A DNA stretch of 64,000 bases from assembly GCA_963726345.1 (NCBI GenBank), contig CAVSCC010000011.1:55605-119604 (forward strand). Reading direction: 5' to 3'. The position numbers and the translations under genes are program-made. This document shows, in pieces, positions 1 through 64,000 of this stretch. This DNA is from an uncultured Coriobacteriia bacterium. GTDB lineage: Bacteria; Actinomycetota; Coriobacteriia; Anaerosomatales; JAAXUF01. Under the pieces are notes generated by a model. It worked only from the letters and a program-made list of their open reading frames with translations, was not told the DNA's origin and did no database searches. The stretch's first letter is position 1; each line of letters opens with the position of its first letter.

Positions 1-121
1 AGCCGAGGTCCTCGAACGTGTGGATCGCTTCGCTGCGACCCGCACCCGACATGCCCGTGATGACGACGAGTTCCGGGCGCTCCTCGGCAAGTGTGTCCCG
101 ATTCGAGACGTCGTCGATCAT
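1..121 (-). CDS. rapZ: RapZ/YvcJ-type nucleotide-binding protein, N-terminal 40 codons only (gene continues beyond the window start)
   Basis: Manual reverse translation from ATG at 121: MIDDVSNRDTLAEERPELVVITGMSGAGRSEAIHTFEDLG, which contains a P-loop GMSGAGRS. GAGGGGGA RBS lies just upstream. Position downstream of uvrC is typical for actinobacteria. Confidence 0.7.
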   Translation of the reverse strand, partial: MIDDVSNRDTLAEERPELVVITGMSGAGRSEAIHTFEDLG

Positions 122-227
122 CGAATCCCCCTCGTCGCTGTCGTGCGGTGGCGACAAGTATAGCGGCTCGGCTGCGCACGCGGGACCGTGGGGTACGTTC
201 AGCGCGGGTGTCCAAGACCGGGAGACC

Positions 228-1264
228 CTAGTTGCGCACCTTCGTCGTGATGGGCGTGCTGTGCCGCGCGAGTTCTGAAAGCGTGACGAGCTCGAAACCC
301 TGTCGCTTCAGCTCGGCACAGATCCTGGGGAGGGCCTTCATGCTCTCCGGTTTGGTCACGTGAAGTAGAACGACGTCGCCCGACTTGATGCCCTCGGTGC
401 ACTGGCGGTAGATGTAGTCGGGTGTGCGGGGTCCGCCATGGCTGTCGTTGGAGTCCACAGTCCAGTTGATGACCAGGTGACCCGTGTCGTTCGCGGCCCT
501 GATGCCCGTGGCATCGATGTTCCCACCCATCGGACGAAGCCAGAGCGTGTTGTGCCCTATGAGCGGCTCGACCAGCTTGTCAGGCCCTGTCGCCTGTGCA
601 ACATCGAATGCGTAGGGACGGCGCCACATGGCGGAGATGTCGTCGATAGCGTGCGTCATCGTGTGGTTCGCGACCTCCGAACCGGCCTCTTCGACCAGCA
701 CGGCGTGCTTGGCCGGCCCTTGCGCTTCAGGAGCGTGCCTGAGAAGAAGAACGTTCCGCGAGCGCCATTCTCGGCGAGGATCTTGAGCACGTTCGACGTC
801 TGATAGTTCGGCCCGTCATCGAACGTGAGCGCCACCGCCTTGTAGCCGGCTCGGGCTTGAAGCCGAGCGTGAGCTTGCCTCGATACCGCTCCTGCCACGT
901 CGAGTCAGCTGCGGCCGCGTCATCTGGGGTGGTCGGCTGCGGACGGGCTGCCACCGGAGGCGCGGGCGTCTTGGCCGATGCCGACGCGGACTCCGTCGCG
1001 ACCCGTGCCGCGCTTGTGCGCGGTTCGATCGGCGCAGGTCCTTGCGTCGCGTCCGCGCGCCCACGAGATCCCCACGGGCACCGCCACGGCAAGCGCGACC
1101 ACGAGCACGGTCACGACGACGAAGGGTGCGACCGAGGACCTGCGGCGGCCCCGGCGATACGAGATCTGCCCGGGCTCCGGCGCGATACAGCGCCGCTCCG
1201 CTCGCCCAGGGACGTCCGTGCGGCGGGGGCGACTACTCTGGTTGCGCGGCTTGTGCTCCATCAT
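228..1264 (-). pseudogene. Membrane-anchored polysaccharide deacetylase (NodB domain), reading frame broken about 3 times
   Basis: Four ORF pieces in different frames: 920..1309 (MMEHKPRN..., TM helix VAPFVVVTVLVVALAVAVPVG), 727..1092 (P/A linker), 656..898 (YKAVALTFDDGPNYQTSNVLKILAENGARGTFFF), 228..701 (HTMTH..., LLHV...). AGGAGG sits before the ATG at 1264/1261. Confidence 0.75.
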
Positions 1265-1324
1265 CCTCCTGCAGACAACTATACCGTGCGCCAGCGAATC
1301 GCCCGCCAACGCCGGTGTCGCGCG

Positions 1325-3233
1325 CTAGTCGGACACCGACTCCGGCTCCGGCGGCGTCGGTGCCTCGGCGTGAGACTTCAACTCCGAGGCGATCTTCTCG
1401 GCGGTCTCACGCGGGATCCCGGGAATCTCAGCGATCTCGTCGGCCGATGCTGCCCGCAGTCGCTTGAGCGACCCGAAAGCCTTCAGCAACGCCTTCTTGC
1501 GCTTGGGGCCGACACCCTCGATCTCGTCCAGCGCGCTGGCCGTCATGGCCTTGCCGCGCAGTTCCCTGTGGTAGGTGATGGCGAACCGATGAGCTTCGTC
1601 GCGCACGCGTTTGACGAGGTAGAGCGATGGCGCGCCCGCCGGGAGCACCACAGGTTCGGCGCTCCATCCGACGAACAGCTCCTCCTCCCGCTTCGCGAGT
1701 CCTACCAGGGGGATATCCGCGACGCCCAGCTCCGCAAGCACGGCCTGGGCTGCCGAGAGCTGGGGCTTGCCTCCGTCCACGATCACCAGGTCGGGGCGCT
1801 TGCCGAACCGACCGTCGGCAAGGCGCTCGGGAGCAAACCGTCGACGCAGGACCTCGCTCATCATCGCCACGTCGTTGGCTTCACCGGAGTCGAGCCTCAC
1901 CTTGAAGCGGCGATAGCTCTTGGTGTCTGCGCGGCCGTTGGTGAAGACGACCATCGAGCCCACGGACTGCTTGCCGTGCAGCGTCGAGATGTCATAGCAC
2001 TCGATGCGCAACGGCGGAGCAGGGAGCGCAAGGGCGCTCTCCAGCTGCAGGAGGGCGGCGTTGAGCCGCTCCTCGTCGTAGCGCGTCCGCACCTTGAAGC
2101 GCATCAGGGTATGGCGGGCGTTGTCCTCGGCGAGAGTGAGCAGGCCGCGTCGCTCGGCACGCTGTGGAACCGTGAGTCGCACGCGCGCGGAGCGTTCGGG
2201 ACGCAGCGAGGTCAGCCACTCTTCGATCGTCTCGGCGTCCTCCGGCAGCGCTGGCAGCACGATCTCACGCGGGATCTGCGGGCCGTCGGCGTAGTAGCGG
2301 AGCAGGAACCCGTCGACGAGCTCGGGCAGCGAGACGTCGAGGCCCTTGTCGAGCACGAACTCGTTGCCGTAGAGGACGCGACCCTCGCGCACGACGAACA
2401 GGTGCACGCCGGCGACGGTCTCCTCGCGGAAGAATCCGACGACATCCATGTCGAGCGGACGTGCCGAGACGACCTTCTGACGGCCGCGTATCGCCTCGAC
2501 CGCTTCAAGCCGGTTGCGGTAGCGCGCAGCGCTCTCGAAGTCGAGGTCCGCGGCCGCTTCGCGCATGCGCGCGGAGAGCTCGACTTCGAGGTCGTCGTGC
2601 TTGCCGGCGAGGAATCCCTCGATGCGGCGGACGTTCTCGGCGTACTCCTCACGTGGTGCACGCGTTGATGCACGGCCCCGGGCCGAGGCCGACGTGCGAG
2701 TCGAAGCAGGCGCGACCGCGCCCGACGCCGTCATGGTCGTTGACCCACTTCCACTCGTTACACGTGGCCCGGCAGATCGGAACGATTCGGCGCACCGTGT
2801 CAACCGTGTCGCGTGCGGCACGCGAGTCGGTGTAGGGACCGAAGTAGCGGGTGCCGGCCTTGTGCTTCTCTCGCGTGAACTTGATGGCCGGAAACGGGTC
2901 GCTGAGGGTGAGCGCGATGAAGGGATACGACTTGTCGTCACGGTAGTCGACGTTGTACGGCGGCTTGAACTGGCGGATCAGGTTCTTCTCCAGCACGAGC
3001 GACTCGACCTCGGTGGCGGTCACCACGTAGTCGAAGCTCGCCACCTGCTCCATCATCAGGGGGATCTTCTCGCGCTCGTCCTGGCCGCTCGTGTACTGGC
3101 GCATGCGCTTGCGAAGCGACTTCGCCTTGCCGACATAGAGCACCGAGCCGCTGTCCGACTTCCACAGGTAGACGCCGGGCGCGTCGGGAACCGACGACAC
3201 CTGCTCGGCGATCGATGGGTTCTCGGGACGCAT
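1325..3233 (-). pseudogene. uvrC: Excinuclease ABC subunit C, single frameshift near 2652
   Basis: N-terminal GIY-YIG part (GVYLWKSDSGSVLYVGKAKSLRKRMRQY) is in ORF 2649..3656, starting at ATG 3233. The remainder (REEYAENVRRIEGFLAGKHDD..., UVR and HhH domains) is in ORF 1325..2941. At nucleotide level, GPCINACTT-TGA continues as REEYAEN after a 1-nt shift. Confidence 0.9.
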
Positions 3234-3237
3234 GGCG

Positions 3238-6165
<2,928 letters not shown>

Positions 6166-6289
6166 TGCGGATCCTCTCACGAGTGTGGTTTCGGTCGAAA
6201 CTCCATTGTACGCCCGGGGGCAAGAGCGGACCGCTGTTGCCCATTCGTTTCGGCGAGACGGCAAGGTTTCACCACTCCGACCCACCCTC

Positions 6290-6305
6290 GAAACACCCCT
6301 GAAAC
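6290..6305 (+). promoter_or_regulatory. GAAAC-N6-GAAAC direct repeat, candidate GlnR-type box upstream of amt
   Basis: The sequence reads GAAACaccccTGAAAC about 88 nt upstream of the amt ATG. The same repeat architecture recurs upstream of glnA (26673), the hdr-glt operon (31901) and the second glnA (33654). Confidence 0.4.
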
Positions 6306-6392
6306 ACGCGCACCGTAGCGTGCTCAGTCACAAGTGGGTTCTGTCACCCGAACAACCCTCGGCGGACGCCGACTCGAACCAGACGAGGAGAG

Positions 6393-7637
6393 ATGACGAT
6401 GCAGGGTCTCAACAGCGGCGATACAGCGTGGATGCTGGCCTCGGCGGCGATGGTGCTCTTCATGACGCCGGGGCTTGCAGCGTTCTACAGCGGGATGGTC
6501 CGACGCAAGAACGTCCTCTCGACGACGATGCACAGCTACTTCGCAATGGGCTCAGTGACGATCGTCTGGTTGCTCTTCGGCTATTCGCTCGCGTTCAGCG
6601 ACGGCAGCGGCGTTCTCGCCCCGTTCATCGGCGGCTTCAACTACCTCGGACTGAACGGCATCTCCGATCAGCTCGCCCCTCTCGCGCCGACGATCCCGCA
6701 TACCGTCTACGCGATGTATCAGGGCATGTTCGCGATCATCACGGTCGGTCTCATCACGGGAGCCGTCGCCGAGCGCATGAAGTTCAAGGCGTACGTCATG
6801 TTCACGGTGCTGTGGGCGATCTTCGTGTACAGCCCGCTCGCCCACTGGGTGTGGCAGCCGGAAGGATGGCTGTTCAAGCTCGGCGCGCTGGACTTCGCGG
6901 GCGGCACTGTCGTGCACATCTCCTCCGCGGCGGCCGCGCTCGCGGCGGCCCTCTTCCTCGGCAAGCGCAAGGGGCTTGGGACAGACGCGATCCACCCGCA
7001 CAACCTGCCGATGACCGTTCTCGGCGCGGGGATCCTGTGGTTCGGTTGGTTCGGCTTCAACGCCGGTTCCGCGCTGGCCGCCAACGGGCTGGCTGGCTCG
7101 GCGTTCCTCAACACGCATGTCGCGGCCGCGGCGGCGCTGATCCTGTGGGTAATCGCTGAGACCTTCCACGCAGGCAAGCCGACGGTCCTCGGCGCGGCTT
7201 CCGGCGCCGTCGCTGGCCTCGTCGCGGTCACTCCGGCCGCCGGCTACATCGAGCCCTGGGCTGCGGTTCTCATCGGCGGCATCGCGGGCGTCCTCTGCTA
7301 CTTCGCGCTCGGGCTCAAGACGAAGTTCGGCTTCGATGACGCACTCGACGTGGTAGGCATCCACGGCGTGGGCGGTACGACCGGTGCGATCCTGACAGGC
7401 GTGTTCGCGACCGTCGCCATCAACTCCGCCGGCCGTGATGGCCTGCTCTACGGCGCTCCGCAGCAGGTACTCATCCAGCTCGTTGGGGTAGTGGCCGCCT
7501 GGGTATTCTCATTCGGAGTGAGCGTCGCCATCCTCAAGCTCACGGACGTGATGGTCGGCCTGCGCGTGGATGAAGAGACCGAGTCACGCGGGCTCGACAT
7601 CGCGGAGCACTCCGAGGAAGGCTACATCCTCGACTGA
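6393..7637 (+). CDS. amt: Ammonium transporter (Amt family)
   Basis: 414-aa polytopic protein with typical Amt motifs: DTAWMLASAAMVLFMTPGLAAFYSGMVR and FAGGTVVHISSAAAAL. GAGGAG RBS is present. Confidence 0.95.
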   Translation: MTMQGLNSGDTAWMLASAAMVLFMTPGLAAFYSGMVRRKNVLSTTMHSYFAMGSVTIVWLLFGYSLAFSDGSGVLAPFIGGFNYLGLNGISDQLAPLAPTIPHTVYAMYQGMFAIITVGLITGAVAERMKFKAYVMFTVLWAIFVYSPLAHWVWQPEGWLFKLGALDFAGGTVVHISSAAAALAAALFLGKRKGLGTDAIHPHNLPMTVLGAGILWFGWFGFNAGSALAANGLAGSAFLNTHVAAAAALILWVIAETFHAGKPTVLGAASGAVAGLVAVTPAAGYIEPWAAVLIGGIAGVLCYFALGLKTKFGFDDALDVVGIHGVGGTTGAILTGVFATVAINSAGRDGLLYGAPQQVLIQLVGVVAAWVFSFGVSVAILKLTDVMVGLRVDEETESRGLDIAEHSEEGYILD

Positions 7638-7710
7638 CCCGCAGTCTCGCGCCCTGACCGGGACACCGTCCGGGTGCGGCACACACCGAGTACACGACCG
7701 AGACACATGA

Positions 7711-8076
<366 letters not shown>

Positions 8077-8080
8077 ACCC

Positions 8081-10336
8081 ATGGAATCCTATCGCGCGGA
8101 GCGACAGCGCCTACTGAGCTCCGCCGAGCCGGGACCAGACGCAGCGCGCCGTCTATCCGAACTCACCGACGACGTCGTCCGGAGACTCTCCCGGGCGGCG
8201 TCGTCGCGCCTTCAGGGTCGTTGGGGGCTCGCCGCGCTCGGGGGCTGGGGCGCTGGCGCGCTGCTGCCCTCAAGCGACCTGGACCTACTCGTGCTGTCCG
8301 ACGAATCGGCTGCCGCGCTGAAGCCCTTCGTGGAGGCGGTGCTGTACCCGTTGTGGGACGCCGGCCTCACCGTCGGACATCAGGTTCGGTCGAGGCGCGA
8401 ACAGCTGCGTGCGACCCGCGACGATCTCATGACCTGCACCGCATCGCTGACCGCCCGCCCACTGGCGGGCGATGTGCGCTGGGTCGAAGAGCTCCTCTCC
8501 GAGTGCGCGGCCGACACGCACAAGCGGTCGCGCCGGCAACTTCCGGCGCTCCGCGAGCGGGTGCGCCCGGGCTCACCGTACGAGCTGGAGCCGGACCTGA
8601 AGGAGGGCGCCGGCGGACGCCGGGACTTCGACGAGCTTGTCTGGACCGCGGCCATCGTCTCCGGAAGCGTCACCCGGTCGCCGTGCGGCCTCGTCGCTGC
8701 CGGCCTTGCAACGCAGTCCGAGGTCGATTCGGCCCTTCGAGCCGCCGCGACCGTGTCCGCGGCGCGCTGGGAGCTGGGCATCGCGGGTCTCGGACAGCGG
8801 ATGACACTCGATGCCGCGCAGTCGCTGCGCAGCGTCGACCCCACGGACGTGCAGCGCGCGCTCGCCGAGACCGCGCTGGTCCTCGCACGCGTAAGGCAGC
8901 GCGCCGCCGGAAGGCCACGCCCGGACGAGGGCCCGCTGACCGCGTCCGCGCTGTTCGCCCTGCTCGACGAGGGCTCGTCGGCGATGGCGGAGCTCGAGGA
9001 GGCCGCGCAGGCAGGGCGGATGGATCTCCTGTCGCCGGGGTTCCGCGAACTCATGACGCTCAGACGTCCCGGACTCGGACACCGGCTCACCGTCGGCGCC
9101 CACTCGCTACAGGCCGCCGCATCACTTGCGGAGCGGCCCGCCGAGGCCGCACTGGCCAGCTCATACGCTTCGGTCGGCGACCTCCGAGTCGTGCAGGCGG
9201 CCGCACTCGCGCATGATGTGGGCAAGACACAGCCCGGTCCCGGCCACGCGGCTCGTGGAGCTGAACCTGCGGAGGCGCTGGCCTCGCGGATGGGCCTTGG
9301 AGCCGATGCCGCGCACGACGCAGGCGAGATCGTGCGCCTCCACCTCGAGCTCATCGAGACCGCGACACGGATTGACGCGGACGACGAGGACGCGGTCCTC
9401 GCAGCAGCAGCCCGTATCGGCAGACGCGAGCTGCTCGCACCCCTTCACCTGCTGACCGCGGCGGATTCACGCGCGACCGGACCGTCATCCTGGACCCCCT
9501 GGACCGCCGCACTCGTCGGAACACTGGTATCCCGGCTCGATGCGGCGCTCTCCCCCGAGGTGGATGGTGCCGGGATCGCCTCGCGTGGTGAGACCGTCCG
9601 CGCTGAGTCGCTCGCGATGATGTCCTCTGCCGGCACCACGGCGCATGAGCGGGAGTTCGTCGAGCACGCGACGCTGCGCTACCTGGCGGGCCGAACGCCC
9701 GACCAAGTCGTGCGCCACGCGCGGCTCGTGAGCGAACTCGAGCACGGCGCTTCGGCGGAGGACGCTCGTGTCGCTGTAAGTCCCGGGGCTGCTGCCGGGA
9801 CCTGGTCGGTCACCGTCGCAGCCGTCGACCGGCCGGAGCTGCTCGCCCGCATCGCCGGGGCGATGGCGCTCTCGGGACTCGACATACTGGCGCTCGACGC
9901 ATACGGATCGCCGGGGCACATCGCACTCGACACCTTCACGGTGGCCTCTGCCACGCTGCGGCCCGTGGCGACCGAGGACTTCACGGTGCTCGAACGACTG
10001 CTGCGCGCCGCCCTGCGTGACCGCCTTGAGCTGCAGACCCGACTGGCGGAGCGCCGTTCACACTACCCCGAGCGGAGGCACGGACCCGTCACCGCCGAGA
10101 TCCTGTCGGCCGGGTGGGACACCGCCGTTCGGGTGACCGCTCCTGACCGACCCGGCCTCCTGCACGACCTCGCCCGCGCGGTCTCCTCGGCGGGGCTCGA
10201 CATCCGCTGGGCGAAGGTCGTGACCGTCGAGGGCATGGCTGCCGACACCTTCCACGTGGTCGGGCCTGACGGGGGTCCCATCGATGACCCCGGAGTGCTC
10301 GGTCACCTCGCGATGCGCCTGCGCGAAGTGCACTGA
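8081..10336 (+). CDS. glnD: [Protein-PII] uridylyl/adenylyl-transferase
   Basis: ATG 8081 (MESYRAERQRLL) lies 5 nt after the glnK stop. It has a nucleotidyltransferase N-terminus (GGWGAGALLPSSDLDLLVL), an HD region (AALAHDVGK) and two C-terminal ACT-like repeats. amt-glnK-glnD order is canonical in actinobacteria. Confidence 0.85.
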   Translation: MESYRAERQRLLSSAEPGPDAARRLSELTDDVVRRLSRAASSRLQGRWGLAALGGWGAGALLPSSDLDLLVLSDESAAALKPFVEAVLYPLWDAGLTVGHQVRSRREQLRATRDDLMTCTASLTARPLAGDVRWVEELLSECAADTHKRSRRQLPALRERVRPGSPYELEPDLKEGAGGRRDFDELVWTAAIVSGSVTRSPCGLVAAGLATQSEVDSALRAAATVSAARWELGIAGLGQRMTLDAAQSLRSVDPTDVQRALAETALVLARVRQRAAGRPRPDEGPLTASALFALLDEGSSAMAELEEAAQAGRMDLLSPGFRELMTLRRPGLGHRLTVGAHSLQAAASLAERPAEAALASSYASVGDLRVVQAAALAHDVGKTQPGPGHAARGAEPAEALASRMGLGADAAHDAGEIVRLHLELIETATRIDADDEDAVLAAAARIGRRELLAPLHLLTAADSRATGPSSWTPWTAALVGTLVSRLDAALSPEVDGAGIASRGETVRAESLAMMSSAGTTAHEREFVEHATLRYLAGRTPDQVVRHARLVSELEHGASAEDARVAVSPGAAAGTWSVTVAAVDRPELLARIAGAMALSGLDILALDAYGSPGHIALDTFTVASATLRPVATEDFTVLERLLRAALRDRLELQTRLAERRSHYPERRHGPVTAEILSAGWDTAVRVTAPDRPGLLHDLARAVSSAGLDIRWAKVVTVEGMAADTFHVVGPDGGPIDDPGVLGHLAMRLREVH

Positions 10337-10387
10337 TGCGGGTACGATGCTGACAGGCACGCCCCTCACGTCCGCAAGGAGCCACGC

Positions 10388-10948
10388 ATGAGCATCTACA
10401 CCCGCCGAGGCGACTCCGGGGAGACGTCACTTGCCAACGGATCGCGGGTCGGCAAGGACTCTCCGCGCGTGGAGGCATACGGCGCGCTCGACGAGGCGGG
10501 GTGCGCGGTGGGGCTCGCCCGCGTCGCCGCGCGCGACCCGTACGTCGGCGATCTCCTGCGCTTCATCCAGCACCGGCTGATGAACTGCGCGGCACTGACC
10601 GCCCGTCCGCTGAGCGACGGACCCTCAGACCGGGTCGCTGTGACGCTGGAGGATGTCGCCGCCCTCGAGCGCGCTATCGACCACCTCGTGGATGCGGCCG
10701 AACCGTGGTCGGGCTTCGTGCTCGACGGAGGAAGCGAGGCCGCCTCGAGAGCGCATCTCGCGCGCGCGATCACCCGCCGAGCGGAGCGTCGCCTGGTCAC
10801 GCAATCGTCCCACGAGCCCATCGATCCGATGGTGCTGGCGTTCGTGAACCGGGCCTCCGATGCGCTGTACGCCGCTGCCCGGGCCGAGAACCTAGCGGCC
10901 AGCTGCGACGAGGAACCGTGGGATCCCACGGTCTCCCCTGACTTCTAG
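10388..10948 (+). CDS. ATP:cob(I)alamin adenosyltransferase, PduO type
   Basis: 186 aa beginning MSIYTRRGDSGETSLANGSRVGKDSPRVEAYGALDE, the signature N-terminus of the PduO/MMAB family. Confidence 0.85.
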   Translation: MSIYTRRGDSGETSLANGSRVGKDSPRVEAYGALDEAGCAVGLARVAARDPYVGDLLRFIQHRLMNCAALTARPLSDGPSDRVAVTLEDVAALERAIDHLVDAAEPWSGFVLDGGSEAASRAHLARAITRRAERRLVTQSSHEPIDPMVLAFVNRASDALYAAARAENLAASCDEEPWDPTVSPDF

Positions 10949-11053
10949 CGCCCAAGCCGGGTCATCGACGCGCACGAATGCCGAGGGATCGATCGGCCGC
11001 GAATCCAGTCCGCGCGCTATACTCGACACTCGCCTTGGAGGGGGTACGCCGCT

Positions 11054-11881
11054 TTGTCATCTGCCGAGAAGTACGACGCCCTGCTGTCCAACCTCAGCGA
11101 ACTCGAGAGCGTGCTGGTCGCCTACTCTGGTGGCGTCGATTCCACGCTGCTCGCCTTCGCGGCGCATGCGGTGCTCGGCGAACGCTGCTCTGCGGTCCTG
11201 GCGACCTCCGACACCTATCCGGAGCACGAGGCGGTCGGCGCGCGGATCCTCGCCGACAAGCTCGGCTTTCGTCTGATGGAGGTCGAGACCTGCGAACTCG
11301 CTGACCCGAACTTCACGGCGAACTCTTCGGATCGCTGCTACCACTGCAAGAGTGAACTCTTCGGTCTCCTTCGGCGCGTCGCCGACGCGAACGGGTACGC
11401 ACACGTAGCCGACGGAAGTAACGTCGACGACCTGTCGGACCACCGTCCGGGCCGCAGGGCGGCATCGGAACTCTCGGTCGTGAGTCCCCTCGCGGATGTG
11501 GGACTGACCAAGGCTGAGATTCGCGAACTCGCGCAAGAGCTCGGCCTCCCCAACTGGGACAAGCCCTCGATGGCCTGCTTCGCATCGCGGTTCCCCTATG
11601 GCGAACGCATCACGGACGAGGGACTGGCCCGCGTCTCCGCCGCCGAGCAGTCACTGCGCGACCTCGGCCTCTCACAGTTCCGCGTCCGCTCGCACGGCAC
11701 GGTCGCTCGCATCGAGATTGCGCCTGAAGAGATGCCGACTGCGTGGGGGTTGCGCGAGCAGATCGCCTCTGAGGTCCGGCGAGCAGGGTTCGCGTACGCG
11801 GCCATCGATCTCGACGGCTACCGGACCGGGTCGATGAACGAGGTGCTTCCCGCGCAGGTCCTCGAAGGTGACATCGCCTGA
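11054..11881 (+). CDS. larE: LarE-family PP-loop ATP-dependent sulfur transferase
   Basis: 275 aa with TTG start, PP-loop SGGVDS, CYHCK and MACFASRF Cys motifs, and a C-terminal RVRSHGTVARIE segment, all typical of LarE/TIGR00268. Confidence 0.8.
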   Translation: MSSAEKYDALLSNLSELESVLVAYSGGVDSTLLAFAAHAVLGERCSAVLATSDTYPEHEAVGARILADKLGFRLMEVETCELADPNFTANSSDRCYHCKSELFGLLRRVADANGYAHVADGSNVDDLSDHRPGRRAASELSVVSPLADVGLTKAEIRELAQELGLPNWDKPSMACFASRFPYGERITDEGLARVSAAEQSLRDLGLSQFRVRSHGTVARIEIAPEEMPTAWGLREQIASEVRRAGFAYAAIDLDGYRTGSMNEVLPAQVLEGDIA

Positions 11882-11914
11882 CGCGACGCTCCAGCCCGGC
11901 TTGGCGAGTCGTCG

Positions 11915-13272
11915 CTACGACGAGAGCTCGCGCAGTGCGGCGCTGATCGCGGCGGGCAGTCGCTCGGCGAGCCGCTCGGGACGAAGCATCTGCTGCGCGA
12001 TCAAGCCTGTGGCGAACGGCCGCGCGGCCTCGGTGATGTCGATGTCGGGATAGATCGCGCGTGCGACACCTTCCACGGTCACGAGCGCCTTGATGAGCAG
12101 CCCATAGCCGACCGGGATCGCCACCTTCACGTCGTTCATGATGCCGAGAAACCCCGTCGCGAAGCCCTTGACGTCGCGCGGAGTAGACCCGAGGGTCGTG
12201 AGCATGAGCTTCGCGACCCGCGCGCGGACCTCCTCGGCCTTCTCCGGAGGCACGATCAGGCCGAGGTCGGCCGAGTACTTGAGCGCACGAGCAGCGTCGC
12301 CATATACCGTCGCCGCCAGGACCTGCGCGATCGCCTCGCGCTGTGCCGGCGCGGTCCTACCGACGATGCCGAAGTCGAGGTAGCAGATCCGGCCGTCCGG
12401 TGTCACGAAGACGTTGGCCGGATGCAAGTCCGCGTGATAGCGGCCGAGCACCATCACCCCTCGCATGAACACGTTTGCCCCGTGCACCGCGAGTGCGCGC
12501 CCGTCGATCCCCTTGCGGGCAGCGTCGTCGATGTCTGACAGCCGCCACCCCTCCACGAACTCCATCGCCATCACACGCTTGGAGGTGAGCGGCCACACGA
12601 CGCGGGGAACCATCACCAGGTCGTCGTCGCGAAAGTCGAAGGCGAACCGATCGGCCATGCGCGCCTCGTTGCGGAGGTCGCACTCGCTCGAGAGCGACGC
12701 CGAGAACTCCTCGAGCAGCGCGGGCAGGTTGAATCGCTGCACGGCACCGAACTTCGCAATCGTCTCGATCACCGGCTTCGCGGCCTGAACGTCCCGGAGA
12801 ATCGACTCCTCGACCCCTGGGCGCACGACCTTGATCGCAAGCTGAGTGCCGGCGGGCAGCAGCTCCCCCACGATCGGCCGGTACTGCCTCGGCAAGCACC
12901 GCCCGGTGGACCTGTGCGATCGACGCCGACGCAACAGGCTCGTCATCGAAGGACGCGAAGAGCTTCTCGGCGGGACGACCGAACTCGCTCTCGATGATCC
13001 GCCGGATGGCTGCGGCAGGCAGAGGCGCCACGCTGTCCTGGAGCCCGCCCAGCTCGAACACCCACTCGGCGGGAAAGAGGTCGGGACGCACCGAGATCAT
13101 CTGGCCGAGTTTGATCCAAGCGGGGCCCAGCTCCTCGAACCCCTGTCGGAGCTGCCTGCGCCGAGACCGTGCGCCCGATGTGTCTCGGCGCGAGTCCGAA
13201 GTACGAGCCGAGCACCGCGGCGGAGCCGCGTCTGGCAGCGACGCCGGCAATCTGCCAACCTCGCGATGCCAT
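11915..13272 (-). pseudogene. ABC1/UbiB-family atypical kinase, about 2 frameshifts
   Basis: Three frames contribute: 12943..13272 (MASRGWQIAGVAAR...), 12357..13250 (FEELGPAWIKLGQMISVRPDLFP...ASIAQVH) and 11915..12946 (AIKVVRPGVEE..., HADLHPANVFV, DFG). Confidence 0.8.
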
Positions 13273-13276
13273 GCCG

Positions 13277-13651
13277 CTACTCCTTGCCGGCAGGTCCGGC
13301 GGAGGACGCGTCTTTCGTGCGCTCGAGAATCGCGTCGAGGCTGGCCTGCATCGACTCGAAGCGCCCCCTGAGTTCAGCGACCTCGAAGCGCAGTTCGTCG
13401 AGGTGCTCGCTCACGCCGAGTCGCGCGCTCTCGTCGCCCTCGGTTCCCGCCGCGAGCTCGGCCTTGAGTTGCTCCTTGCGCTCGGCGATGATCGCCGACA
13501 GCCCGTCCACGAAGGCCTCCGAACCCGAGTCCATGTCGCCGGGCTCCTGCGCGTTGCCGCGCGCGACCGCGGACTTCCACCCCTCGTCGGCGGTCTCGTG
13601 TACGAGCGCCCAGCTCGCGAGAAACCGCATGAAGTCCGCGTTGTCAGCCAC
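13277..13651 (-). CDS. Hypothetical acidic coiled-coil protein (124 aa)
   Basis: Intact ORF with GTG start and GGAGAGGGG RBS. It is 4 nt upstream of the UbiB-like gene. I recognise no family. Confidence 0.5.
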   Translation of the reverse strand: MADNADFMRFLASWALVHETADEGWKSAVARGNAQEPGDMDSGSEAFVDGLSAIIAERKEQLKAELAAGTEGDESARLGVSEHLDELRFEVAELRGRFESMQASLDAILERTKDASSAGPAGKE

Positions 13652-13669
13652 GTCAGTCCCCTCTCCGTC

Positions 13670-15886
13670 TTACTCGGATTTCACCGGAGCTGTCATCGTT
13701 CCTGCCCACGTGCCACCGAGCAGCCTCATCGAGTTCAGTATGACCAGAAGTGCGACGCCCGTGTCGGCGAAGACGGCGAGCCACATGTTGGCGAGGCCGG
13801 CGACGGCAGCGACGAGCACGGCGACCTTGACGATCAGCGAGAATCCGACGTTCTGCTTGATCACCGCGCACGGTCGAGCGACCGAGCGCGAAGAACCCCG
13901 GCAGCGCCGACAGGTCGTCGGACATCAGCGCGACGTCGGCGGCCTCGAGCGCCGTGTCGCTCCCAGCCGCACCCATCGCGATCCCCACGTCGGCGGTCGC
14001 GAGCGCCGGTGCGTCGTTGACGCCGTCGCCCACCATCGCCACGACGCCGTAGCGGGCCTGCAGCCGCTTGACCGCGTCGACCTTGTCCTGGGCAGCAGCC
14101 GCGGCCTGGTACGCCGAGACCCCCGCGCGCTCGGCGATCGCCGCCGCCGTGCGCTCGTTGTCGCCGGTGAGCAGGGCCGTGTGCTCGATGCCGCCGGCGT
14201 TCAGCCGCTGGACGACTGCGCGGGACTCCCGTCGCCCCTCGTCAGCCACGCCGAGGAACCCGATCGCGACGCCGCTCTCGACGAGCACCAGTACGGTCAG
14301 TCCGTCGGACTCTGCAGACCTGACACGCGCCGTGAAGTCATCGCTGACGCTGGATATCTCGGCGGCGAACGACGGGCTTACGAGCGAGACGCGATGGCCG
14401 TTCACGAGTCCGCTGACCCCGCGGCCGGGCAATCTCGCTCAGCTCGTCGATCTGCAGTCGAGCGCAAGCCCACGCGCCTCGGCGGCCCGAACGACCGCGC
14501 GGGCGAGCGGGTGCGCCGAGTGGGCCTCCAGGGACGCCGCGAGGCCGAGCGACCTCAAGGGGGTCGCGGCCATCGACCGCGTGCGCACGCACGACATCGA
14601 GTCGTCCGGTGGTGAGCGTTCCGGTCTTGTCGAACGCGATAGCGCGCGTCTTCGCAGCGAGCTCCAGGAATGCGCCGCCCTTCACCAGGACGCCGGCCCG
14701 GGCCGCTCGACTGATCGCGCTCACCAGCGCGACGGGCGTGGAGATCACCAGCGCGCACGGGCACGCGGTGACCAGCACGACGAGTGCCCGCGAGAGCCAG
14801 ACGCTCCAGGCCTCGGGATCACTCGACGCTCCCGGTCACGAGCACGGGGACTACGCAGACCGCAGCGCCAGCGCGACCACCACCGGGGTGTAGTAGCGAC
14901 TGAACCGGTCGACCAGCAGCTGCGTCGGCGCCTTCGCCGCAGCCGCCTCCTCCACCAGGTAGACGACTGCGCGCGAGCGTCGAATCGCTCGCCGGGGCGG
15001 TCACCGTCACCTCAAGCAGTCCGATCGTGTTCAGCGAGCCCGCGAACACCCTGTCGCCCGCGCGCTTGTCCACCGGAACGGACTCGCCCGTGATCGCTGC
15101 CTCATCGGCGGCCGACGCCCCGCTGAGCACCAACCCGTCCAAGGGGAACCGCTCGCCGGGTCGCACGATGACCGTCTCGCCGAGAGCGACCTCCGTCGGG
15201 AGCGACTCGGTTATGACGCCATCACGGCGCACGCGCGCGACCGAAGGCGCCAGCTCCATCAGGTCGCGGATCGAACCGCGGGTGCGCGCGACGGCACGGG
15301 ACTCAAGCCATCCGCCGATCGCGAAGAGGAAGACGACTGCGGCAGCCTCCGAGTACTCCCCCAGGGCGATCGCGCCCACCACGGCGATGATCATCAGCGC
15401 ATTCATGTCGACGGTGCGCCCGCGAAGCGACGTGAGCGCCCGCGGCAACAGGAGAACGAAGCCGAACGCAACGGCCACCAAGTAGGCCGCGATCGAGAGC
15501 GTTTCCCAAGCCGGGGCGCCGAGCACGCCCGCGGCGCTCAGCGCCGACAGCAGCCATCCGAGCAGCCCGAAGAGCCCCGACCCCGCCACAGCGATCGTCG
15601 TTCGATGACGCTTCCAGAGGCTCTGTTCCTGCAGGCTGGTCGAGCCGGCGCCCTCGCCGGCTACAAGACCGTACCCTCCGCGCAGCACCGTTGCCGCGAC
15701 GTCGCCGCGCGGGTCCGCGTCAATACGGTAGTCGATGAGCAACAGACCGCTTGCGTAGTTCAGGTCCGCACACGTCACGCCCGTGATCAGCGCGATGGCC
15801 TTGCTGAGTGTTTGCGCACAGTCGGGACAGTCGAGCCCGGTCACGCGCCAGGTCGCATGCCCGATCCCCTCCGCTTGACCGCTCAC
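13670..15886 (-). pseudogene. P1B-type heavy-metal (Cd/Zn/Co-like) translocating ATPase, at least 6 frameshifts
   Basis: N-terminal HMA domain with CPDC (ORF 14819..15886). CPC and DKTGTLT motifs (14338..14778). GDGVNDAPAL (13653..14432). Last TMs (13670..13864). Shifts at about 14960 and about 14865 were checked at nucleotide level. Confidence 0.9.
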
Positions 15887-16299
15887 GACGCGTCCACACC
15901 TTCGTCGGCGTGCTCCATCGCCTGCGCGAGCAGCGCGAGCACGTGATCGTCGGCCAGGCGGTAGACCGCTCGGTTACCGTCTCGCCGATACGCGACCAAG
16001 CCGCGGTCGCGCAGCAGTCGCAGCTGGTGGCTCACACCGGACTGACTGATCGCGCACACCTCGGCCAAGTCGCAGACGCACAGCTCCTCGATGCCGAGTG
16101 CATCCAGAATCCGCAGCCGGGTCGGATCGGCCAGCGCCGAGAAGATCGCGGCCGTGCGCGCCACGCTGCCTTCGCCGGCCAGCCGCTTCCTGACACGGGC
16201 GAGAGCGCCGCTGTCGACGACAAGCGCCGAGCATTCGGCATCGGAGGACATCGCGGGGTCCGCTCCGGCGACCGGCAATCTATCTGAGTGATTGCTCAT
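15883..16299 (-). CDS. ArsR/SmtB-family metal-responsive repressor
   Basis: Carries ADPTRLRILDAL...ELCVCDLAEV...SHQLRLLRDRGLV. Its stop overlaps the ATPase GTG start (GTGA). An internal ATG (MSSDAECS) at 16251 is an alternative start. Confidence 0.85.
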   Translation of the reverse strand: MSNHSDRLPVAGADPAMSSDAECSALVVDSGALARVRKRLAGEGSVARTAAIFSALADPTRLRILDALGIEELCVCDLAEVCAISQSGVSHQLRLLRDRGLVAYRRDGNRAVYRLADDHVLALLAQAMEHADEGVDAS

Positions 16300-16347
16300 A
16301 TTCGCAGCATACGCGCGCTAGTCGCGTCACGCAATGACCCGTCGCTC

Positions 16348-18417
16348 TCAGCGCCGCTTGCGTCGTCCGTACTCGCTGCCCTTGCGCGCGCCCTTCTTCA
16401 GGCGGTCAAGCGCTTCGTCGGTACTGCTCGACTCCACCTCGGCCCGGAGCTTCACGGCTTGGTCGCGAAGCCGTGCGGCGGACTCGAAGTCGAGGGCCGA
16501 GGACGCCTCCGCCATGTCCTCCTCGAGCGTGGAGATCAGTCGCATGACCTCGGCAGCGGCAGCTTCGCGAGTTCGCGTGCCGCCTCGACCGCCGTGGTCG
16601 CCTGCGTCTCGCCCGCGTGCATGTACTGCACGATGTCGGCGATCGCCTTGCGGATGGTCTGCGGCTCGATTCCGTGCTCGACGTTGTAGGCGATCTGCTT
16701 CTCTCGGCGGCGGTCGGTCTCGTCGATGGCGAATCGCATCGAGTCGGTGACCTTGTCGGCGTACATGATGACTTCGCCGGAGACGTTGCGCGCGGCTCGG
16801 CCGATCGTCTGGATGAGCGAGCGCCCGTTGCGCAGGAAGCCCTCCTTGTCGGCGTCGAGAATGGTGACCAGCGATACCTCGGGCAGGTCCAGCCCCTCGC
16901 GCAACAGGTTGATGCCGACGAGGACGTCGAACTCCCCGGCGCGCAGGTCGCGCAGGATCTCGACGCGGTCGAGCGTGGCGACGTCGGAGTGCAGATAGCG
17001 CACGCGGATACCCTGCTCGAAGAGGTAGTCGGTGAGGTCCTCGGCCATCTTCTTGGTCAGCGTCGTGACCAGTGTGCGCTCGTCGGACGCTGTGCGGCCC
17101 TTGATCTCGTGGATCAGATCGTCGACCTGCCCCTTCACCGGCCGCACGACGATCTTCGGATCCACGAGTCCGGTCGGCCGGATGATCTGCTCGACGATCT
17201 GCTCGCTGACACGGAGTTCGTAGTCGCCCGGGCGTCGCCGAGACGTACACGAACTGCGGCACGCGCGCCTCGAACTCGTCGAACCGCAGCGGCCGGTTGT
17301 CGAGCGCGCTGGGTAGCCGAAACCCGTGCTCGACGAGCGTGATCTTGCGGCTCCGGTCGCCCTCGTGCATCCCCCGGATCTGGGGAACGGTCACGTGGCT
17401 CTCATCGATGATGGTGAGGAAGTCGTCGCCGAAGTAGTCGATCAGCGTGTTCGCGGGCTCGCCCGGCGCCCGTCCGTCGAGATGCCGCGAGTAGTTCTCG
17501 ATGCCGCTGGTGAAGCCCATCGTCTCGAGCATCTCGAGGTCGTAGTTCACGCGCATCTCAAGCCGCTGTGCTTCGAGCAGCTTGCCGTCGGCGCGGAGCT
17601 CGGCGAGCCGGGTGCGCAGCTCCTCCTGGATCGTCCCGATCGCCGCGTGGAGCTTGGTTCGCTCGGTCACGTAGTGCGTGGCGGGCCAGACCGGAAGTTC
17701 GTCGAAGGTCGTCAGCACCTCGCCGGTGAGCTGGTCCACCTCGGCGACCGATTCGATCTCGTCCCCGAAGAACTCGACGCGCACCGGATGGTCCGCGTAG
17801 GGCGGAAAGACGTCGAGCACGTCGCCTCGCACCCGGAAGTTCCCGCGCTGCAGCTCGTAGTCGTTGCGGTCGTACTGGATCTCGATCAGGTCGCGGATCA
17901 GCTCGTCTCGGTCGTACGCCTTGCCCTTGCCGAGAAACACCGCCATCCCCGCGTAGTCCTCAGGCGAGCCGATGCCGTAGATGCAGCTCACGCTGGCTAC
18001 CACGACGACGTCCTTGCGCGAGAGGAGGGCCGCGGTCGCCGCGTGACGCAGCTTCTCGACCTCGGCGTTGATCGACGCGTCCTTCTCGATGAACGTGTCG
18101 GTCGAGGGCACGTACGCCTCGGGCTGGTAGTAGTCGTAGTAGCTGACGAAGTACACGACCGCGTTGTCCGGCAGGAAGTCCTTGATCTCGGAGGCGAGCT
18201 GGGCAGCGAGCGTCTTGTTGGGCGCCATCACGAGCGTCGGCTTCTGCACTCGCTCGATGACCTTGGCCATCGTGAAGGTCTTCCCTGAGCCGGTCACGCC
18301 GAGAAGGGTCTGATAGCGCAGCCCCTCATCCAGCCCACGGACGAGCTCCTCGATCGCCACCGGCTGGTCGCCGGCGGGTTCGAAGGGCGACACGACTCGA
18401 AATCGGTTCTGCTTCAA
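16348..18417 (-). pseudogene. uvrB: Excinuclease ABC subunit B, 2 frameshifts (about 17200 and about 16550)
   Basis: The main ORF gives the N-terminal helicase part ([12 protein letters not shown]). Helicase domain 2 ([16 protein letters not shown]...[13 protein letters not shown]) is in ORF 16536..17165. The C-terminal UVR domain ([11 protein letters not shown]) returns to the first frame. TTG start at 18417. Confidence 0.9.
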
Positions 18418-18431
18418 CGTCGCTTCACTTC

Positions 18432-19001
18432 CTACTTGGCGAACGCGTCCGGATGGAGCGCTTCGTATCGTTCCTTCCCGCGAACGACCTTGAGCACGTA
18501 CTGCTTGGTCTCCGGGAACTCGATGGCGTTCCGGATGTCTCGGTCCTTCTTGGCCCACTCATCGACGCGGGTCAGGCCTGCGTTGTATGCGGCGAGAGCC
18601 ATCTCGATCTCGTGGTAGCGGTCCACCAGATAGCGCAGGTAGGCGGTCCCGTACTCGATGTTCGTCGCAGGATCGAGAAGCTTGTCCGGCGGGAACCTCC
18701 GCCGATCAACGCGCTTCGACGCAGCCAGGTCGCGCGCGGTCTGCGGCATCACCTGCATGAGACCGATGGCGCCAGCTCCCGAGACCCGCTCAGCGCCCCA
18801 GCCGGACTCGGCGTTGATCACGGCGGCCACCAGGTAGGGGTTGACCCGATGACGCGCCGCGGAGTCGGCGATCTCGGTGCGGTAGGACAGCGGGTAGTAC
18901 TGGCGTTGCCAGAACGACGGGCCGCGCGCAAAGAGGAACGTCACGACGCCGAGCACGACGATGATGGCGAGCAGCAACCAGCGAACCGCTCCCCTAGCCA
19001 C
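18432..19001 (-). CDS. Membrane-anchored lytic transglycosylase (SLT domain)
   Basis: GTG 19001 gives [19 protein letters not shown] (signal anchor), then AVINAESGW...GLMQVMP...AYNAG. It overlaps the coaE stop by 8 nt. Confidence 0.75.
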
Positions 19002-19611
19002 CGGACGCCCCTGGATCGAAACGCTCGTCCCAGAAGCGCCGCAGCGCCTCGCGGAACTCGTCAAGGGTTCCGTCGTTTTCGATGACGACATCCGCCAGTG
19101 CACTGCGAGCCGAGTCGGGAGCCTGCACGCGGACCCGCCGCACCACGTCGGCCCGGTCCAAACCCCGAGACACCGCTCTCTCGATCCGAAGTGGCTCCGG
19201 GGCGCTGATCGCAAGCACGACGTCGGCCATTCTGGCGAACGATGGGGCCTCGACCAGGAGCGGGACTTCGACGACAACGACTCCGGGCGGTGTCGGGCGC
19301 TGCGAAAGGTCGCGAAGCAGCTCGGTGGCCGCGTGCGCAACGGCCGGGTGGACGATCTCGTCGAGCCGCCGCGCCGAAGCGCGGTCGGCAAAACACGCCT
19401 GGGCCAGACGGGCGCGGTGAAGCGACCCATCGGGCCGCAGCACCTGCTCGCCGAACGCCGTCGCAACCGAGGTGAGCACTGTCGACCCCGGAGTCATCAC
19501 CTCGTGCGCGACCTCATCCAGGTCGACGATGCTCGCGCCCCGCCCGCCAAAGTACTCGGAGGCGACGCTCTTGCCCGAACCGATCCCGCCTGTCAGCACG
19601 ATGACAACCAT
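18994..19611 (-). CDS. coaE: Dephospho-CoA kinase
   Basis: 205 aa beginning MVVIVLTGGIGSGKS (P-loop). rpsA-coaE order is typical. Confidence 0.9.
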   Translation of the reverse strand: MVVIVLTGGIGSGKSVASEYFGGRGASIVDLDEVAHEVMTPGSTVLTSVATAFGEQVLRPDGSLHRARLAQACFADRASARRLDEIVHPAVAHAATELLRDLSQRPTPPGVVVVEVPLLVEAPSFARMADVVLAISAPEPLRIERAVSRGLDRADVVRRVRVQAPDSARSALADVVIENDGTLDEFREALRRFWDERFDPGASGG

Positions 19612-19741
19612 GTCTATGGGTTACCACAGCCGATAGCCAAAGCCCACCCCAAACCGCCCGAGCCCACAAAGAAAGCGGAGCCGGAGGGCGCTTGGGCGCA
19701 CCTCCGGCTCCGTCAACAACTCAGGTCTGTGAATCGCGCGC

Positions 19742-21385
19742 CTACTCCTTGGCCTTCTTGACGGCCTCGGCCTCGGCTTCGATCTCCTCGGCGATATCCT
19801 CCATGACCTCGATCTCGGCCTCCTCGGCGACGATCTCGGCATCGACAGCCTCGGCGTCCGCCTCATCGGCGAGCGCGTCGGCAACGTCGGCGAGAGCGTC
19901 GGCCTCCTCGGCCTCCTCCTCGGCGACTGCAGCGACGACGACGGCCTCGACCGCGATCTCGGCAGCCTCTTCGGCGATGATCTCGGCCTCGATGGCCTCG
20001 GCAACGGCCTCAGCGGCCTCGTCCTCGGTGATCTCGCCGGCCTCGGCTGCCTCGACGGCTTCCTCGGCGATCGCCTCGGCGACCTCGGCCTCGATCTCGG
20101 CCTCGATGGCGATCTCTACCGCAACCTCAGCAACGATCTCAGCTTCGTCGGCGAGCTCGTCGGCCTCAAGGGCCTCGATGTCGGCCTCGTCTGCGATCGC
20201 GTCGAATACCTCGGCGACCTCCTCGGCCTCCTCGGCGTCCTCCTCGAGCAGCTCGGCGCCGACGATCTCGATCTCGATGCCGAGGGTCTCGGCGGCGGCG
20301 CGCATCGAAAGCGAGATGCGGCGGCGCTCAAGGTCGACGTCCATGACCTTGACGTGGACGACCTGACCGACCGAGGTGACCTGGTCGGGCGTCTCGACGT
20401 GGCCCTTGGCCATCTCGGAGATGTGGACCAGGCCCTCGATACCGTCGCCCAGCTCGACGAACACGCCGAACGGGACGAGCTTGGTGACCTTGCCCTCGAT
20501 GATCGAGCTGACCGGGAAGTTCTGAACGAGCTGCTTCCACGGATCTTCCTGCGTCTGCTTCAGGCCGAGCGAGATGCGCTCGCGGCCCAGGTCGACGTCG
20601 AGCACCTGCACGTTGACCGGATCGCCGACCTTGACGACCTCGGACGGGTGGTTGACGTGGCTCCACGACAGCTCGGAGATGTGCACGAGTCCGTCGATGC
20701 CGCCGAGGTCGACGAATGCGCCGAAGTCGACGATGGAGGAGACGCTACCCGGCAGGATCATGCCCTTCTGCAGCTTGCCGAGGATCTCGGCACGCTCGTG
20801 CTTGCGGCCTTCCTCGAGCACCACGCGGCGCGAGAGGACGACGTTGTTGCGGTTGCGGTCCATCTCGATGACACGCGCCTCGAGGCGGGTGCCGGTGTAG
20901 GCAGCGAGATCCTTGACGCGACGGAGGTCGACGAGCGACGCAGGCAGGAAGCCGCGCAGGCCGATGTCGAGGATGAGACCGCCCTTGACGACCTCGATGA
21001 CCTCGCCCTCGACGTTCTCGCCGGAGGTGAACTTCTCTTCGATCTGGCTCCAGGCACGCTCGTACTCGGCGCGCTTCTTGGAGAGGATGAGACGGCCGTC
21101 CTTGTCTTCCTTCTGCAGGACGAGCGCCTCAACAGCATCGCCGACAGAAACGATATCGGCGGGGTTGGCGTCTTTGCGGATGGAAAGTTCGCGGGCCGGG
21201 ATGACGCCTTCGGACTTGTAACCGATGTCCAGGAGCACTTCGTCGCGCTCGACTTTGACTACGGTTCCGCTGACGAGGTCGCCCTCATCGAAATCGGTCA
21301 TCGTACCGTCGATGAGTGCATGCATCTCCTCGTCGGTGTATTCGCGCTGCTCAATGACCGTGCCGCTCTGATCTACATCGCTCAC
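19742..21385 (-). CDS. rpsA: 30S ribosomal protein S1 with a long acidic Ala/Glu-rich C-terminal tail
   Basis: Four S1 repeats (GDLVSGTVVKV..., GEVIEVVKGGLILDIG..., PGSVSSIVDFGAFVDLG..., IEGKVTKLVPFGVFVEL...) are followed by about 180 aa of low-complexity A/E/I/V sequence. Confidence 0.9.
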   Translation of the reverse strand: MSDVDQSGTVIEQREYTDEEMHALIDGTMTDFDEGDLVSGTVVKVERDEVLLDIGYKSEGVIPARELSIRKDANPADIVSVGDAVEALVLQKEDKDGRLILSKKRAEYERAWSQIEEKFTSGENVEGEVIEVVKGGLILDIGLRGFLPASLVDLRRVKDLAAYTGTRLEARVIEMDRNRNNVVLSRRVVLEEGRKHERAEILGKLQKGMILPGSVSSIVDFGAFVDLGGIDGLVHISELSWSHVNHPSEVVKVGDPVNVQVLDVDLGRERISLGLKQTQEDPWKQLVQNFPVSSIIEGKVTKLVPFGVFVELGDGIEGLVHISEMAKGHVETPDQVTSVGQVVHVKVMDVDLERRRISLSMRAAAETLGIEIEIVGAELLEEDAEEAEEVAEVFDAIADEADIEALEADELADEAEIVAEVAVEIAIEAEIEAEVAEAIAEEAVEAAEAGEITEDEAAEAVAEAIEAEIIAEEAAEIAVEAVVVAAVAEEEAEEADALADVADALADEADAEAVDAEIVAEEAEIEVMEDIAEEIEAEAEAVKKAKE

Positions 21386-21638
21386 TTTGTGGACCCCTTC
21401 TCATTCACGGGGCCCCGGTCATGCTCTTCGTCGCCTACAGTTACGTCAGTCTCGGGTACAGGACATCTCGTCGCCGATAGGTACTTGGACATGTCTCCGG
21501 GGGCCAACAGGACAGTTCGGCGCTCCGCGCGCGGGTGCGTCTGGAGAGCCGACTGAGAAGTTTACCGCAGGATGAGGTCGGATGCCACCTACACGGTGCC
21601 GGGCGTAGCCGTCACGCCGACTCTGGCGACGCGGGCCA

Positions 21639-24398
21639 CTACTTCGCGACCGCCCAGTTCGCCCCGAACGCCACAGACACCTCAAGCGGGACCGCCAGCT
21701 CCGCAACGCCTGACATGACCTCGCGCACCATCGCCGACAGCTGCTCGACCTCGTCGGGCGACGCCTCGAAGACGAGTTCGTCGTGGACCTGCAGCACCAT
21801 GCGGCTGACGTGCCCGTCCGCGCGCAGACGCCGGTCAACCTCGATCATCGCCAGCTTCATGATGTCGGCGGCGGTCCCCTGCATCGGATGGTTCATCGCC
21901 GTACGCTCGCCGAACGAACGCAGGTTGAAGTTGCTGCTCGCGAGCTCGGGGATGCGGCGCTTGCGACCGTAGAGCGTGACCGCGTAGCCCGTTCGATAGG
22001 CCTCGGTCTTGGTCTCGTCGAGGTACGCGCGAACGCGTGGGTAGGCGGCGTAGTAGCGGTCGATCATCTCCTGCGCCTCGGCGTTGGAGATCTTCAGCGT
22101 CTGTGCCAGCCCGTGCGCGCTCTGCCCGTAGACGATGCCGAAGTTCACGGCCTTCGCGCGCGCCCGCATTCCCGGCTCGACTGACTCGGGCGCGACTCCG
22201 AACACACGCCCTGCCGTCGCTTGGTGAAAGTCCATGCCGCTCGTGAACGCCTCGATGAGTCCCTCGTCGCCCGACAGATGCGCGAGGATCCGCAGCTCGA
22301 TCTGACTGTAGTCCGCGGACAGCATCAGGTCGCCGGCGCTCGCCGGCACGAACGCCGCGCGGATGCGCCGCCCATACTCGGTGCGGACCGGGATGTTCTG
22401 CAGATTGGGCCCGCTGCTCGAAAGTCGTCCCGTGGCCGCAACCGTCTGATTGAACGAGGTGTGCAGCCTGCCGTCCCCGCCGAGAAGACGCGGCAGCGCG
22501 TCCAGATACGTGCTCTTGAGCTTGGTCAGCTCGCGATACTCGACGATCTTCTCGGCGATGGGATGCACGGGTGCGAGCATCGCCAGGACTGATGCGTCCG
22601 TCGAATAGCCGGTCTTCGTCTTCTTGCCGTGCGGGAGGCCCAAGCGCTCAAAGAGGACCTCGGAAAGCTGCTTGGGTGAGTCGACCAGGAACTCGCCGCC
22701 CGCGAGCTCGTGGATCTCGGTTCTCAGCGCGTCGATCGAGCCCTCTGCGTCTGCCGACAAGCCCGCAAGCACGCTCGTGTCGAGTCCCACGCCGACGCGC
22801 TCCATGCGCGCAAGCACCGGGACCAGCGGCATCTCGATATCGCGCATGACCACCGAGGATCCATCGGCCTCAAGCCGCAGCTCGAGTTCGGCCGCCAGAT
22901 CGGCGGTCGACTGCGCAAGCACGCTTGCCCGAGACACGTCATCGTCTTCTGCAAGCGTGAGGGGTTCGCCGAGGTAGTCCGCGTTCAGCGCCGAGAGCTC
23001 GTAGGACGAACGGTTCGATTCGAGCAGGTACGCCGCGACGGCCACGTCGAACAGCCGCGCCGGGTCGACAGCCTCAAACGCGGCGCCGCACGGCCGGGCC
23101 TCGTCAGGAGGGCACACCTCCTGAAGCAGCGCCTTCGCATCGGCGGCCGCCACGCGGGCGTCGGCCAGGAGCAGGTCGAGGACCGCATCGACCTGATCGG
23201 GCTGAACGAGCGCGGTCTCCACGGAACTGGCGACCGCAAGGTCGCGCTGGTCGCCGAAGAGCGATGCGACCGCCCCGTCATCGATCGCCACGCCCAGCCA
23301 CTCGGCGGATTCCTCGATCCATTCGCGTATGCGCGCAGCCGCCTCGGGACCGGTCACACAGGCACGCGCCGCGCAGCGTCGGGCGACGGGGATCTCGGTC
23401 GATGACGAGCCGGCAGATTCCTCCCGGACGGGCGCGGACGTGCGCGCCACAGCGGGCTCGGACGACACCGACGACACGGCTGCCGGGCGGGCCGTCTGCC
23501 CTTCAGCGCTGGAACCGACCGCGCCGCCCCGCAGCGCAAGCACTCGGTCAAGCAGCGACGTGAACCTGAGCTCGGCGAAGGCCGTCGCGACCCGGTTCGG
23601 GTCGAACCCGCCGAACTCGACGGCCGCCAAGTCGATGTCCACGGGGACATCGCAGGCGATCGTCGCCACGATCCGGCTGGCGAGCGCTGACTCCTTGTTC
23701 TCGCGAAGTCGCTCTCCCAACTTGCCCGGGATCTCATCGGCGTGTTCGAGCACCGCGTCGAGCGACCCCCACTCCTGCAGCAGCTTCGTGGCGGTCTTCT
23801 CCCCTACTCCGGGCACGCCCGGGATGTTGTCGCTGGTATCGCCCTTCAGGCCGAGGTAGTCCGGCACCTGCGCCGGGGTCACCCCATAGCGGTCGAGCAC
23901 CTCGGCGGGTCCGTAGATGACGATGTCGGTGATGCCCTTCTTGGTGGTCACCACCTTCACGTCATCCGTGACCAGCTGGAAGGCATCGCGATCGCCCGTC
24001 ACGAGCAGCATACGGATTCCCGCGGCCTCCCCTCGGCGGGCAAGCGTGCCGAGAATGTCGTCACCCTCCCACCCCGGAAGCTCGACGATCGGGACGTCCA
24101 GCGCGCCGAGAAGCTCTTTGACCATCGGGAACTGGTCGCGGAGCTCGTGTGCGGTTGGCGGACGGTGGATCTTGTACTGCGCGAGCGCCTCGATCCGGAA
24201 CGCCGGCTTCCCGAGGTCGAAGGCGACGACCACGCCATTCGGCTTCAGGTCCGCGATCATCTTGACGAGCATCGAAATGAAGCCGAAAGCGGCGTTGGTA
24301 GGCCGTCCGTCGGGCGCAGTCATCGTGGGTGGCAGCGCGTGGAACGCGCGGTGAATGAGGCTGTTGCCGTCGATGACGGCGAGCGTGCGCTGGCTCAT
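21639..24398 (-). CDS. polA: DNA polymerase I
   Basis: Intact 919-aa ORF with a 5'-nuclease N-terminus, a linker and a family-A polymerase domain (DYSQIELRILAHLSGDE, QVHDELVFE). Confidence 0.95.
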   Translation of the reverse strand: MSQRTLAVIDGNSLIHRAFHALPPTMTAPDGRPTNAAFGFISMLVKMIADLKPNGVVVAFDLGKPAFRIEALAQYKIHRPPTAHELRDQFPMVKELLGALDVPIVELPGWEGDDILGTLARRGEAAGIRMLLVTGDRDAFQLVTDDVKVVTTKKGITDIVIYGPAEVLDRYGVTPAQVPDYLGLKGDTSDNIPGVPGVGEKTATKLLQEWGSLDAVLEHADEIPGKLGERLRENKESALASRIVATIACDVPVDIDLAAVEFGGFDPNRVATAFAELRFTSLLDRVLALRGGAVGSSAEGQTARPAAVSSVSSEPAVARTSAPVREESAGSSSTEIPVARRCAARACVTGPEAAARIREWIEESAEWLGVAIDDGAVASLFGDQRDLAVASSVETALVQPDQVDAVLDLLLADARVAAADAKALLQEVCPPDEARPCGAAFEAVDPARLFDVAVAAYLLESNRSSYELSALNADYLGEPLTLAEDDDVSRASVLAQSTADLAAELELRLEADGSSVVMRDIEMPLVPVLARMERVGVGLDTSVLAGLSADAEGSIDALRTEIHELAGGEFLVDSPKQLSEVLFERLGLPHGKKTKTGYSTDASVLAMLAPVHPIAEKIVEYRELTKLKSTYLDALPRLLGGDGRLHTSFNQTVAATGRLSSSGPNLQNIPVRTEYGRRIRAAFVPASAGDLMLSADYSQIELRILAHLSGDEGLIEAFTSGMDFHQATAGRVFGVAPESVEPGMRARAKAVNFGIVYGQSAHGLAQTLKISNAEAQEMIDRYYAAYPRVRAYLDETKTEAYRTGYAVTLYGRKRRIPELASSNFNLRSFGERTAMNHPMQGTAADIMKLAMIEVDRRLRADGHVSRMVLQVHDELVFEASPDEVEQLSAMVREVMSGVAELAVPLEVSVAFGANWAVAK

Positions 24399-24469
24399 GA
24401 ACGTCCTTCGGGAGGCCCATCAGGGGTCCGCCGCACTCGATCACGGCATACACAGGAGTGTACCCGAGG

Positions 24470-25141
24470 CTATCCGTTCCAGAGGTAGCCGACGTTGCGC
24501 ACCGTCTCGAGTCGGCGAGACAGCTCGACACCGATCCGCGACCGGATCCGCCTGACGTGGACGTCGACGGTGCGTGAGCCTCCGTAGTAGTCGCTGCCCC
24601 AGACGCGGCGCAGGAGCACCTCGCGGGAGTACGTGCGCCCCGGATGCGTGACGAGGAACGCGAACAGCGCGTACTCGAGGTAGGTGAAGTTGATCGGCTC
24701 GCTGCCGAGGTACGCCTGGTAGGTGGCCAGGTTCAGGGTGAGGTCGTCGAGCCGGATGAGCTCTTGCTTGGTGACCTCTTCGCCGGGCCACAGCAGCGTG
24801 CGCACGCGCACGGCAAGCTCGTCCGAGGTCGCGCCACGCACGAGAAAGTCGCTCGGCACGCGGACGGGAAGCCGAACGCCCTGCAGGCCCTCGGGTTCGA
24901 TCAGGACGAGCAGCCGCAGGTCGGCACCTCCGGCCGCGGCGTGCTCCACGAGTTGGCCGAGCGCGTCCGGCGAACGGCCGCCGTCGAGCAGCACCAGGTC
25001 GACCTCACCCTCGAGAAGGCGCTTCTGCATCTCGCTTGGTACGCACTCCGACAGCTGGACATCCAGGCCACTTACGGCCTGCGACGCCCAAGCGCGGGAG
25101 TGCACGTCATCGGAGACGATAAGAACTCGTTTCATGTGCAC
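24470..25141 (-). CDS. glnR: OmpR-family orphan response regulator, GlnR-like
   Basis: The winged-helix C-terminus (LTLNLATYQAYLGSEPINFTYLEYALFAFLVTHPGRTYSREVLLRRVWGSDYYGGSRTVDVHVRRIRSRIG...VRNVGY) closely parallels actinobacterial GlnR as I recall it. The receiver domain is atypical. No cognate kinase is adjacent. It lies directly downstream of glnA. Confidence 0.6.
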   Translation of the reverse strand: MHMKRVLIVSDDVHSRAWASQAVSGLDVQLSECVPSEMQKRLLEGEVDLVLLDGGRSPDALGQLVEHAAAGGADLRLLVLIEPEGLQGVRLPVRVPSDFLVRGATSDELAVRVRTLLWPGEEVTKQELIRLDDLTLNLATYQAYLGSEPINFTYLEYALFAFLVTHPGRTYSREVLLRRVWGSDYYGGSRTVDVHVRRIRSRIGVELSRRLETVRNVGYLWNG

Positions 25142-25253
25142 GATGATACCCTCTCCGTCCGGGGTGCCGGTTCGGATGCGAGCGACGCCGGACGAGGGTC
25201 TCCCCCGCCCGGCGTCGTTGCCGTGACAGTGAGCGCGTTACGTGCGCGCTTGA

Positions 25254-26591
25254 CTAGATGACAGACAGGTACTTGTCGAGCTCCCACTCAGTGACCTGCA
25301 TGCGGTACTCGTCCCACTCCGCACGCTTGTTGGCGACGTAGAAGGCGTGGATGTGCTCGCCGAGGACTTCCTTCATGAGCTCCGAGTGCTCGAAGAGGTC
25401 GATCGCCTCGCCGAGCGTACCCGGCAGGATGTTGATGCCGGCGGTCTCGAGCTCCTCGTCGCTCATGTGGAAGATGTTGTTCGTTGCTTCCGGCATGAGC
25501 GGGAGCTTCTCCTCGATGCCCTTCAGGCCAGCGCCGAGCATGCAGGCGAAGGCGAGGTAGGGGTTGGCCGAGGGGTCCGGTGAGCGCAGCTCGAGGCGAG
25601 TGGCGTTCTCCTTGCCGGGCTTGTACATCGGCACGCGGACGAGCGCCGAGCGGTTGCGGCGGGCCCAAGCGATGTAGACCGGAGCCTCGTAGCCGGGAAC
25701 CAAGCGCTTGTAGGAGTTGACGAGCGGGTTGGTGACCGCAGTGAACTCCGGCGCGTACTTGAGCAGGCCGGCGATGTAGTGCTTGGCGACCTCGGACAGG
25801 TTGTAGCCCTGCGGATCGTTGGCATCGAAGAACGCGTTGCCGTCCTTGCTGAAGAGCGACTGGTGAACGTGCATGCCCGAGCCGTTCTGACCGAAGATCG
25901 GCTTCGGCATGAAGGTGGCGTACACGCCGTTCTGCAGCGCGATCTCCTTCACGACCAGGCGGTAGGTCATGACGTTGTCGGCCATCGACGTGGCGTCGCA
26001 GTAGCGCAGGTCGATCTCGTGCTGCGAGGGGGCGACCTCGTGGTGCGAGTACTCGACCGGAATGCCCATCTTCTCCAGCGTCAGCACGGTCTCGCGACGA
26101 AGGTCGCTCGCGATGTCGAGCGGCGTCAGGTCGAAGTAGCCACCGTTGTCGAGAACCTCGGTGTCCTGATCGTCGGCGAAGTAGAAGAACTCGAGCTCGG
26201 GACCGACGTACATGGTGAAGCCCATGTCGGCGGCCTTGTCGGTCATGCGGCGAAGAGCGTAGCGAGGATCGCCCTCGAACGGCTCGCCGTCAGGCTTGAC
26301 GATGTCGCAGAACATGCGGCCGACGCCCTGCTCGGTGGGACGCCAGGGAAGGACCGCGAACGACTCGGGGTTCGGGATCGCGATCATGTCGGACTCTTCG
26401 AGGCGCGTGAAGCCGTCGATGGAGGAGCCGTCGAAGCCCATGCCCTCCTCGAACGCATTCTCGAGCTCGGTATCGGTGACGGCGAACGACTTGAGCATGC
26501 CAAGTACGTCGGTGAACCAGAAGCGGACGAAGTGCACGCCGCGCTCTTCCACGGTCTTGAGGACGTAGTCCTTATCGAACGTCGGTGCCAT
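25254..26591 (-). CDS. glnA: Glutamine synthetase, type I (alpha-like, 445 aa)
   Basis: Intact ORF: VHFVRFWFTDVLGMLKSF..., GFDGSSI, PKPIFGQNGSGMHVHQSLF, NRSALVRVP. Confidence 0.95.
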   Translation of the reverse strand: MAPTFDKDYVLKTVEERGVHFVRFWFTDVLGMLKSFAVTDTELENAFEEGMGFDGSSIDGFTRLEESDMIAIPNPESFAVLPWRPTEQGVGRMFCDIVKPDGEPFEGDPRYALRRMTDKAADMGFTMYVGPELEFFYFADDQDTEVLDNGGYFDLTPLDIASDLRRETVLTLEKMGIPVEYSHHEVAPSQHEIDLRYCDATSMADNVMTYRLVVKEIALQNGVYATFMPKPIFGQNGSGMHVHQSLFSKDGNAFFDANDPQGYNLSEVAKHYIAGLLKYAPEFTAVTNPLVNSYKRLVPGYEAPVYIAWARRNRSALVRVPMYKPGKENATRLELRSPDPSANPYLAFACMLGAGLKGIEEKLPLMPEATNNIFHMSDEELETAGINILPGTLGEAIDLFEHSELMKEVLGEHIHAFYVANKRAEWDEYRMQVTEWELDKYLSVI

Positions 26592-26672
26592 ACCAGCCTC
26601 CCTTTCGTGGCGCGCATCTGCGTGCCGTCTTGAGGATTACCTGTGCGTACTACCCAAGCCTAGCCGAGCAAT

Positions 26673-26688
26673 GTTTCGGAAGTGTTTC
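26673..26688 (-). promoter_or_regulatory. GAAAC-N6-GAAAC direct repeat, candidate GlnR-type box upstream of glnA
   Basis: The minus strand reads GAAACacttccGAAAC about 82 nt upstream of the glnA ATG. Distance and orientation match the amt site. Confidence 0.4.
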
Positions 26689-26723
26689 GCTTTCCGCGGA
26701 TCCTGCACGAGTCTCGAAAAGTC

Positions 26724-26758
26724 GTAGACGGGGCGGGCTCGATCCCCGCCCCGTCTAC
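26724..26758 (-). terminator. Rho-independent terminator after the glt operon
   Basis: 14-bp perfect stem GTAGACGGGGCGGG/CCCGCCCCGTCTAC, followed on the minus strand by GACTTTTCG. It lies 27 nt after the GltB3 stop. Confidence 0.6.
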
Positions 26759-26784
26759 CCAGGGTGACCGCAATGCGTGGCCCG

Positions 26785-27604
26785 TTACAGGTACGTGTAC
26801 AGCTTCCCGTAGGGCCGGTGGCTGACCGGAACCAGCTTCGTGAACGGCTCCGAGAGCACCTCGTCGAGGTCCATCCCCAGCGCCTCGCAGTACTCGGCGA
26901 GCACCGGCCGAATCTCAGCCATGTCGTCCTCGTTGGCCGAGAAGACACCGACCTCCTTGCCGCACTGCCACGGCTCGACCTCGCCGCGCAGGTAGATCGC
27001 GCCACCGTGCATTCCGGTGCCGAGATAGCCGCCGACCAGCGGCCCCTCGAGGCGCGAGTTCATCCCCAGCAGGATCAGCAGTCCGCCGGCCATGTACTCG
27101 CCGAAGAAGTCGCGCGCCTTGCCTCCGCACACCATGATCGGCCGCAGGTCCTCGTAGGCCTTCATGTGTATTCCGACGCGATAGCCGACGTCGCCGCTGG
27201 ATGAACACCTTGCCGCCGCGCATCCCGTAGCCGAGAACGTCACCGGCGTCGCCGTGGATCACGACCTTGCCGGCGTTCATCGTGTTGCCGACGCCGTCCT
27301 GTCCGTTGCCGAACACCTCGACGGTCGGACCGTCCATGAACATCGCCATGTCCTGCCCGGGCGTCCCGTGAACCTCGATCGTGAGGTCCTTGCCCTTGAT
27401 GCCGGTGCCGATGTAGCGCTGGCCGTTGACGTTCTCCAGCACGACCTTCTTGACGCCATCGGCGAACGCCGCCCGAATCGCCGCGTTCATCTGCTTGTAG
27501 TAGACGCTCTGGACGTCCAGCGTGAGCACGTCGCCCTCGCGCTTGCCGGAGGGCTCGGTCTGCGAGTATCCCTCGACTAGACCCTTGGTTTTCGTAGCGG
27601 TCAC
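26785..27604 (-). pseudogene. Glutamate synthase GXGXG-domain subunit (GltB3-like), one frameshift near 27200
   Basis: GTG 27604 follows a GGGGAGGG RBS. ORF 26915..27694 carries VVLENVNGQRYIGTGIKGKDLTIEVHGTPGQDMAMFMDGPTVEVFGNGQDGVGNTMNAGKVVIHGDAGDVLGYGMRGGKVFI. It continues in ORF 26785..27243 with GDVGYRVGIHMK...GGLLILLG...GTGMHGGAIYLRG. Confidence 0.8.
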
Positions 27605-27620
27605 AGTAGTCCCTCCCCTT

Positions 27621-29133
27621 CTACAGACCCGCGGGCTTGACGCCCAGGATCTCGCAGGTCTGAGCGTCGAGCCCCACGGCACGCAACCGCTCACGGCTGC
27701 CGCGCAGGGACTCCACCGCGTTCACGCCCAGCGCGCCGAGGATCTCCTGCAGTTCGTGGCTCCACGCGTGAACCAGGTTGACGAGCCGCTCGGCGCCCCA
27801 CTCGGGGTCGACTCGGCGGGTGAGCTCCGGCCTTCTGCGTGGTCAGGCCCCACGAGCAGCAGCCGGTGTGGCAGCCCTGGCAGAGGTGACAACCCAGCGC
27901 CATCAACGACGCCGAACCGATGGCCACGACGTCGGCACCGAGCGCGATCGCCTTTGCCGCATCCGCCGAGGAGCGGATCGAACCGGCGGCGATGATCGAG
28001 GCTTGGTTGCGGATGCCCTCGTCGCGCAGACGCTGGTCGACGACCGCGATCGCGATCTCGAGCGGAATGCCGACGTGGTCGCGGATGATCGCGGGGGCCG
28101 CACCGGTACCGCCCTTGAAGCCATCGAGGTAGACGTAGTCCGCGCCGGCCCGAACGATGCCCGACGCGATCGCGCCCACGTTGTGGACCGCCGCGATCTT
28201 GACGCCCACGGGCTTGTAGCCCGACGCCTCCTTGAGGGAGTAGATGAGCTGCCGCAGGTCCTCGATCGAGTAGATGTCGTGGTGCGGCGCCGGGCTGATC
28301 GCATCCGAGCCCTGCGGGATCATGCGCGTGGTGGAGACTTCCTTGTTGATCTTCTCGCCCGGCAGGTGGCCGCCGATGCCCGGCTTGGCGCCCTGACCGA
28401 CCTTGATCTCGATGGCGGCGCCGCGCTGCAGGTACTCGGGCGTGACGCCGAAGCGGCCCGACGCGACTTGGACGATGACGTTGTCCTGGTAGGGATACAG
28501 GTCGGCGTGCAGTCCGCCCTCGCCCGTGTTCATCAGCGTGCCGAGACGCTCGGCGGCCATCGCGAGCGACTTGTGCACGTTGAGCGAGACCGAGCCGTAG
28601 CTCATCGGCGAGAAGATGATCGGCGTGTCGAGCTTGACGTTGTTGGCGATGCCCGCGCCCTCGGAGAGCCTGAACCCGCCCTTGCCGTCGGACTCGACCT
28701 CGACGCTGTCGGGCTTGCGGCCCAGGTAGGTGCGCAGCTCCATCGGCTCGCGCAGCGGGTCGATGGACGGGTTGGTGACCTGGCACGCGTCGAGCACCAG
28801 GTGGTCGAAGATGCTCTGGTAGGGCTTGTCGTTGCCCATGCCGGTGAGCATGACGCCGCCCGACTCGGCCTGGCGCCAGACGTTCTTGCGCTGCTCGGAA
28901 GACCAGTTGGCGTTCTCGCGCAGCGCGAGGTCGTTCTTCTTGATCGTGATGCAGTGCGCGGGGCAGTACGTCACACAGCGGTGGCACGCGCGGCACTTGA
29001 TGTCGTCGGGGAACGGGCGCTCGTTGAACGAGTACACGCCCCAGCCGCACTGCTGCACGCAGCGGCCGCACTTGTGGCACTTGTCGTAGTCGATCTCTAC
29101 CTTGAACTCAGGTTGCATGAGGCTCGTCGGCAT
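27621..29133 (-). pseudogene. Glutamate synthase FMN subunit with N-terminal 2x[4Fe-4S] ferredoxin domain (archaeal GltB2 type), one frameshift near 27830
   Basis: Motifs: CHKCGRCVQQC...CRACHRCVTYCP, then KVGQGAKPGIGGHLPG, YLDGFKGGTGAAP and CQGCHTGCCSWG. After the shift the frame continues ELTRRVDPEWGAERLVNLVHAWSHELQEILGALG... to TAG at 27621 (checked by hand). Confidence 0.85.
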
Positions 29134-29136
29134 CGG

Positions 29137-30411
29137 TTATCCCACCTCGACAATCTCGCAGGAATCGTGCACGCCGGTGACGGCGCAGCTGACTTCGCCC
29201 GCCGAGAGGTGCAGGTCGCCGTGGATCGGCCAGTCCATGCCCTTGACGCGGGCGATGACCGGCTCACCGGCCTTGGGGGCCCAGACGCGGTCGGGCGCGT
29301 CGAGCACCTCGCGCATCGCGCTCTCTTCCGAGGCGACCATGATCTTGGTGCCCTGCTGTGCGGCGACCAGCGGCCGCAGCTTGATGCGGTCGTTGAGCGC
29401 GACCATGCCGCCGTTGAAGCCGAGCACGATCGCGAACGGCCCGTTGAGCATCGCGGGACCGTAGACCGCGCGCAGCGAGCGCATCACGGCCTGCTCCTCG
29501 GCGGGCATGCGGTCGATCTCGGTCCAGAGCGGGCTCGCGAGCGCCTTGCAGGCGAGCTCGAGGGGGAGCTTGTGTCGGCGAAGCATGAGGTCGAACAGGT
29601 ACGCGGCGACTTCGGTGTCGGTGCCGAGCGTGCACTTGTAGCCGAACGCCTCGAGGTAGCGGCTGTTGATGCCGTAGCTCGAGATCTCTCCGTTGTGCAC
29701 GATGGCCCAGTCCAGAAGCGTGAACGGGTGCGCGCCGCCCCACCAGCCGGGGGTGTTGGTCGGGAAGCGGTTGTGGCCGATCCACGTGTGCCCGGCGTAC
29801 TCCTCGAGCAGGTAGTAGTGGCCGATCTCCTCGGGGAAGCCCACGCCCTTGAACGCGCCCATGTTCTTGCCGCTCGAGGAGACGAACGCCCCGTCGACGC
29901 TGCCGTTGATGAGCATGACCGTGTGGACGACGAAGTCCTCAGGGGTCATCTCGCTGTTCTCGAGCTTGTGCGGGTCGGGCTGCAGGAAGTAGCGCCACAG
30001 GATCGGCGCGTCGCTGATGCCCTTGACCGCGCGCGTCGGCATCGGCTCGGCGAGGTCGACCGTGAAGTACTGGTCGAAGACAGCCTCAGCCTCTTCCTTA
30101 GCCTTGATGTCGTGATACATCATGTGGAAGCAGAAGTGGTCGGGGAACTCCGGGTAGATGCCGTAGCCCGCATATCCCCCGCCGAGCCCGTTGCCGCGGT
30201 CGCGCTGGACCGCCATCGCCTTGATGGCCTCGACGCCGCTCATCAGCTCGCCGGACTCGTCACAGATGCCCATGAGGCCGCAGCCTCCGTGGATCTTGTA
30301 GGCGGCCTCCTCGGCGTAGCGCGGGCGCACGCCGAGGCCGGAGTCGTCGCGGACGGCCGCAGGGCGCGTCGTCGGCATCCGGTCCAACAGTGGTTCGTAC
30401 GCCATGATCAC
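29137..30411 (-). CDS. Class-II (Ntn) glutamine amidotransferase subunit (GltB1-like)
   Basis: 424 aa: GGCGLMGI..., RDRGNGLGGG, HNRFPTNTPGWWGGAHPF, HNGEISSYG. The GTG/ATG start overlaps the stop of the Hdr-like gene. Confidence 0.8.
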   Translation of the reverse strand: MIMAYEPLLDRMPTTRPAAVRDDSGLGVRPRYAEEAAYKIHGGCGLMGICDESGELMSGVEAIKAMAVQRDRGNGLGGGYAGYGIYPEFPDHFCFHMMYHDIKAKEEAEAVFDQYFTVDLAEPMPTRAVKGISDAPILWRYFLQPDPHKLENSEMTPEDFVVHTVMLINGSVDGAFVSSSGKNMGAFKGVGFPEEIGHYYLLEEYAGHTWIGHNRFPTNTPGWWGGAHPFTLLDWAIVHNGEISSYGINSRYLEAFGYKCTLGTDTEVAAYLFDLMLRRHKLPLELACKALASPLWTEIDRMPAEEQAVMRSLRAVYGPAMLNGPFAIVLGFNGGMVALNDRIKLRPLVAAQQGTKIMVASEESAMREVLDAPDRVWAPKAGEPVIARVKGMDWPIHGDLHLSAGEVSCAVTGVHDSCEIVEVG

Positions 30412-31748
30412 TCATCTCCTTCGCATGATTCGCAGCGCGCCATGATGCGCGCCATCGCGTCGCCGCCGCTCTCCGGCAGCGGGGACAGTCCGAGCTTCCT
30501 GCGCGCGCCCTCTTTCGGCTGGCCGAGAGACCCGGTGTCGAGAAACATCTCGTAGGACTTGCGGACCGACTCCGGGCCGGTTCCTCGCTCGATCGCGATC
30601 TCCTTGAGCTTGCGGAAGACCTCGGCCATCCCGATGTCGGAGTGGCAGAGCTCCTGGCACGTGTAGCACTCGAGGCACTTCCAGAGCGCACCGTCGGCGA
30701 TGACTTCGTCGAGCTCGCCGCGTACGAGCTGGTTGATGATGTCGTTGGGCTGGAAGGTCGGATCGACCTTGCACACCGGGCAGTCGTCCTTGCAGGCACG
30801 GCAGCTGTCGCACTTGTTGAGCATCGCGACGTCGAAGTCCAGAGCCAGGCGGGCCTTGTCGGCGGAGCGGTCGGCCCACTTGTCGAGGAACGGCTTGACG
30901 CTGACCCGGTGCATGTCCATGCCGAGCTCCTCGGGCTCGTGGCCGTAGGCCAAGGCGATGAGCTCCGAGAGGTAGATGACCGGCACGTTGACGTTCTCGT
31001 TGGCTCGCTGGAGCGCCGCCTGGTTCAGGTCGAACTGCTGGAAGCAGCTCGGGCACACCACCACGAGCGCGTCGACGTCGTGATTCTGCAGGTCGTGAAG
31101 CTTGCGTCGGCAGAAGGCGAGCGAGGAGTCCCGCTCGCCGACACGGTCGAGGGCGCCGCCGCAGCACTGCATCTTGGTCGGGTAGTCGACCACCCGCGCA
31201 CCGAGCGCGGTGACCAACTCCTCGACCTTCTTGGGATGCAGCGGATCGTCCCACCGGACCGCCGGCTGCGGACGCAGCAGGTGACAGCCGTAGTGAACGG
31301 CGATCCGCATGCCCCAGAAGTTCTTCTTGGCGCCGCTGGCGATGAGGCCGGCACCCATCGAGTCCGAGAGCCACTCGGCGAAGTGAAGAACCTGGAGGCT
31401 GCCGTCGTAGTGCAGGTCCTCTGCCGCCAGGCGCTCGTTGATGACGTCCTTCTCGCGCCAGTCGGTCTTCAGGTGGCTCTGCGCTTCCTTGAACGTCGAG
31501 TAGCAGCCGTTGCACGGCGTCACGACGTCGAGACCGGCCTTCTCAACGATGGCGAGGTTACGGGCCGCCGCGGTGTAGAACGCATCGGGATCGTTGGCCT
31601 TGACCAGCGTCCCCTCGGGACAGCACGTGTGGCCCGGCAGCTCGGCAACCCGAGCGCCGAGATCGTCGAACATCACCCGGGTCGCCTTCTCGATGAACGG
31701 GAACCGCGCGGGGATCGTGCACCCCCAGAAGACCGCGAACTCCTTCAT
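30408..31748 (-). CDS. HdrB-HdrC fusion protein (two CCG domains followed by a 2x[4Fe-4S] HdrC-like domain)
   Basis: From ATG 31748: MKEFAVFWGCTIP..., TCCPEG...CNGCY, then HYGCH...QCCGG...CPSCF (HdrB pattern). This is followed by CDSCRACKDDCPVC...WKCLECYTCQELCHS (HdrC pattern). Confidence 0.8.
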   Translation of the reverse strand: MKEFAVFWGCTIPARFPFIEKATRVMFDDLGARVAELPGHTCCPEGTLVKANDPDAFYTAAARNLAIVEKAGLDVVTPCNGCYSTFKEAQSHLKTDWREKDVINERLAAEDLHYDGSLQVLHFAEWLSDSMGAGLIASGAKKNFWGMRIAVHYGCHLLRPQPAVRWDDPLHPKKVEELVTALGARVVDYPTKMQCCGGALDRVGERDSSLAFCRRKLHDLQNHDVDALVVVCPSCFQQFDLNQAALQRANENVNVPVIYLSELIALAYGHEPEELGMDMHRVSVKPFLDKWADRSADKARLALDFDVAMLNKCDSCRACKDDCPVCKVDPTFQPNDIINQLVRGELDEVIADGALWKCLECYTCQELCHSDIGMAEVFRKLKEIAIERGTGPESVRKSYEMFLDTGSLGQPKEGARRKLGLSPLPESGGDAMARIMARCESCEGDE

Positions 31749-31900
31749 GTGACTCGCCTTTCGTTGTGAACTCGCCGAAGAGAACGAAAAACGCCCGCTC
31801 AACCCCCTACTCGGGGCCGGGCGAGCGACTCTGCTCGTCATCTTCGATTCAGCACGCCGTTGTGCTGCCGGGAGATTGTATCACGCGCGAGGCGCGAGGC

Positions 31901-31916
31901 GAAACATCGCGGAAAC
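31901..31916 (+). promoter_or_regulatory. GAAAC-N6-GAAAC direct repeat in the intergenic region upstream of the hdr-glt operon (inverted relative to the operon)
   Basis: The plus strand reads GAAACatcgcgGAAAC, 153-168 nt upstream of ATG 31748 and directly beside the terminator of the preceding gene. Confidence 0.3.
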
Positions 31917-31919
31917 GAA

Positions 31920-31947
31920 GAGGAGGGGCCGAACGCGGCCCCTCCTC
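31920..31947 (-). terminator. Hairpin terminator after the FMN GltS-like gene
   Basis: 11-bp stem GAGGAGGGGCC/GGCCCCTCCTC with a 6-nt loop, followed on the minus strand by TTCGTTTCC. It lies 25 nt after the stop at 31972. Confidence 0.5.
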
Positions 31948-31971
31948 CACCAAACATCGTCGTCGAGGGAG

Positions 31972-33564
31972 CTACCCCTCGATGATCCGCATCGCCTCGT
32001 CGCGATATGCATCGGTCACGAAGGGAATGCCGGAGATCTCGGCGGCATCCCGGGTGAGCGCCATGAGGTCGCTGCGGCTGATCGTGTTGAGTCGCATGTT
32101 GCGCGAGCCGCTCATGAGCTGCTGCAGCCCCACCTTGATCTTGTCGGAGTAGGTGTAGATTCCCAGCGCACCCATGGGGAACTTGTCTGCCTCGTCACCG
32201 TACTCGGCCTTCAGCGTCTCGTAGGTCACGAATATCTCTTCCTTCGTCGTACCGAATGCCGAGACCGACTTGGGAAGGTCCTGCTCCTTCATCCACAGCT
32301 CGATGTTCTTGCCGACAAACCCCGGGATCATGAGCGCGCGGCCCATGCACACGGCCTTGGCGTGCGGCGCACCGAGCGCGAGGACCTTGAACACGTGGTC
32401 CTCGGTGGAGAAGCCGCCCGCCATCGCGATATCGGGAACGAACGCGCCCTGCGACGCGAGCTTCTCGAGCAGCTCGTTGGCCATGCACTGGAGATAGAAG
32501 GTCGGGACGCCCCACTCCTCCATCATCCGCCACGGGCTCATGCCGGTTCCGCCGGGAGCGCCGTCTATCGTGAGGAGGTCGATCTTGGCGTTGCTGGCCC
32601 ACTTGATCGCCATGGCCAGCTCGCGCATCGGGTAGGCGCCGGTCTTGAGGGTGACCCGCTGAACACCCAGATCCCGAAGTCGCTGGACCTCGGCGTAGAA
32701 CCCTTCCTCATCGACGAAGCCGAGACGGCTGTGGCGCTCGAACTGGCGGATAGCGCCGTCTGCAAAGGCCTTCTGGATCGCAGGATCGGAAGGGTCGGGG
32801 GTGACCAGGTAGCCGCGCTTCTGCAGCTCCAGCGCGCGGTCCAGGCTGCCCACCTTGATCTCGCCGCCGATGCACTTGGCGCCCTGGCCCCACTTGAGCT
32901 CCATCGTGGTGACACCGAGCTTCTCGACGCAGTACTCGGCGACTCCGAGGCGGGTGTCCTCGACGTTCATCTGCACGAGGATGTCGCCGTAGCCGTCCTG
33001 CTGATACCGGCGGAACAGCTCCACCCGGCGCTTCATGTCGGGTGCGTTCGCGACCTTGCCGTGTTTGTCCAGCTCAAGGTCCGGGTCGATGCCGCAGACG
33101 TTCTCTCCGCACACGATCGAGACGCCAGAGATGGCAGCGCCGACGGCGAAGTGCTCCCAGTTCTTGCGGGCGATCTCGGTCGAGCCGAGCGCACCCGTGA
33201 AGATCGGGACCTTCATCTTCACCTTGTTCGTGTGGCCGAATTCGGTCTCGGTGCTCACCATGGGGAAGAGCGTGTTGTCCGGGTTCCCTTCCACGCCGTC
33301 GGGCAGCCCCTTCGCACCCAGCGCATAGCCCTGGATGTTGAGATGCGAGTAGTCGATGGGATAGTCCTTGTCGCCACCGGCAGTGACCTCGCCGAACGGA
33401 CCGGGGTAGATGACCTCCCGACCGCGGAACGACGACTTGAAGACCTCACAGTTGCCGCGGCACCCATCGACGCAACGAGCGCACAGCCCGGAGCCGGGGA
33501 CAACATCCTTCGAGCGATTCGCCGTCTGTGTGGCGTCGCTCCCCTTGGGACACTGCAGATTCAT
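31972..33564 (-). CDS. FMN-binding glutamate synthase family protein (second GltB2-like paralogue, no ferredoxin domain)
   Basis: From ATG 33564 (MNLQCPKG...): CARCVDGCRGNC, then KWGQGAKCIGGEIK, IDGAPGGTGMSP and MAGGF. The ORF is intact. Confidence 0.8.
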   Translation of the reverse strand: MNLQCPKGSDATQTANRSKDVVPGSGLCARCVDGCRGNCEVFKSSFRGREVIYPGPFGEVTAGGDKDYPIDYSHLNIQGYALGAKGLPDGVEGNPDNTLFPMVSTETEFGHTNKVKMKVPIFTGALGSTEIARKNWEHFAVGAAISGVSIVCGENVCGIDPDLELDKHGKVANAPDMKRRVELFRRYQQDGYGDILVQMNVEDTRLGVAEYCVEKLGVTTMELKWGQGAKCIGGEIKVGSLDRALELQKRGYLVTPDPSDPAIQKAFADGAIRQFERHSRLGFVDEEGFYAEVQRLRDLGVQRVTLKTGAYPMRELAMAIKWASNAKIDLLTIDGAPGGTGMSPWRMMEEWGVPTFYLQCMANELLEKLASQGAFVPDIAMAGGFSTEDHVFKVLALGAPHAKAVCMGRALMIPGFVGKNIELWMKEQDLPKSVSAFGTTKEEIFVTYETLKAEYGDEADKFPMGALGIYTYSDKIKVGLQQLMSGSRNMRLNTISRSDLMALTRDAAEISGIPFVTDAYRDEAMRIIEG

Positions 33565-33653
33565 GCGTCGTACCCCTCCCCTGTATCGATGCTCCCCGCG
33601 CATTTGCGGATGGGCCATTTATGCGGCATCTTGAGTGATATTGCAATCTGTAC

Positions 33654-33680
33654 GAAACCTGCTGGAAATACGGTCGAAAC
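33654..33680 (+). promoter_or_regulatory. Triple direct repeat GAAAC-N6-GAAAT-N6-GAAAC upstream of the second glnA
   Basis: Reads GAAACctgctgGAAATacggtcGAAAC and ends 21 nt before ATG 33701, immediately 5' of the AGGAG RBS. It is shared with the divergent FMN GltS-like gene. Confidence 0.4.
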
Positions 33681-33700
33681 AATTAGGAGTGTGAACCCGC

Positions 33701-35029
33701 ATGCCGACCCATCTTCGCACCGAGGCTGTGGCAAGGATCGTTGAACAGAACGTGGAGTTCATTCATCTGTGGTTCACGGACGTTCTGGGATTCCTCAAGA
33801 CCTTCGTCATCACCGTCGACGAGCTCGACACGGCCATGACCGAAGGAATGGGGTTCGACGGCTCCTCGATCCAGGGGTTCGCGCGAATCGAGGAGTCGGA
33901 CATGGTGGCGATGCCCGATCCCACCACGCTCCAGATCCTGCCTTGGCGCCAAGAGGGACAGCCGGTCGCGACGATGTTCTGCGATATCGTCAGGCCGGAC
34001 GGAAGCCCGTATGAAGGCGACCCCCGCTACGTCCTGAAGAGGAACCTGAAGCGCGCGGCGGACCTGGGCTTCACGTTCTTCGTGGGACCGGAGCTCGAGT
34101 ACTACTACCTGAAGAACGATGCGGTGCCCGAGGTCGTCGACCACGGCACGTACTTCGACCAGACGACACGCGACCTTGCGGTTGACCTGCGCAACCAGAC
34201 GGTGCGCACGCTCAAGAGCTTCGGGATCCAGGTCGAGTACAGCCACCACGAAGTGGGCCCGAGCCAGCACGAGATCGACCTGCGCTACAACGAGGCGCTC
34301 AAGATGGCCGACGGGGTGATGACGTACCGCCTGGTCGTCAAGGAGGTGGCGCAACTCAGCGACCTCTACGCGACCTTCATGCCCAAGCCGATCTACGGCG
34401 AGGCGGGAAGCGGCATGCACGTCCATCAGTCGCTCTTCAAGGGTGACTCGAACGCCTTCTACGACCCCGCCGACGAGTTCCACCTCTCGCAGACGGCCAA
34501 GAGCTACATCGCCGGCCTGCTGCACCACGCACGCGCCATCAGCGCCGTGACGAACCAGTGGGTGAACTCCTACAAGCGGCTGGTTTCGGGCTACGAGGCA
34601 CCCGTGCACATCTGCTGGGCACACCGCAACCGCTCGGCACTCGTCCGCGTCCCGATGTACAAGCCGGGCAAGGAGAAGGCCACGCGGATCGAACTGCGCT
34701 CCCCCGACCCCGCCTGCAACCCCTACCTCGCCTTCTCGGTCATGCTCGCCGCCGGACTCGACGGCATCGAGCGGGGCCTCACACTGCCCGACGACGTTAC
34801 CGACGACGTCTACGAGATGAGCGCCGAGCAGCGCGCGGCGGCGGGAATCGGACAGCTTCCCGAGAACCTCAAGGAGGCCATCGACGAGCTGGAGAAGAGC
34901 GAGCTGTTGCGCGAGGCGCTCGGCGAGCAGGTCTTCAGGTGGCTGATCCGCAACAAGCGCATCGAGTGGCACCAGTACCGCACCCGCGTCACGCAGTGGG
35001 AGATCGAGGAGTACCTGCCGCTGCTCTAG
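33701..35029 (+). CDS. glnA: Glutamine synthetase, type I (second alpha-like paralogue, 442 aa)
   Basis: Intact ORF: VEFIHLWFTDVLGFLKTF..., GFDGSSI, PKPIYGEAGSGMHVHQSLF, NRSALVRVP. It is collinear with the 25254..26591 copy. Confidence 0.95.
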   Translation: MPTHLRTEAVARIVEQNVEFIHLWFTDVLGFLKTFVITVDELDTAMTEGMGFDGSSIQGFARIEESDMVAMPDPTTLQILPWRQEGQPVATMFCDIVRPDGSPYEGDPRYVLKRNLKRAADLGFTFFVGPELEYYYLKNDAVPEVVDHGTYFDQTTRDLAVDLRNQTVRTLKSFGIQVEYSHHEVGPSQHEIDLRYNEALKMADGVMTYRLVVKEVAQLSDLYATFMPKPIYGEAGSGMHVHQSLFKGDSNAFYDPADEFHLSQTAKSYIAGLLHHARAISAVTNQWVNSYKRLVSGYEAPVHICWAHRNRSALVRVPMYKPGKEKATRIELRSPDPACNPYLAFSVMLAAGLDGIERGLTLPDDVTDDVYEMSAEQRAAAGIGQLPENLKEAIDELEKSELLREALGEQVFRWLIRNKRIEWHQYRTRVTQWEIEEYLPLL

Positions 35030-35039
35030 CCGGACGGAT

Positions 35040-35677
35040 CTAGCCGAGAAGCCCGGCGACGCCCGCGCCCACGGCGAACAGCACCGAACGCCGCCACGAC
35101 CGCGCCCGAGACGCGATTCACCACGTGGACGCCTCGGTCACTGACTGCGTGTCGCATCAGCGCGACCCCGGTGCTCAGGACCAGCCACCATGACAGCGAG
35201 CCCAGCGCCACCCCGAGCGTGGCCACGGCCGCCGAGGAACCGGTCGCCTGGCCGACGAGGCCCGCTCCCGCGAATACCGCGGCGAACGCCATGATCGTCA
35301 TCGGATTCGTGAGCGTCAGTCCGAACGCGCTCGAGTAGAGCGCCCAGCCGCGCCATGATGCCCTGTGCCCGAGCTGCCTCGTGTGAGGGTGGAGCCACGA
35401 TCGCCCGCCAGCCGAGCCAGATCAGGACGAGCCCGCCGACGATGCGCAGCGGCACCTGTGCCGAGACGAGCAGCTGCGAGAACACCGTCAGACCGAACGC
35501 GGCGAGTCCGGCGTAGAGGGCATCCGCGGTTGCGATTCCCGCGCCGGTGGCGGCCCCGGCGCGCCAGCCGTGCGACAGCACGCGCTGGATACACAACACG
35601 CCCATCGCCCCAACGGGGGCGGCAACGGCGATTCCGATGACGAACATCCGCGCGAACAGCGCCGAGGCTTCGCTCAC
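35040..35677 (-). pseudogene. LysE/RhtB-family amino-acid exporter, about 2 frameshifts
   Basis: ORFs 35138..35677 (MFVIGIAVAAPVGAMGVLCIQRVL...) and 35026..35301. The hand-derived C-terminus GAVFAVGAGVAGLLG-stop is only reached after a shift near 35085. Confidence 0.75.
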
Positions 35678-35681
35678 GCGC

Positions 35682-36251
35682 CTACTCGGCCGCCTCGTTC
35701 GCGATGACGACCGCCTCGGCGATCTCCTTCAGCGTCTTGCGCTTGTCCATCGCGAGCTTCTGGAGCCGCTTGAACGCGTCGGCCTCCGACATGCCGCGCG
35801 CCATGAGGATCCCCTTCGCGCGGTCGACGGTCTTGCGCGTCTCCAGGCGTTCGCCAAGGTCCTCGACTTCGGCGGCCAACGCTGACGCCTCGGCGAAACG
35901 CGCGATCGCCAGCGACATCGCGGGAAGCACGTCGGTGCGGGTGAACGGCTTGACGACGTAGGCCATCGCCCCGGCCGACGCGGCCTGTTCGACGTAGGCA
36001 CCCTGCGAGAACGCGGTGACCATGACCACCGGCGCGATTCGCTCGGCGCCGATCACCTCGGCGGCCTCGAGACCGCCGACGCCGGGCATGTTGATGTCCA
36101 TGAAGACGATGTCGGGCGTGAAGGACCGGGCGAAACTGACGGCTTCTGCGCCGTCACGGGCCTCGGCGACGATCTCGTGACCCTCCTCCTCGAGCATCTC
36201 TCGAAGATCCATGCGGATGAGCGCCTCGTCCTCGGCGATGAGCACGCGCAA
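35682..36251 (-). CDS. pdtaR: ANTAR-domain response regulator (PdtaR-like)
   Basis: Receiver domain (MRVLIAEDE...DIVFMDINMP...VVKP) plus ANTAR domain (RKTVDRAKGILMARGMSEADAFKRLQKLAMDKRKTL). TTG start after GAGGAG. Confidence 0.85.
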   Translation of the reverse strand: MRVLIAEDEALIRMDLREMLEEEGHEIVAEARDGAEAVSFARSFTPDIVFMDINMPGVGGLEAAEVIGAERIAPVVMVTAFSQGAYVEQAASAGAMAYVVKPFTRTDVLPAMSLAIARFAEASALAAEVEDLGERLETRKTVDRAKGILMARGMSEADAFKRLQKLAMDKRKTLKEIAEAVVIANEAAE

Positions 36252-36254
36252 GAG

Positions 36255-37691
36255 CTACTCCTCAGTCGTTGTGGGTGGGTGTGGCGTTCGTTGGCGGGGA
36301 CGCGCACCGTGACGGTTGTTCCGCGCCCCCGGGAGAAGGCGATGGTTCCCCGCAGGTCGTCTTCGATCACGGTGTGCACGATCGCCAAGCCGAGATGCGC
36401 GGAGCCCACGGCTTCGAAGTCCTCGGGAAGCCCGACGCCGTCGTCGCGAACCGTGAGCACCAGCTCGCTGGCGACGCGCCTGCGCGGTGACGTCGACCCT
36501 GCCGTCCTGCCGGTCGCCGATTCCGTGCTCGAGCGCGTTGTGGACGAGCTCGGCAAGCGCCAGCGCGAGCGACGTGGCCGTGCGAGCGTCGACCTCGCCC
36601 GTTTGGCCCTCGACCTTGACGGCCACCTCGTGTCCCTCGCCGACAAGCCCTCGGCGAACCAGGTCGACGACGGTGGTCGCAACCTGCGAGAAGTCCACGC
36701 GCTCCTCGTCGGAGCCGGCGAGCAGGTCGTGGACGACCGCCATGGCCCCGACGCGCTCGGTCGCCTCGGCAAGCGCACGTCGCACCTCGGGAGAGTCGCT
36801 GCGCCTCGCCTGGATCCGCAGCAGCGACGCGATCGTCTGCAGGTTGTTCTTCACTCGGTGGTGGACTTCTCGGATGGTCGCGTCCTTGACCTTGATCTCC
36901 TGCTCGCGACGGTGTGCCTCCGTGAGGTCTTCCACCAGCACGAGCGCGCCCGCGGGCAGGTCGATCGTGCGGTAGCCGAGCACCCGCTCGGCGACCGGAG
37001 TCTCGACCGCGACGCCCTGGCCCGTGCCGAGCGCCGGTGCGATGCCGAAACCGCCGCCGGGCAGGCCCGACGCCTTCATCCCGGTCAGCTCGGAGTCGAC
37101 GCCGGCGAGCCGCATGATGTTGACGGCGTTGGGTGACGCGTACGCGATCGTGCCGAGCGGCCCGACGCGCATCACGCCATCGCCCGCCGTGCGAACCGCC
37201 GAGAAGGGCTCGCTCGTGCGGACATCGGTGAACGGCCCGCCACGCAGGGCGTCGAGCAGCTCCTCGGCCACGTCCATGAAGGCGGCTTCCATCGCGCCGG
37301 CCGAACGCGGTCACCTGCTCGGCGAGGTCGCGCAGCACCACGGCTCGCGATTGCCCCTCGCCGATCGGCCATGCCGAGGTCGTAGTAGGTGATGCCGCGG
37401 GCCACCCGGCGCCGTGCACCCGATGCCGGTTCGCCTGAGTTCAGCGCCGCGTAGGCCTCGGGCTCCTCGGCTGGGTCGAGTGCGCGGCCGACGCGGCTCG
37501 TCGCGATGGGAGCGATGGCGGTGTTGGGCCGGGCATCGGCGATGACCTCGAGCCGACCGTCGGCCCCGGGCGCAGCGAGCGCAACGTCGCCGTAGCCCAT
37601 GTCGGCGACGAGCTGGAGGTTCGCGATCACGTTGTCGAGGTGCGCCTGTGTGGGCGTCCTCTTCTTCTCGCGCTGGGCGCTTGGATGACAT
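36255..37691 (-). pseudogene. pdtaS: Sensor histidine kinase PdtaS-like (GAF/PAS + HisKA_2 + HATPase), at least 4 frameshifts
   Basis: The pieces are spread across three frames. They are ATG 37691 (MSSKRP...), VIANLQLVADMGYGDVAL (37172..37630), WPIGEGQSRAVVLRDL (36367..37419), ATIREVHHRVKNNLQTIASLLRIQ (36255..37292) and LTVRDDGVGLPEDF...LGLAIV (36053..36778). The exact 3' end is uncertain. Confidence 0.8.
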
Positions 37692-37743
37692 ATGCGCAGT
37701 ATACCCGCGCCGTCGGCTATAATCTGCCGAGCACATCACCCAA

Positions 37744-37830
37744 GCCCGGGTGGCGGAACAGGCAGACGCGCCGGTCTCAAAAACCGGTTGTCGAAAGACA
37801 GTGCGGGTTCGATCCCCGCCCCGGGCACCA
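37744..37830 (+). tRNA. tRNA-Leu (anticodon CAA), CCA encoded
   Basis: Hand-folded. Acceptor GCCCGGG/CCCGGGC. Anticodon stem CCGGU/ACCGG with loop CUCAAAA. Long variable arm UGUCGAAAGACA. T-arm GCGGGUUCGAUCCCCGC. Ends ACCA. Confidence 0.95.
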
Positions 37831-37866
37831 CGCGCGCTCTCGCGCGACGGTTCCGGCGGGACGCGC

Positions 37867-39230
37867 CTACGGTCTCCGCGACCCCCGGTGCTCTGCCTCC
37901 GCCCGCTGTCCGCCCGCGCGGCACGACCCGCGCTCGCGTAGAGCGGTGCGGCGGCGGCGAAGAACGCCGACCCCAGCACCCATGCCACGGCGATGCTGAA
38001 CCGCGTCGCGATCCAACCGAGGGCGGGTTGACCGAGCGACCCTCCCACGTCGGCGAAGAGCGAGTCGAGCGACAGGACCGTCGCTCGCTGTGCCGAGGGG
38101 ATGTGCTCGTTGATGAATCCGGAGCGCACCGGCCCGATCAACCCGAACATGACGCTCCATGCGATCCACAGCACGATGGCGATCGCCGCCGGGAAGAGTC
38201 CGGGTTCGAGTCCCAGGAGGCCGACCACGCCGATCGCCGCGATCGCCAACGCTCCGACTATCGATCCGATCGCCAGGACCCGCGCCGGGTCGCGCCGGCT
38301 CTCTCCTTCACGCATGGTCCACCGCACGAGGGAGTTCCCTCCGATCATCGCGGCAGAGGAACCGGCTTGGACCAAGCCCAGCACCCACACGGCCGAAGGG
38401 CTCCCGAGCAGCTCCAGGACGTAGGGCTGCCAAGAGTAGAACGTGAACATGAACACCACGCCGGTGACCAGCGAAACGAACATCAGCGGGCGAATGACCC
38501 TGCTGCCCCAGCCGTAGCGCACGCCGGCGTTCATGATCGTCCTGGTCTCGGTACCGAAGCTGGAGAGGTGAAGCGGCCGGGGCTCGAACCCCGAGTCCCG
38601 CACGAGGAACAGGACCATGACGAACGCCGCAACGAGCACGGCCGCCCTCACGAGGTAGGGAATGACCAGGTTGACCTGGCCGAGGAACCCTCCCAGAAGC
38701 GATCCCGCGATCATCGCCGCTCCGAACGCCATTCCGCCCCACGCGAAGACCTTCTCCTTGGGCCCCGTCCACCCGGCGGCGTCCAGCGCGTCGACCATCC
38801 ACGCATCCACCGCGCCGGTCTGGAACGTGAACCCCAGGCCGATGAGCGCACTCGCCACGGCAAACCCGGCGATACCCCAGCCGAGAAGCGGCGTGAGGAC
38901 GTAGAGCATCGTCGAGACGATGATGGTCCCGATCGACAGCAGGTACGACGCCTTGCGGCCGATGGTGTCGGCGATGACTCCGGTCGGTACTTCGCAGAGC
39001 ATCTGCGCGACGAGATAGACCGTGTTGACCAGCATGACTTCGAACAGCGTGAGTCCTCCGCGCTGGATCAGGAAGATGGTGTTGATCGCCCAGATCAGCG
39101 ACGTCGCGAGCGTGAAGAGACCGCTGGTCGAGAGGTAGGCGAAGATGATCCTGCGCGGCGTGTAGGGAGCCGCGGTCACGAGCGGTCCCTCGGGACGTGG
39201 TCCGGCTGACGGGCAGTCGGTCGGTTTCAC
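37867..39230 (-). CDS. MFS transporter (3' end unresolved)
   Basis: GTG 39230 follows AGAGGA. About 12 TM segments lie within ORF 37311..39605 (IADTIGRKASYLLS... motif). That frame has no stop before the tRNA gene. The nearest stop (37867) is in another frame. Confidence 0.65.
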
Positions 39231-39413
39231 GCGCGCGTTCCTCTCGGCGGGTACGGGTGGGTCACTGTGAGGTATCTTCCCCGAGCTCGATGGCGATACG
39301 CGACCGCCGCGACGCACCCACTCACGCGCGCTCGCGGTCATCGAACGCGTGTTCGCATTGAGGAGCTGTTCCGTGGTACGCTCGCGGAGTCCCAATCGAA
39401 CAGGAGTTCGCTC

Positions 39414-41493
39414 ATGCTTGCCGAGAACCCCTCGCCGCCCGAAGCGCCGTCGCTCGCCGATGAGCTGCTCGCCGACCTGAACGCCGAGCAGCGCGCCGCA
39501 GCGTCGCACGGCGACGGCCCGTTGCTGGTCGTGGCGGGCGCCGGCACCGGCAAGACGGCCACGCTGGCTCACCGCGTCGCGGTCCTGATCGCGCGGGGGG
39601 TCCAACCCGGACGCATCCTGCTGCTGACCTTCTCGAGGCGGGCCTCAAGCGAGATGCTGCACCGCGTCGACGGACTGCTGCGCTCATCTGCAGGTAGCGG
39701 GGCCGCCGTGTCGGGATCGCAGGTCTGGGGCGGGACGTTCCACGCGATGGCCGCGCGGCTGCTGCGCATGCACGCGCGCGACGTCGGACTCGAGCCGGAC
39801 TTCACCATCATGGACCGGGGGGACTCGGAAGACCTGATGCACCTCGCGCGCTTGGAACTCGGACTCGGGCGCGGCAGTTCGCGTTTTCCGCAGAAGTCCA
39901 CGTGCCTCGACATCTACTCCCGCTGCGTGAACGCGCGCGTGCCCCTCGCCGACCTTCTCGCCGAGGCATTCCCCTGGTGCACAAGCGCCGAGGACGACCT
40001 CAAGAAGCTGTTCTCGCTCTACACCGACAAGAAGGAGGCCCAGCAGGTCCTCGACTACGACGATCTGCTGCTGTTCTGGCACGGGATGCTGTCCGACCCG
40101 GCCGCCGGCGACAGGGTTCGCGAGCGCTTCGACCACGTGCTGGTCGACGAGTACCAGGACACCAACGTGCTTCAGGCCGAGATCGTCTCGCTCCTTCGGC
40201 CGGACGGCACGGGTGTCACGTGCGTCGGTGACGACGCCCAAGCGATCTACAGCTTCCGCGCGGCCACAGTTCGCAACATCCTCGATTTCGAGCAGCGCTT
40301 CCCGGCCGCGCGCGTGACCACCCTGACCCGCAACTATCGCTCGACCGCGCCGATCCTGAACGCGACCAACGCGATCATCGCCGAGGCGACCGAGCGCCGC
40401 GACAAGGAACTCTGGACCGCACGCGAAGGAGGTGGCCGCCCCTCGCTCGTGACCTGCCGCGACGAGGCCGAGCAGAGCGACTGGTTGTGCGCGCGCATCC
40501 TCGATCACCGGGAGCAGGGCACGGCACTCAAGGACCAGAGCGTGCTGTTTCGCGCGCAGCATCACTCGATGGCACTCGAGATGGAGCTGACGCGTCGCAA
40601 CATCCCCTTCCGCAAGTACGGCGGACTGCGCTTCGTCGAGACCGCGCACGTCAAGGACCTCGTGGCGTTCCTGCGCCTCGCCGAGAACCCAAAGGACGCC
40701 ATGGCGGGGATGCGGGTGCTGGGACTCGTGCCCGGCATCGGTCCCAAGACTGCGGAGTCGCTCTGGAGCGCCCTGAACTCGTCCGGCGGCGACTTCGAGA
40801 GCTGGGTCGGAGCGCGCGTGCCCGAGAACGCCGCCGCCGTGTGGCCGGGCGTCGTCTCGCTGCTCCGCTCGCTCTCGGGAGCCGGCGCACTCGAAGTACC
40901 CGCGCAGGTACATGCGATCCGTAGCGTCTACGCTCCCCTGCTCGAGCGGCGCTACGACAACGTCGCTGCGCGCCTGCGGGACCTCGAGCAGATAGAGTCG
41001 ATCGCCTCGGGTGCGCGTGACCGGGCGCAGTTCCTGACCGACCTCGCGCTCGACCCACCGGCCTACACGCAGGACTTCGCCGGACCTCCGCTGCTCGACG
41101 AGGACTACCTGATCCTCTCGACGATGCACTCGGCAAAAGGGCTGGAGTTCGACGTCGTCTACGTGATCCACGCCGCCGACGGCAACATCCCCAGCGACAT
41201 GGCGACCGGCACCGCCGAAGGGATCGAAGAGGAGCGCCGGCTGTTCTACGTGGCGTGCACGCGGGCCAAGAACCAGCTCTACGTGACCCAGCCGCTCAGG
41301 TACTACACCCAGCCCCACGGACGCTCGGACCGGCACGGCTACGCCCAGCGCACTCGATTCCTCGGCGAGAAGGTCATGCCGCAGCTTCGTCGAAGCGCTC
41401 GCGAACCCGGATCTCCCCGCCGAGGAGACAACGCCGCTCGAACAGGCGACGACGGCGAAGATCCGGGACGGGGTCCGGGGGCTGTGGGGGTAG
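39414..41493 (+). pseudogene. UvrD/PcrA-family ATP-dependent DNA helicase, one frameshift near 41385
   Basis: ATG 39414 follows AGGAG. Motifs: AGAGTGKT, VLVDEYQDTN, TRNYRS and MHSAKGLEFDVVYV. After the shift the frame continues FVEALANPDLPAEETTPLEQATTAKIRDGVRGLWG-TAG (41493), checked by hand. Confidence 0.85.
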
Positions 41494-41539
41494 CCCCATA
41501 TGGGGCAGCGATCCGGGTGCTCTCGATCTCGCAAGGCTG

Positions 41540-42568
41540 CTACGGCTCCAGCACGACCTTCACGCTCTCCCCAGCATTCGCAACGAGCGCGAATCCCTCC
41601 TGCGCCCGCTCGAGCGGCAACCGGTGCGTGATCAGGTCGTCCACGTGCACGCGTCCGGTCGCGATCAGGTCCATCGCCATCGCCAAGTCGGCCGGCGCTG
41701 CGCCATAGGCGGTGCGCACGATGACTTCTCGGCGCCAAAGCTCGTTCAGCGGCATCGGATGGCTCTCGCCTGGGGCAGGAACCGCAAACACCACGAACGT
41801 CGCTCCGCTTTCGAGACACGCGAGGCCCTGGTCGATCGCGCTTGGAGCGCCGGTGCCTAGGATGACGAGATCGGCGAGCGCCCCGTCATTGGCTTCTCGG
41901 AGGAGGTCCGGAAGCTCGTCACCGGCGGCGATCGCGTCGAAGGCCTGCGTCGCACCGCTCTTGCGCGCCCAGTCGAGGCGGTACTCGCTCACATCGGTCG
42001 CGAACACGCGACCGGCCCCCAGTGCCAGCGCGAGCCGGATGTGGAGCAGTCCGGAGATGCCGCTGCCCACCACCAGCACCGTCGAGCCCGGACGCACGCC
42101 GGCGCGCACCTGCGCGCGCACCACGCACCCGAGCGGCTCGACAAAGGTGCCCTGCTCGTAGCTCATCGAGTCGGGCATCACGAGGATGCCGCGGTCGGTC
42201 TGCAGCGCGGGCACGCGCACGTACTCGGCGAACCCGCCGGGATCGAAATTGGTCGTGTGGAGCGTATGACAGGCCGTGTGGTTGTCGGAAAGACAGTGCC
42301 GGCACGTGCTGCACGGCACGTGGTGAGAGACCACGACCCGGTCGCCCACCGCCACGTTCTTCACGCCCGCGCCGATGGCGACCACGTCGCCCGCGACCTC
42401 GTGTCCCAGCACGATCGGCGCCTTGGGCACGCGGTACCACTCGAGCACGTCGGAGCCGCAGATGCCGCTCGCGCGGATGTGCACGAGTGTCTCGCCGACG
42501 CCGATCTCAGGGACCGGCATCTCCTCGACGCGGACGTCGGAGTTGTTGTAGTAGACGGCGGCGCGCAC
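41540..42568 (-). CDS. Zn-dependent medium-chain dehydrogenase (threonine/sorbitol/polyol-phosphate dehydrogenase-like)
   Basis: From GTG 42568: RAAVYYNNSDVRVEEMPVPE..., GICGSDV, GHEVAGDV, CSTCRHC and GSGISG. The N-terminal about 95 aa of listed ORF 41540..42853 overlap the upstream gene and are spurious. Confidence 0.85.
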   Translation of the reverse strand: MRAAVYYNNSDVRVEEMPVPEIGVGETLVHIRASGICGSDVLEWYRVPKAPIVLGHEVAGDVVAIGAGVKNVAVGDRVVVSHHVPCSTCRHCLSDNHTACHTLHTTNFDPGGFAEYVRVPALQTDRGILVMPDSMSYEQGTFVEPLGCVVRAQVRAGVRPGSTVLVVGSGISGLLHIRLALALGAGRVFATDVSEYRLDWARKSGATQAFDAIAAGDELPDLLREANDGALADLVILGTGAPSAIDQGLACLESGATFVVFAVPAPGESHPMPLNELWRREVIVRTAYGAAPADLAMAMDLIATGRVHVDDLITHRLPLERAQEGFALVANAGESVKVVLEP

Positions 42569-42570
42569 GG

Positions 42571-43413
42571 CTAGATCTTGCGGGTGTCGTCGGCGTCCAT
42601 CGTCACGCCGCCGCAGAGCGATGCGCCCGATGACTTCTCGTCCTGGTAGACCGCATAGGCGTCGTCCACGCTCGCGTTGCCATGCACCACGGCGTTGACC
42701 GCCTTGATCATGCCCAGCGGACAGTCGGACTGGAAGATGTTGCGGCCCATGTCCACGCCCGACGCGCCGCGCGCGATCGCGTTGTACGTCATCTGCAGCG
42801 CCTCGCGCTCGGGCAGCTTCTTGCCGCCGGCCATGACAACCGGCACCGAGCATGTCGACGTGATGCGCTCGAAGTCGTCCTCCACGTAGTACGTCTTGAC
42901 GATGTGCGCGCCCATCTCGGCGGCGATGCGCGTGGCAAGCGCGAGGTAGCGCGCGTCGCGCACCATCTCCTTGCCCACCGCGGTGACCGCGATGACCGGG
43001 ATGCCGTAGCGCTCACCGAGGTCGATCAGCTTGGCGAGGTTGGCGATCGTCTGGTGCTGGTACTCGGAGCCCACGAAGATCGAGAGCGCCATGCCGGCGG
43101 CGTTGAGTCGGATGACGTCCTCGATGTCGGTGATGATCGTCTCGTTGGACAGGTCGTCGTCGAGCACGCTATTGGCTCCCGAGACGCGCAGCACCACTGG
43201 GGTGTCACACGAACTCGGAATGTCGCTTCTCAGGATGCCGCGCGTGAGCATGAGCGTATCGGCGTACGGCGCGAGAGGCATGATGCTCTCGCGGATGCAC
43301 TCCAGCCCGGATGTGGGGCCGAGGAAGTAGCCGTGGTCCACGGCGAGCATCACGGTGCGGCCATCTTGCGGCTGGATGATCTTCGAGAGGCGGTTCTCAA
43401 GTCCCCAAGACAT
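42571..43413 (-). CDS. DeoC/LacD-family class-I aldolase, LsrF-like
   Basis: 280 aa: [31 protein letters not shown]..., [48 protein letters not shown] and [14 protein letters not shown]. From memory these run almost collinear with E. coli LsrF. Confidence 0.75.
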
Positions 43414-43557
43414 GTCGGTTCCTCCGAGGTGTCGGGTGCGTGTCGACGCGGCCGCGGCGGGTGTGCGGCAGCGGGTTAGATGCTAGCAGAATCGTGGGTG
43501 GGGCGAGGGCTGTCGCGGCGGGCCGGGCGACTCAACTACCAGCAAGGCGAAACGCCC

Positions 43558-44528
43558 CTATCGCGCGAGCACGCCTGCGAGCTGGTACATCTCCTGTCGC
43601 AGCAGGTGCTGTGCGCCATACGCCTCTTTGAGCGGGTACGTGTGCGTGTGCGAGCCCTTGAGCCCGACGGCGACGGCCGCCTCGCCCTGCGAGCAGCGCG
43701 TCCACCGCGCGCGCTCCCATCCGACTCGCGAGGATGCGGTCGAAAGCCGACGGCGAACCCCCGCGCTGTACGTGGCCGAGGACCACCGAGCGCGCCTCAT
43801 GGTCGTAACGGTCCTGGAGCTCCTCGGCGAGTTTGAATGCGTGGCCGCCGCCCTCGGCGATCACGATGATCGAGTGCTGCTTGCCACGTTTCACGCCCTG
43901 CACGATGCAGGCCCACACGTCTTCGATGCGCCACGGGACCTCCGGCACGAGAATGCAGTCGCCACCGCACGCCAGGCCGGCGTAGGTGGCCAGAATGCCG
44001 CAGCTACGTCCCATCACTTCGATGACGAAGGTTCGCTCGTGGCTCGACGCGGTGTCGCGCACCTTGCCTACGGCGTCGCAGATGGTGTTGAGCGCCGTGT
44101 CGAAGCCGATAGACGTGTCGGTGCCGGCAACGTCGTTGTCGATCGTGCCGGGAACGCCCACGGTCGCGACGCCGCGCGCGTGAAGCTCCTCGGCGCCGCG
44201 ATACGATCCGTCGCCGCCGATGATCACCAAGCCGGTCACACCGTTGCTCGTTGAGCAGCTCGGTCGCTTCGTCGAGTCCGTCTTCAGTCTCGAATCGGGC
44301 GGACCGCGACGTGCCGAGGAACGTGCCGCCGCGGTCGAGAATGCCGCCCACGTCCGAAAGCCCCAACGGGCGGAAGCAACCCTTGAGCAGCCCCTCATAC
44401 CCGTGCTCGATGCCTACCACGTCCGCACCACGAGCGATGGCCGACCGCACCACGGACCGGATGGCGGCGTTCATTCCCGGCGCATCACCACCGCTGGTCA
44501 GCACCGCGATCTTGGGACGCTCAGTCAT
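43558..44528 (-). pseudogene. pfkA: ATP-dependent 6-phosphofructokinase, 2 frameshifts (about 44250 and about 43700)
   Basis: The three pieces are KIAVLTSGGDAPGMNAAIR (44004..44537), [12 protein letters not shown]...GVPGTIDND...MGRSCG (43532..44398) and the C-terminus in 43558..43800. Confidence 0.85.
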
Positions 44529-44533
44529 TCGAC

Positions 44534-45508
44534 TCACCCCTCGTCGAGTGTGCAGAACTCACCGATCGCACGAAGCCTCTCGTAGCGCCGATCAACCAGT
44601 TCAGGGACCGGCACGGAGCACAGTTCGTCGAGTGAGCGCGAAACGGCCTCGCCCACGCTCGCAAGCACGGCGGCCCGGTCGCGGTGCGCACCGCCGAGTG
44701 GTTCCGGCAGCACCTCGTCGACGATGCCGAGCCCCACGAGGTCGTTCGCGGTCATGCGCAGGCAGGTCGAGGCCGCCTCGGCCTGTCCGGTATCGCGGTA
44801 GAGGATCTGAGCGCACATCTCGGGGCTGATCACCGAGTAGTACGAGTTCTCGAGCATGAGCAGCCGGTCACCGAAGCCGATCGCCAGCGCACCGCCGCTC
44901 CCGCCTTCGCCGATACCCACGACGACCACGGGCACGCGCAGCGCCGAGAGCTTCGCGAGCGACTCGGCGATGGCCCACGCCTGACCGCGCTCCTCGTCTT
45001 CGAGCCCCGGCGACGCGCCGGCCGTATCGAGGAAGCTCACGACCGGCAGCCCGAACTTCTCGGCGAGGTCGAAGGCGCGCATCGCCTTGCGGAAGCCCTC
45101 CGGGTGCGGGCTCCCGAAGTTGCGACGGATGTTCTCCTTCGTGTCGGTCCCCTTGCGGTGGCCGATCACCACGACACGACGGCCGCCCATCGTGGCCAGG
45201 CCCGCGAGCATGGCCTCGTCATCGCCATAGTGGCGGTCGCCGCGCAGCTCGATGACGTCGGTGAAGAGCGCCTCCACGTAGTGCTGCGTCTTGGGACGCT
45301 CCGGATGACGCGATATCTGGACGCGGTCCCACGGGGAGAGGTGCAGGTAGGTGTCGATGCGGAGTCGTTCGATCTGGGAACCGAGGTCGTCGATCTCCTC
45401 GGCGAGGTCGGACTCAGCCGCGACATCGAGTTTGCGCAGCTCGTCGAGTTTCGCCTCGAGCTCCATCAGCGGGCGTTCGAACTCCATCACGAAGCGCGGC
45501 TTGCTCAC
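44534..45508 (-). CDS. accA: Acetyl-CoA carboxylase carboxyltransferase alpha subunit
   Basis: 324 aa: RHPERPKTQHYV..., LRGDRHYGDD, and the FLDTAGASPG motif. GTGA overlap with the accD stop. Confidence 0.9.
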   Translation of the reverse strand: MSKPRFVMEFERPLMELEAKLDELRKLDVAAESDLAEEIDDLGSQIERLRIDTYLHLSPWDRVQISRHPERPKTQHYVEALFTDVIELRGDRHYGDDEAMLAGLATMGGRRVVVIGHRKGTDTKENIRRNFGSPHPEGFRKAMRAFDLAEKFGLPVVSFLDTAGASPGLEDEERGQAWAIAESLAKLSALRVPVVVVGIGEGGSGGALAIGFGDRLLMLENSYYSVISPEMCAQILYRDTGQAEAASTCLRMTANDLVGLGIVDEVLPEPLGGAHRDRAAVLASVGEAVSRSLDELCSVPVPELVDRRYERLRAIGEFCTLDEG

Positions 45509-46398
45509 GACGCCTCACCCGCCTTCGCGGCAGGTTGCAGGTAGCCGAGGAGCAGCGCCACGTGGTCCTTCAGGTCCTCTCGGGGGACGATCTCGTCGAT
45601 CATCCCGTGCCGCATGAGCGACTCGCTGGTCTGGAAGTCCTTGGGGAGCTTCTGTCGCGTGGTCTGCTCGACCAGCTTGGGCCCCGCGAAGCCGATCAGG
45701 GCGCCGGGTTCCGCGATGATCACGTCGCCGAGTACCGCGAACGAAGCGGTCACGCCGCCGAACGTCGGGTTCGTCAGGACGGAGATGTAGGCCAGTCCGG
45801 CGTCCGAATGCCTGCGGGCGGCGGCACTGGTCTTGGCCATCTGCATGAGCGACAGCATGCCCTCTTGCATGCGCGCGCCGCCCGAAGCGGTCACCAGCAC
45901 GATGGGCAGCCGACGCTCGGTCGCCAGTTCGAAGGCTCGCGCGATCTTCTCGCCGACCACCGAACCCATCGAGGCGCCGATGAACCGGAAGTCCATGACG
46001 CCGAGCACCGCGGGGCGAGATCCGATGGACGCCATGCCGGTGATCACGGCTTCCGGCAGCCCGCTCTTCTCGGCGGCGGCGTCGAGCTGCACCGCGTAGG
46101 GCTTGGCGGCGGTGAACTCCAGCGGATCGCACGGCAAGAGGTCGGCGTCGATCTCGGCGAACGACCCCTCGTCGGCAAGCAGCTCGATGCGCTGCGGCCC
46201 CGTCAGGTCGAAGTGAAATCCGCACGTGGGACAGACGCGCTGCGACTGCACGAGCTCGCCCTCGTAGATGGTGCGCTTGCACCCTTCGCACTTGACCCAG
46301 ACGCCGTCGGGCAGGTCAGAGCCCGCGGATGTCCCCTTGTCGGTGACCCGGGTATAGCGTTTGGTCTCGCGTGCTGAGAACCAATCTGAAATCGGCAT
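45505..46398 (-). CDS. accD: Acetyl-CoA carboxylase carboxyltransferase beta subunit
   Basis: From ATG 46398: MPISDWFSAR..., zinc ribbon CEGC...CPTCG, and GGARMQEG. Confidence 0.9.
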   Translation of the reverse strand: MPISDWFSARETKRYTRVTDKGTSAGSDLPDGVWVKCEGCKRTIYEGELVQSQRVCPTCGFHFDLTGPQRIELLADEGSFAEIDADLLPCDPLEFTAAKPYAVQLDAAAEKSGLPEAVITGMASIGSRPAVLGVMDFRFIGASMGSVVGEKIARAFELATERRLPIVLVTASGGARMQEGMLSLMQMAKTSAAARRHSDAGLAYISVLTNPTFGGVTASFAVLGDVIIAEPGALIGFAGPKLVEQTTRQKLPKDFQTSESLMRHGMIDEIVPREDLKDHVALLLGYLQPAAKAGEAS

Positions 46399-46525
46399 CC
46401 GTGTGCGCCGTCCTGACTTATAGACTGACTGGTCTACTATTCCCCACAATGCCACTGCGGCACCGCCCGGCTGCAGATGCCGAAACGGTGCCGCGGAACG
46501 AATTCCGAGTAGTGCGTGCCTTGCC

Positions 46526-47464
46526 TTACGCCGAGAAGTCCTCGCTGCCGTTGAACACGGCGAGCGCACGGGCCACGTCGTAGTCGCCGATGGTGATCGC
46601 GCTGATCGCCTTGGTCAGCCGAACGGCCTCGTCGAGCGGGCGCTGATGCAGGTTGCGGCCGGTCGCGTTTCCGACCGCGCCGCCCACGTGGATCTGCTCG
46701 TGGAGCTGCGTCAGGAACGTCGTCGCGTCCACGGTCGAGCCGCCCGCACACACCAGGCCCGTGCGGCCGGACGCCTTGGAGGCCTCGACGAGCTTCTCGG
46801 CCGACGACGCGGTGTCGTCGCCCTTGGGCGGATTGCACTTGACGAAGTCGGCGCCAAGACACGCCGCGGTACCGGCAGCGCCCGCGATGAGGTGGGCGTC
46901 CTTCTCGTCGGCGACGGCCTTGCCGCGCGGGTAGATCCAGAGCACGACCAGCAGGCCGTTGGCGTGGGCGTCGGCGATGAGCTGCCCGGCCTCGGTCATC
47001 ATGGTCGACTCGTACTCCGAGCCCAGGTAGATGGTGTAGCCGATGCCGACCACGTTGACGCCGTTCTCACGCAGATCGAGCACGGCCTGGATGTCGTAGA
47101 GCTGCGGCGAGTACGGGTCGTCCTGGCTCGTCTTCACCAGGTGCGTCTTGCTGTTCATCTTCACGAGGTAGTTGATGTCGGGATAGTCCGCCGCGTACTG
47201 GGCCACGAGGCCACGCTGGCCGGCCAACACGCCGACAACACCCTCCGAGCCGATGCGGAACAGGTGCTCAGGCTCGGCGTCATCGGCAGATATTCCCTCG
47301 CCGAAGAAGTCGTCGTTGAGGTGCTCGATCTTCTGGTCGCACGCGAAGAGCATCAGGCGCCCGGAGTTGCGCGTGGCCGCCAGGAAGTTCTCGATATAGG
47401 TCTCGCGAAACTCGGCCGGAACGTCGGCCGGCACACGCACCAGATCACGGTTGATGGTTGGCAT
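46526..47464 (-). CDS. Class-I fructose-bisphosphate aldolase (DhnA/FbaB type)
   Basis: 312 aa: LMLFACDQKIEH..., YTIYLGSEYE, DFVKCNPP and GNATGRNLHQ. This is the same aldolase superfamily as 42571..43413, but a distinct paralogue. Confidence 0.75.
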   Translation of the reverse strand: MPTINRDLVRVPADVPAEFRETYIENFLAATRNSGRLMLFACDQKIEHLNDDFFGEGISADDAEPEHLFRIGSEGVVGVLAGQRGLVAQYAADYPDINYLVKMNSKTHLVKTSQDDPYSPQLYDIQAVLDLRENGVNVVGIGYTIYLGSEYESTMMTEAGQLIADAHANGLLVVLWIYPRGKAVADEKDAHLIAGAAGTAACLGADFVKCNPPKGDDTASSAEKLVEASKASGRTGLVCAGGSTVDATTFLTQLHEQIHVGGAVGNATGRNLHQRPLDEAVRLTKAISAITIGDYDVARALAVFNGSEDFSA

Positions 47465-47588
47465 GAAGCCCCCTCCTCGATGTACGGGTTCGATGAATGG
47501 AAAGAACAGCCGCGAAACGCCGCCCGCAGCCGTTCGGAACCACAGAATAGGGTACGCGAACCGAGCCGCACGCGCCAGAGAAACGCCC

Positions 47589-48041
47589 CTACGCCAGCCG
47601 CTTGCGCATCGTGCGGTGCGGGATACCGGTGAGCTGGCTCACGAAGAGATCGCCCTCCGCAACGTAGCCGAGCCGCCCGTAGAACCCGAAGGCGCTGTCT
47701 CTCGCGTGAAGCCAGGTCTCCTCGGCCCCCTCGGCGATGGCGAGTCGCTCCAGCTCCGCCATGAGCGCGCGCCCGACTCCGCGTCCGTGCGCAGACGGGC
47801 TCACGGCGACCTGCCTGACCTGCCGCGAACGGTCCTGCGGCGCAGGAAGCAGTCGCGCGGTTCCGAGCAGGGCGCCCCCCGAACCGAGCGCGATGGCGAA
47901 GGTGCTGCCGTTGGCCGGGTGGTACCAGTCGCCTTCCCGCGCGACGCCGAACTCGCGGTAGAGCACCTCGTACGACAGGTCCAGCAACTCGTCGAATCGC
48001 TCCCAGTCGTGCGTCTGCAGCTCGATGTCGAAGTCGCTCAC
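47589..48041 (-). CDS. GNAT-family N-acetyltransferase
   Basis: 150 aa with the acetyl-CoA motif QVAVSPSAHGRGVGRALM. Confidence 0.8.
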   Translation of the reverse strand: MSDFDIELQTHDWERFDELLDLSYEVLYREFGVAREGDWYHPANGSTFAIALGSGGALLGTARLLPAPQDRSRQVRQVAVSPSAHGRGVGRALMAELERLAIAEGAEETWLHARDSAFGFYGRLGYVAEGDLFVSQLTGIPHRTMRKRLA

Positions 48042-48047
48042 TCGGGC

Positions 48048-49655
48048 TCAGCCCCCGAAACCGTTCGTCACCGGCATGCGGCGGTCGCGGCCGAAGGCCT
48101 TCGAGGTGATCTTGACGCCGAGCGGACCCTGCCGGCGCTTGTACTCGGCGGTGTCGGTCAGCCGTATGACGCGGTCGACCACCGCGCCGTCGAATCCTGC
48201 GGCGACGATCTCGTCGCGACTCTGGTCGCGCTCGACGTAGGCCGCGAGGATTCCGTCGAGCTCGTCGTAGGGCGGCAGGGAGTCCTGGTCGGTCTGGTCG
48301 GCGCGGAGTTCGGCACTGGGCGCCTTGTCGAGGATCGCCTGCGGGATGACGGCGGATTCGCCGGTGTCGTTGCGCCACCGGGCGAGGTCATAGACGCGCG
48401 TCTTGAAGACGTCCTTGAGCGGCGCGAACCCGCCCACCATGTCGCCGTAGAGCGTCGAGTAGCCGACCGAGAGTTCGCTCTTGTTGCCGGTCGCGAGCGT
48501 GAGCCATCCGAACTTGTTGGACAGCGCCATCAGCAGCGTTCCGCGCACGCGGGCCTGCAGGTTCTCCTCGGCGACGTCGGGAGCGCGATCGGCGAACGCG
48601 GGTGCGAGCGTGTCGAGGAGCGCCTGGTAGGCGGGCTCGACCGGCAGCTCAAGAACGTCGACCGCCAACGCCGTCGCGAGCTCGACCGAATCGCTGACGC
48701 TTCCGGGCGAGGAGTAGCGGCTCGGCATCATGACCCCGTGGACGTGCTCGGCCCCCAGCGCGTCGGCGGCGATCGCCGCGGTCAGCGCCGAGTCGATGCC
48801 CCCGGACAGGCCCAGCACCACGTCGCTGAATCCGTTCTTGTGCACGTAGTCGCGCAGCCCCACCTTGATCGCTGAGTAGACCTCGTGCGCTCCGCCGACC
48901 TCCGGCTCGAGATCGCCCGACGCGCCGAGACGCCCGTCAGGGGCGAAGTCGGCGACGACCAGGTCTTCCTCGAACGCCTTGCCGCGAGCGATGACCTCCC
49001 CCGCTGGCGAGATGATGACGCTCCGGCCGTCGAAGACGAGCTCGTCCTGACCGCCCACGAGGTTGCAGTAGGCCAGCCACACGCCGTTGGCCCGCGCGCG
49101 CTCGCACAGCATCGCCTCACGCTCGGCGCCCTTGCCCGCGTGAAACGGCGACGCCGAGATGTTGAACACGACCTGCGCGCCCATCTCGGCGGCCTCGGCG
49201 ACCAGCTCGGGAACCCAGATATCCTCGCAGATGGTGTTGGCCATCATCGTCCCGCCAAGCTCGGTCAGGCCCGGTGACTCCCCCGCCGAGAAGTACCGCT
49301 CCTCGTCGAAGACGCCGTAGTTGGGCAGCCGCCGCTTGTGGTAGCGCTGCAGCACCATGCCGTTGCCGCACATCGCCATCGCGTTGTAGAGATGGTCTCC
49401 AACCCGATCCACGTAGCCGACCAATGTCGGCGTCCCGCATGCCGAGGAGATCAGCTCGAGCGCGTCGAGGTTCGCTTCGACGAAGTGGTCCTTGTGCAGC
49501 AGGTCCTCGGGCGGATAGCCGGTGATGGCGAGTTCGGGGAAGAGCGTGTAGCCCGCACCGAGCACCTGCGCGGCTCCGATCGCCTCGAGGATCTTGCGCA
49601 CGTTGCCGTCGATGTCTCCGACGGTGGTGTTGATCTGTGCCAAAGCGACTCGCAT
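48048..49655 (-). CDS. nadE: Glutamine-dependent NAD+ synthetase
   Basis: 535 aa. N-terminal CN-hydrolase domain (MRVALAQINTTVGD..., ICEDIW) plus a synthetase domain (GLSGGIDS). AGGAGG RBS. Confidence 0.9.
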   Translation of the reverse strand: MRVALAQINTTVGDIDGNVRKILEAIGAAQVLGAGYTLFPELAITGYPPEDLLHKDHFVEANLDALELISSACGTPTLVGYVDRVGDHLYNAMAMCGNGMVLQRYHKRRLPNYGVFDEERYFSAGESPGLTELGGTMMANTICEDIWVPELVAEAAEMGAQVVFNISASPFHAGKGAEREAMLCERARANGVWLAYCNLVGGQDELVFDGRSVIISPAGEVIARGKAFEEDLVVADFAPDGRLGASGDLEPEVGGAHEVYSAIKVGLRDYVHKNGFSDVVLGLSGGIDSALTAAIAADALGAEHVHGVMMPSRYSSPGSVSDSVELATALAVDVLELPVEPAYQALLDTLAPAFADRAPDVAEENLQARVRGTLLMALSNKFGWLTLATGNKSELSVGYSTLYGDMVGGFAPLKDVFKTRVYDLARWRNDTGESAVIPQAILDKAPSAELRADQTDQDSLPPYDELDGILAAYVERDQSRDEIVAAGFDGAVVDRVIRLTDTAEYKRRQGPLGVKITSKAFGRDRRMPVTNGFGG

Positions 49656-49668
49656 GCGACGTCCTCCT

Positions 49669-50071
49669 CTATCGGTTCATGAAGGTGATGCTGAGCTGCA
49701 GCACCGTCGCGATGCTCACCCACACCAGATACGGCGACAGGACAAGCGCGATCCATTCGCTGCCGGGCCGCCACGCCAACGCGATCCACCAGACGATCGT
49801 GACGAGCACCACCACGATGTCGACTGCCGCCAGCGGTAGGTTGCGCAGCCCGAACTGGATCGGCGTGAAGGCGAAGTTGGCGGCGAGGTTGATCGCGAGC
49901 GGGACCAGGATGAGCCGCGGCAGCTCTCCGCGCACGACCTTGAACACGGTGGCGACCGCCGCGATCGCGATCAAGCGGGTAGACGATCGCCCAGATCGTG
50001 CCGATCACCGACGGCGCGGGTGTCCACTTGGGCTTGGACAGCGCGTCGTACCACGGGTAGAAGTCGGACAC
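49669..50071 (-). pseudogene. tspO: TspO/MBR-family protein, one frameshift near 49975, apparently lacking the first TM helix
   Basis: WYDALSKPKWTPAPSVIGTIWAIVYP (ORF 49451..50134) continues as LIAIAAVATVF...NFAFTPIQF...LSPYLVWVSIATVLQ (ORF 49669..49974) after a 1-nt shift (checked by hand). GTG 50071 follows GGAG. Confidence 0.65.
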
Positions 50072-50376
50072 GGTCAACTCCGTCTGTTGGGGCCTGTGAG
50101 CGGTCGCCGAGGCACGCGAAAGCTCGCCGAACACACTATACCCGCCCTTCTCGGCGAACCGTTGCGATACGCCCGGGCTGCGGCGTTGCCATTACGTCAC
50201 CTACCTGCGACGTTGCCGAGGATGGCACGGGCATCGCTCCCTTGGCCCCGGCTGCCGCCCCGACGAAGCAGCGCTGTCTCCAGTAGGCACGGGCGGAACA
50301 GCACGCACCAGGCACCGACTCGCGAGTGCGCGAGCACGGCCCCGGAGCGTAGTGTCACCAACGGAAGGACGACTGC

Positions 50377-51065
50377 GTGAAGGTACGGAAGAGCACTCTG
50401 CGACTGCCGGTCATACTGAGCCGGCTCCTGCTCGCCATCCCCCTCTCGATGGCGCTCACGATGGCGGTCCACACCGCTCCCGCAAGCGCTATCACCCGCA
50501 CCGAGGTTCTACGCCGAGCAAACCACTGGGTGAAGAAGCGCGTCCCCTACAGCCAGTCCGGCTCCTACCAAGGCTACCGCCGTGACTGCAGTGGCATGGT
50601 CTCGATGGCGTGGGGTCTTCGAACCTCCTACACCTCCAGCACCATCCGCTCGCGCGCGCGCCGCGTCGCCAAGCGAAACCTCAAGCCAGGCGACGCCGTT
50701 CAGACTCCTGGGCACGTCGCCATCTTCGCTGGATGGGCCAACAAGAAGAAGACGCGCTACCGTGTCATGGAACAGTCCGGGTCGGGTAAGCCCGCTCTGC
50801 GGCGCACCAAGACCTGGCGCCGAGGCGCCAAGGGCCTGAGACTGCGCGGCATCAAGGACAATCCTCCGGTGCTGGTCGCCAGCAGGCCCGCTGCCCGTCG
50901 CGCCCGTCGCGGCCGCACCCGCGACCCCTGCCGCCGTCACCGTGCGCCGCAGCCGTGCTCGCGACGCCCACGGCCTCCGCGCCGCTGACGGAGACCGTCT
51001 CTGTACTCGCGACACCCACGGTCTCTGCGGCGCTGACGGAGACCGCCGGAGCGCTCCTGCCGTAG
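50377..51065 (+). pseudogene. Secreted NlpC/P60-like (C40) peptidase with P/A/T-rich repeat tail; frame of the tail ambiguous
   Basis: GTG 50377 follows GGAAGGA. A signal peptide is followed by YRRDCSGMVSMAW (Cys) and PGHVAIFAGW (His). Downstream P/A-rich segments lie in two other frames and end ...LTETAGALLP-TAG at 51065. Confidence 0.65.
50961..51056 (+). repeat. Tandem direct repeat, 2 x 48 bp
   Basis: GCGACGCCCACGGCCTCCGCGCCGCTGACGGAGACC... versus GCGACACCCACGGTCTCTGCGGCGCTGACGGAGACC.... The two copies encode ATPT(A/V)SA(P/A)LTET units in one frame. Confidence 0.7.
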
Positions 51066-51135
51066 GTGCTGAGACGACCACGAGGGCGCGCCGGCTGAAC
51101 GCGGCCTGGCGGAGTCCGGCCCGAACGATGTCGCG

Positions 51136-51936
51136 TCAGGCGCGTACCGCGCGCGCGAGGCTCGTCACGAACTCGCGCAGCGCAGCGGGATCGGTCTGGC
51201 GCTTCACGATCGCGCTGCCGACGATCACTCCGTCTGCAAGCTCGGCTACCGTGGCGGTCTGATCCGGTGTGGACACGCCGAATCCGACCGCCACGGGCAG
51301 CTCGGTCGCGGCTTTGACCCGCCCGACAAGCTCCACCAGCTCCGTCGGCAACTCGGCGCGCTCGCCGGTGACGCCGGTGCTGGAGACGCAGTAGACGAAC
51401 CCTCTCGACATCGAGCCGACCTTCGCGAGACGGTCGGGCGTCGATGTCGGCGCGACCAGGAACACGGTGTCGATGCCCTCAGAGGCTGCGAGCCAGGGTC
51501 CGGCCATGTCCGGAGGAAGGTCAGGGACGATGACGCCGCCGATCCCCGCCTCGCGCATCGCGGCCGCGGCCTTCGGCAGACCCGCACGCATCAGCGGGTT
51601 CAAGTAGGTCATGAGCGCCACGGGCGGCGCCTCGGCGCCGGCCTCCGCGATGAACTCGCGCGCGAGGTCGATCGTTTCGGTGAGGCCGAAGGCGCCACCG
51701 GCCGCGGCGCGCGCGGCATCGGCTGCATCGCGGATGACGGGGCCGTCGGCGAGCGGGTCGGCGAAGGGCACGCCAAGCTCGATGAGGTCCGCGCCCGCCT
51801 CGGCGAGGATGCCGAGCGCAGCGAGCGAGTCGGCGCGCGTCGGGTAGCCCGCCATCATGTAGGCGACCAGCGCCGGGCGCCCGTGCGCGAACGCGCGGGC
51901 GAGGCCGCGGTCAGTCAACGCCGAGACCCGCTTCAC
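51136..51936 (-). CDS. trpA: Tryptophan synthase alpha chain
   Basis: 266 aa: [11 protein letters not shown]..., [16 protein letters not shown] and [17 protein letters not shown] about 18 nt downstream, overlapping the trpB stop, is an alternative start. Confidence 0.9.
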
Positions 51937-53135
51937 GAACGATGTCGATGTCCTTGTCTCCGCGGCCAGACAGCGTCACGACCACGACTGCGTCGGGACC
52001 GAGCTCCTCGGCGAGTCGCGGGAGCAGGGCCAGAGCATGCGAGGACTCGATGGCGGGGATGATGCCTTCGAGGTGCGTGAGCTGGGCGAACGCGGCCAGC
52101 GCCTCGGCATCGGTCACCGGCTCGTAGCGCACGATCCCCTCGTCCTTGAAGTACGCGTGCTCCGGACCGACGCCCGGATAGTCGAGCCCCGCCGAGATCG
52201 AGTACGCCTCGAGCGGATTGCCGGCGTCGTCCTGGAGCAGGTAGCTGTAGAAGCCGTGCAGGATCCCCGGCGACCCGAGCGTCATCGACGCGCCCGTCTT
52301 GTCGGTGTCGATGCCGAGACCGGCCGCCTCGGCACCCACGAGCAGCGGGTTGCCGAGCGCGCCCTCCGACGAGCACGAACGGGTAGAACGTGCCGATCGC
52401 GTTGCTGCCGCCACCGACGCAGGCGACCACCGCGTCGACGTGCCAGACCTCGCGCGCCTGCAGCTGGTCGATGATCTCGAGGCCGATCACGCTCTGGAAG
52501 TCGCGCACCATCATGGGATACGGGTGCGGCCCGACCGCCGAGCCGAGCACGTAGAACGTGTCTTCGACGCGCTCGACCCAGTGGCGAAGCGCCGCTGTGA
52601 CGGCGTTGGCGAGCGTGCCGGAGCCCTCGGAGACCGGCACGACCTCGGCGCCGAGCAGACGCATCTTGTAGACGTTGAGCGACTGCCGGCGGATGTCCTC
52701 GACGCCCATGAACACCGCGCACTCGAGGTCCATGAGCGCGGCGGCGGTCGCGGTCGCGACCCCGTGCTGGCCGGCGCCCGTCTCGGCGATGACGCGCTTC
52801 TTGCCCATGCGCTTGGCGAGCAGGCACTGGCCGAGCGTGTTGTTGATCTTGTGTGCGCCCGTGTGGCAGAGGTCCTCGCGCTTGAGGTACACCGCGCCGA
52901 GACCGACCGCCTCGGCGAGACGCTTGGCCTTGTAGAGCGGCGTGACGCGGCCGACGTAGTCGCGGCGCAGGTCATCGAGCTCGGCCTCGAACTCCGGGTC
53001 ACTGCAGGCATCTTCGTACGCGGCGGTGAGCTCCTCGAGTGCGGGAATGACCGTCTCGGGGACGAAGCGCCCTCCGTAGGGGCCGAAGAAGCCGGCCGCG
53101 TCGGGTCCGCTGTAGACAGAGTCTGCCGAAGGCAA
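51911..53135 (-). pseudogene. trpB: Tryptophan synthase beta chain (TrpB1 type), one frameshift near 52390
   Basis: The N-terminal part ([11 protein letters not shown]..., [25 protein letters not shown]) is in ORF 51933..53135. The C-terminus (GILHG...[15 protein letters not shown]...SGRGDKD) is in ORF 51911..52414. Confidence 0.9.
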
Positions 53136-53144
53136 TAGACTCGC

Positions 53145-53784
53145 TCATTCCCCTACCCTCCAGTCGGCCGCCCGAACGGCGGCACAGAGCGCGTTCAGCT
53201 TCGCGTGGTCCTTCACGCCGGGACTCGTCTCGACCCCGGATGAGACATCGACGGCGTACGGACGCAGCACGGCGATGCACTCGCCTACGTTATCAGGAGT
53301 CAGCCCCCCGGCCACAAAGGAGGGAGCCCAACCAGGGACCGCGCCTAGGGGTCGCCATTCAAACGTTTGCGAGGTGCCGCCCGCTTTGTCAGCAGCATAC
53401 GTGTCGAGAAGGAGGGCGGCGGCGTGGTCCCGGTAGGGCTCCGCCCCTTCCAGACCGAAATCCATGCCAATCGGCACCATCTTGATGACCGGCACGGGTG
53501 CCGCATCGCAGTCCTCCGGCGACTCGGTGCCGCTGAACTGCACCGCAGTGAGCCCGCACGCTGAGACCGCGGCCGCAACCTCCTCTGCCGAAGCGTTCAC
53601 GAACACGCCGACGCGCGCCACAGGCAGGCGGCACCACGGCCAGCGCGGCCGCAGCCTGCGCGATCGTCACCTGCCGAGGCGACGGCGCGAAGATCACGCC
53701 GATCGCGTCGGCACCCGCCGCCACCGCCGCCGCCGCATCCTCAGCGTTGGTGATGCCGCATATCTTGATCCGAGTCCGTGTCAT
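53145..53784 (-). pseudogene. trpF: Phosphoribosylanthranilate isomerase, one frameshift near 53620
   Basis: [17 protein letters not shown]... (53389..53784) continues as VGVFVN...LLDTY...GGTSQTFEW...AGGLTPDNV (53145..53621). Confidence 0.85.
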
Positions 53785-53978
53785 TGGGTCTGTCCTTCAG
53801 GGTGTCAGATCTGCTGTGCGGCGATGTCGCGCTTGCGGGGCGCTGCGGTGGGCGACACGCGCGTGGAGCCTGCGGGCCGAAGCGAGTACTCCGCAGGCAC
53901 GTGCCACCGCCGTGCGGTGGACGTGCCGAGGACCACGAGCGAAGGTCCGCGAGGCTCCACGCAACCGAGATGCGCCTG

Positions 53979-55346
53979 CTACTCGTTCTCGCAGAGCGTC
54001 GCGCCAGCCGCAAAGTCGAAGTCCTGCAGATCGCCAGCGTTGTAGGCCGCATACGCAGCCAGGTCGAAGTGACCGTGGCCGGAGAGGTTGAACAGGATGA
54101 CACGGTCCTCGCCCGCGTTGGCGGCCTCGAGCGCCTGGTCGATCGCCGCGCGGATGGCGTGGCTCGACTCAGGTGCCGGCAGGATTCCCTCGGCACGAGC
54201 GAACTGCACGGCCGCCTGGAAGCACGCGGTCTGGTCGACGGCGATCGCGTCGGCCTCGCCCTCGAAGACGAGCTGGCTGACCAGCGGCGAGTCGCCGTGG
54301 TAGCGCAGGCCACCCGCGTGGATGCCGGCCGGCACGAAGTCGTGTCCCAGCGTGTACATGAGCATCTGCGGCGTCATGCCCGCCTCGTCGCCGAGGTCGT
54401 AGCGGTACTCGCCGGCGGTCAGCGTCGGGCACGCCTTGGGCTCGACGGCCAGCAGGCGCGCGTTGCTCTTGCCCTCGAGCTTGCGCTGGTAGTACGGGAA
54501 CGCCATGCCCGCGAAGTTGGAGCCGCCACCGACGCACGCGATGACGACGTCGGGCTCGTCCTCGGCGAGCTCCATCTGCTGGATCGCCTCGAGGCCGATG
54601 ATCGTCTGGTGCAGGCACACGTGGTTGAGCACCGAGCCGAGCGCGTAGTGCGTGTCGTCGTTCTTCATCGCGACCTCGACGGCCTCGGAGATCGCGATGC
54701 CGAGCGAACCGGTCGAGTTCGGGTCCATCGCCAGCACGTGACGGCCGGCGTCGGTCAGGTTGCTCGGCGACTTGTGCACGGTGCCGCCGTAGGTCTCCAT
54801 CAGGATGCGGCGGTACGGCTTCTGGTCGTAGCTGACGCCGACCATGAAGACCTCGACGTCGATGCCGTAGAGCGCACCGGCGATCGACATCGCGCTGCCC
54901 CACTGGCCGGCGCCGGTCTCGGTCGCGATCTTGGTGATGCCCTCCTGCTTGTTGTAGTAGGCCTGCGGGATGGCGGTGTTGGGCTTGTGCGAGCCAGCCG
55001 GGCTGACGCCCTCGTACTTGTAGTAGATGCGGACGCCCGTCGGCAGGTTCAGGTCCTTCTCGAGCTGGCGCGCGCGCAGCAGCGGCGACGGACGGTACTC
55101 CTTGTAGACGTCGATGACCGCGCCCGGGATGTCGATCCAGCGGTCCGGCGACGACTCCTGCTTCAGGCACTCCATCGGGAAGAGCTTCATCATCACTTCG
55201 CCGATCTGGTCCGGCCCGAGCTCGACGCCGTCAGGCGTGACCACCTTGGGCGGCGCCGGCGGGTTCTTCAGGTCGGGCATGATGTTGTACCAGGCCTCCG
55301 GGATGTGCAGTTCGTCGAGTCCGAATCGAGTCTTGTCTGACGGCAT
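53979..55346 (-). CDS. TrpB2-type tryptophan synthase beta-like PLP enzyme
   Basis: From ATG 55346, 455 aa: long TrpB2-type N-terminus (IPEAWYNIMPDL...), [29 protein letters not shown] and NLSGHGHFD. Confidence 0.85.
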   Translation of the reverse strand: MPSDKTRFGLDELHIPEAWYNIMPDLKNPPAPPKVVTPDGVELGPDQIGEVMMKLFPMECLKQESSPDRWIDIPGAVIDVYKEYRPSPLLRARQLEKDLNLPTGVRIYYKYEGVSPAGSHKPNTAIPQAYYNKQEGITKIATETGAGQWGSAMSIAGALYGIDVEVFMVGVSYDQKPYRRILMETYGGTVHKSPSNLTDAGRHVLAMDPNSTGSLGIAISEAVEVAMKNDDTHYALGSVLNHVCLHQTIIGLEAIQQMELAEDEPDVVIACVGGGSNFAGMAFPYYQRKLEGKSNARLLAVEPKACPTLTAGEYRYDLGDEAGMTPQMLMYTLGHDFVPAGIHAGGLRYHGDSPLVSQLVFEGEADAIAVDQTACFQAAVQFARAEGILPAPESSHAIRAAIDQALEAANAGEDRVILFNLSGHGHFDLAAYAAYNAGDLQDFDFAAGATLCENE

Positions 55347-55400
55347 GGTCGTGCTCCTCTTCGCGTACGGTCGTCTGTCCTGTCGAAGCCGGGTGTTCAT

Positions 55401-56185
55401 CTATCGGCTCACGGGCGTCTTGGCGACACCCGTCAGTTCCTCAAGCACGTCTTCCGGGAACTCCGCTCGCATCAGCGTCTCGCCGACAAGGACCGCGTCG
55501 GCGCCTGCCGCTGCCGCCGCCTCCACGTCCGCGCGCGACCTGCACGCCGCTGGCGGCCACGAGCGTCACGTCGTAGCGCTGCGCAGCGCGCAGCACCGCT
55601 CGCGCACGCTCGGGGTCGACCTCGAGCGTGCGGAGGTCTCGGCTGTTGACCGCGATCAGCCCGGACCTCACGCCGAGCGCGATGGCCAGCTCCTCCTCGG
55701 TCGCGATCTCGACCAGCGGCGTGAGGCCGAGGGTCTCGGCGGTGTGGGCGAAGTCGCGCGTCATGTGGCCGAGCACGCTGACCATGAGCAGCACCGCATC
55801 GGCGCCGTGACCGCGGGCCACGAAGAGCTGGACCGGGTCGACGATGAAGTCCTTGCAGAGCACCGGGATGTCGACCGCGTCGGCGACGTCGGACAGGTCG
55901 GTGAAGCTGCCGCCGAACGACTCCGGCTCGGTGAGCACGCTGATCGCCGCGGCACCGCCGTCCTGGTAGTGCAGCGCCTGCTTGGACGCGTCGCAGTCCG
56001 GCGCGATCGCGCCCGACGCTCGGCGATGCCTTCTTGACCTCGGCGATGACGGCGACGTCGCTTCGGTCGCGCAGCGCCGCCGCGAAGTCGCGCACCGGCC
56101 GGGCGCAGCAAGCCAGCCGCTCGCGGTCGGCGGCCGAGAGTTCGCCGTACTCGGCGAGGATCCGCGCGCGACGCTGCGACATCAT
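55401..56185 (-). pseudogene. trpC: Indole-3-glycerol-phosphate synthase, 2 frameshifts (about 56020 and about 55545)
   Basis: VIAEVKKASPS (55472..56185) and LTEPESFGGS...CKDFIVDP...LVEI...NSRDL (55441..55938). The C-terminus ADAVLVGETLMRAEFPEDVLEELTG...-TAG (55401) was derived by hand. Confidence 0.85.
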
Positions 56186-56203
56186 CGTCTCGAGGAACGT
56201 CGC

Positions 56204-57298
56204 TCACGACGCGGCCTCCTCGGCGGCGAGGCGCTGCGACAGCGCGGCGAGCGCCTCAAGCGCGGCGAGCGCGCGGCCCGAGTCGATCGACTCGCGGGCG
56301 AGCGCGACGCCCTCGGCGAGGTCGGCGGCCTTGCCGGCGGCGAGCAGCGCGGCGGCGGCGTTGAGCACGACGACGTCTCGGCGCGGACCGCTCTCTCCGC
56401 CGAGCACCGCACGCACGATCGCGGCGTTCTCGGCGGCGTCGCCACCTGCGATGTCGGCGAGCGTGCCGCGCGCGATGCCGACCGACTCCGGCGTGATCTC
56501 GTAGGTGCGCACGGCGCCGGTCTCGGCGTCGAACTCGGCGACGGTGGTCGGACCGCTGCCCGAGACCTCGTCCATGCCCGGGTGGCCGTTGACGACGAGC
56601 ACGCGCTCGGCGCCGAGCCGCCCGGCGACCTCGGCCATGACCGGCGCGAGTCGCGCATCGTATACGCCGAGAAGCTGCCGCTTGGCACCGGCGGGGTTGG
56701 TGAGCGGGCCGAGGATGTTGAAGACGGTGCGGATGCCGATCTCTCGGCGCGTCGGGCCGGCGTGGCGCATCGACGAGTGCAGCGACTGCGCGAACAGGAA
56801 GCCGACACCCGCCTCGTCGACACAGCGGCCGACGTCGGTGGCGTTCAGCGCGATGTCGATGCCGAGCGCCTCGAGCACGTCCGCACTCCCCGCTGCCGAG
56901 GAGACCGCGCGGTTGCCGTGCTTGGCGACCGGCACGCCGGCGCCGGCGACCACGAACGCCGTCGACGTCGAGATGTTGAAGGTGTGCAGCCCGTCGCCGC
57001 CGGTGCCGCAGGTGTCGATGTAGCCGCTGACCGTCGGCCGAACCGGCGTCGCGTGCTCGCGCATCGCTCGGGCGAAGCCGACGATCTCGTCGACGGTCTC
57101 CCCCTTCATGCGCATGCCCGTGATGAGCGCGCTGATCTGCGAAGGCGTCGCCTCGCCGTCCATGATCTGGTTCATGACCACGTAGGCCTCGTCCTCGGTG
57201 AGCGAGGCGCCTGTCGCCACGCGCCCGATCGCCGCTGCTGCGGTGGCGACTTCGGCCGCGCCGGCGCTCGCGCGCGCCGCTCCGCCCGCCGCGGCCAC
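56204..57298 (-). CDS. trpD: Anthranilate phosphoribosyltransferase
   Basis: 364 aa: IMDGEATPSQISALITGMRMKGET, DTCGTGGDG, KHGNRAVSS and NILGPLTNP. The exact start is uncertain (see the trpG note). Confidence 0.9.
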   Translation of the reverse strand: MAAAGGAARASAGAAEVATAAAAIGRVATGASLTEDEAYVVMNQIMDGEATPSQISALITGMRMKGETVDEIVGFARAMREHATPVRPTVSGYIDTCGTGGDGLHTFNISTSTAFVVAGAGVPVAKHGNRAVSSAAGSADVLEALGIDIALNATDVGRCVDEAGVGFLFAQSLHSSMRHAGPTRREIGIRTVFNILGPLTNPAGAKRQLLGVYDARLAPVMAEVAGRLGAERVLVVNGHPGMDEVSGSGPTTVAEFDAETGAVRTYEITPESVGIARGTLADIAGGDAAENAAIVRAVLGGESGPRRDVVVLNAAAALLAAGKAADLAEGVALARESIDSGRALAALEALAALSQRLAAEEAAS

Positions 57299-57914
57299 GA
57301 TCGCGGGCGTCCCGGAGGCGCCGCGACGCCAGCGGCACCTCTCCGGCGACGTCGAGGAAGTTCGCGAGCAGCTTGGTGCCCTCGGGCGTCAGGACGCTCT
57401 CGGGGTGGAACTGCACGCCGAAGACGGGCAGCTCGCGATGGTGGACGCCCATGATGACGCCGTCGGGCGTGCGGGCCTGCACCTCGAGCACCTCGGGGAC
57501 GGTGTCGGCGTCGACGCACAGCGAGTGGTAGCGCGTCGCCGTGAACGGGCTCGGAATCCCGGCGAACAGGTACTGGCCGTCGTGGGTGATCTGGTCGGTC
57601 TTGCCGTGCACCGGCTTGGGCGAGCGGCAGATGCTCGCGCCGTAGACCTCGGCGATGCACTGGTGTCCGAGGCACACGCCGAGCAGCGGCACGCCCGGCC
57701 TCGGCGGCCGCGCGGATGACGTCGCGGCTGATGCCGGCGTCCTCAGGGCGTGCCCGGTCCTGGCGACACGACGATGCCGGCCGGCGCGAGCGCGAGCGCC
57801 TCATCGGCGGTGATGCGTGTCGTTGCGCCGCACCTCGACCTCAGCACCGAGCGCGGAGAGCAGCTGCACGAGGTTGTAGGTGAAGCTGTCGTAGTTGTCG
57901 ATGACGAGGATCAT
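57299..57914 (-). pseudogene. trpG: Anthranilate synthase component II (glutamine amidotransferase), about 3 frameshifts; no stop found before trpD
   Basis: The pieces sit in three frames: [19 protein letters not shown] (ATG 57914, ATGA overlap with the trpE stop), PEDAGISRDVIRAAAEAG, and PLLGVCLGHQCI...GVQFHPES...LLANFL. Confidence 0.85.
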
Positions 57915-59412
57915 CTCGCGGCCACCTCCTCCTCGGCGTTCATGCCTGCGGCCAGCTCGAGCGCCTTGTGGAGCGCTTGGGCCTTGTGCATGCACTCCTC
58001 GTATTCGCTCTCGGGGTCGGAGTCGGCGACGATGCCGGCACCGGACTGCACGTAGGCGCGCCCGTTGGCGATGACCACGGTGCGGATCGTGATGCACATG
58101 TCCATCGCGCCATCGAGCCCCACGTAGCCGACCGTGCCTGCGTACGGCCCGCGCGCTTCAGGCTCCAGTTCGGCGATGAGCTCCATCGCGCGCACCTTGG
58201 GCGCCCCGGACACGGTGCCTGCGGGGAAGGTCGCCTTCGAGCGCGTCGAAGGCGTCCTTGTCGGCAGCGAGCTCGCCGGTGACGTTGCTGACGATGTGCA
58301 TGACGTGGGAGTAGTACTCGACCTCCATCAGCTCGTCGACGCTGACCGAGCCCGGTGCCGAGATGCGACCGAGGTCGTTTCGGCCCAGGTCGACGAGCAT
58401 CACGTGCTCGGCGCGCTCCTTCTCGTCGGCGAGCAGGTCGGCGCGCAGGCGGCCGTCCTCGGCGGCGCGTGGTGCCGCGCGGGCGCGTCCCGGCGAGCGG
58501 TCGCGTGAGCACGGTGTCGCCCTCGACGCGCACGAGCGGCTCCGGGCTCGAGCCCACGAGCGTCACGTCGCGGGTCCGCACGTAGAACATGTACGGCGAC
58601 GGGTTGACGGCGCGCAAGCACGCGGTAGAGGTCGAGCCCGTCCCCGTCGTAGGGCGCCGAGTAGCGCTGCGAGAGCACGATCTGGAAGATGTCGCCAGCG
58701 TACGATGTGCTCCTTCGCGCGCTTGACCTGCTCGATGAACTGCTCGCGCGTGGTGTGCGCCTCCATCGGCACGGGGCGCTGCACGCCGAAGGCGCCCAGC
58801 TCCACGCCGCGAGGCCCGACGTCGATGCGCTTCAGGTAGGAGTCGATGCGCTTGAGCGCCGCGTCGTAGGCGAGATCGGGCGCGCCACCGGGGCGCACCG
58901 GCGCGATGACCTGCATCACGCGGCGGGCGTGGTCGAAGGCGACGACGACGTCGGCCATCATGAACGTGAAGTCCGGCACGTCGAGAACGTCGACGTCATG
59001 CCGAGGGACCCGCTCGAACGTGGTCGCGGTCTCGTAGCCGACGTAGCCCACCGCGCCGCCGACGAAGAGCGGCAGCCCGGGCACGCGCGCGACGCTGCCC
59101 GCTGCGAGCTCCCGCGCCACGACACGCAGCGGGTCGTCGGCGAGCTCGCCGGAAACGCCGCCGTTCTCGACGACCACCTGGTTGCCTCGGCCGCTGATGA
59201 CCGACGCCATCGCCGACACCCAGGAAGCTGTAGCGCCCCAGCCGCTCGCCCCCGATGACGCTCTCCAGCAGGAACGCGTGCTCGGCGCCGTCGGCCAGCG
59301 CGAGGAACGCGCTGATGGGGGTGGCGAGGTCGGCGTAGACCTCGCGTGCGACCGGCACCACGTCGTGATCGGCGGCCAGTGCCGTGAACTCTTCTCTGCT
59401 CGGCAGAATCAT
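57911..59412 (-). pseudogene. trpE: Anthranilate synthase component I, at least 5 frameshifts
   Basis: ATG 59412 follows GGAAGGAAG. The gene is split into successive pieces in changing frames: [63 protein letters not shown] and [11 protein letters not shown]...GPYAGTVGY...[10 protein letters not shown]. Confidence 0.9.
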
Positions 59413-59459
59413 GTGTTGACGCTTCCTTCCCTGGTTCGTGGTTCCCAACAAGGGCCCGG

Positions 59460-59740
59460 AAAATGCAAAAGCCCCCGTCCATCAAGGGACGAGAGCAATC
59501 TCGCGGTACCACCCTTGTTGCTTCGCCAGATTCGGCGAAACCACTTAGTCTCCGACGATACTCGGCCTGGAAGTTCGGCCTTCATATATCCGGCCCCTTG
59601 TATCGGTGGGTGTCCGCCGAGACTAGTAGGCCGCTTGCGCGCCGTTGCCTCGGAACCTCAGGGGCCCATTCCGACGGTCCTCCGCGCCAGGTTTCCACCA
59701 TCTCCCGGCTCTCTATCGCTTCGGCCCCGACGTACTCTTC
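59460..59740 (-). promoter_or_regulatory. T-box riboswitch leader of the trp operon (candidate UGG specifier)
   Basis: The minus strand contains GCGAUAGAGAG (Stem-I base-like), GAAUGGG (candidate specifier at 59666..59668) and a Stem-III hairpin CGCCGAAUCUGGCG. It also carries the invariant T-box sequence AAGGGUGGUACCGCGAG (59500..59516) and a terminator plus U-tract 48 nt before the trpE ATG. Confidence 0.8.
59471..59496 (-). terminator. T-box terminator hairpin
   Basis: 10-bp stem GCUCUCGUCC/GGACGGGGGC (including two G-U pairs) with a 6-nt loop, followed by UUUUGCAUUUU (59460..59470). Confidence 0.7.
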
Positions 59741-59941
59741 CCCGTCAAAGGTGCGTATTCGGTTGAGGAGCAGTCTACGCCCGGACCGCGGGTCGATGTC
59801 AAGAGGCGGTGCGCAGCCGCGCCGTGACGGCCGTCACCGCACCACCCCTCACCTTGCGATATGTTGGCTCAAGGGTTGCTCTCTTAAGACCGATGAGCAG
59901 TACACGGAACGCGCACGGATTGCGTTGAGGAGCTGAGGGCA

Positions 59942-60076
59942 ATGGTGCGGAAAGAGACGTGCCCCGCCTGCAAGGGCGACCGCTGGGTCACAGTGAAGGA
60001 CTCGGGCGGTCGCAACAAACACAAGAAGTGTCCTTCGTGCGGCGGACAGGGCTACAAGATCACCCTGCAGCGATAG
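59942..60076 (+). CDS. Small zinc-ribbon protein (44 aa), absent from the ORF track because it is under 60 aa
   Basis: A GAGGAG RBS lies 8 nt upstream. The product is MVRKETCPACKGDRWVTVKDSGGRNKHKKCPSCGGQGYKITLQR, with two CPxC(K/G)G knuckles. It is followed by a strong hairpin terminator. Confidence 0.5.
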   Translation: MVRKETCPACKGDRWVTVKDSGGRNKHKKCPSCGGQGYKITLQR

Positions 60077-60098
60077 GTCCACCCATAAGGACTTCTAC

Positions 60099-60129
60099 GA
60101 ATGCGGATCGCCTCAGGCGGTCCGCATTC
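60099..60129. terminator. Bidirectional hairpin between the convergent zinc-ribbon ORF and hisE
   Basis: GAATGCGGATCGCC-TCA-GGCGGTCCGCATTC forms a stem of about 13 bp with one mismatch/bulge. Confidence 0.55.
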
Positions 60130-60185
60130 GGCTTTCCGGGGATGCGTTGGCCCGCAACGACGAGAACCGGTCCGTGCTCGGGCGC

Positions 60186-60503
60186 TCAGACGCGGCGCGC
60201 AAGGAGGTCGTCGGCAAGGTCGTCCGGCGTGATTCCCCAGCGGGCCATGACCACGAGAAGGTGGTACACCACGTCACCGATCTCATAGCGAAGGTGTTCC
60301 GGGTCCCCATCCTTCGCGGCCATGATGACCTCGCCCGACTCCTCGGCGATCTTCTTGAGGAGCTTGTCTTCGTGGCCCTGCAGGAGCTTCGCGGTGTACG
60401 ACTCCGCTGGATCTGCCTCGCGTCGCGACTCGATGACCTGCCAGAGCTCGGCTATCACCGCGGCGAATCGGTCGCTTCCGGCCGCGTCACTCATCGCCCG
60501 CAC
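60186..60503 (-). CDS. hisE: Phosphoribosyl-ATP pyrophosphatase
   Basis: 105 aa: SYTAKLLQGHEDKLLKKIAEESGEVIMAAKD...EIGDVVYHLLVVM. ATG 60494 (MSDAAG) is the likelier start. Confidence 0.9.
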   Translation of the reverse strand: MRAMSDAAGSDRFAAVIAELWQVIESRREADPAESYTAKLLQGHEDKLLKKIAEESGEVIMAAKDGDPEHLRYEIGDVVYHLLVVMARWGITPDDLADDLLARRV

Positions 60504-60873
60504 CTTCTCGGCCGAGACGAGCGGGTTCCGGATAGAGTCGGCGGTAGAAGCACGAGCGCTCGTTGGTGTGACAGGCGCCGGGACCGTTCTGGTTCACGAG
60601 CACGAGCAGGCAGTCGGCGTCGCAGTCGTAGCGGATCTCGACCACGTCTTGCGTGTGCCCGCTGCTCTCACCCTTCATCCAGAACTTCTTGCGACTCCGG
60701 CTCCAGAACCACGTCTTGCCGGACTCCACCGTCTCGATGAGCGACTCGCGGTTCATGTACGCGACCATCAGGATCTCGAGGGTGTCGTGCTGCTGGATGA
60801 CGGCCGGGATCAGGCCGTCGGCGTCATACTTGAGTTCGTCGAAACCGAGTAGATCGTGTTCGCGGTTGGTCAT
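60487..60873 (-). CDS. hisI: Phosphoribosyl-AMP cyclohydrolase
   Basis: From ATG 60873: LIPAVIQQHDTLEILMVAYMNRESL...WFWSRSRKKFWMKGESSGHTQ...DCDADCLLV...GPGACHTNERSCFY. Confidence 0.9.
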   Translation of the reverse strand: MTNREHDLLGFDELKYDADGLIPAVIQQHDTLEILMVAYMNRESLIETVESGKTWFWSRSRKKFWMKGESSGHTQDVVEIRYDCDADCLLVLVNQNGPGACHTNERSCFYRRLYPEPARLGREGAGDE

Positions 60874-60940
60874 GGCACGGCTCCTCGCCGAAGGCGGATG
60901 CTTGCGAATCAGTCTAGCATCGGGGCGCACACACCAGACC

Positions 60941-61945
60941 CTAGTCGACGGCCGCTGCCTCTTCGCGTCGTCGGACCGCCGTCTTGGTCGACCCGGCAAT
61001 CGCCCCCTCGGCACCTGCGACCTCGCGTAGCCGCAGGGCGCGTATCGCCTCGGCGCCGCTGATCGAGGCGGACCGGCCGCCGGGCACACCGATCGACCCG
61101 TTCATGATGTGTTCCTCGGCGATGAGTGCGGCGACTGCAGCCGCCGCCCGCGCCGGCAGGCCCTCGCCATGCGTCGAGACCTCCTCGGCGAGCACCTTGG
61201 CGCTGTCGACGTAGGGCCACGCCAGAAAGCCGAAGACGGCATCGTGACCGCCGGAGAACGCGAACTCCGGGACGTCCGTCCGCGCGACGGAGAGCCGCTC
61301 GAGGAGTTCGATCATCGGTGCGGGCTCGTGGAGAATCTGAAGGCCTTCGCGATCACCCGCCACGGCCGCATCGAGCCACGCCGCGAAGAGCGTCGGGTCC
61401 CGATCGGGTGGGATCGGGTCTTCTCTGAGCGACTCGGAGAACTGGTGCCCCGCAGCGAAGGAGGTGGTGTCGACCCGGCTGCGCCCCACGAGCATCGCAA
61501 GCCCGGCTCGCTGCTGCGCGCGCGAGAGTGCGGCGAATCCGCTGCTCACGGAGATGCTGAGACCGCCGCCCGCGCTCGTCGCGAAGGCGTTGGGCGCGTC
61601 CGAGAAGTACATCAACAGTGCTGGCGGCCTCGCAAGACCGGCCGCGAGCGACACGTCGTGCAGCGCGTTCTTGGTCGTCGGCAACATACCGGTCGCCACC
61701 GGGACAGCCCCGATGGCCTGCCTGGTGCGCAGATCACGCACGGTCCTGATCAGAGGAAAGGCCAGGATCGCGGCGAGCGGAACCATCACCCGCGCCACGA
61801 TCTGCCACGCGCCCGCACTCCCGGACTCGGCCAGGAACCACACCGCGTACACCAGCATGCCGAGCAGGACGAGCACGAGCGCGCCGGCACGCATCCAGCG
61901 GCGTCGGTCTCGGTCGATCGCCCCCCACAACGTACGCTGCGCCAT
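60941..61945 (-). CDS. Two-TM membrane protein with a degenerate M48 (HtpX/Ste24)-like core lacking HExxH
   Basis: 334 aa. It has two N-terminal TM helices. [47 protein letters not shown] follows the M48 pattern (xPNAFAxG...V..GLL..L...E..AVLAHExGH), but has AMLVGR where AHExGH is expected. Confidence 0.55.
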
Positions 61946-62009
61946 CGTCGCGTCCCCTGATTGTCGGACTCTGCCTCAGATGGTCTATCGGCAGCAGGCC
62001 GGGCGCGCT

Positions 62010-62805
62010 CTAGACCGCCAGTACGCCGTCGTCGGCGATCGGGAGCCGGACCGGCACCCCGGCGGCGGCCATCGCCTGTTTCACCTGCAGACACGGTGTA
62101 CTCGCCGAAGTGGAAGACGCTCGCCGCAAGAACCGCATCGGCGTCGGCCTCGACCACCGCCTCGGCGAAGTGCTCGAGCTTGCCCGCTCCCCCGCTCGCG
62201 ATGACGGGGATGTTGAGCTCGCGCGTGATGGCGCGGGTCAGCGGGATGTCGAAGCCGTCCTTGGTGCCGTCGCAGTCCATGCTCGTGAGCAGGATCTCGC
62301 CGGCGCCGAGACGCTCGGCCTCGCGTGCCCATCCGACCGCGTCGAGTTCGGTGTTGATGCGGCCGCCGTTGACGAACACCTCCCAGCGGTCGCGGCCGCC
62401 GGCGACGCGTCGCGCGTCGATGGCGACGACGATGCACTGGGAACCGTAGATGCGGCTGGTGTGGGTGATCAGCGAGGGGTCGCGCACGGCGGCGCTGTTG
62501 AGCGATATCTTGTCGGCGCCGGCGGCCAGCATCGCGCGGATGTCGGCGGCGGAGCGCATACCGCCGCCCACGGTGTACGGGATGAAGCACTCCTCGGCGG
62601 TGTGCGTGGCGACCTCGAGCATCGAGGGGCGCTCTTCGTGCGTGGCGGTGATATCGAGGAATACGACCTCGTCGGCACCGGCCTTGTCGTAGATGGCGGC
62701 CATCTCGACGGGATCGCCGGCGTCGCGAAGGTTGACGAAGTTGACGCCTTTGACGACGCGGCCCTCGTGGACGTCCAGGCAGGGAATGACTCGCTTCATG
62801 AGCAT
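62010..62805 (-). pseudogene. hisF: Imidazole glycerol phosphate synthase cyclase subunit, one frameshift near 62088
   Basis: [23 protein letters not shown]...[12 protein letters not shown]...ASGGAG...[11 protein letters not shown]. After the shift it reads [27 protein letters not shown] (62010), checked by hand. Confidence 0.9.
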
Positions 62806-62812
62806 GGGGGCG

Positions 62813-63544
62813 TCAGGCCTCCCTGCGGGCGGCGGCGAGCGCCTCGGGCAGCGTGAACGCGCCTTCGTAGAGCGCGCGGCCGGTGATGACGCCCTCGATG
62901 ACGCCGGGGCCCAGCGCCGCAAGCGCACGGATGTCGTCGAGCGTGGAGACCCCACCGCTGGCGACGACCGGGAATCCGGCGCTGATCGCGACGCCCACGT
63001 AGGCCGGCGTGCTGATGCCCGTCTGCATGCCGTCGCGCGAGATGTCGGTGTACACGAGGTGCCTGATGCCGAGGTGTCGCAGTTCGCCGACGAGCACCTG
63101 CGCCGACGTGGCCGTGCCCGAGCGCCAGCCTTCGACGGCGACCATCCCGTCGCGCGCATCGACACCCGCGACCACGGCGTCGCCGCACAGGCTCACGGCC
63201 GCTCGCACGAAGTCGGGGTCGGTCGCCAGCTTGGTTCCGAGCACGATCCTCTCGGCTCCGGCCTCCGCGAGGCGTCCGAGCGTCTCGAGTGATCGGACGC
63301 CGCCGCCCACCTCGATTCGAGCGCCTGTCTCGCGCGCGATTCGCTCGACGACCTCGATGTTGCCGGGCACACCGTCGCGCGCGCCGTCGAGGTCCACGAC
63401 GTGGATCCACTCGGCACCCGCGTCCAGGAACTCGCGCGCCTGAGCGACGGGGTCCTCGTTGTAGACGGTCACGCGGTCGTAGTCGCCCTGCGCGAGCCGA
63501 ACGGCCCGGCCGCCCAGGATGTCGATTGCCGGAAAGACGATCAT
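62813..63544 (-). CDS. hisA: 1-(5-phosphoribosyl)-5-[(5-phosphoribosylamino)methylideneamino]imidazole-4-carboxamide isomerase (possibly bifunctional PriA type)
   Basis: From ATG 63544 (ATGA overlap with the hisH stop): [22 protein letters not shown]..., [22 protein letters not shown]. Confidence 0.9.
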
Positions 63545-64000
63545 CGAGCGGTTCCTCCTTCGTCGGCGAGTCTGCCGAAGTTGGCGAGCAGCTTGAGGCC
63601 CGCGGTCGATGACTTCTCGGGATGGAACTGCACGGCGTAGATGTTGCCCGCCTGAACCGCCGAGACGAACCGTACGCCGTACTCGGTGGAACCGACTGCG
63701 ACGGCGCTCTCGCGCGGCACGAGCCGGTAGCTGTGGACGAAGTAGAACGCGGTCGACTCGGGGATCCCGTCGAAGAGCGGGCTGTCGCGCGGGTACTCGA
63801 CGGTGTTCCAGCCGATGTGCGGGATCTTCACGCCGCCGGGAAGCCGCTCGCAGGTGCCGGGGACGAGTCCGAGACCGGCCCACTCGCCGTCCTCGAGCCC
63901 GATGTCGGCAAGCAGCTGCATGCCGAGGCAGATGCCGAGGAAGGGCCTGCCGGCCCCGATGGCGTGGCGCATCGCTTCTTCGACGCCGCTGGCCTTGAGG
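63541..64000 (-). CDS. hisH: Imidazole glycerol phosphate synthase glutaminase subunit, C-terminal part (5' end beyond the window)
   Basis: PFLGICLGMQLL..., HIGWN and VQFHPEKSS are class-I amidotransferase motifs. Confidence 0.9.
   Translation of the reverse strand, partial: LKASGVEEAMRHAIGAGRPFLGICLGMQLLADIGLEDGEWAGLGLVPGTCERLPGGVKIPHIGWNTVEYPRDSPLFDGIPESTAFYFVHSYRLVPRESAVAVGSTEYGVRFVSAVQAGNIYAVQFHPEKSSTAGLKLLANFGRLADEGGTAR

Follow-up and report, generated by a model that had tools for sequence, protein, structure and literature searches.

The analyzed stretch of DNA, a 64 kb window from an uncultured freshwater Coriobacteriia bacterium, carries a real, conserved and apparently uncharacterized variant of glutamate synthase (GOGAT), in which the three modules of a split enzyme are encoded together with an HdrB-HdrC fusion. 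Our preferred reading, to which we give a probability of roughly 0.55, is that hdrBC-gltB1-gltB2-gltB3 encodes a four-protein GOGAT with HdrBC as the electron input fed by a dithiol, and that the operon is under ANTAR control. This suggests a thiol-driven supply of electrons to nitrogen assimilation, undescribed so far. A literature search found no description of an HdrBC-split GOGAT pairing, in agreement with a previous sequence-only reading of this DNA, which had taken the pairing to be uncharacterized.

Gene content of the locus

Genes were called by Pfam and NCBIfam profile searches over the window (Table 1), which confirmed every gene and domain of the cluster at the positions and in the order given by the sequence-only reading. 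On the minus strand, the order is GlnR-like regulator, glnA, gltB3, gltB2, gltB1 and hdrBC, with the FMN paralogue and the divergent glnA2 further out. The intergenic gaps in hdrBC-gltB1-gltB2-gltB3 measure 2, 3 and 16 nt, and the likely start of gltB1 is the ATG at 30405, 2 nt past the hdrBC stop codon. Neither a GltD-like gene nor a canonical 1500-aa GltB was found within the cluster, as had been stated before. Since the cluster is flanked by polA, rpsA, coaE, uvrB and uvrD, the term "island" should not be understood as a mobile element. The terminators earlier placed after gltB3 and after the FMN paralogue were both read directly from the sequence as a G+C-rich hairpin followed by a T-run; a simple terminator scan flagged neither of them. 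Wetland metatranscriptome contigs of relatives span hdrBC to gltB3, and their coverage falls to zero across 31848-32081, a stretch that includes the terminator behind the FMN paralogue.

Table 1. Features of the glutamate synthase locus (window coordinates).
Feature	Position	Strand	Evidence
GlnR-like OmpR-family transcription regulator	24470..25141	-	Trans_reg_C E 5.5e-21
glnA, type I glutamine synthetase	25254..26591	-	Gln-synt_C E 4.6e-134
Intrinsic terminator after gltB3	26715..26758	-	Read from sequence: GTAGACGGGGCGGG-gatcga-CCCGCCCCGTCTAC then gacTTTTCG
gltB3, GXGXG subunit	26785..27604	-	GXGXG Pfam match, split across two frames
gltB2, N-terminal 2x[4Fe-4S] ferredoxin + FMN synthase domain	27621..29133	-	Glu_synthase E 9.1e-126; Fer4 matches
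gltB1, class-II Ntn glutamine amidotransferase subunit	29137..30405	-	GATase_2 30.9 bits vs cut-off 19.9
hdrBC, HdrB-HdrC fusion, 446 aa	30408..31748	-	Two CCG domains, then Fer4 dicluster; CCG E 4.3e-30
Putative ANTAR-type antiterminator leader of hdrBC	31786..31867	-	Fold, motif scan, covariation
Possible extended -10 promoter element TGATACAAT for the hdrBC operon	31875..31883	-	Inferred from sequence reading
Intrinsic terminator after FMN paralogue	31913..31948	-	Read from sequence: GGAGGAGGGGCC-gcgttc-GGCCCCTCCTC then TTCGTTT
530-aa divergent FMN-binding glutamate-synthase-family protein	31972..33564	-	Glu_synthase E 6.8e-14, residues 303-431 only
glnA2, second type I glutamine synthetase, divergent from FMN paralogue	33701..35029	+	Gln-synt_C E 4.1e-130
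ANTAR response regulator, PdtaR-like	35682..36254	-	Response_reg E 7.9e-27; ANTAR E 1.7e-20
PdtaS-like histidine kinase	36255..37310	-	HisKA_2 E 4.8e-24

The catalytic genes resemble the archaeal/Thermotoga-type split GOGAT, in which the same three modules are separate proteins and GltB2 has an N-terminal 2x[4Fe-4S] domain. GltB2 matches the FMN domains of the GltS alpha subunits 7mfm, 1llw and 1ea0 (E 1e-60), and its CxxCxxCxxxCC motif places four or five Cys at the site of the 3Fe-4S ligands of bacterial GltS. Unlike that type, the locus has a fourth, universally linked gene, the HdrB-HdrC fusion; its hosts are bacteria (Coriobacteriia, plus a Eubacteriales MAG among the relatives); and GltB1, 79% identical to that of the relative locus L001, carries an N-terminal extension of ~41 aa ahead of the candidate nucleophile Cys (KIHGG-CGLMGI).

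Two of these genes are interrupted in the assembly, a caveat absent from the sequence-only reading. In gltB2, a surplus base at 27828-27831 (AAG-GCCG-GAG) breaks the ORF in two, and the true C-terminal part of the product is read in a different frame, which ends with the TAG at 27621. Similarly, one extra base near 27196 (CAG-C-GGC) splits gltB3: its GXGXG match covers profile positions 12-109 in one frame and 104-167 in another, tblastn with the intact 278-aa GltB3 of L001 returned two HSPs in different frames, and deleting one C restored a 272-aa protein. If both +1 frameshifts were genuine, the operon would be dead in this strain, a decaying pseudogene cluster; two independent single-base insertions in adjacent genes, neither of them present in any related DNA or RNA contig, could be read in that way. 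However, frameshifts of the same type split uvrB, trpB, a UbiB-type kinase, the PdtaS kinase and about 15 other places in the 64 kb, a load incompatible with a living cell, in a pattern typical of uncorrected long-read assembly. Split matches also occur in other long-read MAGs of our census (L013, L016, L029, L058 and L060), and the coding sequence is otherwise conserved, GltB2 sharing 86-94% amino-acid identity with that of L001, extra base aside. We thus consider pseudogene decay highly improbable: with frameshifts of this kind throughout the window, the extra bases of gltB2 and gltB3 almost certainly arose as errors of the assembly.

The glutamine synthetases (GS) bear on the identity of the enzyme. 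The N-methylglutamate synthase MgsABC is composed of the same three modules as the split GOGAT, and two GS homologues flank the cluster, so that GltB1-3 might represent MgsABC, or another enzyme using a gamma-glutamyl-amine supplied by a GS-like gamma-glutamylamide synthetase; both GS do give sizeable sub-threshold scores with the type-III and gamma-glutamylputrescine synthetase models. Nevertheless, glnA and glnA2 (78% and 60% identical to glnA of L001, respectively) pass the GlnA equivalog cut-off of TIGR00653 (538.8 and 531.5 bits vs 429) and fail that of the type-III/GmaS-type model TIGR03105 (334.8 and 334 vs 469.6). In addition, the gene order here is B1-B2-B3, as opposed to amidotransferase, GXGXG and FMN for mgsA-B-C; genes of the N-methylglutamate dehydrogenase (mgd) type are absent from the region of the window and from the loci of relatives; and the neighbors are regulators of ammonium assimilation. 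GltB2 also has its ferredoxin domain and cluster motif, to which the operon adds four further Fe-S clusters, and the enzyme therefore fits net reduction rather than redox-neutral transfer. Assignment to the methylamine-type enzyme, which the sequence-only reading had named as an outcome that would overturn its view, is consequently disfavored, and we regard it as extremely improbable.

As for the remaining genes, the FMN paralogue has an N-terminal CxxCxxxCxxxC motif and returned no NCBIfam or PDB sequence match; its homologues (79-95% identical) are named "FMN-binding glutamate synthase family protein" and pair divergently with GS-I, even far away from hdrBC. The GlnR-like regulator shows a weak GlnR_1st match (E 5e-4, below cut-off) and an atypical receiver domain, without a Response_reg match in the Pfam search. 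Its pairing with glnA is kept beside the operon in many relatives, distant ones included, and the two would round off a GS-GOGAT unit.

The HdrB-HdrC fusion and its genomic association

The HdrB part of the fusion has two CCG domains with all ten Cys, and the HdrC part two CxxCxxCxxxC motifs. In the long ORF, residues 34-321 match TIGR03288 and residues 342-458 match TIGR03290, with scores below the equivalog cut-offs (261.5 vs 345 for the HdrB part, 61 vs 160 for the HdrC part), so hdrBC does not qualify as a genuine CoB-CoM heterodisulfide reductase. Its HdrB part shares 36-39% identity with true HdrB; a PDB sequence match was found to HdrB 8rvu_b (E 2e-63), and the AF2 model (pLDDT 88) superimposes on HdrB with a TM of 0.92-0.93 and an rmsd of 2.0. 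A partial NCBIfam match to TfrB (E 5e-25) was also obtained, and Foldseek recovered LutA as a more distant match. All ten CCG-motif Cys are invariant in the HdrBC family, the members of which are only 30-45% identical to one another (alignments A1, A2 and A5). As in methanogen HdrABC (PDB 5odc, 8rvu, 7bkb), the two CCG motifs and the two dicluster motifs of HdrC are present in full, but here HdrB and HdrC form a single fused protein with B preceding C, and HdrA, MvhD and HdrE genes were found in none of the loci fetched. Judging from taxonomy, the host bacteria presumably lack methanogenesis and CoM/CoB.

A census of relatives returned 169 loci with an HdrBC homologue, in a close series (72-94% identity) and a distant one (41-58% identity to a homologue from Eubacteriales, which in turn shares ~45% identity with HdrBC of the window). 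The gltB genes lie in the same cluster in all 162 loci that extend far enough to judge; this total co-conservation of HdrBC with GltB1-3 is what the sequence-only reading would lead one to expect. In the close series, gltB1 follows hdrBC in 84/84 loci (including 80 GTDB species), then gltB2 and gltB3 as far as the contig reaches. Over the whole census there are at least five gene orders, including HdrBC-B1-B2-B3, B1-B2-B3-HdrBC and B1-HdrBC-B2-B3.

Possible source and path of the electrons

In the mechanism that we propose, GltB1 would hydrolyze glutamine, releasing ammonia; GltB2, with its ferredoxin domain, extra Fe-S cluster and FMN, would reduce the 2-iminoglutarate made from 2-oxoglutarate and ammonia; and GltB3 would be a structural GXGXG module. 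The HdrB-HdrC fusion, predicted to form a complex with the GltB proteins, would replace the NAD(P)H-oxidizing GltD as the electron-input module. A dithiol would be oxidized at the pair of non-cubane [4Fe-4S] clusters in HdrB, in a reversal of HdrB chemistry comparable to that of thiol:fumarate reductase, and the electrons would travel over the two HdrC clusters to the ferredoxin domain of GltB2 and on to FMN. The nearest concept is TfrAB of methanogens, in which oxidation of thiols at a C-terminal CCG module powers an anabolic reduction, although the catalytic partner there is a fumarate reductase flavoprotein and the thiols, CoM-SH and CoB-SH, differ. The same catalytic core with a separate electron-input module is also found in NADPH-GltS (GltBD) and in F420-dependent FGltS, and swapping of input modules has been documented for F420-dependent glutamate synthases (PMC9012536); here, the module is a CCG-domain Fe-S protein instead of a GltD-type FAD/NADPH or FrhB-type F420 protein. 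As a counterpoint, GltB2 could accept electrons directly from ferredoxin through its own ferredoxin domain.

Evidence on the nature of the donor comes from the distant series, where 8/169 loci hold a dihydrolipoyl dehydrogenase (E3) gene inside the operon, 7 of these with a free 77-aa lipoyl domain that has a conserved Lys, 3 with LipA and 2 with LipB, in at least three arrangements. In the loci tested, the lipoyl-operon enzymes (L087) and the dihydrolipoyl dehydrogenase (L093) score above NCBIfam equivalog cut-offs. The presence of these genes inside distant operons points to a protein-bound dithiol as the substrate of the HdrB site. Together with the synteny in 162/162 loci, these operons favor the earlier proposal of HdrBC as the likely electron input of a ferredoxin- or thiol/disulfide-linked GOGAT. 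For some lineages, the probable dithiol is the dihydrolipoyl group of the free lipoyl domain, which the operon-encoded, NAD(P)H-dependent dihydrolipoyl dehydrogenase would keep reduced. Precedent exists for Hdr-like complexes operating with lipoate-binding proteins (PMC6067878): in sHdr-LbpA, as in L087 and L093, the genes for a small lipoate carrier and for dedicated lipoylation enzymes are linked to that for an Hdr-like Fe-S protein. In contrast to sHdr-LbpA, the carrier in our distant relatives is an E2-type lipoyl domain, LipB/LipA are classical, HdrA, sulfur transferases, DsrE and TusA are missing, the partner is an amidotransferase/FMN enzyme, and the lipoyl linkage is limited to a minority of lineages.

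Neither the window nor any of the 84 Coriobacteriia loci holds a lipoyl carrier, E3, LipA or LipB gene, and unbiased clustering of neighbors gave no further conserved candidate partner, so that a thiol donor in this clade is conjecture. The donor, not encoded nearby, might be ferredoxin, a housekeeping lipoyl protein such as GcvH, or some other thiol. In the wider group, a glycine cleavage system is encoded by cultured Anaerosomatales, which means that lipoyl proteins occur in that order (PMC9686372).

HdrBC could also be a dedicated GOGAT subunit whose role is confined to that of an Fe-S wire or a docking module. Its CCG clusters would then do no thiol/disulfide chemistry, and the electrons would be supplied by reduced ferredoxin, by a hydrogenase, or by a flavoprotein of the HdrA/MvhD type whose gene lies elsewhere. 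We hold this possible, if rather unlikely. It agrees with the lack of a nearby thiol-carrier or E3 gene in 161/169 loci, with the ferredoxin-type domain already present in GltB2, with the CCG proteins SdhE and LutA not being disulfide reductases, and with the strictly anaerobic life of these organisms, which have many ferredoxin-linked enzymes and hydrogenases (PMC9686372). A mere wire sits poorly, however, with ten CCG Cys kept invariant at such low family identity, with the closeness of the HdrB part to true HdrB in sequence and fold, and with the absence of HdrA or MvhD genes from every locus fetched; moreover, the repeated recruitment of E3 and a free lipoyl domain beside HdrBC is hard to explain without dithiol handling.

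The hdrBC leader and its putative regulators

The leader upstream of hdrBC contains a pair of hairpins with hexaloops, at 31867-31850 and 31837-31822, that overlap with an intrinsic terminator at 31827-31786; this leader had no counterpart in the earlier reading. The dual A..G.. hexaloop motif occurs only once in the window, with both strands scanned, and the dual-hairpin motif is present in the leaders of 59/84 relatives as opposed to 13/1680 shuffles. Covariation was observed at 5/6 pairs of hairpin 1, and column 59 covaries with both column 44 and column 89; as the leaders of alignment A4 were picked for having both hairpins, the percentage paired is inflated for those helices, terminator covariation being unaffected. 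No Rfam match was found for the leader, and a consensus promoter scan did not pick up the candidate -10 element.

With the known ANTAR systems (EutV, NasR, AmiR and PdtaR), the locus shares two hairpins in a row whose hexaloops have A1 and G4, the second of them sharing sequence with an intrinsic terminator, as well as neighboring genes for an ANTAR response regulator and a PdtaS-type kinase; it differs from them in its predicted target, a GOGAT operon, and in matching no Rfam family. The PdtaR-like regulator, kept upstream of hdrBC in most relatives, is thus a candidate regulator of the leader: the operon would be switched on by antitermination, with the PdtaS/ANTAR system stabilizing the two hexaloop hairpins so that the terminator cannot form. 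The kinase gene is frameshifted near 36476 and split between frames in this sequence, while in relatives it is intact (467-470 aa, GAF_PdtaS/HisKA_2/HATPase).

Gene content, setting and reading frames

Scans with Pfam and NCBIfam agreed with the gene map proposed by the sequence-only reading, in which an HdrB-HdrC fusion (HdrBC) leads three genes for separate glutamate synthase (GOGAT) modules, followed by glnA and a GlnR-like gene, with an FMN-type paralogue and a second glnA on the other side. The intergenic gaps of the operon are 2, 3 and 16 nt, and hairpin and T-run terminators could be read by eye 3' of gltB3 and of the 530-aa gene, where they had been placed before; a consensus promoter/terminator scan overlooked these plainly visible structures, and its three matches were intragenic. 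As had also been claimed, neither a GltD-like gene nor a full-length GltB lies within the cluster. The OmpR-family regulator matched Trans_reg_C strongly and GlnR_1st at 20.3 bits (cut-off 27), and gave no Response_reg match.

Coordinates of the cluster, its leader and the associated regulators in the window, with evidence or remarks
Feature	Position	Strand	Evidence or remark
OmpR-family regulator, weak GlnR-type N-terminal domain	24470-25141	-	Pfam/NCBIfam
glnA, type I glutamine synthetase (GS-I)	25254-26591	-	Pfam/NCBIfam
gltB3 (GXGXG)	26785-27604	-	Pfam/NCBIfam
gltB2 (2x[4Fe-4S] ferredoxin domain and FMN synthase domain)	27621-29133	-	Pfam/NCBIfam
gltB1 (class-II amidotransferase)	29137-30405	-	Pfam/NCBIfam
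hdrBC (HdrB-HdrC fusion, 446 aa)	30408-31748	-	Pfam/NCBIfam
ANTAR-type antiterminator leader	31786-31867	-	two A..G.. hexaloop hairpins overlapping a terminator, found by hand
530-aa protein (FMN paralogue), weak Glu_synthase match	31972-33564	-	Pfam/NCBIfam
glnA2, second GS-I, opposite direction	33701-35029	+	Pfam/NCBIfam
glnA2/FMN-paralogue divergent pair	window 31972-35029; L085 and L086 6547-9590
ANTAR response regulator	35682-36254		upstream of hdrBC, as in most relatives
PdtaS-type kinase	36255-37310		frameshifted in the window; upstream of hdrBC, as in most relatives

The G+C content is about 67% across the window, without a compositional break at the cluster, which is flanked on one side by polA, rpsA, coaE and uvrB, and on the other by LysE, MFS transporter and uvrD genes. 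Because of this flat composition, the housekeeping flanks and the conserved synteny, a mobile element was rejected, and the earlier term "nitrogen island" does not hold if meant in that sense; the cluster is a chromosomal one for nitrogen assimilation. Between the genes for the PdtaS kinase and the MFS transporter there is a tRNA gene (37744-37827, + strand; Rfam tRNA, 56 bits) whose variable arm is long.

Two operon genes are interrupted as assembled, gltB2 by one extra base at 27828-27831 and gltB3 by one near 27196. Pfam matches and tblastn of intact relatives switch frame at both sites, and full-length GltB2 and GltB3 are regained on deleting one base each. Across the entire window, a Viterbi pass on codon usage found about 20 same-strand frame switches not at stop codons, one per ~3 kb, and the four that were read, in uvrB (~17230), trpB (~52366), a UbiB-type kinase (~12887) and the PdtaS kinase (~36476), split those genes likewise. 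Such a density is typical of an unpolished long-read assembly, and any ORF-based reading of the window requires frameshift-aware translation. Since housekeeping genes are also split, since other long-read MAGs in the census show a like artefact, and since related metagenomic and metatranscriptomic contigs (the sites were compared with relatives only) have no extra base at either gltB site, the two frameshifts are probably assembly errors. Programmed frameshifting was dropped, the sites being unconserved, the relatives in frame and housekeeping genes also affected. That the shifts are real and the operon consists of pseudogenes seems very improbable on the same evidence; we retain it because no sequencing run with the source reads of the window was found (best share of words 0.18; relatives ~95% alike).

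Linkage of HdrBC to a split glutamate synthase

Within HdrBC, the HdrB model TIGR03288 covers the first ~290 residues and the HdrC model TIGR03290 the last ~120, both missing their equivalog cut-offs (261.5 vs 345.15 and 61.2 vs 160, respectively). Sequence matches in the PDB to methanogen proteins reached E 2e-63 for the HdrB part and ~1e-11 for the HdrC part. An AlphaFold model (pLDDT 88) resembled HdrB of 8rvy, 5odc and 7bkb with target-normalised TM of 0.92-0.93, rmsd of 2.0 Å and 35-39% identity, and HdrC with TM of 0.52-0.58. Both CCG motifs (CX31-39CCX35-36CXXC; C10, C42C43, C79xxC82 and C155, C195C196, C232xxC235) and both [4Fe-4S] ferredoxin motifs (C313-C323; C358-C368) are complete, and the ten CCG and eight ferredoxin-motif cysteines are invariant in alignments of close homologues (A1), of 25 representatives with a mutual identity of only 30-45% (A2), and of a mixed set (A5). 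Unlike methanogen HdrABC, this protein comes without an HdrA, MvhD or HdrE partner, these genes being absent from the window region and from every locus examined, and its hosts are Coriobacteriia and a Eubacteriales MAG. In HdrD, GlcF and GlpC the order of fusion is the reverse of the B-then-C found here.

The remaining operon products correspond to the modules of glutamate synthase. GltB1 matched GATase_2 at 30.9 bits (cut-off 19.9), and its candidate nucleophile cysteine lies in the context GG-CGLMGI, or SG-CAISGI in the homologue of L087, a distant Eubacteriales-type relative. For GltB2, the FMN synthase domain was recognized by PF01645 (E 9.1e-126) and matched the GltS alpha subunits 7mfm, 1llw and 1ea0 at E 1e-60; in the PDB sequence comparison its LGCHLCQGCHTGCCSWG aligns with LGCVMMRACHLDTCPVG of canonical GltS, and a CxxCxxCxxxCC motif occupies the position of the canonical GltS 3Fe-4S ligands. 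GltB3 gave GXGXG (PF01493) matches of 71 and 40.5 bits on its two frame-pieces, and is intact after the one-base removal. Judged by its modules, GltB1/2/3 would be a split archaeal-type glutamate synthase, predicted to convert glutamine, 2-oxoglutarate and two electrons into two glutamates. As a side observation, GltB1 carries ~41 residues before the candidate cysteine (KIHGG-C), and the distant Eubacteriales homologue six only (RIPSG-C); by analogy with bacterial GltS and PurF, the extension would imply removal of a propeptide.

One alternative is that the GltB-like proteins form the N-methylglutamate synthase MgsABC, the hallmark of which is clustering with a GmaS-type (type III-like) synthetase and N-methylglutamate dehydrogenase. 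Neither the window region nor the loci of relatives showed this clustering: mgd-like dehydrogenase genes were not detected there, and each of the two GS genes scores above the GlnA equivalog cut-off (TIGR00653) but fails the type-III model (TIGR03105). Moreover, GltB2 possesses a ferredoxin domain in addition to the motif at the 3Fe-4S position, and the operon brings in four further clusters. Based on the GS scores, these Fe-S features and the added clusters, glutamate synthase is favoured over MgsABC.

Homologues of HdrBC number in the hundreds at 74-96% identity, the named ones being Coriobacteriia MAGs. When each GTDB species was scanned through a single genome, 202 species proved to have relatives, and the 80 best of these (72-94% identity) are environmental Coriobacteriia/Anaerosomatales-type MAGs. 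When the intact proteins of a close relative (L001) were mapped onto the relatives' loci, hdrBC was directly followed by gltB1 in every locus of the close series, and by gltB2 and gltB3 wherever the contig goes on; PdtaS and ANTAR regulator genes lie upstream in most of them, and glnA and a GlnR-like gene downstream in many. Exhaustive HMMER searching among 50%-identity representatives added ~25 full-length B-C fusions at 31-53% identity, and a profile search with the context of four of these placed HdrBC with gltB1-3 in every locus long enough. The same holds for all sufficiently long loci in a metagenome scan for the Eubacteriales-type subfamily (80 loci, 41-58% identity). Overall, seven of the 169 loci with HdrBC end just past this gene, and all 162 others hold gltB genes in the same cluster, in at least five gene orders. 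Because the linkage holds across divergence and rearrangements, gene context argues strongly for HdrBC acting together with the GOGAT proteins. The sequence-only reading had called for a census of this co-occurrence and had suggested that HdrBC may be the electron-input module of a GOGAT, a role that comparative genomics now supports. The family spans at least those 202 GTDB species and a second, distant metagenome series, with the catalytic genes always tied to an HdrBC-type protein.

Two observations from the census concern single groups of loci. In one subclade (L001, L042, L051, L053, L056, L057, L060, L067 and L080), and not in the window, a convergent GNAT acetyltransferase gene lies between gltB3 and glnA, ~550 nt after gltB3 on the opposite strand. 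In addition, some MAG titles (Acidobacteriota, Aeromicrobium, Eubacteriales) clash with Coriobacteriia-type content at 75-88% locus identity (L013, L067 and several "uncultured Eubacteriales" among L006-L065), and these are probably mislabelled bins.

The candidate electron donor

The GS-GOGAT pathway is the main route of ammonium assimilation and, to our knowledge, the physiological reductant of the split "archaeal-type" GOGAT has never been settled. Reviews mention archaeal ORFs for separate GltS domains and go no further (PMC8097209), and F420-dependent glutamate synthases show that the input module can be exchanged (PMC9012536). A lead comes from eight distant loci, belonging to one Eubacteriales MAG and several metagenome contigs (L087/L088 at 3685-6904, L092-L094, L096, L098 and L099), in which a gene for dihydrolipoyl dehydrogenase (Lpd) lies within the operon, together with a free 77-aa lipoyl domain (the carrier) in seven of the eight, LipA in three and LipB in two. 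NCBIfam equivalog cut-offs were passed by Lpd (TIGR01350: 569 bits in L087 and 497 in L093, cut-off 409) and, in L087, for TIGR00214 (172 vs 84) and TIGR00510 (392 vs 310). The carrier matched E2 lipoyl domains best and keeps the lysine in VEM[SF]TSKAVF. At least three arrangements occur, namely B1-B2-B3-Lpd-LipB-LipA-carrier-HdrBC, B3-Lpd-carrier-HdrBC-B1-B2 and B1-B2-B3-Lpd-LipA-HdrBC.

The presence of Lpd, carrier and attachment enzymes beside an HdrB-type dithiol site suggests a chain from NAD(P)H to FMN, in which electrons would pass through Lpd to the dihydrolipoyl domain, and then through HdrBC and the GltB2 Fe-S clusters to the flavin. The dithiol would be oxidised at the HdrB-type non-cubane clusters, and its electrons would reach the GOGAT flavin by way of about seven Fe-S clusters. 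With textbook potentials of about -290 mV for lipoamide and -130 mV for 2-oxoglutarate plus NH3/glutamate, the proposed chain would run downhill. Thiol:fumarate reductase provides one precedent for it, and the sHdr-LbpA system of sulfur oxidisers another (PMC6067878). However, the trait of the latter system, an Hdr-like gene with a lipoate carrier and lipoylation enzymes, is confined to the distant relatives: by tblastn, E3 (Lpd), LipB, LipA and the carrier are all absent from the window and from the 84 Coriobacteriia loci. Clustering of neighbouring ORFs revealed no conserved thiol partner in the Coriobacteriia loci either, returning only PdtaS, ANTAR, glnA, glnR-like, GNAT and LysE genes and antisense artefacts. 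In Coriobacteriia, another cellular dithiol might take the place of protein-bound dihydrolipoate. Cultured Anaerosomatales, the order label of some related MAGs, encode a glycine cleavage system (PMC9686372), so that lipoyl proteins exist in this order, which is only permissive.

Altogether, the donor is plausibly a dithiol, carried on a lipoyl protein in some lineages. To the full reading, a dithiol-driven glutamate synthase in which dihydrolipoate (reduced by NAD(P)H and Lpd) or another dithiol is oxidised at HdrB-type clusters that feed the GOGAT flavin, we give roughly one chance in three. No link of GOGAT to HdrBC, CCG proteins or lipoate was found in the freely accessible full-text literature, and HdrBC-GOGAT is best described as a new form of a known enzyme. 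If the reading is true, an HdrB-type module would for the first time be known to supply an amidotransferase, and lipoate to carry electrons for nitrogen assimilation; the reductant of split "archaeal-type" GOGATs would be identified for one large group of anaerobes at least. Confirmation would also broaden the known roles of CCG-domain proteins and lipoate, improve the annotation of thousands of non-methanogen genes labelled "heterodisulfide reductase subunit B", and change the accounting of the reducing power that anaerobic bacteria of sediments and wetlands spend on assimilating nitrogen. The lineages with Lpd and a lipoyl domain offer a specific hypothesis, testable with four to eight recombinant proteins, and cultured relatives (Anaerosoma, Parvivirga) are available.

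Leader RNA and the divergent flavoprotein module

The 223 nt upstream of hdrBC hold a possible extended -10, two hairpins 12 nt apart, each with a hexaloop that has A in position 1 and G in position 4 (AACGGC and AGAGTC), and a strong terminator that overlaps, with its 5' arm, the second hairpin's 3' arm. This dual-hexaloop motif is unique on both strands of the 64 kb, and it was found in the leaders of 59 of 84 relatives, as compared with 13 of 1680 shuffles. In an alignment of 40 leaders, hairpin 1 showed compensatory changes at five of its six pairs. Column 59 covaries with two partners, column 44 in hairpin 2 (CG 23, UA 7) and column 89 in the terminator (GC 26, AU 14), a signature of mutually exclusive structures; the 40 leaders were picked for having the hairpins, which inflates the percentage paired of those helices and leaves the covariation of the terminator unaffected. 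Rfam, scanned over 24000-38000 at E<=1, returned only a tRNA, and no riboswitch or ANTAR family. The features of ANTAR-regulated leaders, tandem A1/G4 hexaloop stem-loops, competition with a terminator and a nearby ANTAR regulator, are all matched here, and the leader would give a GOGAT operon a defined RNA switch.

Two wetland metatranscriptomes contained contigs 88-99% alike along the stretch from hdrBC to gltB3; none covers the gap with terminator and leader at 31848-32081, and the FMN paralogue is covered little. As assembled transcripts of relatives, they demonstrate natural transcription of the operon in relatives and nothing more.

The 530-aa paralogue is 79-95% identical to a very large Coriobacteriia set annotated "FMN-binding glutamate synthase family protein", and bears an N-terminal CxxCxxxCxxxC motif. 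PDB sequence search and NCBIfam gave no match; its AF2 model was poor (pLDDT 59, shallow alignment), and Foldseek returned generic FMN/TIM-barrel proteins only (lactate oxidase, IMPDH; TM 0.3-0.5). The paralogue stands beside hdrBC in only a minority of hdrBC loci, and it keeps its divergent pairing with GS-I even where it is far removed from hdrBC, as in L085 (the Coriobacteriia isolate Es71-Z0120) and L086 (an Anaerosomatales MAG); together with glnA2 it is a separate conserved module of GS plus flavoprotein.

In one Anaerosomatales MAG (L090, 1151-6828), a branched-chain/amide-type ABC transporter and an FmdA/AmdA-family amidase are encoded between the PdtaS/ANTAR genes and hdrBC, which suggests that the same regulon also imports and hydrolyses amides or urea-like nitrogen sources.
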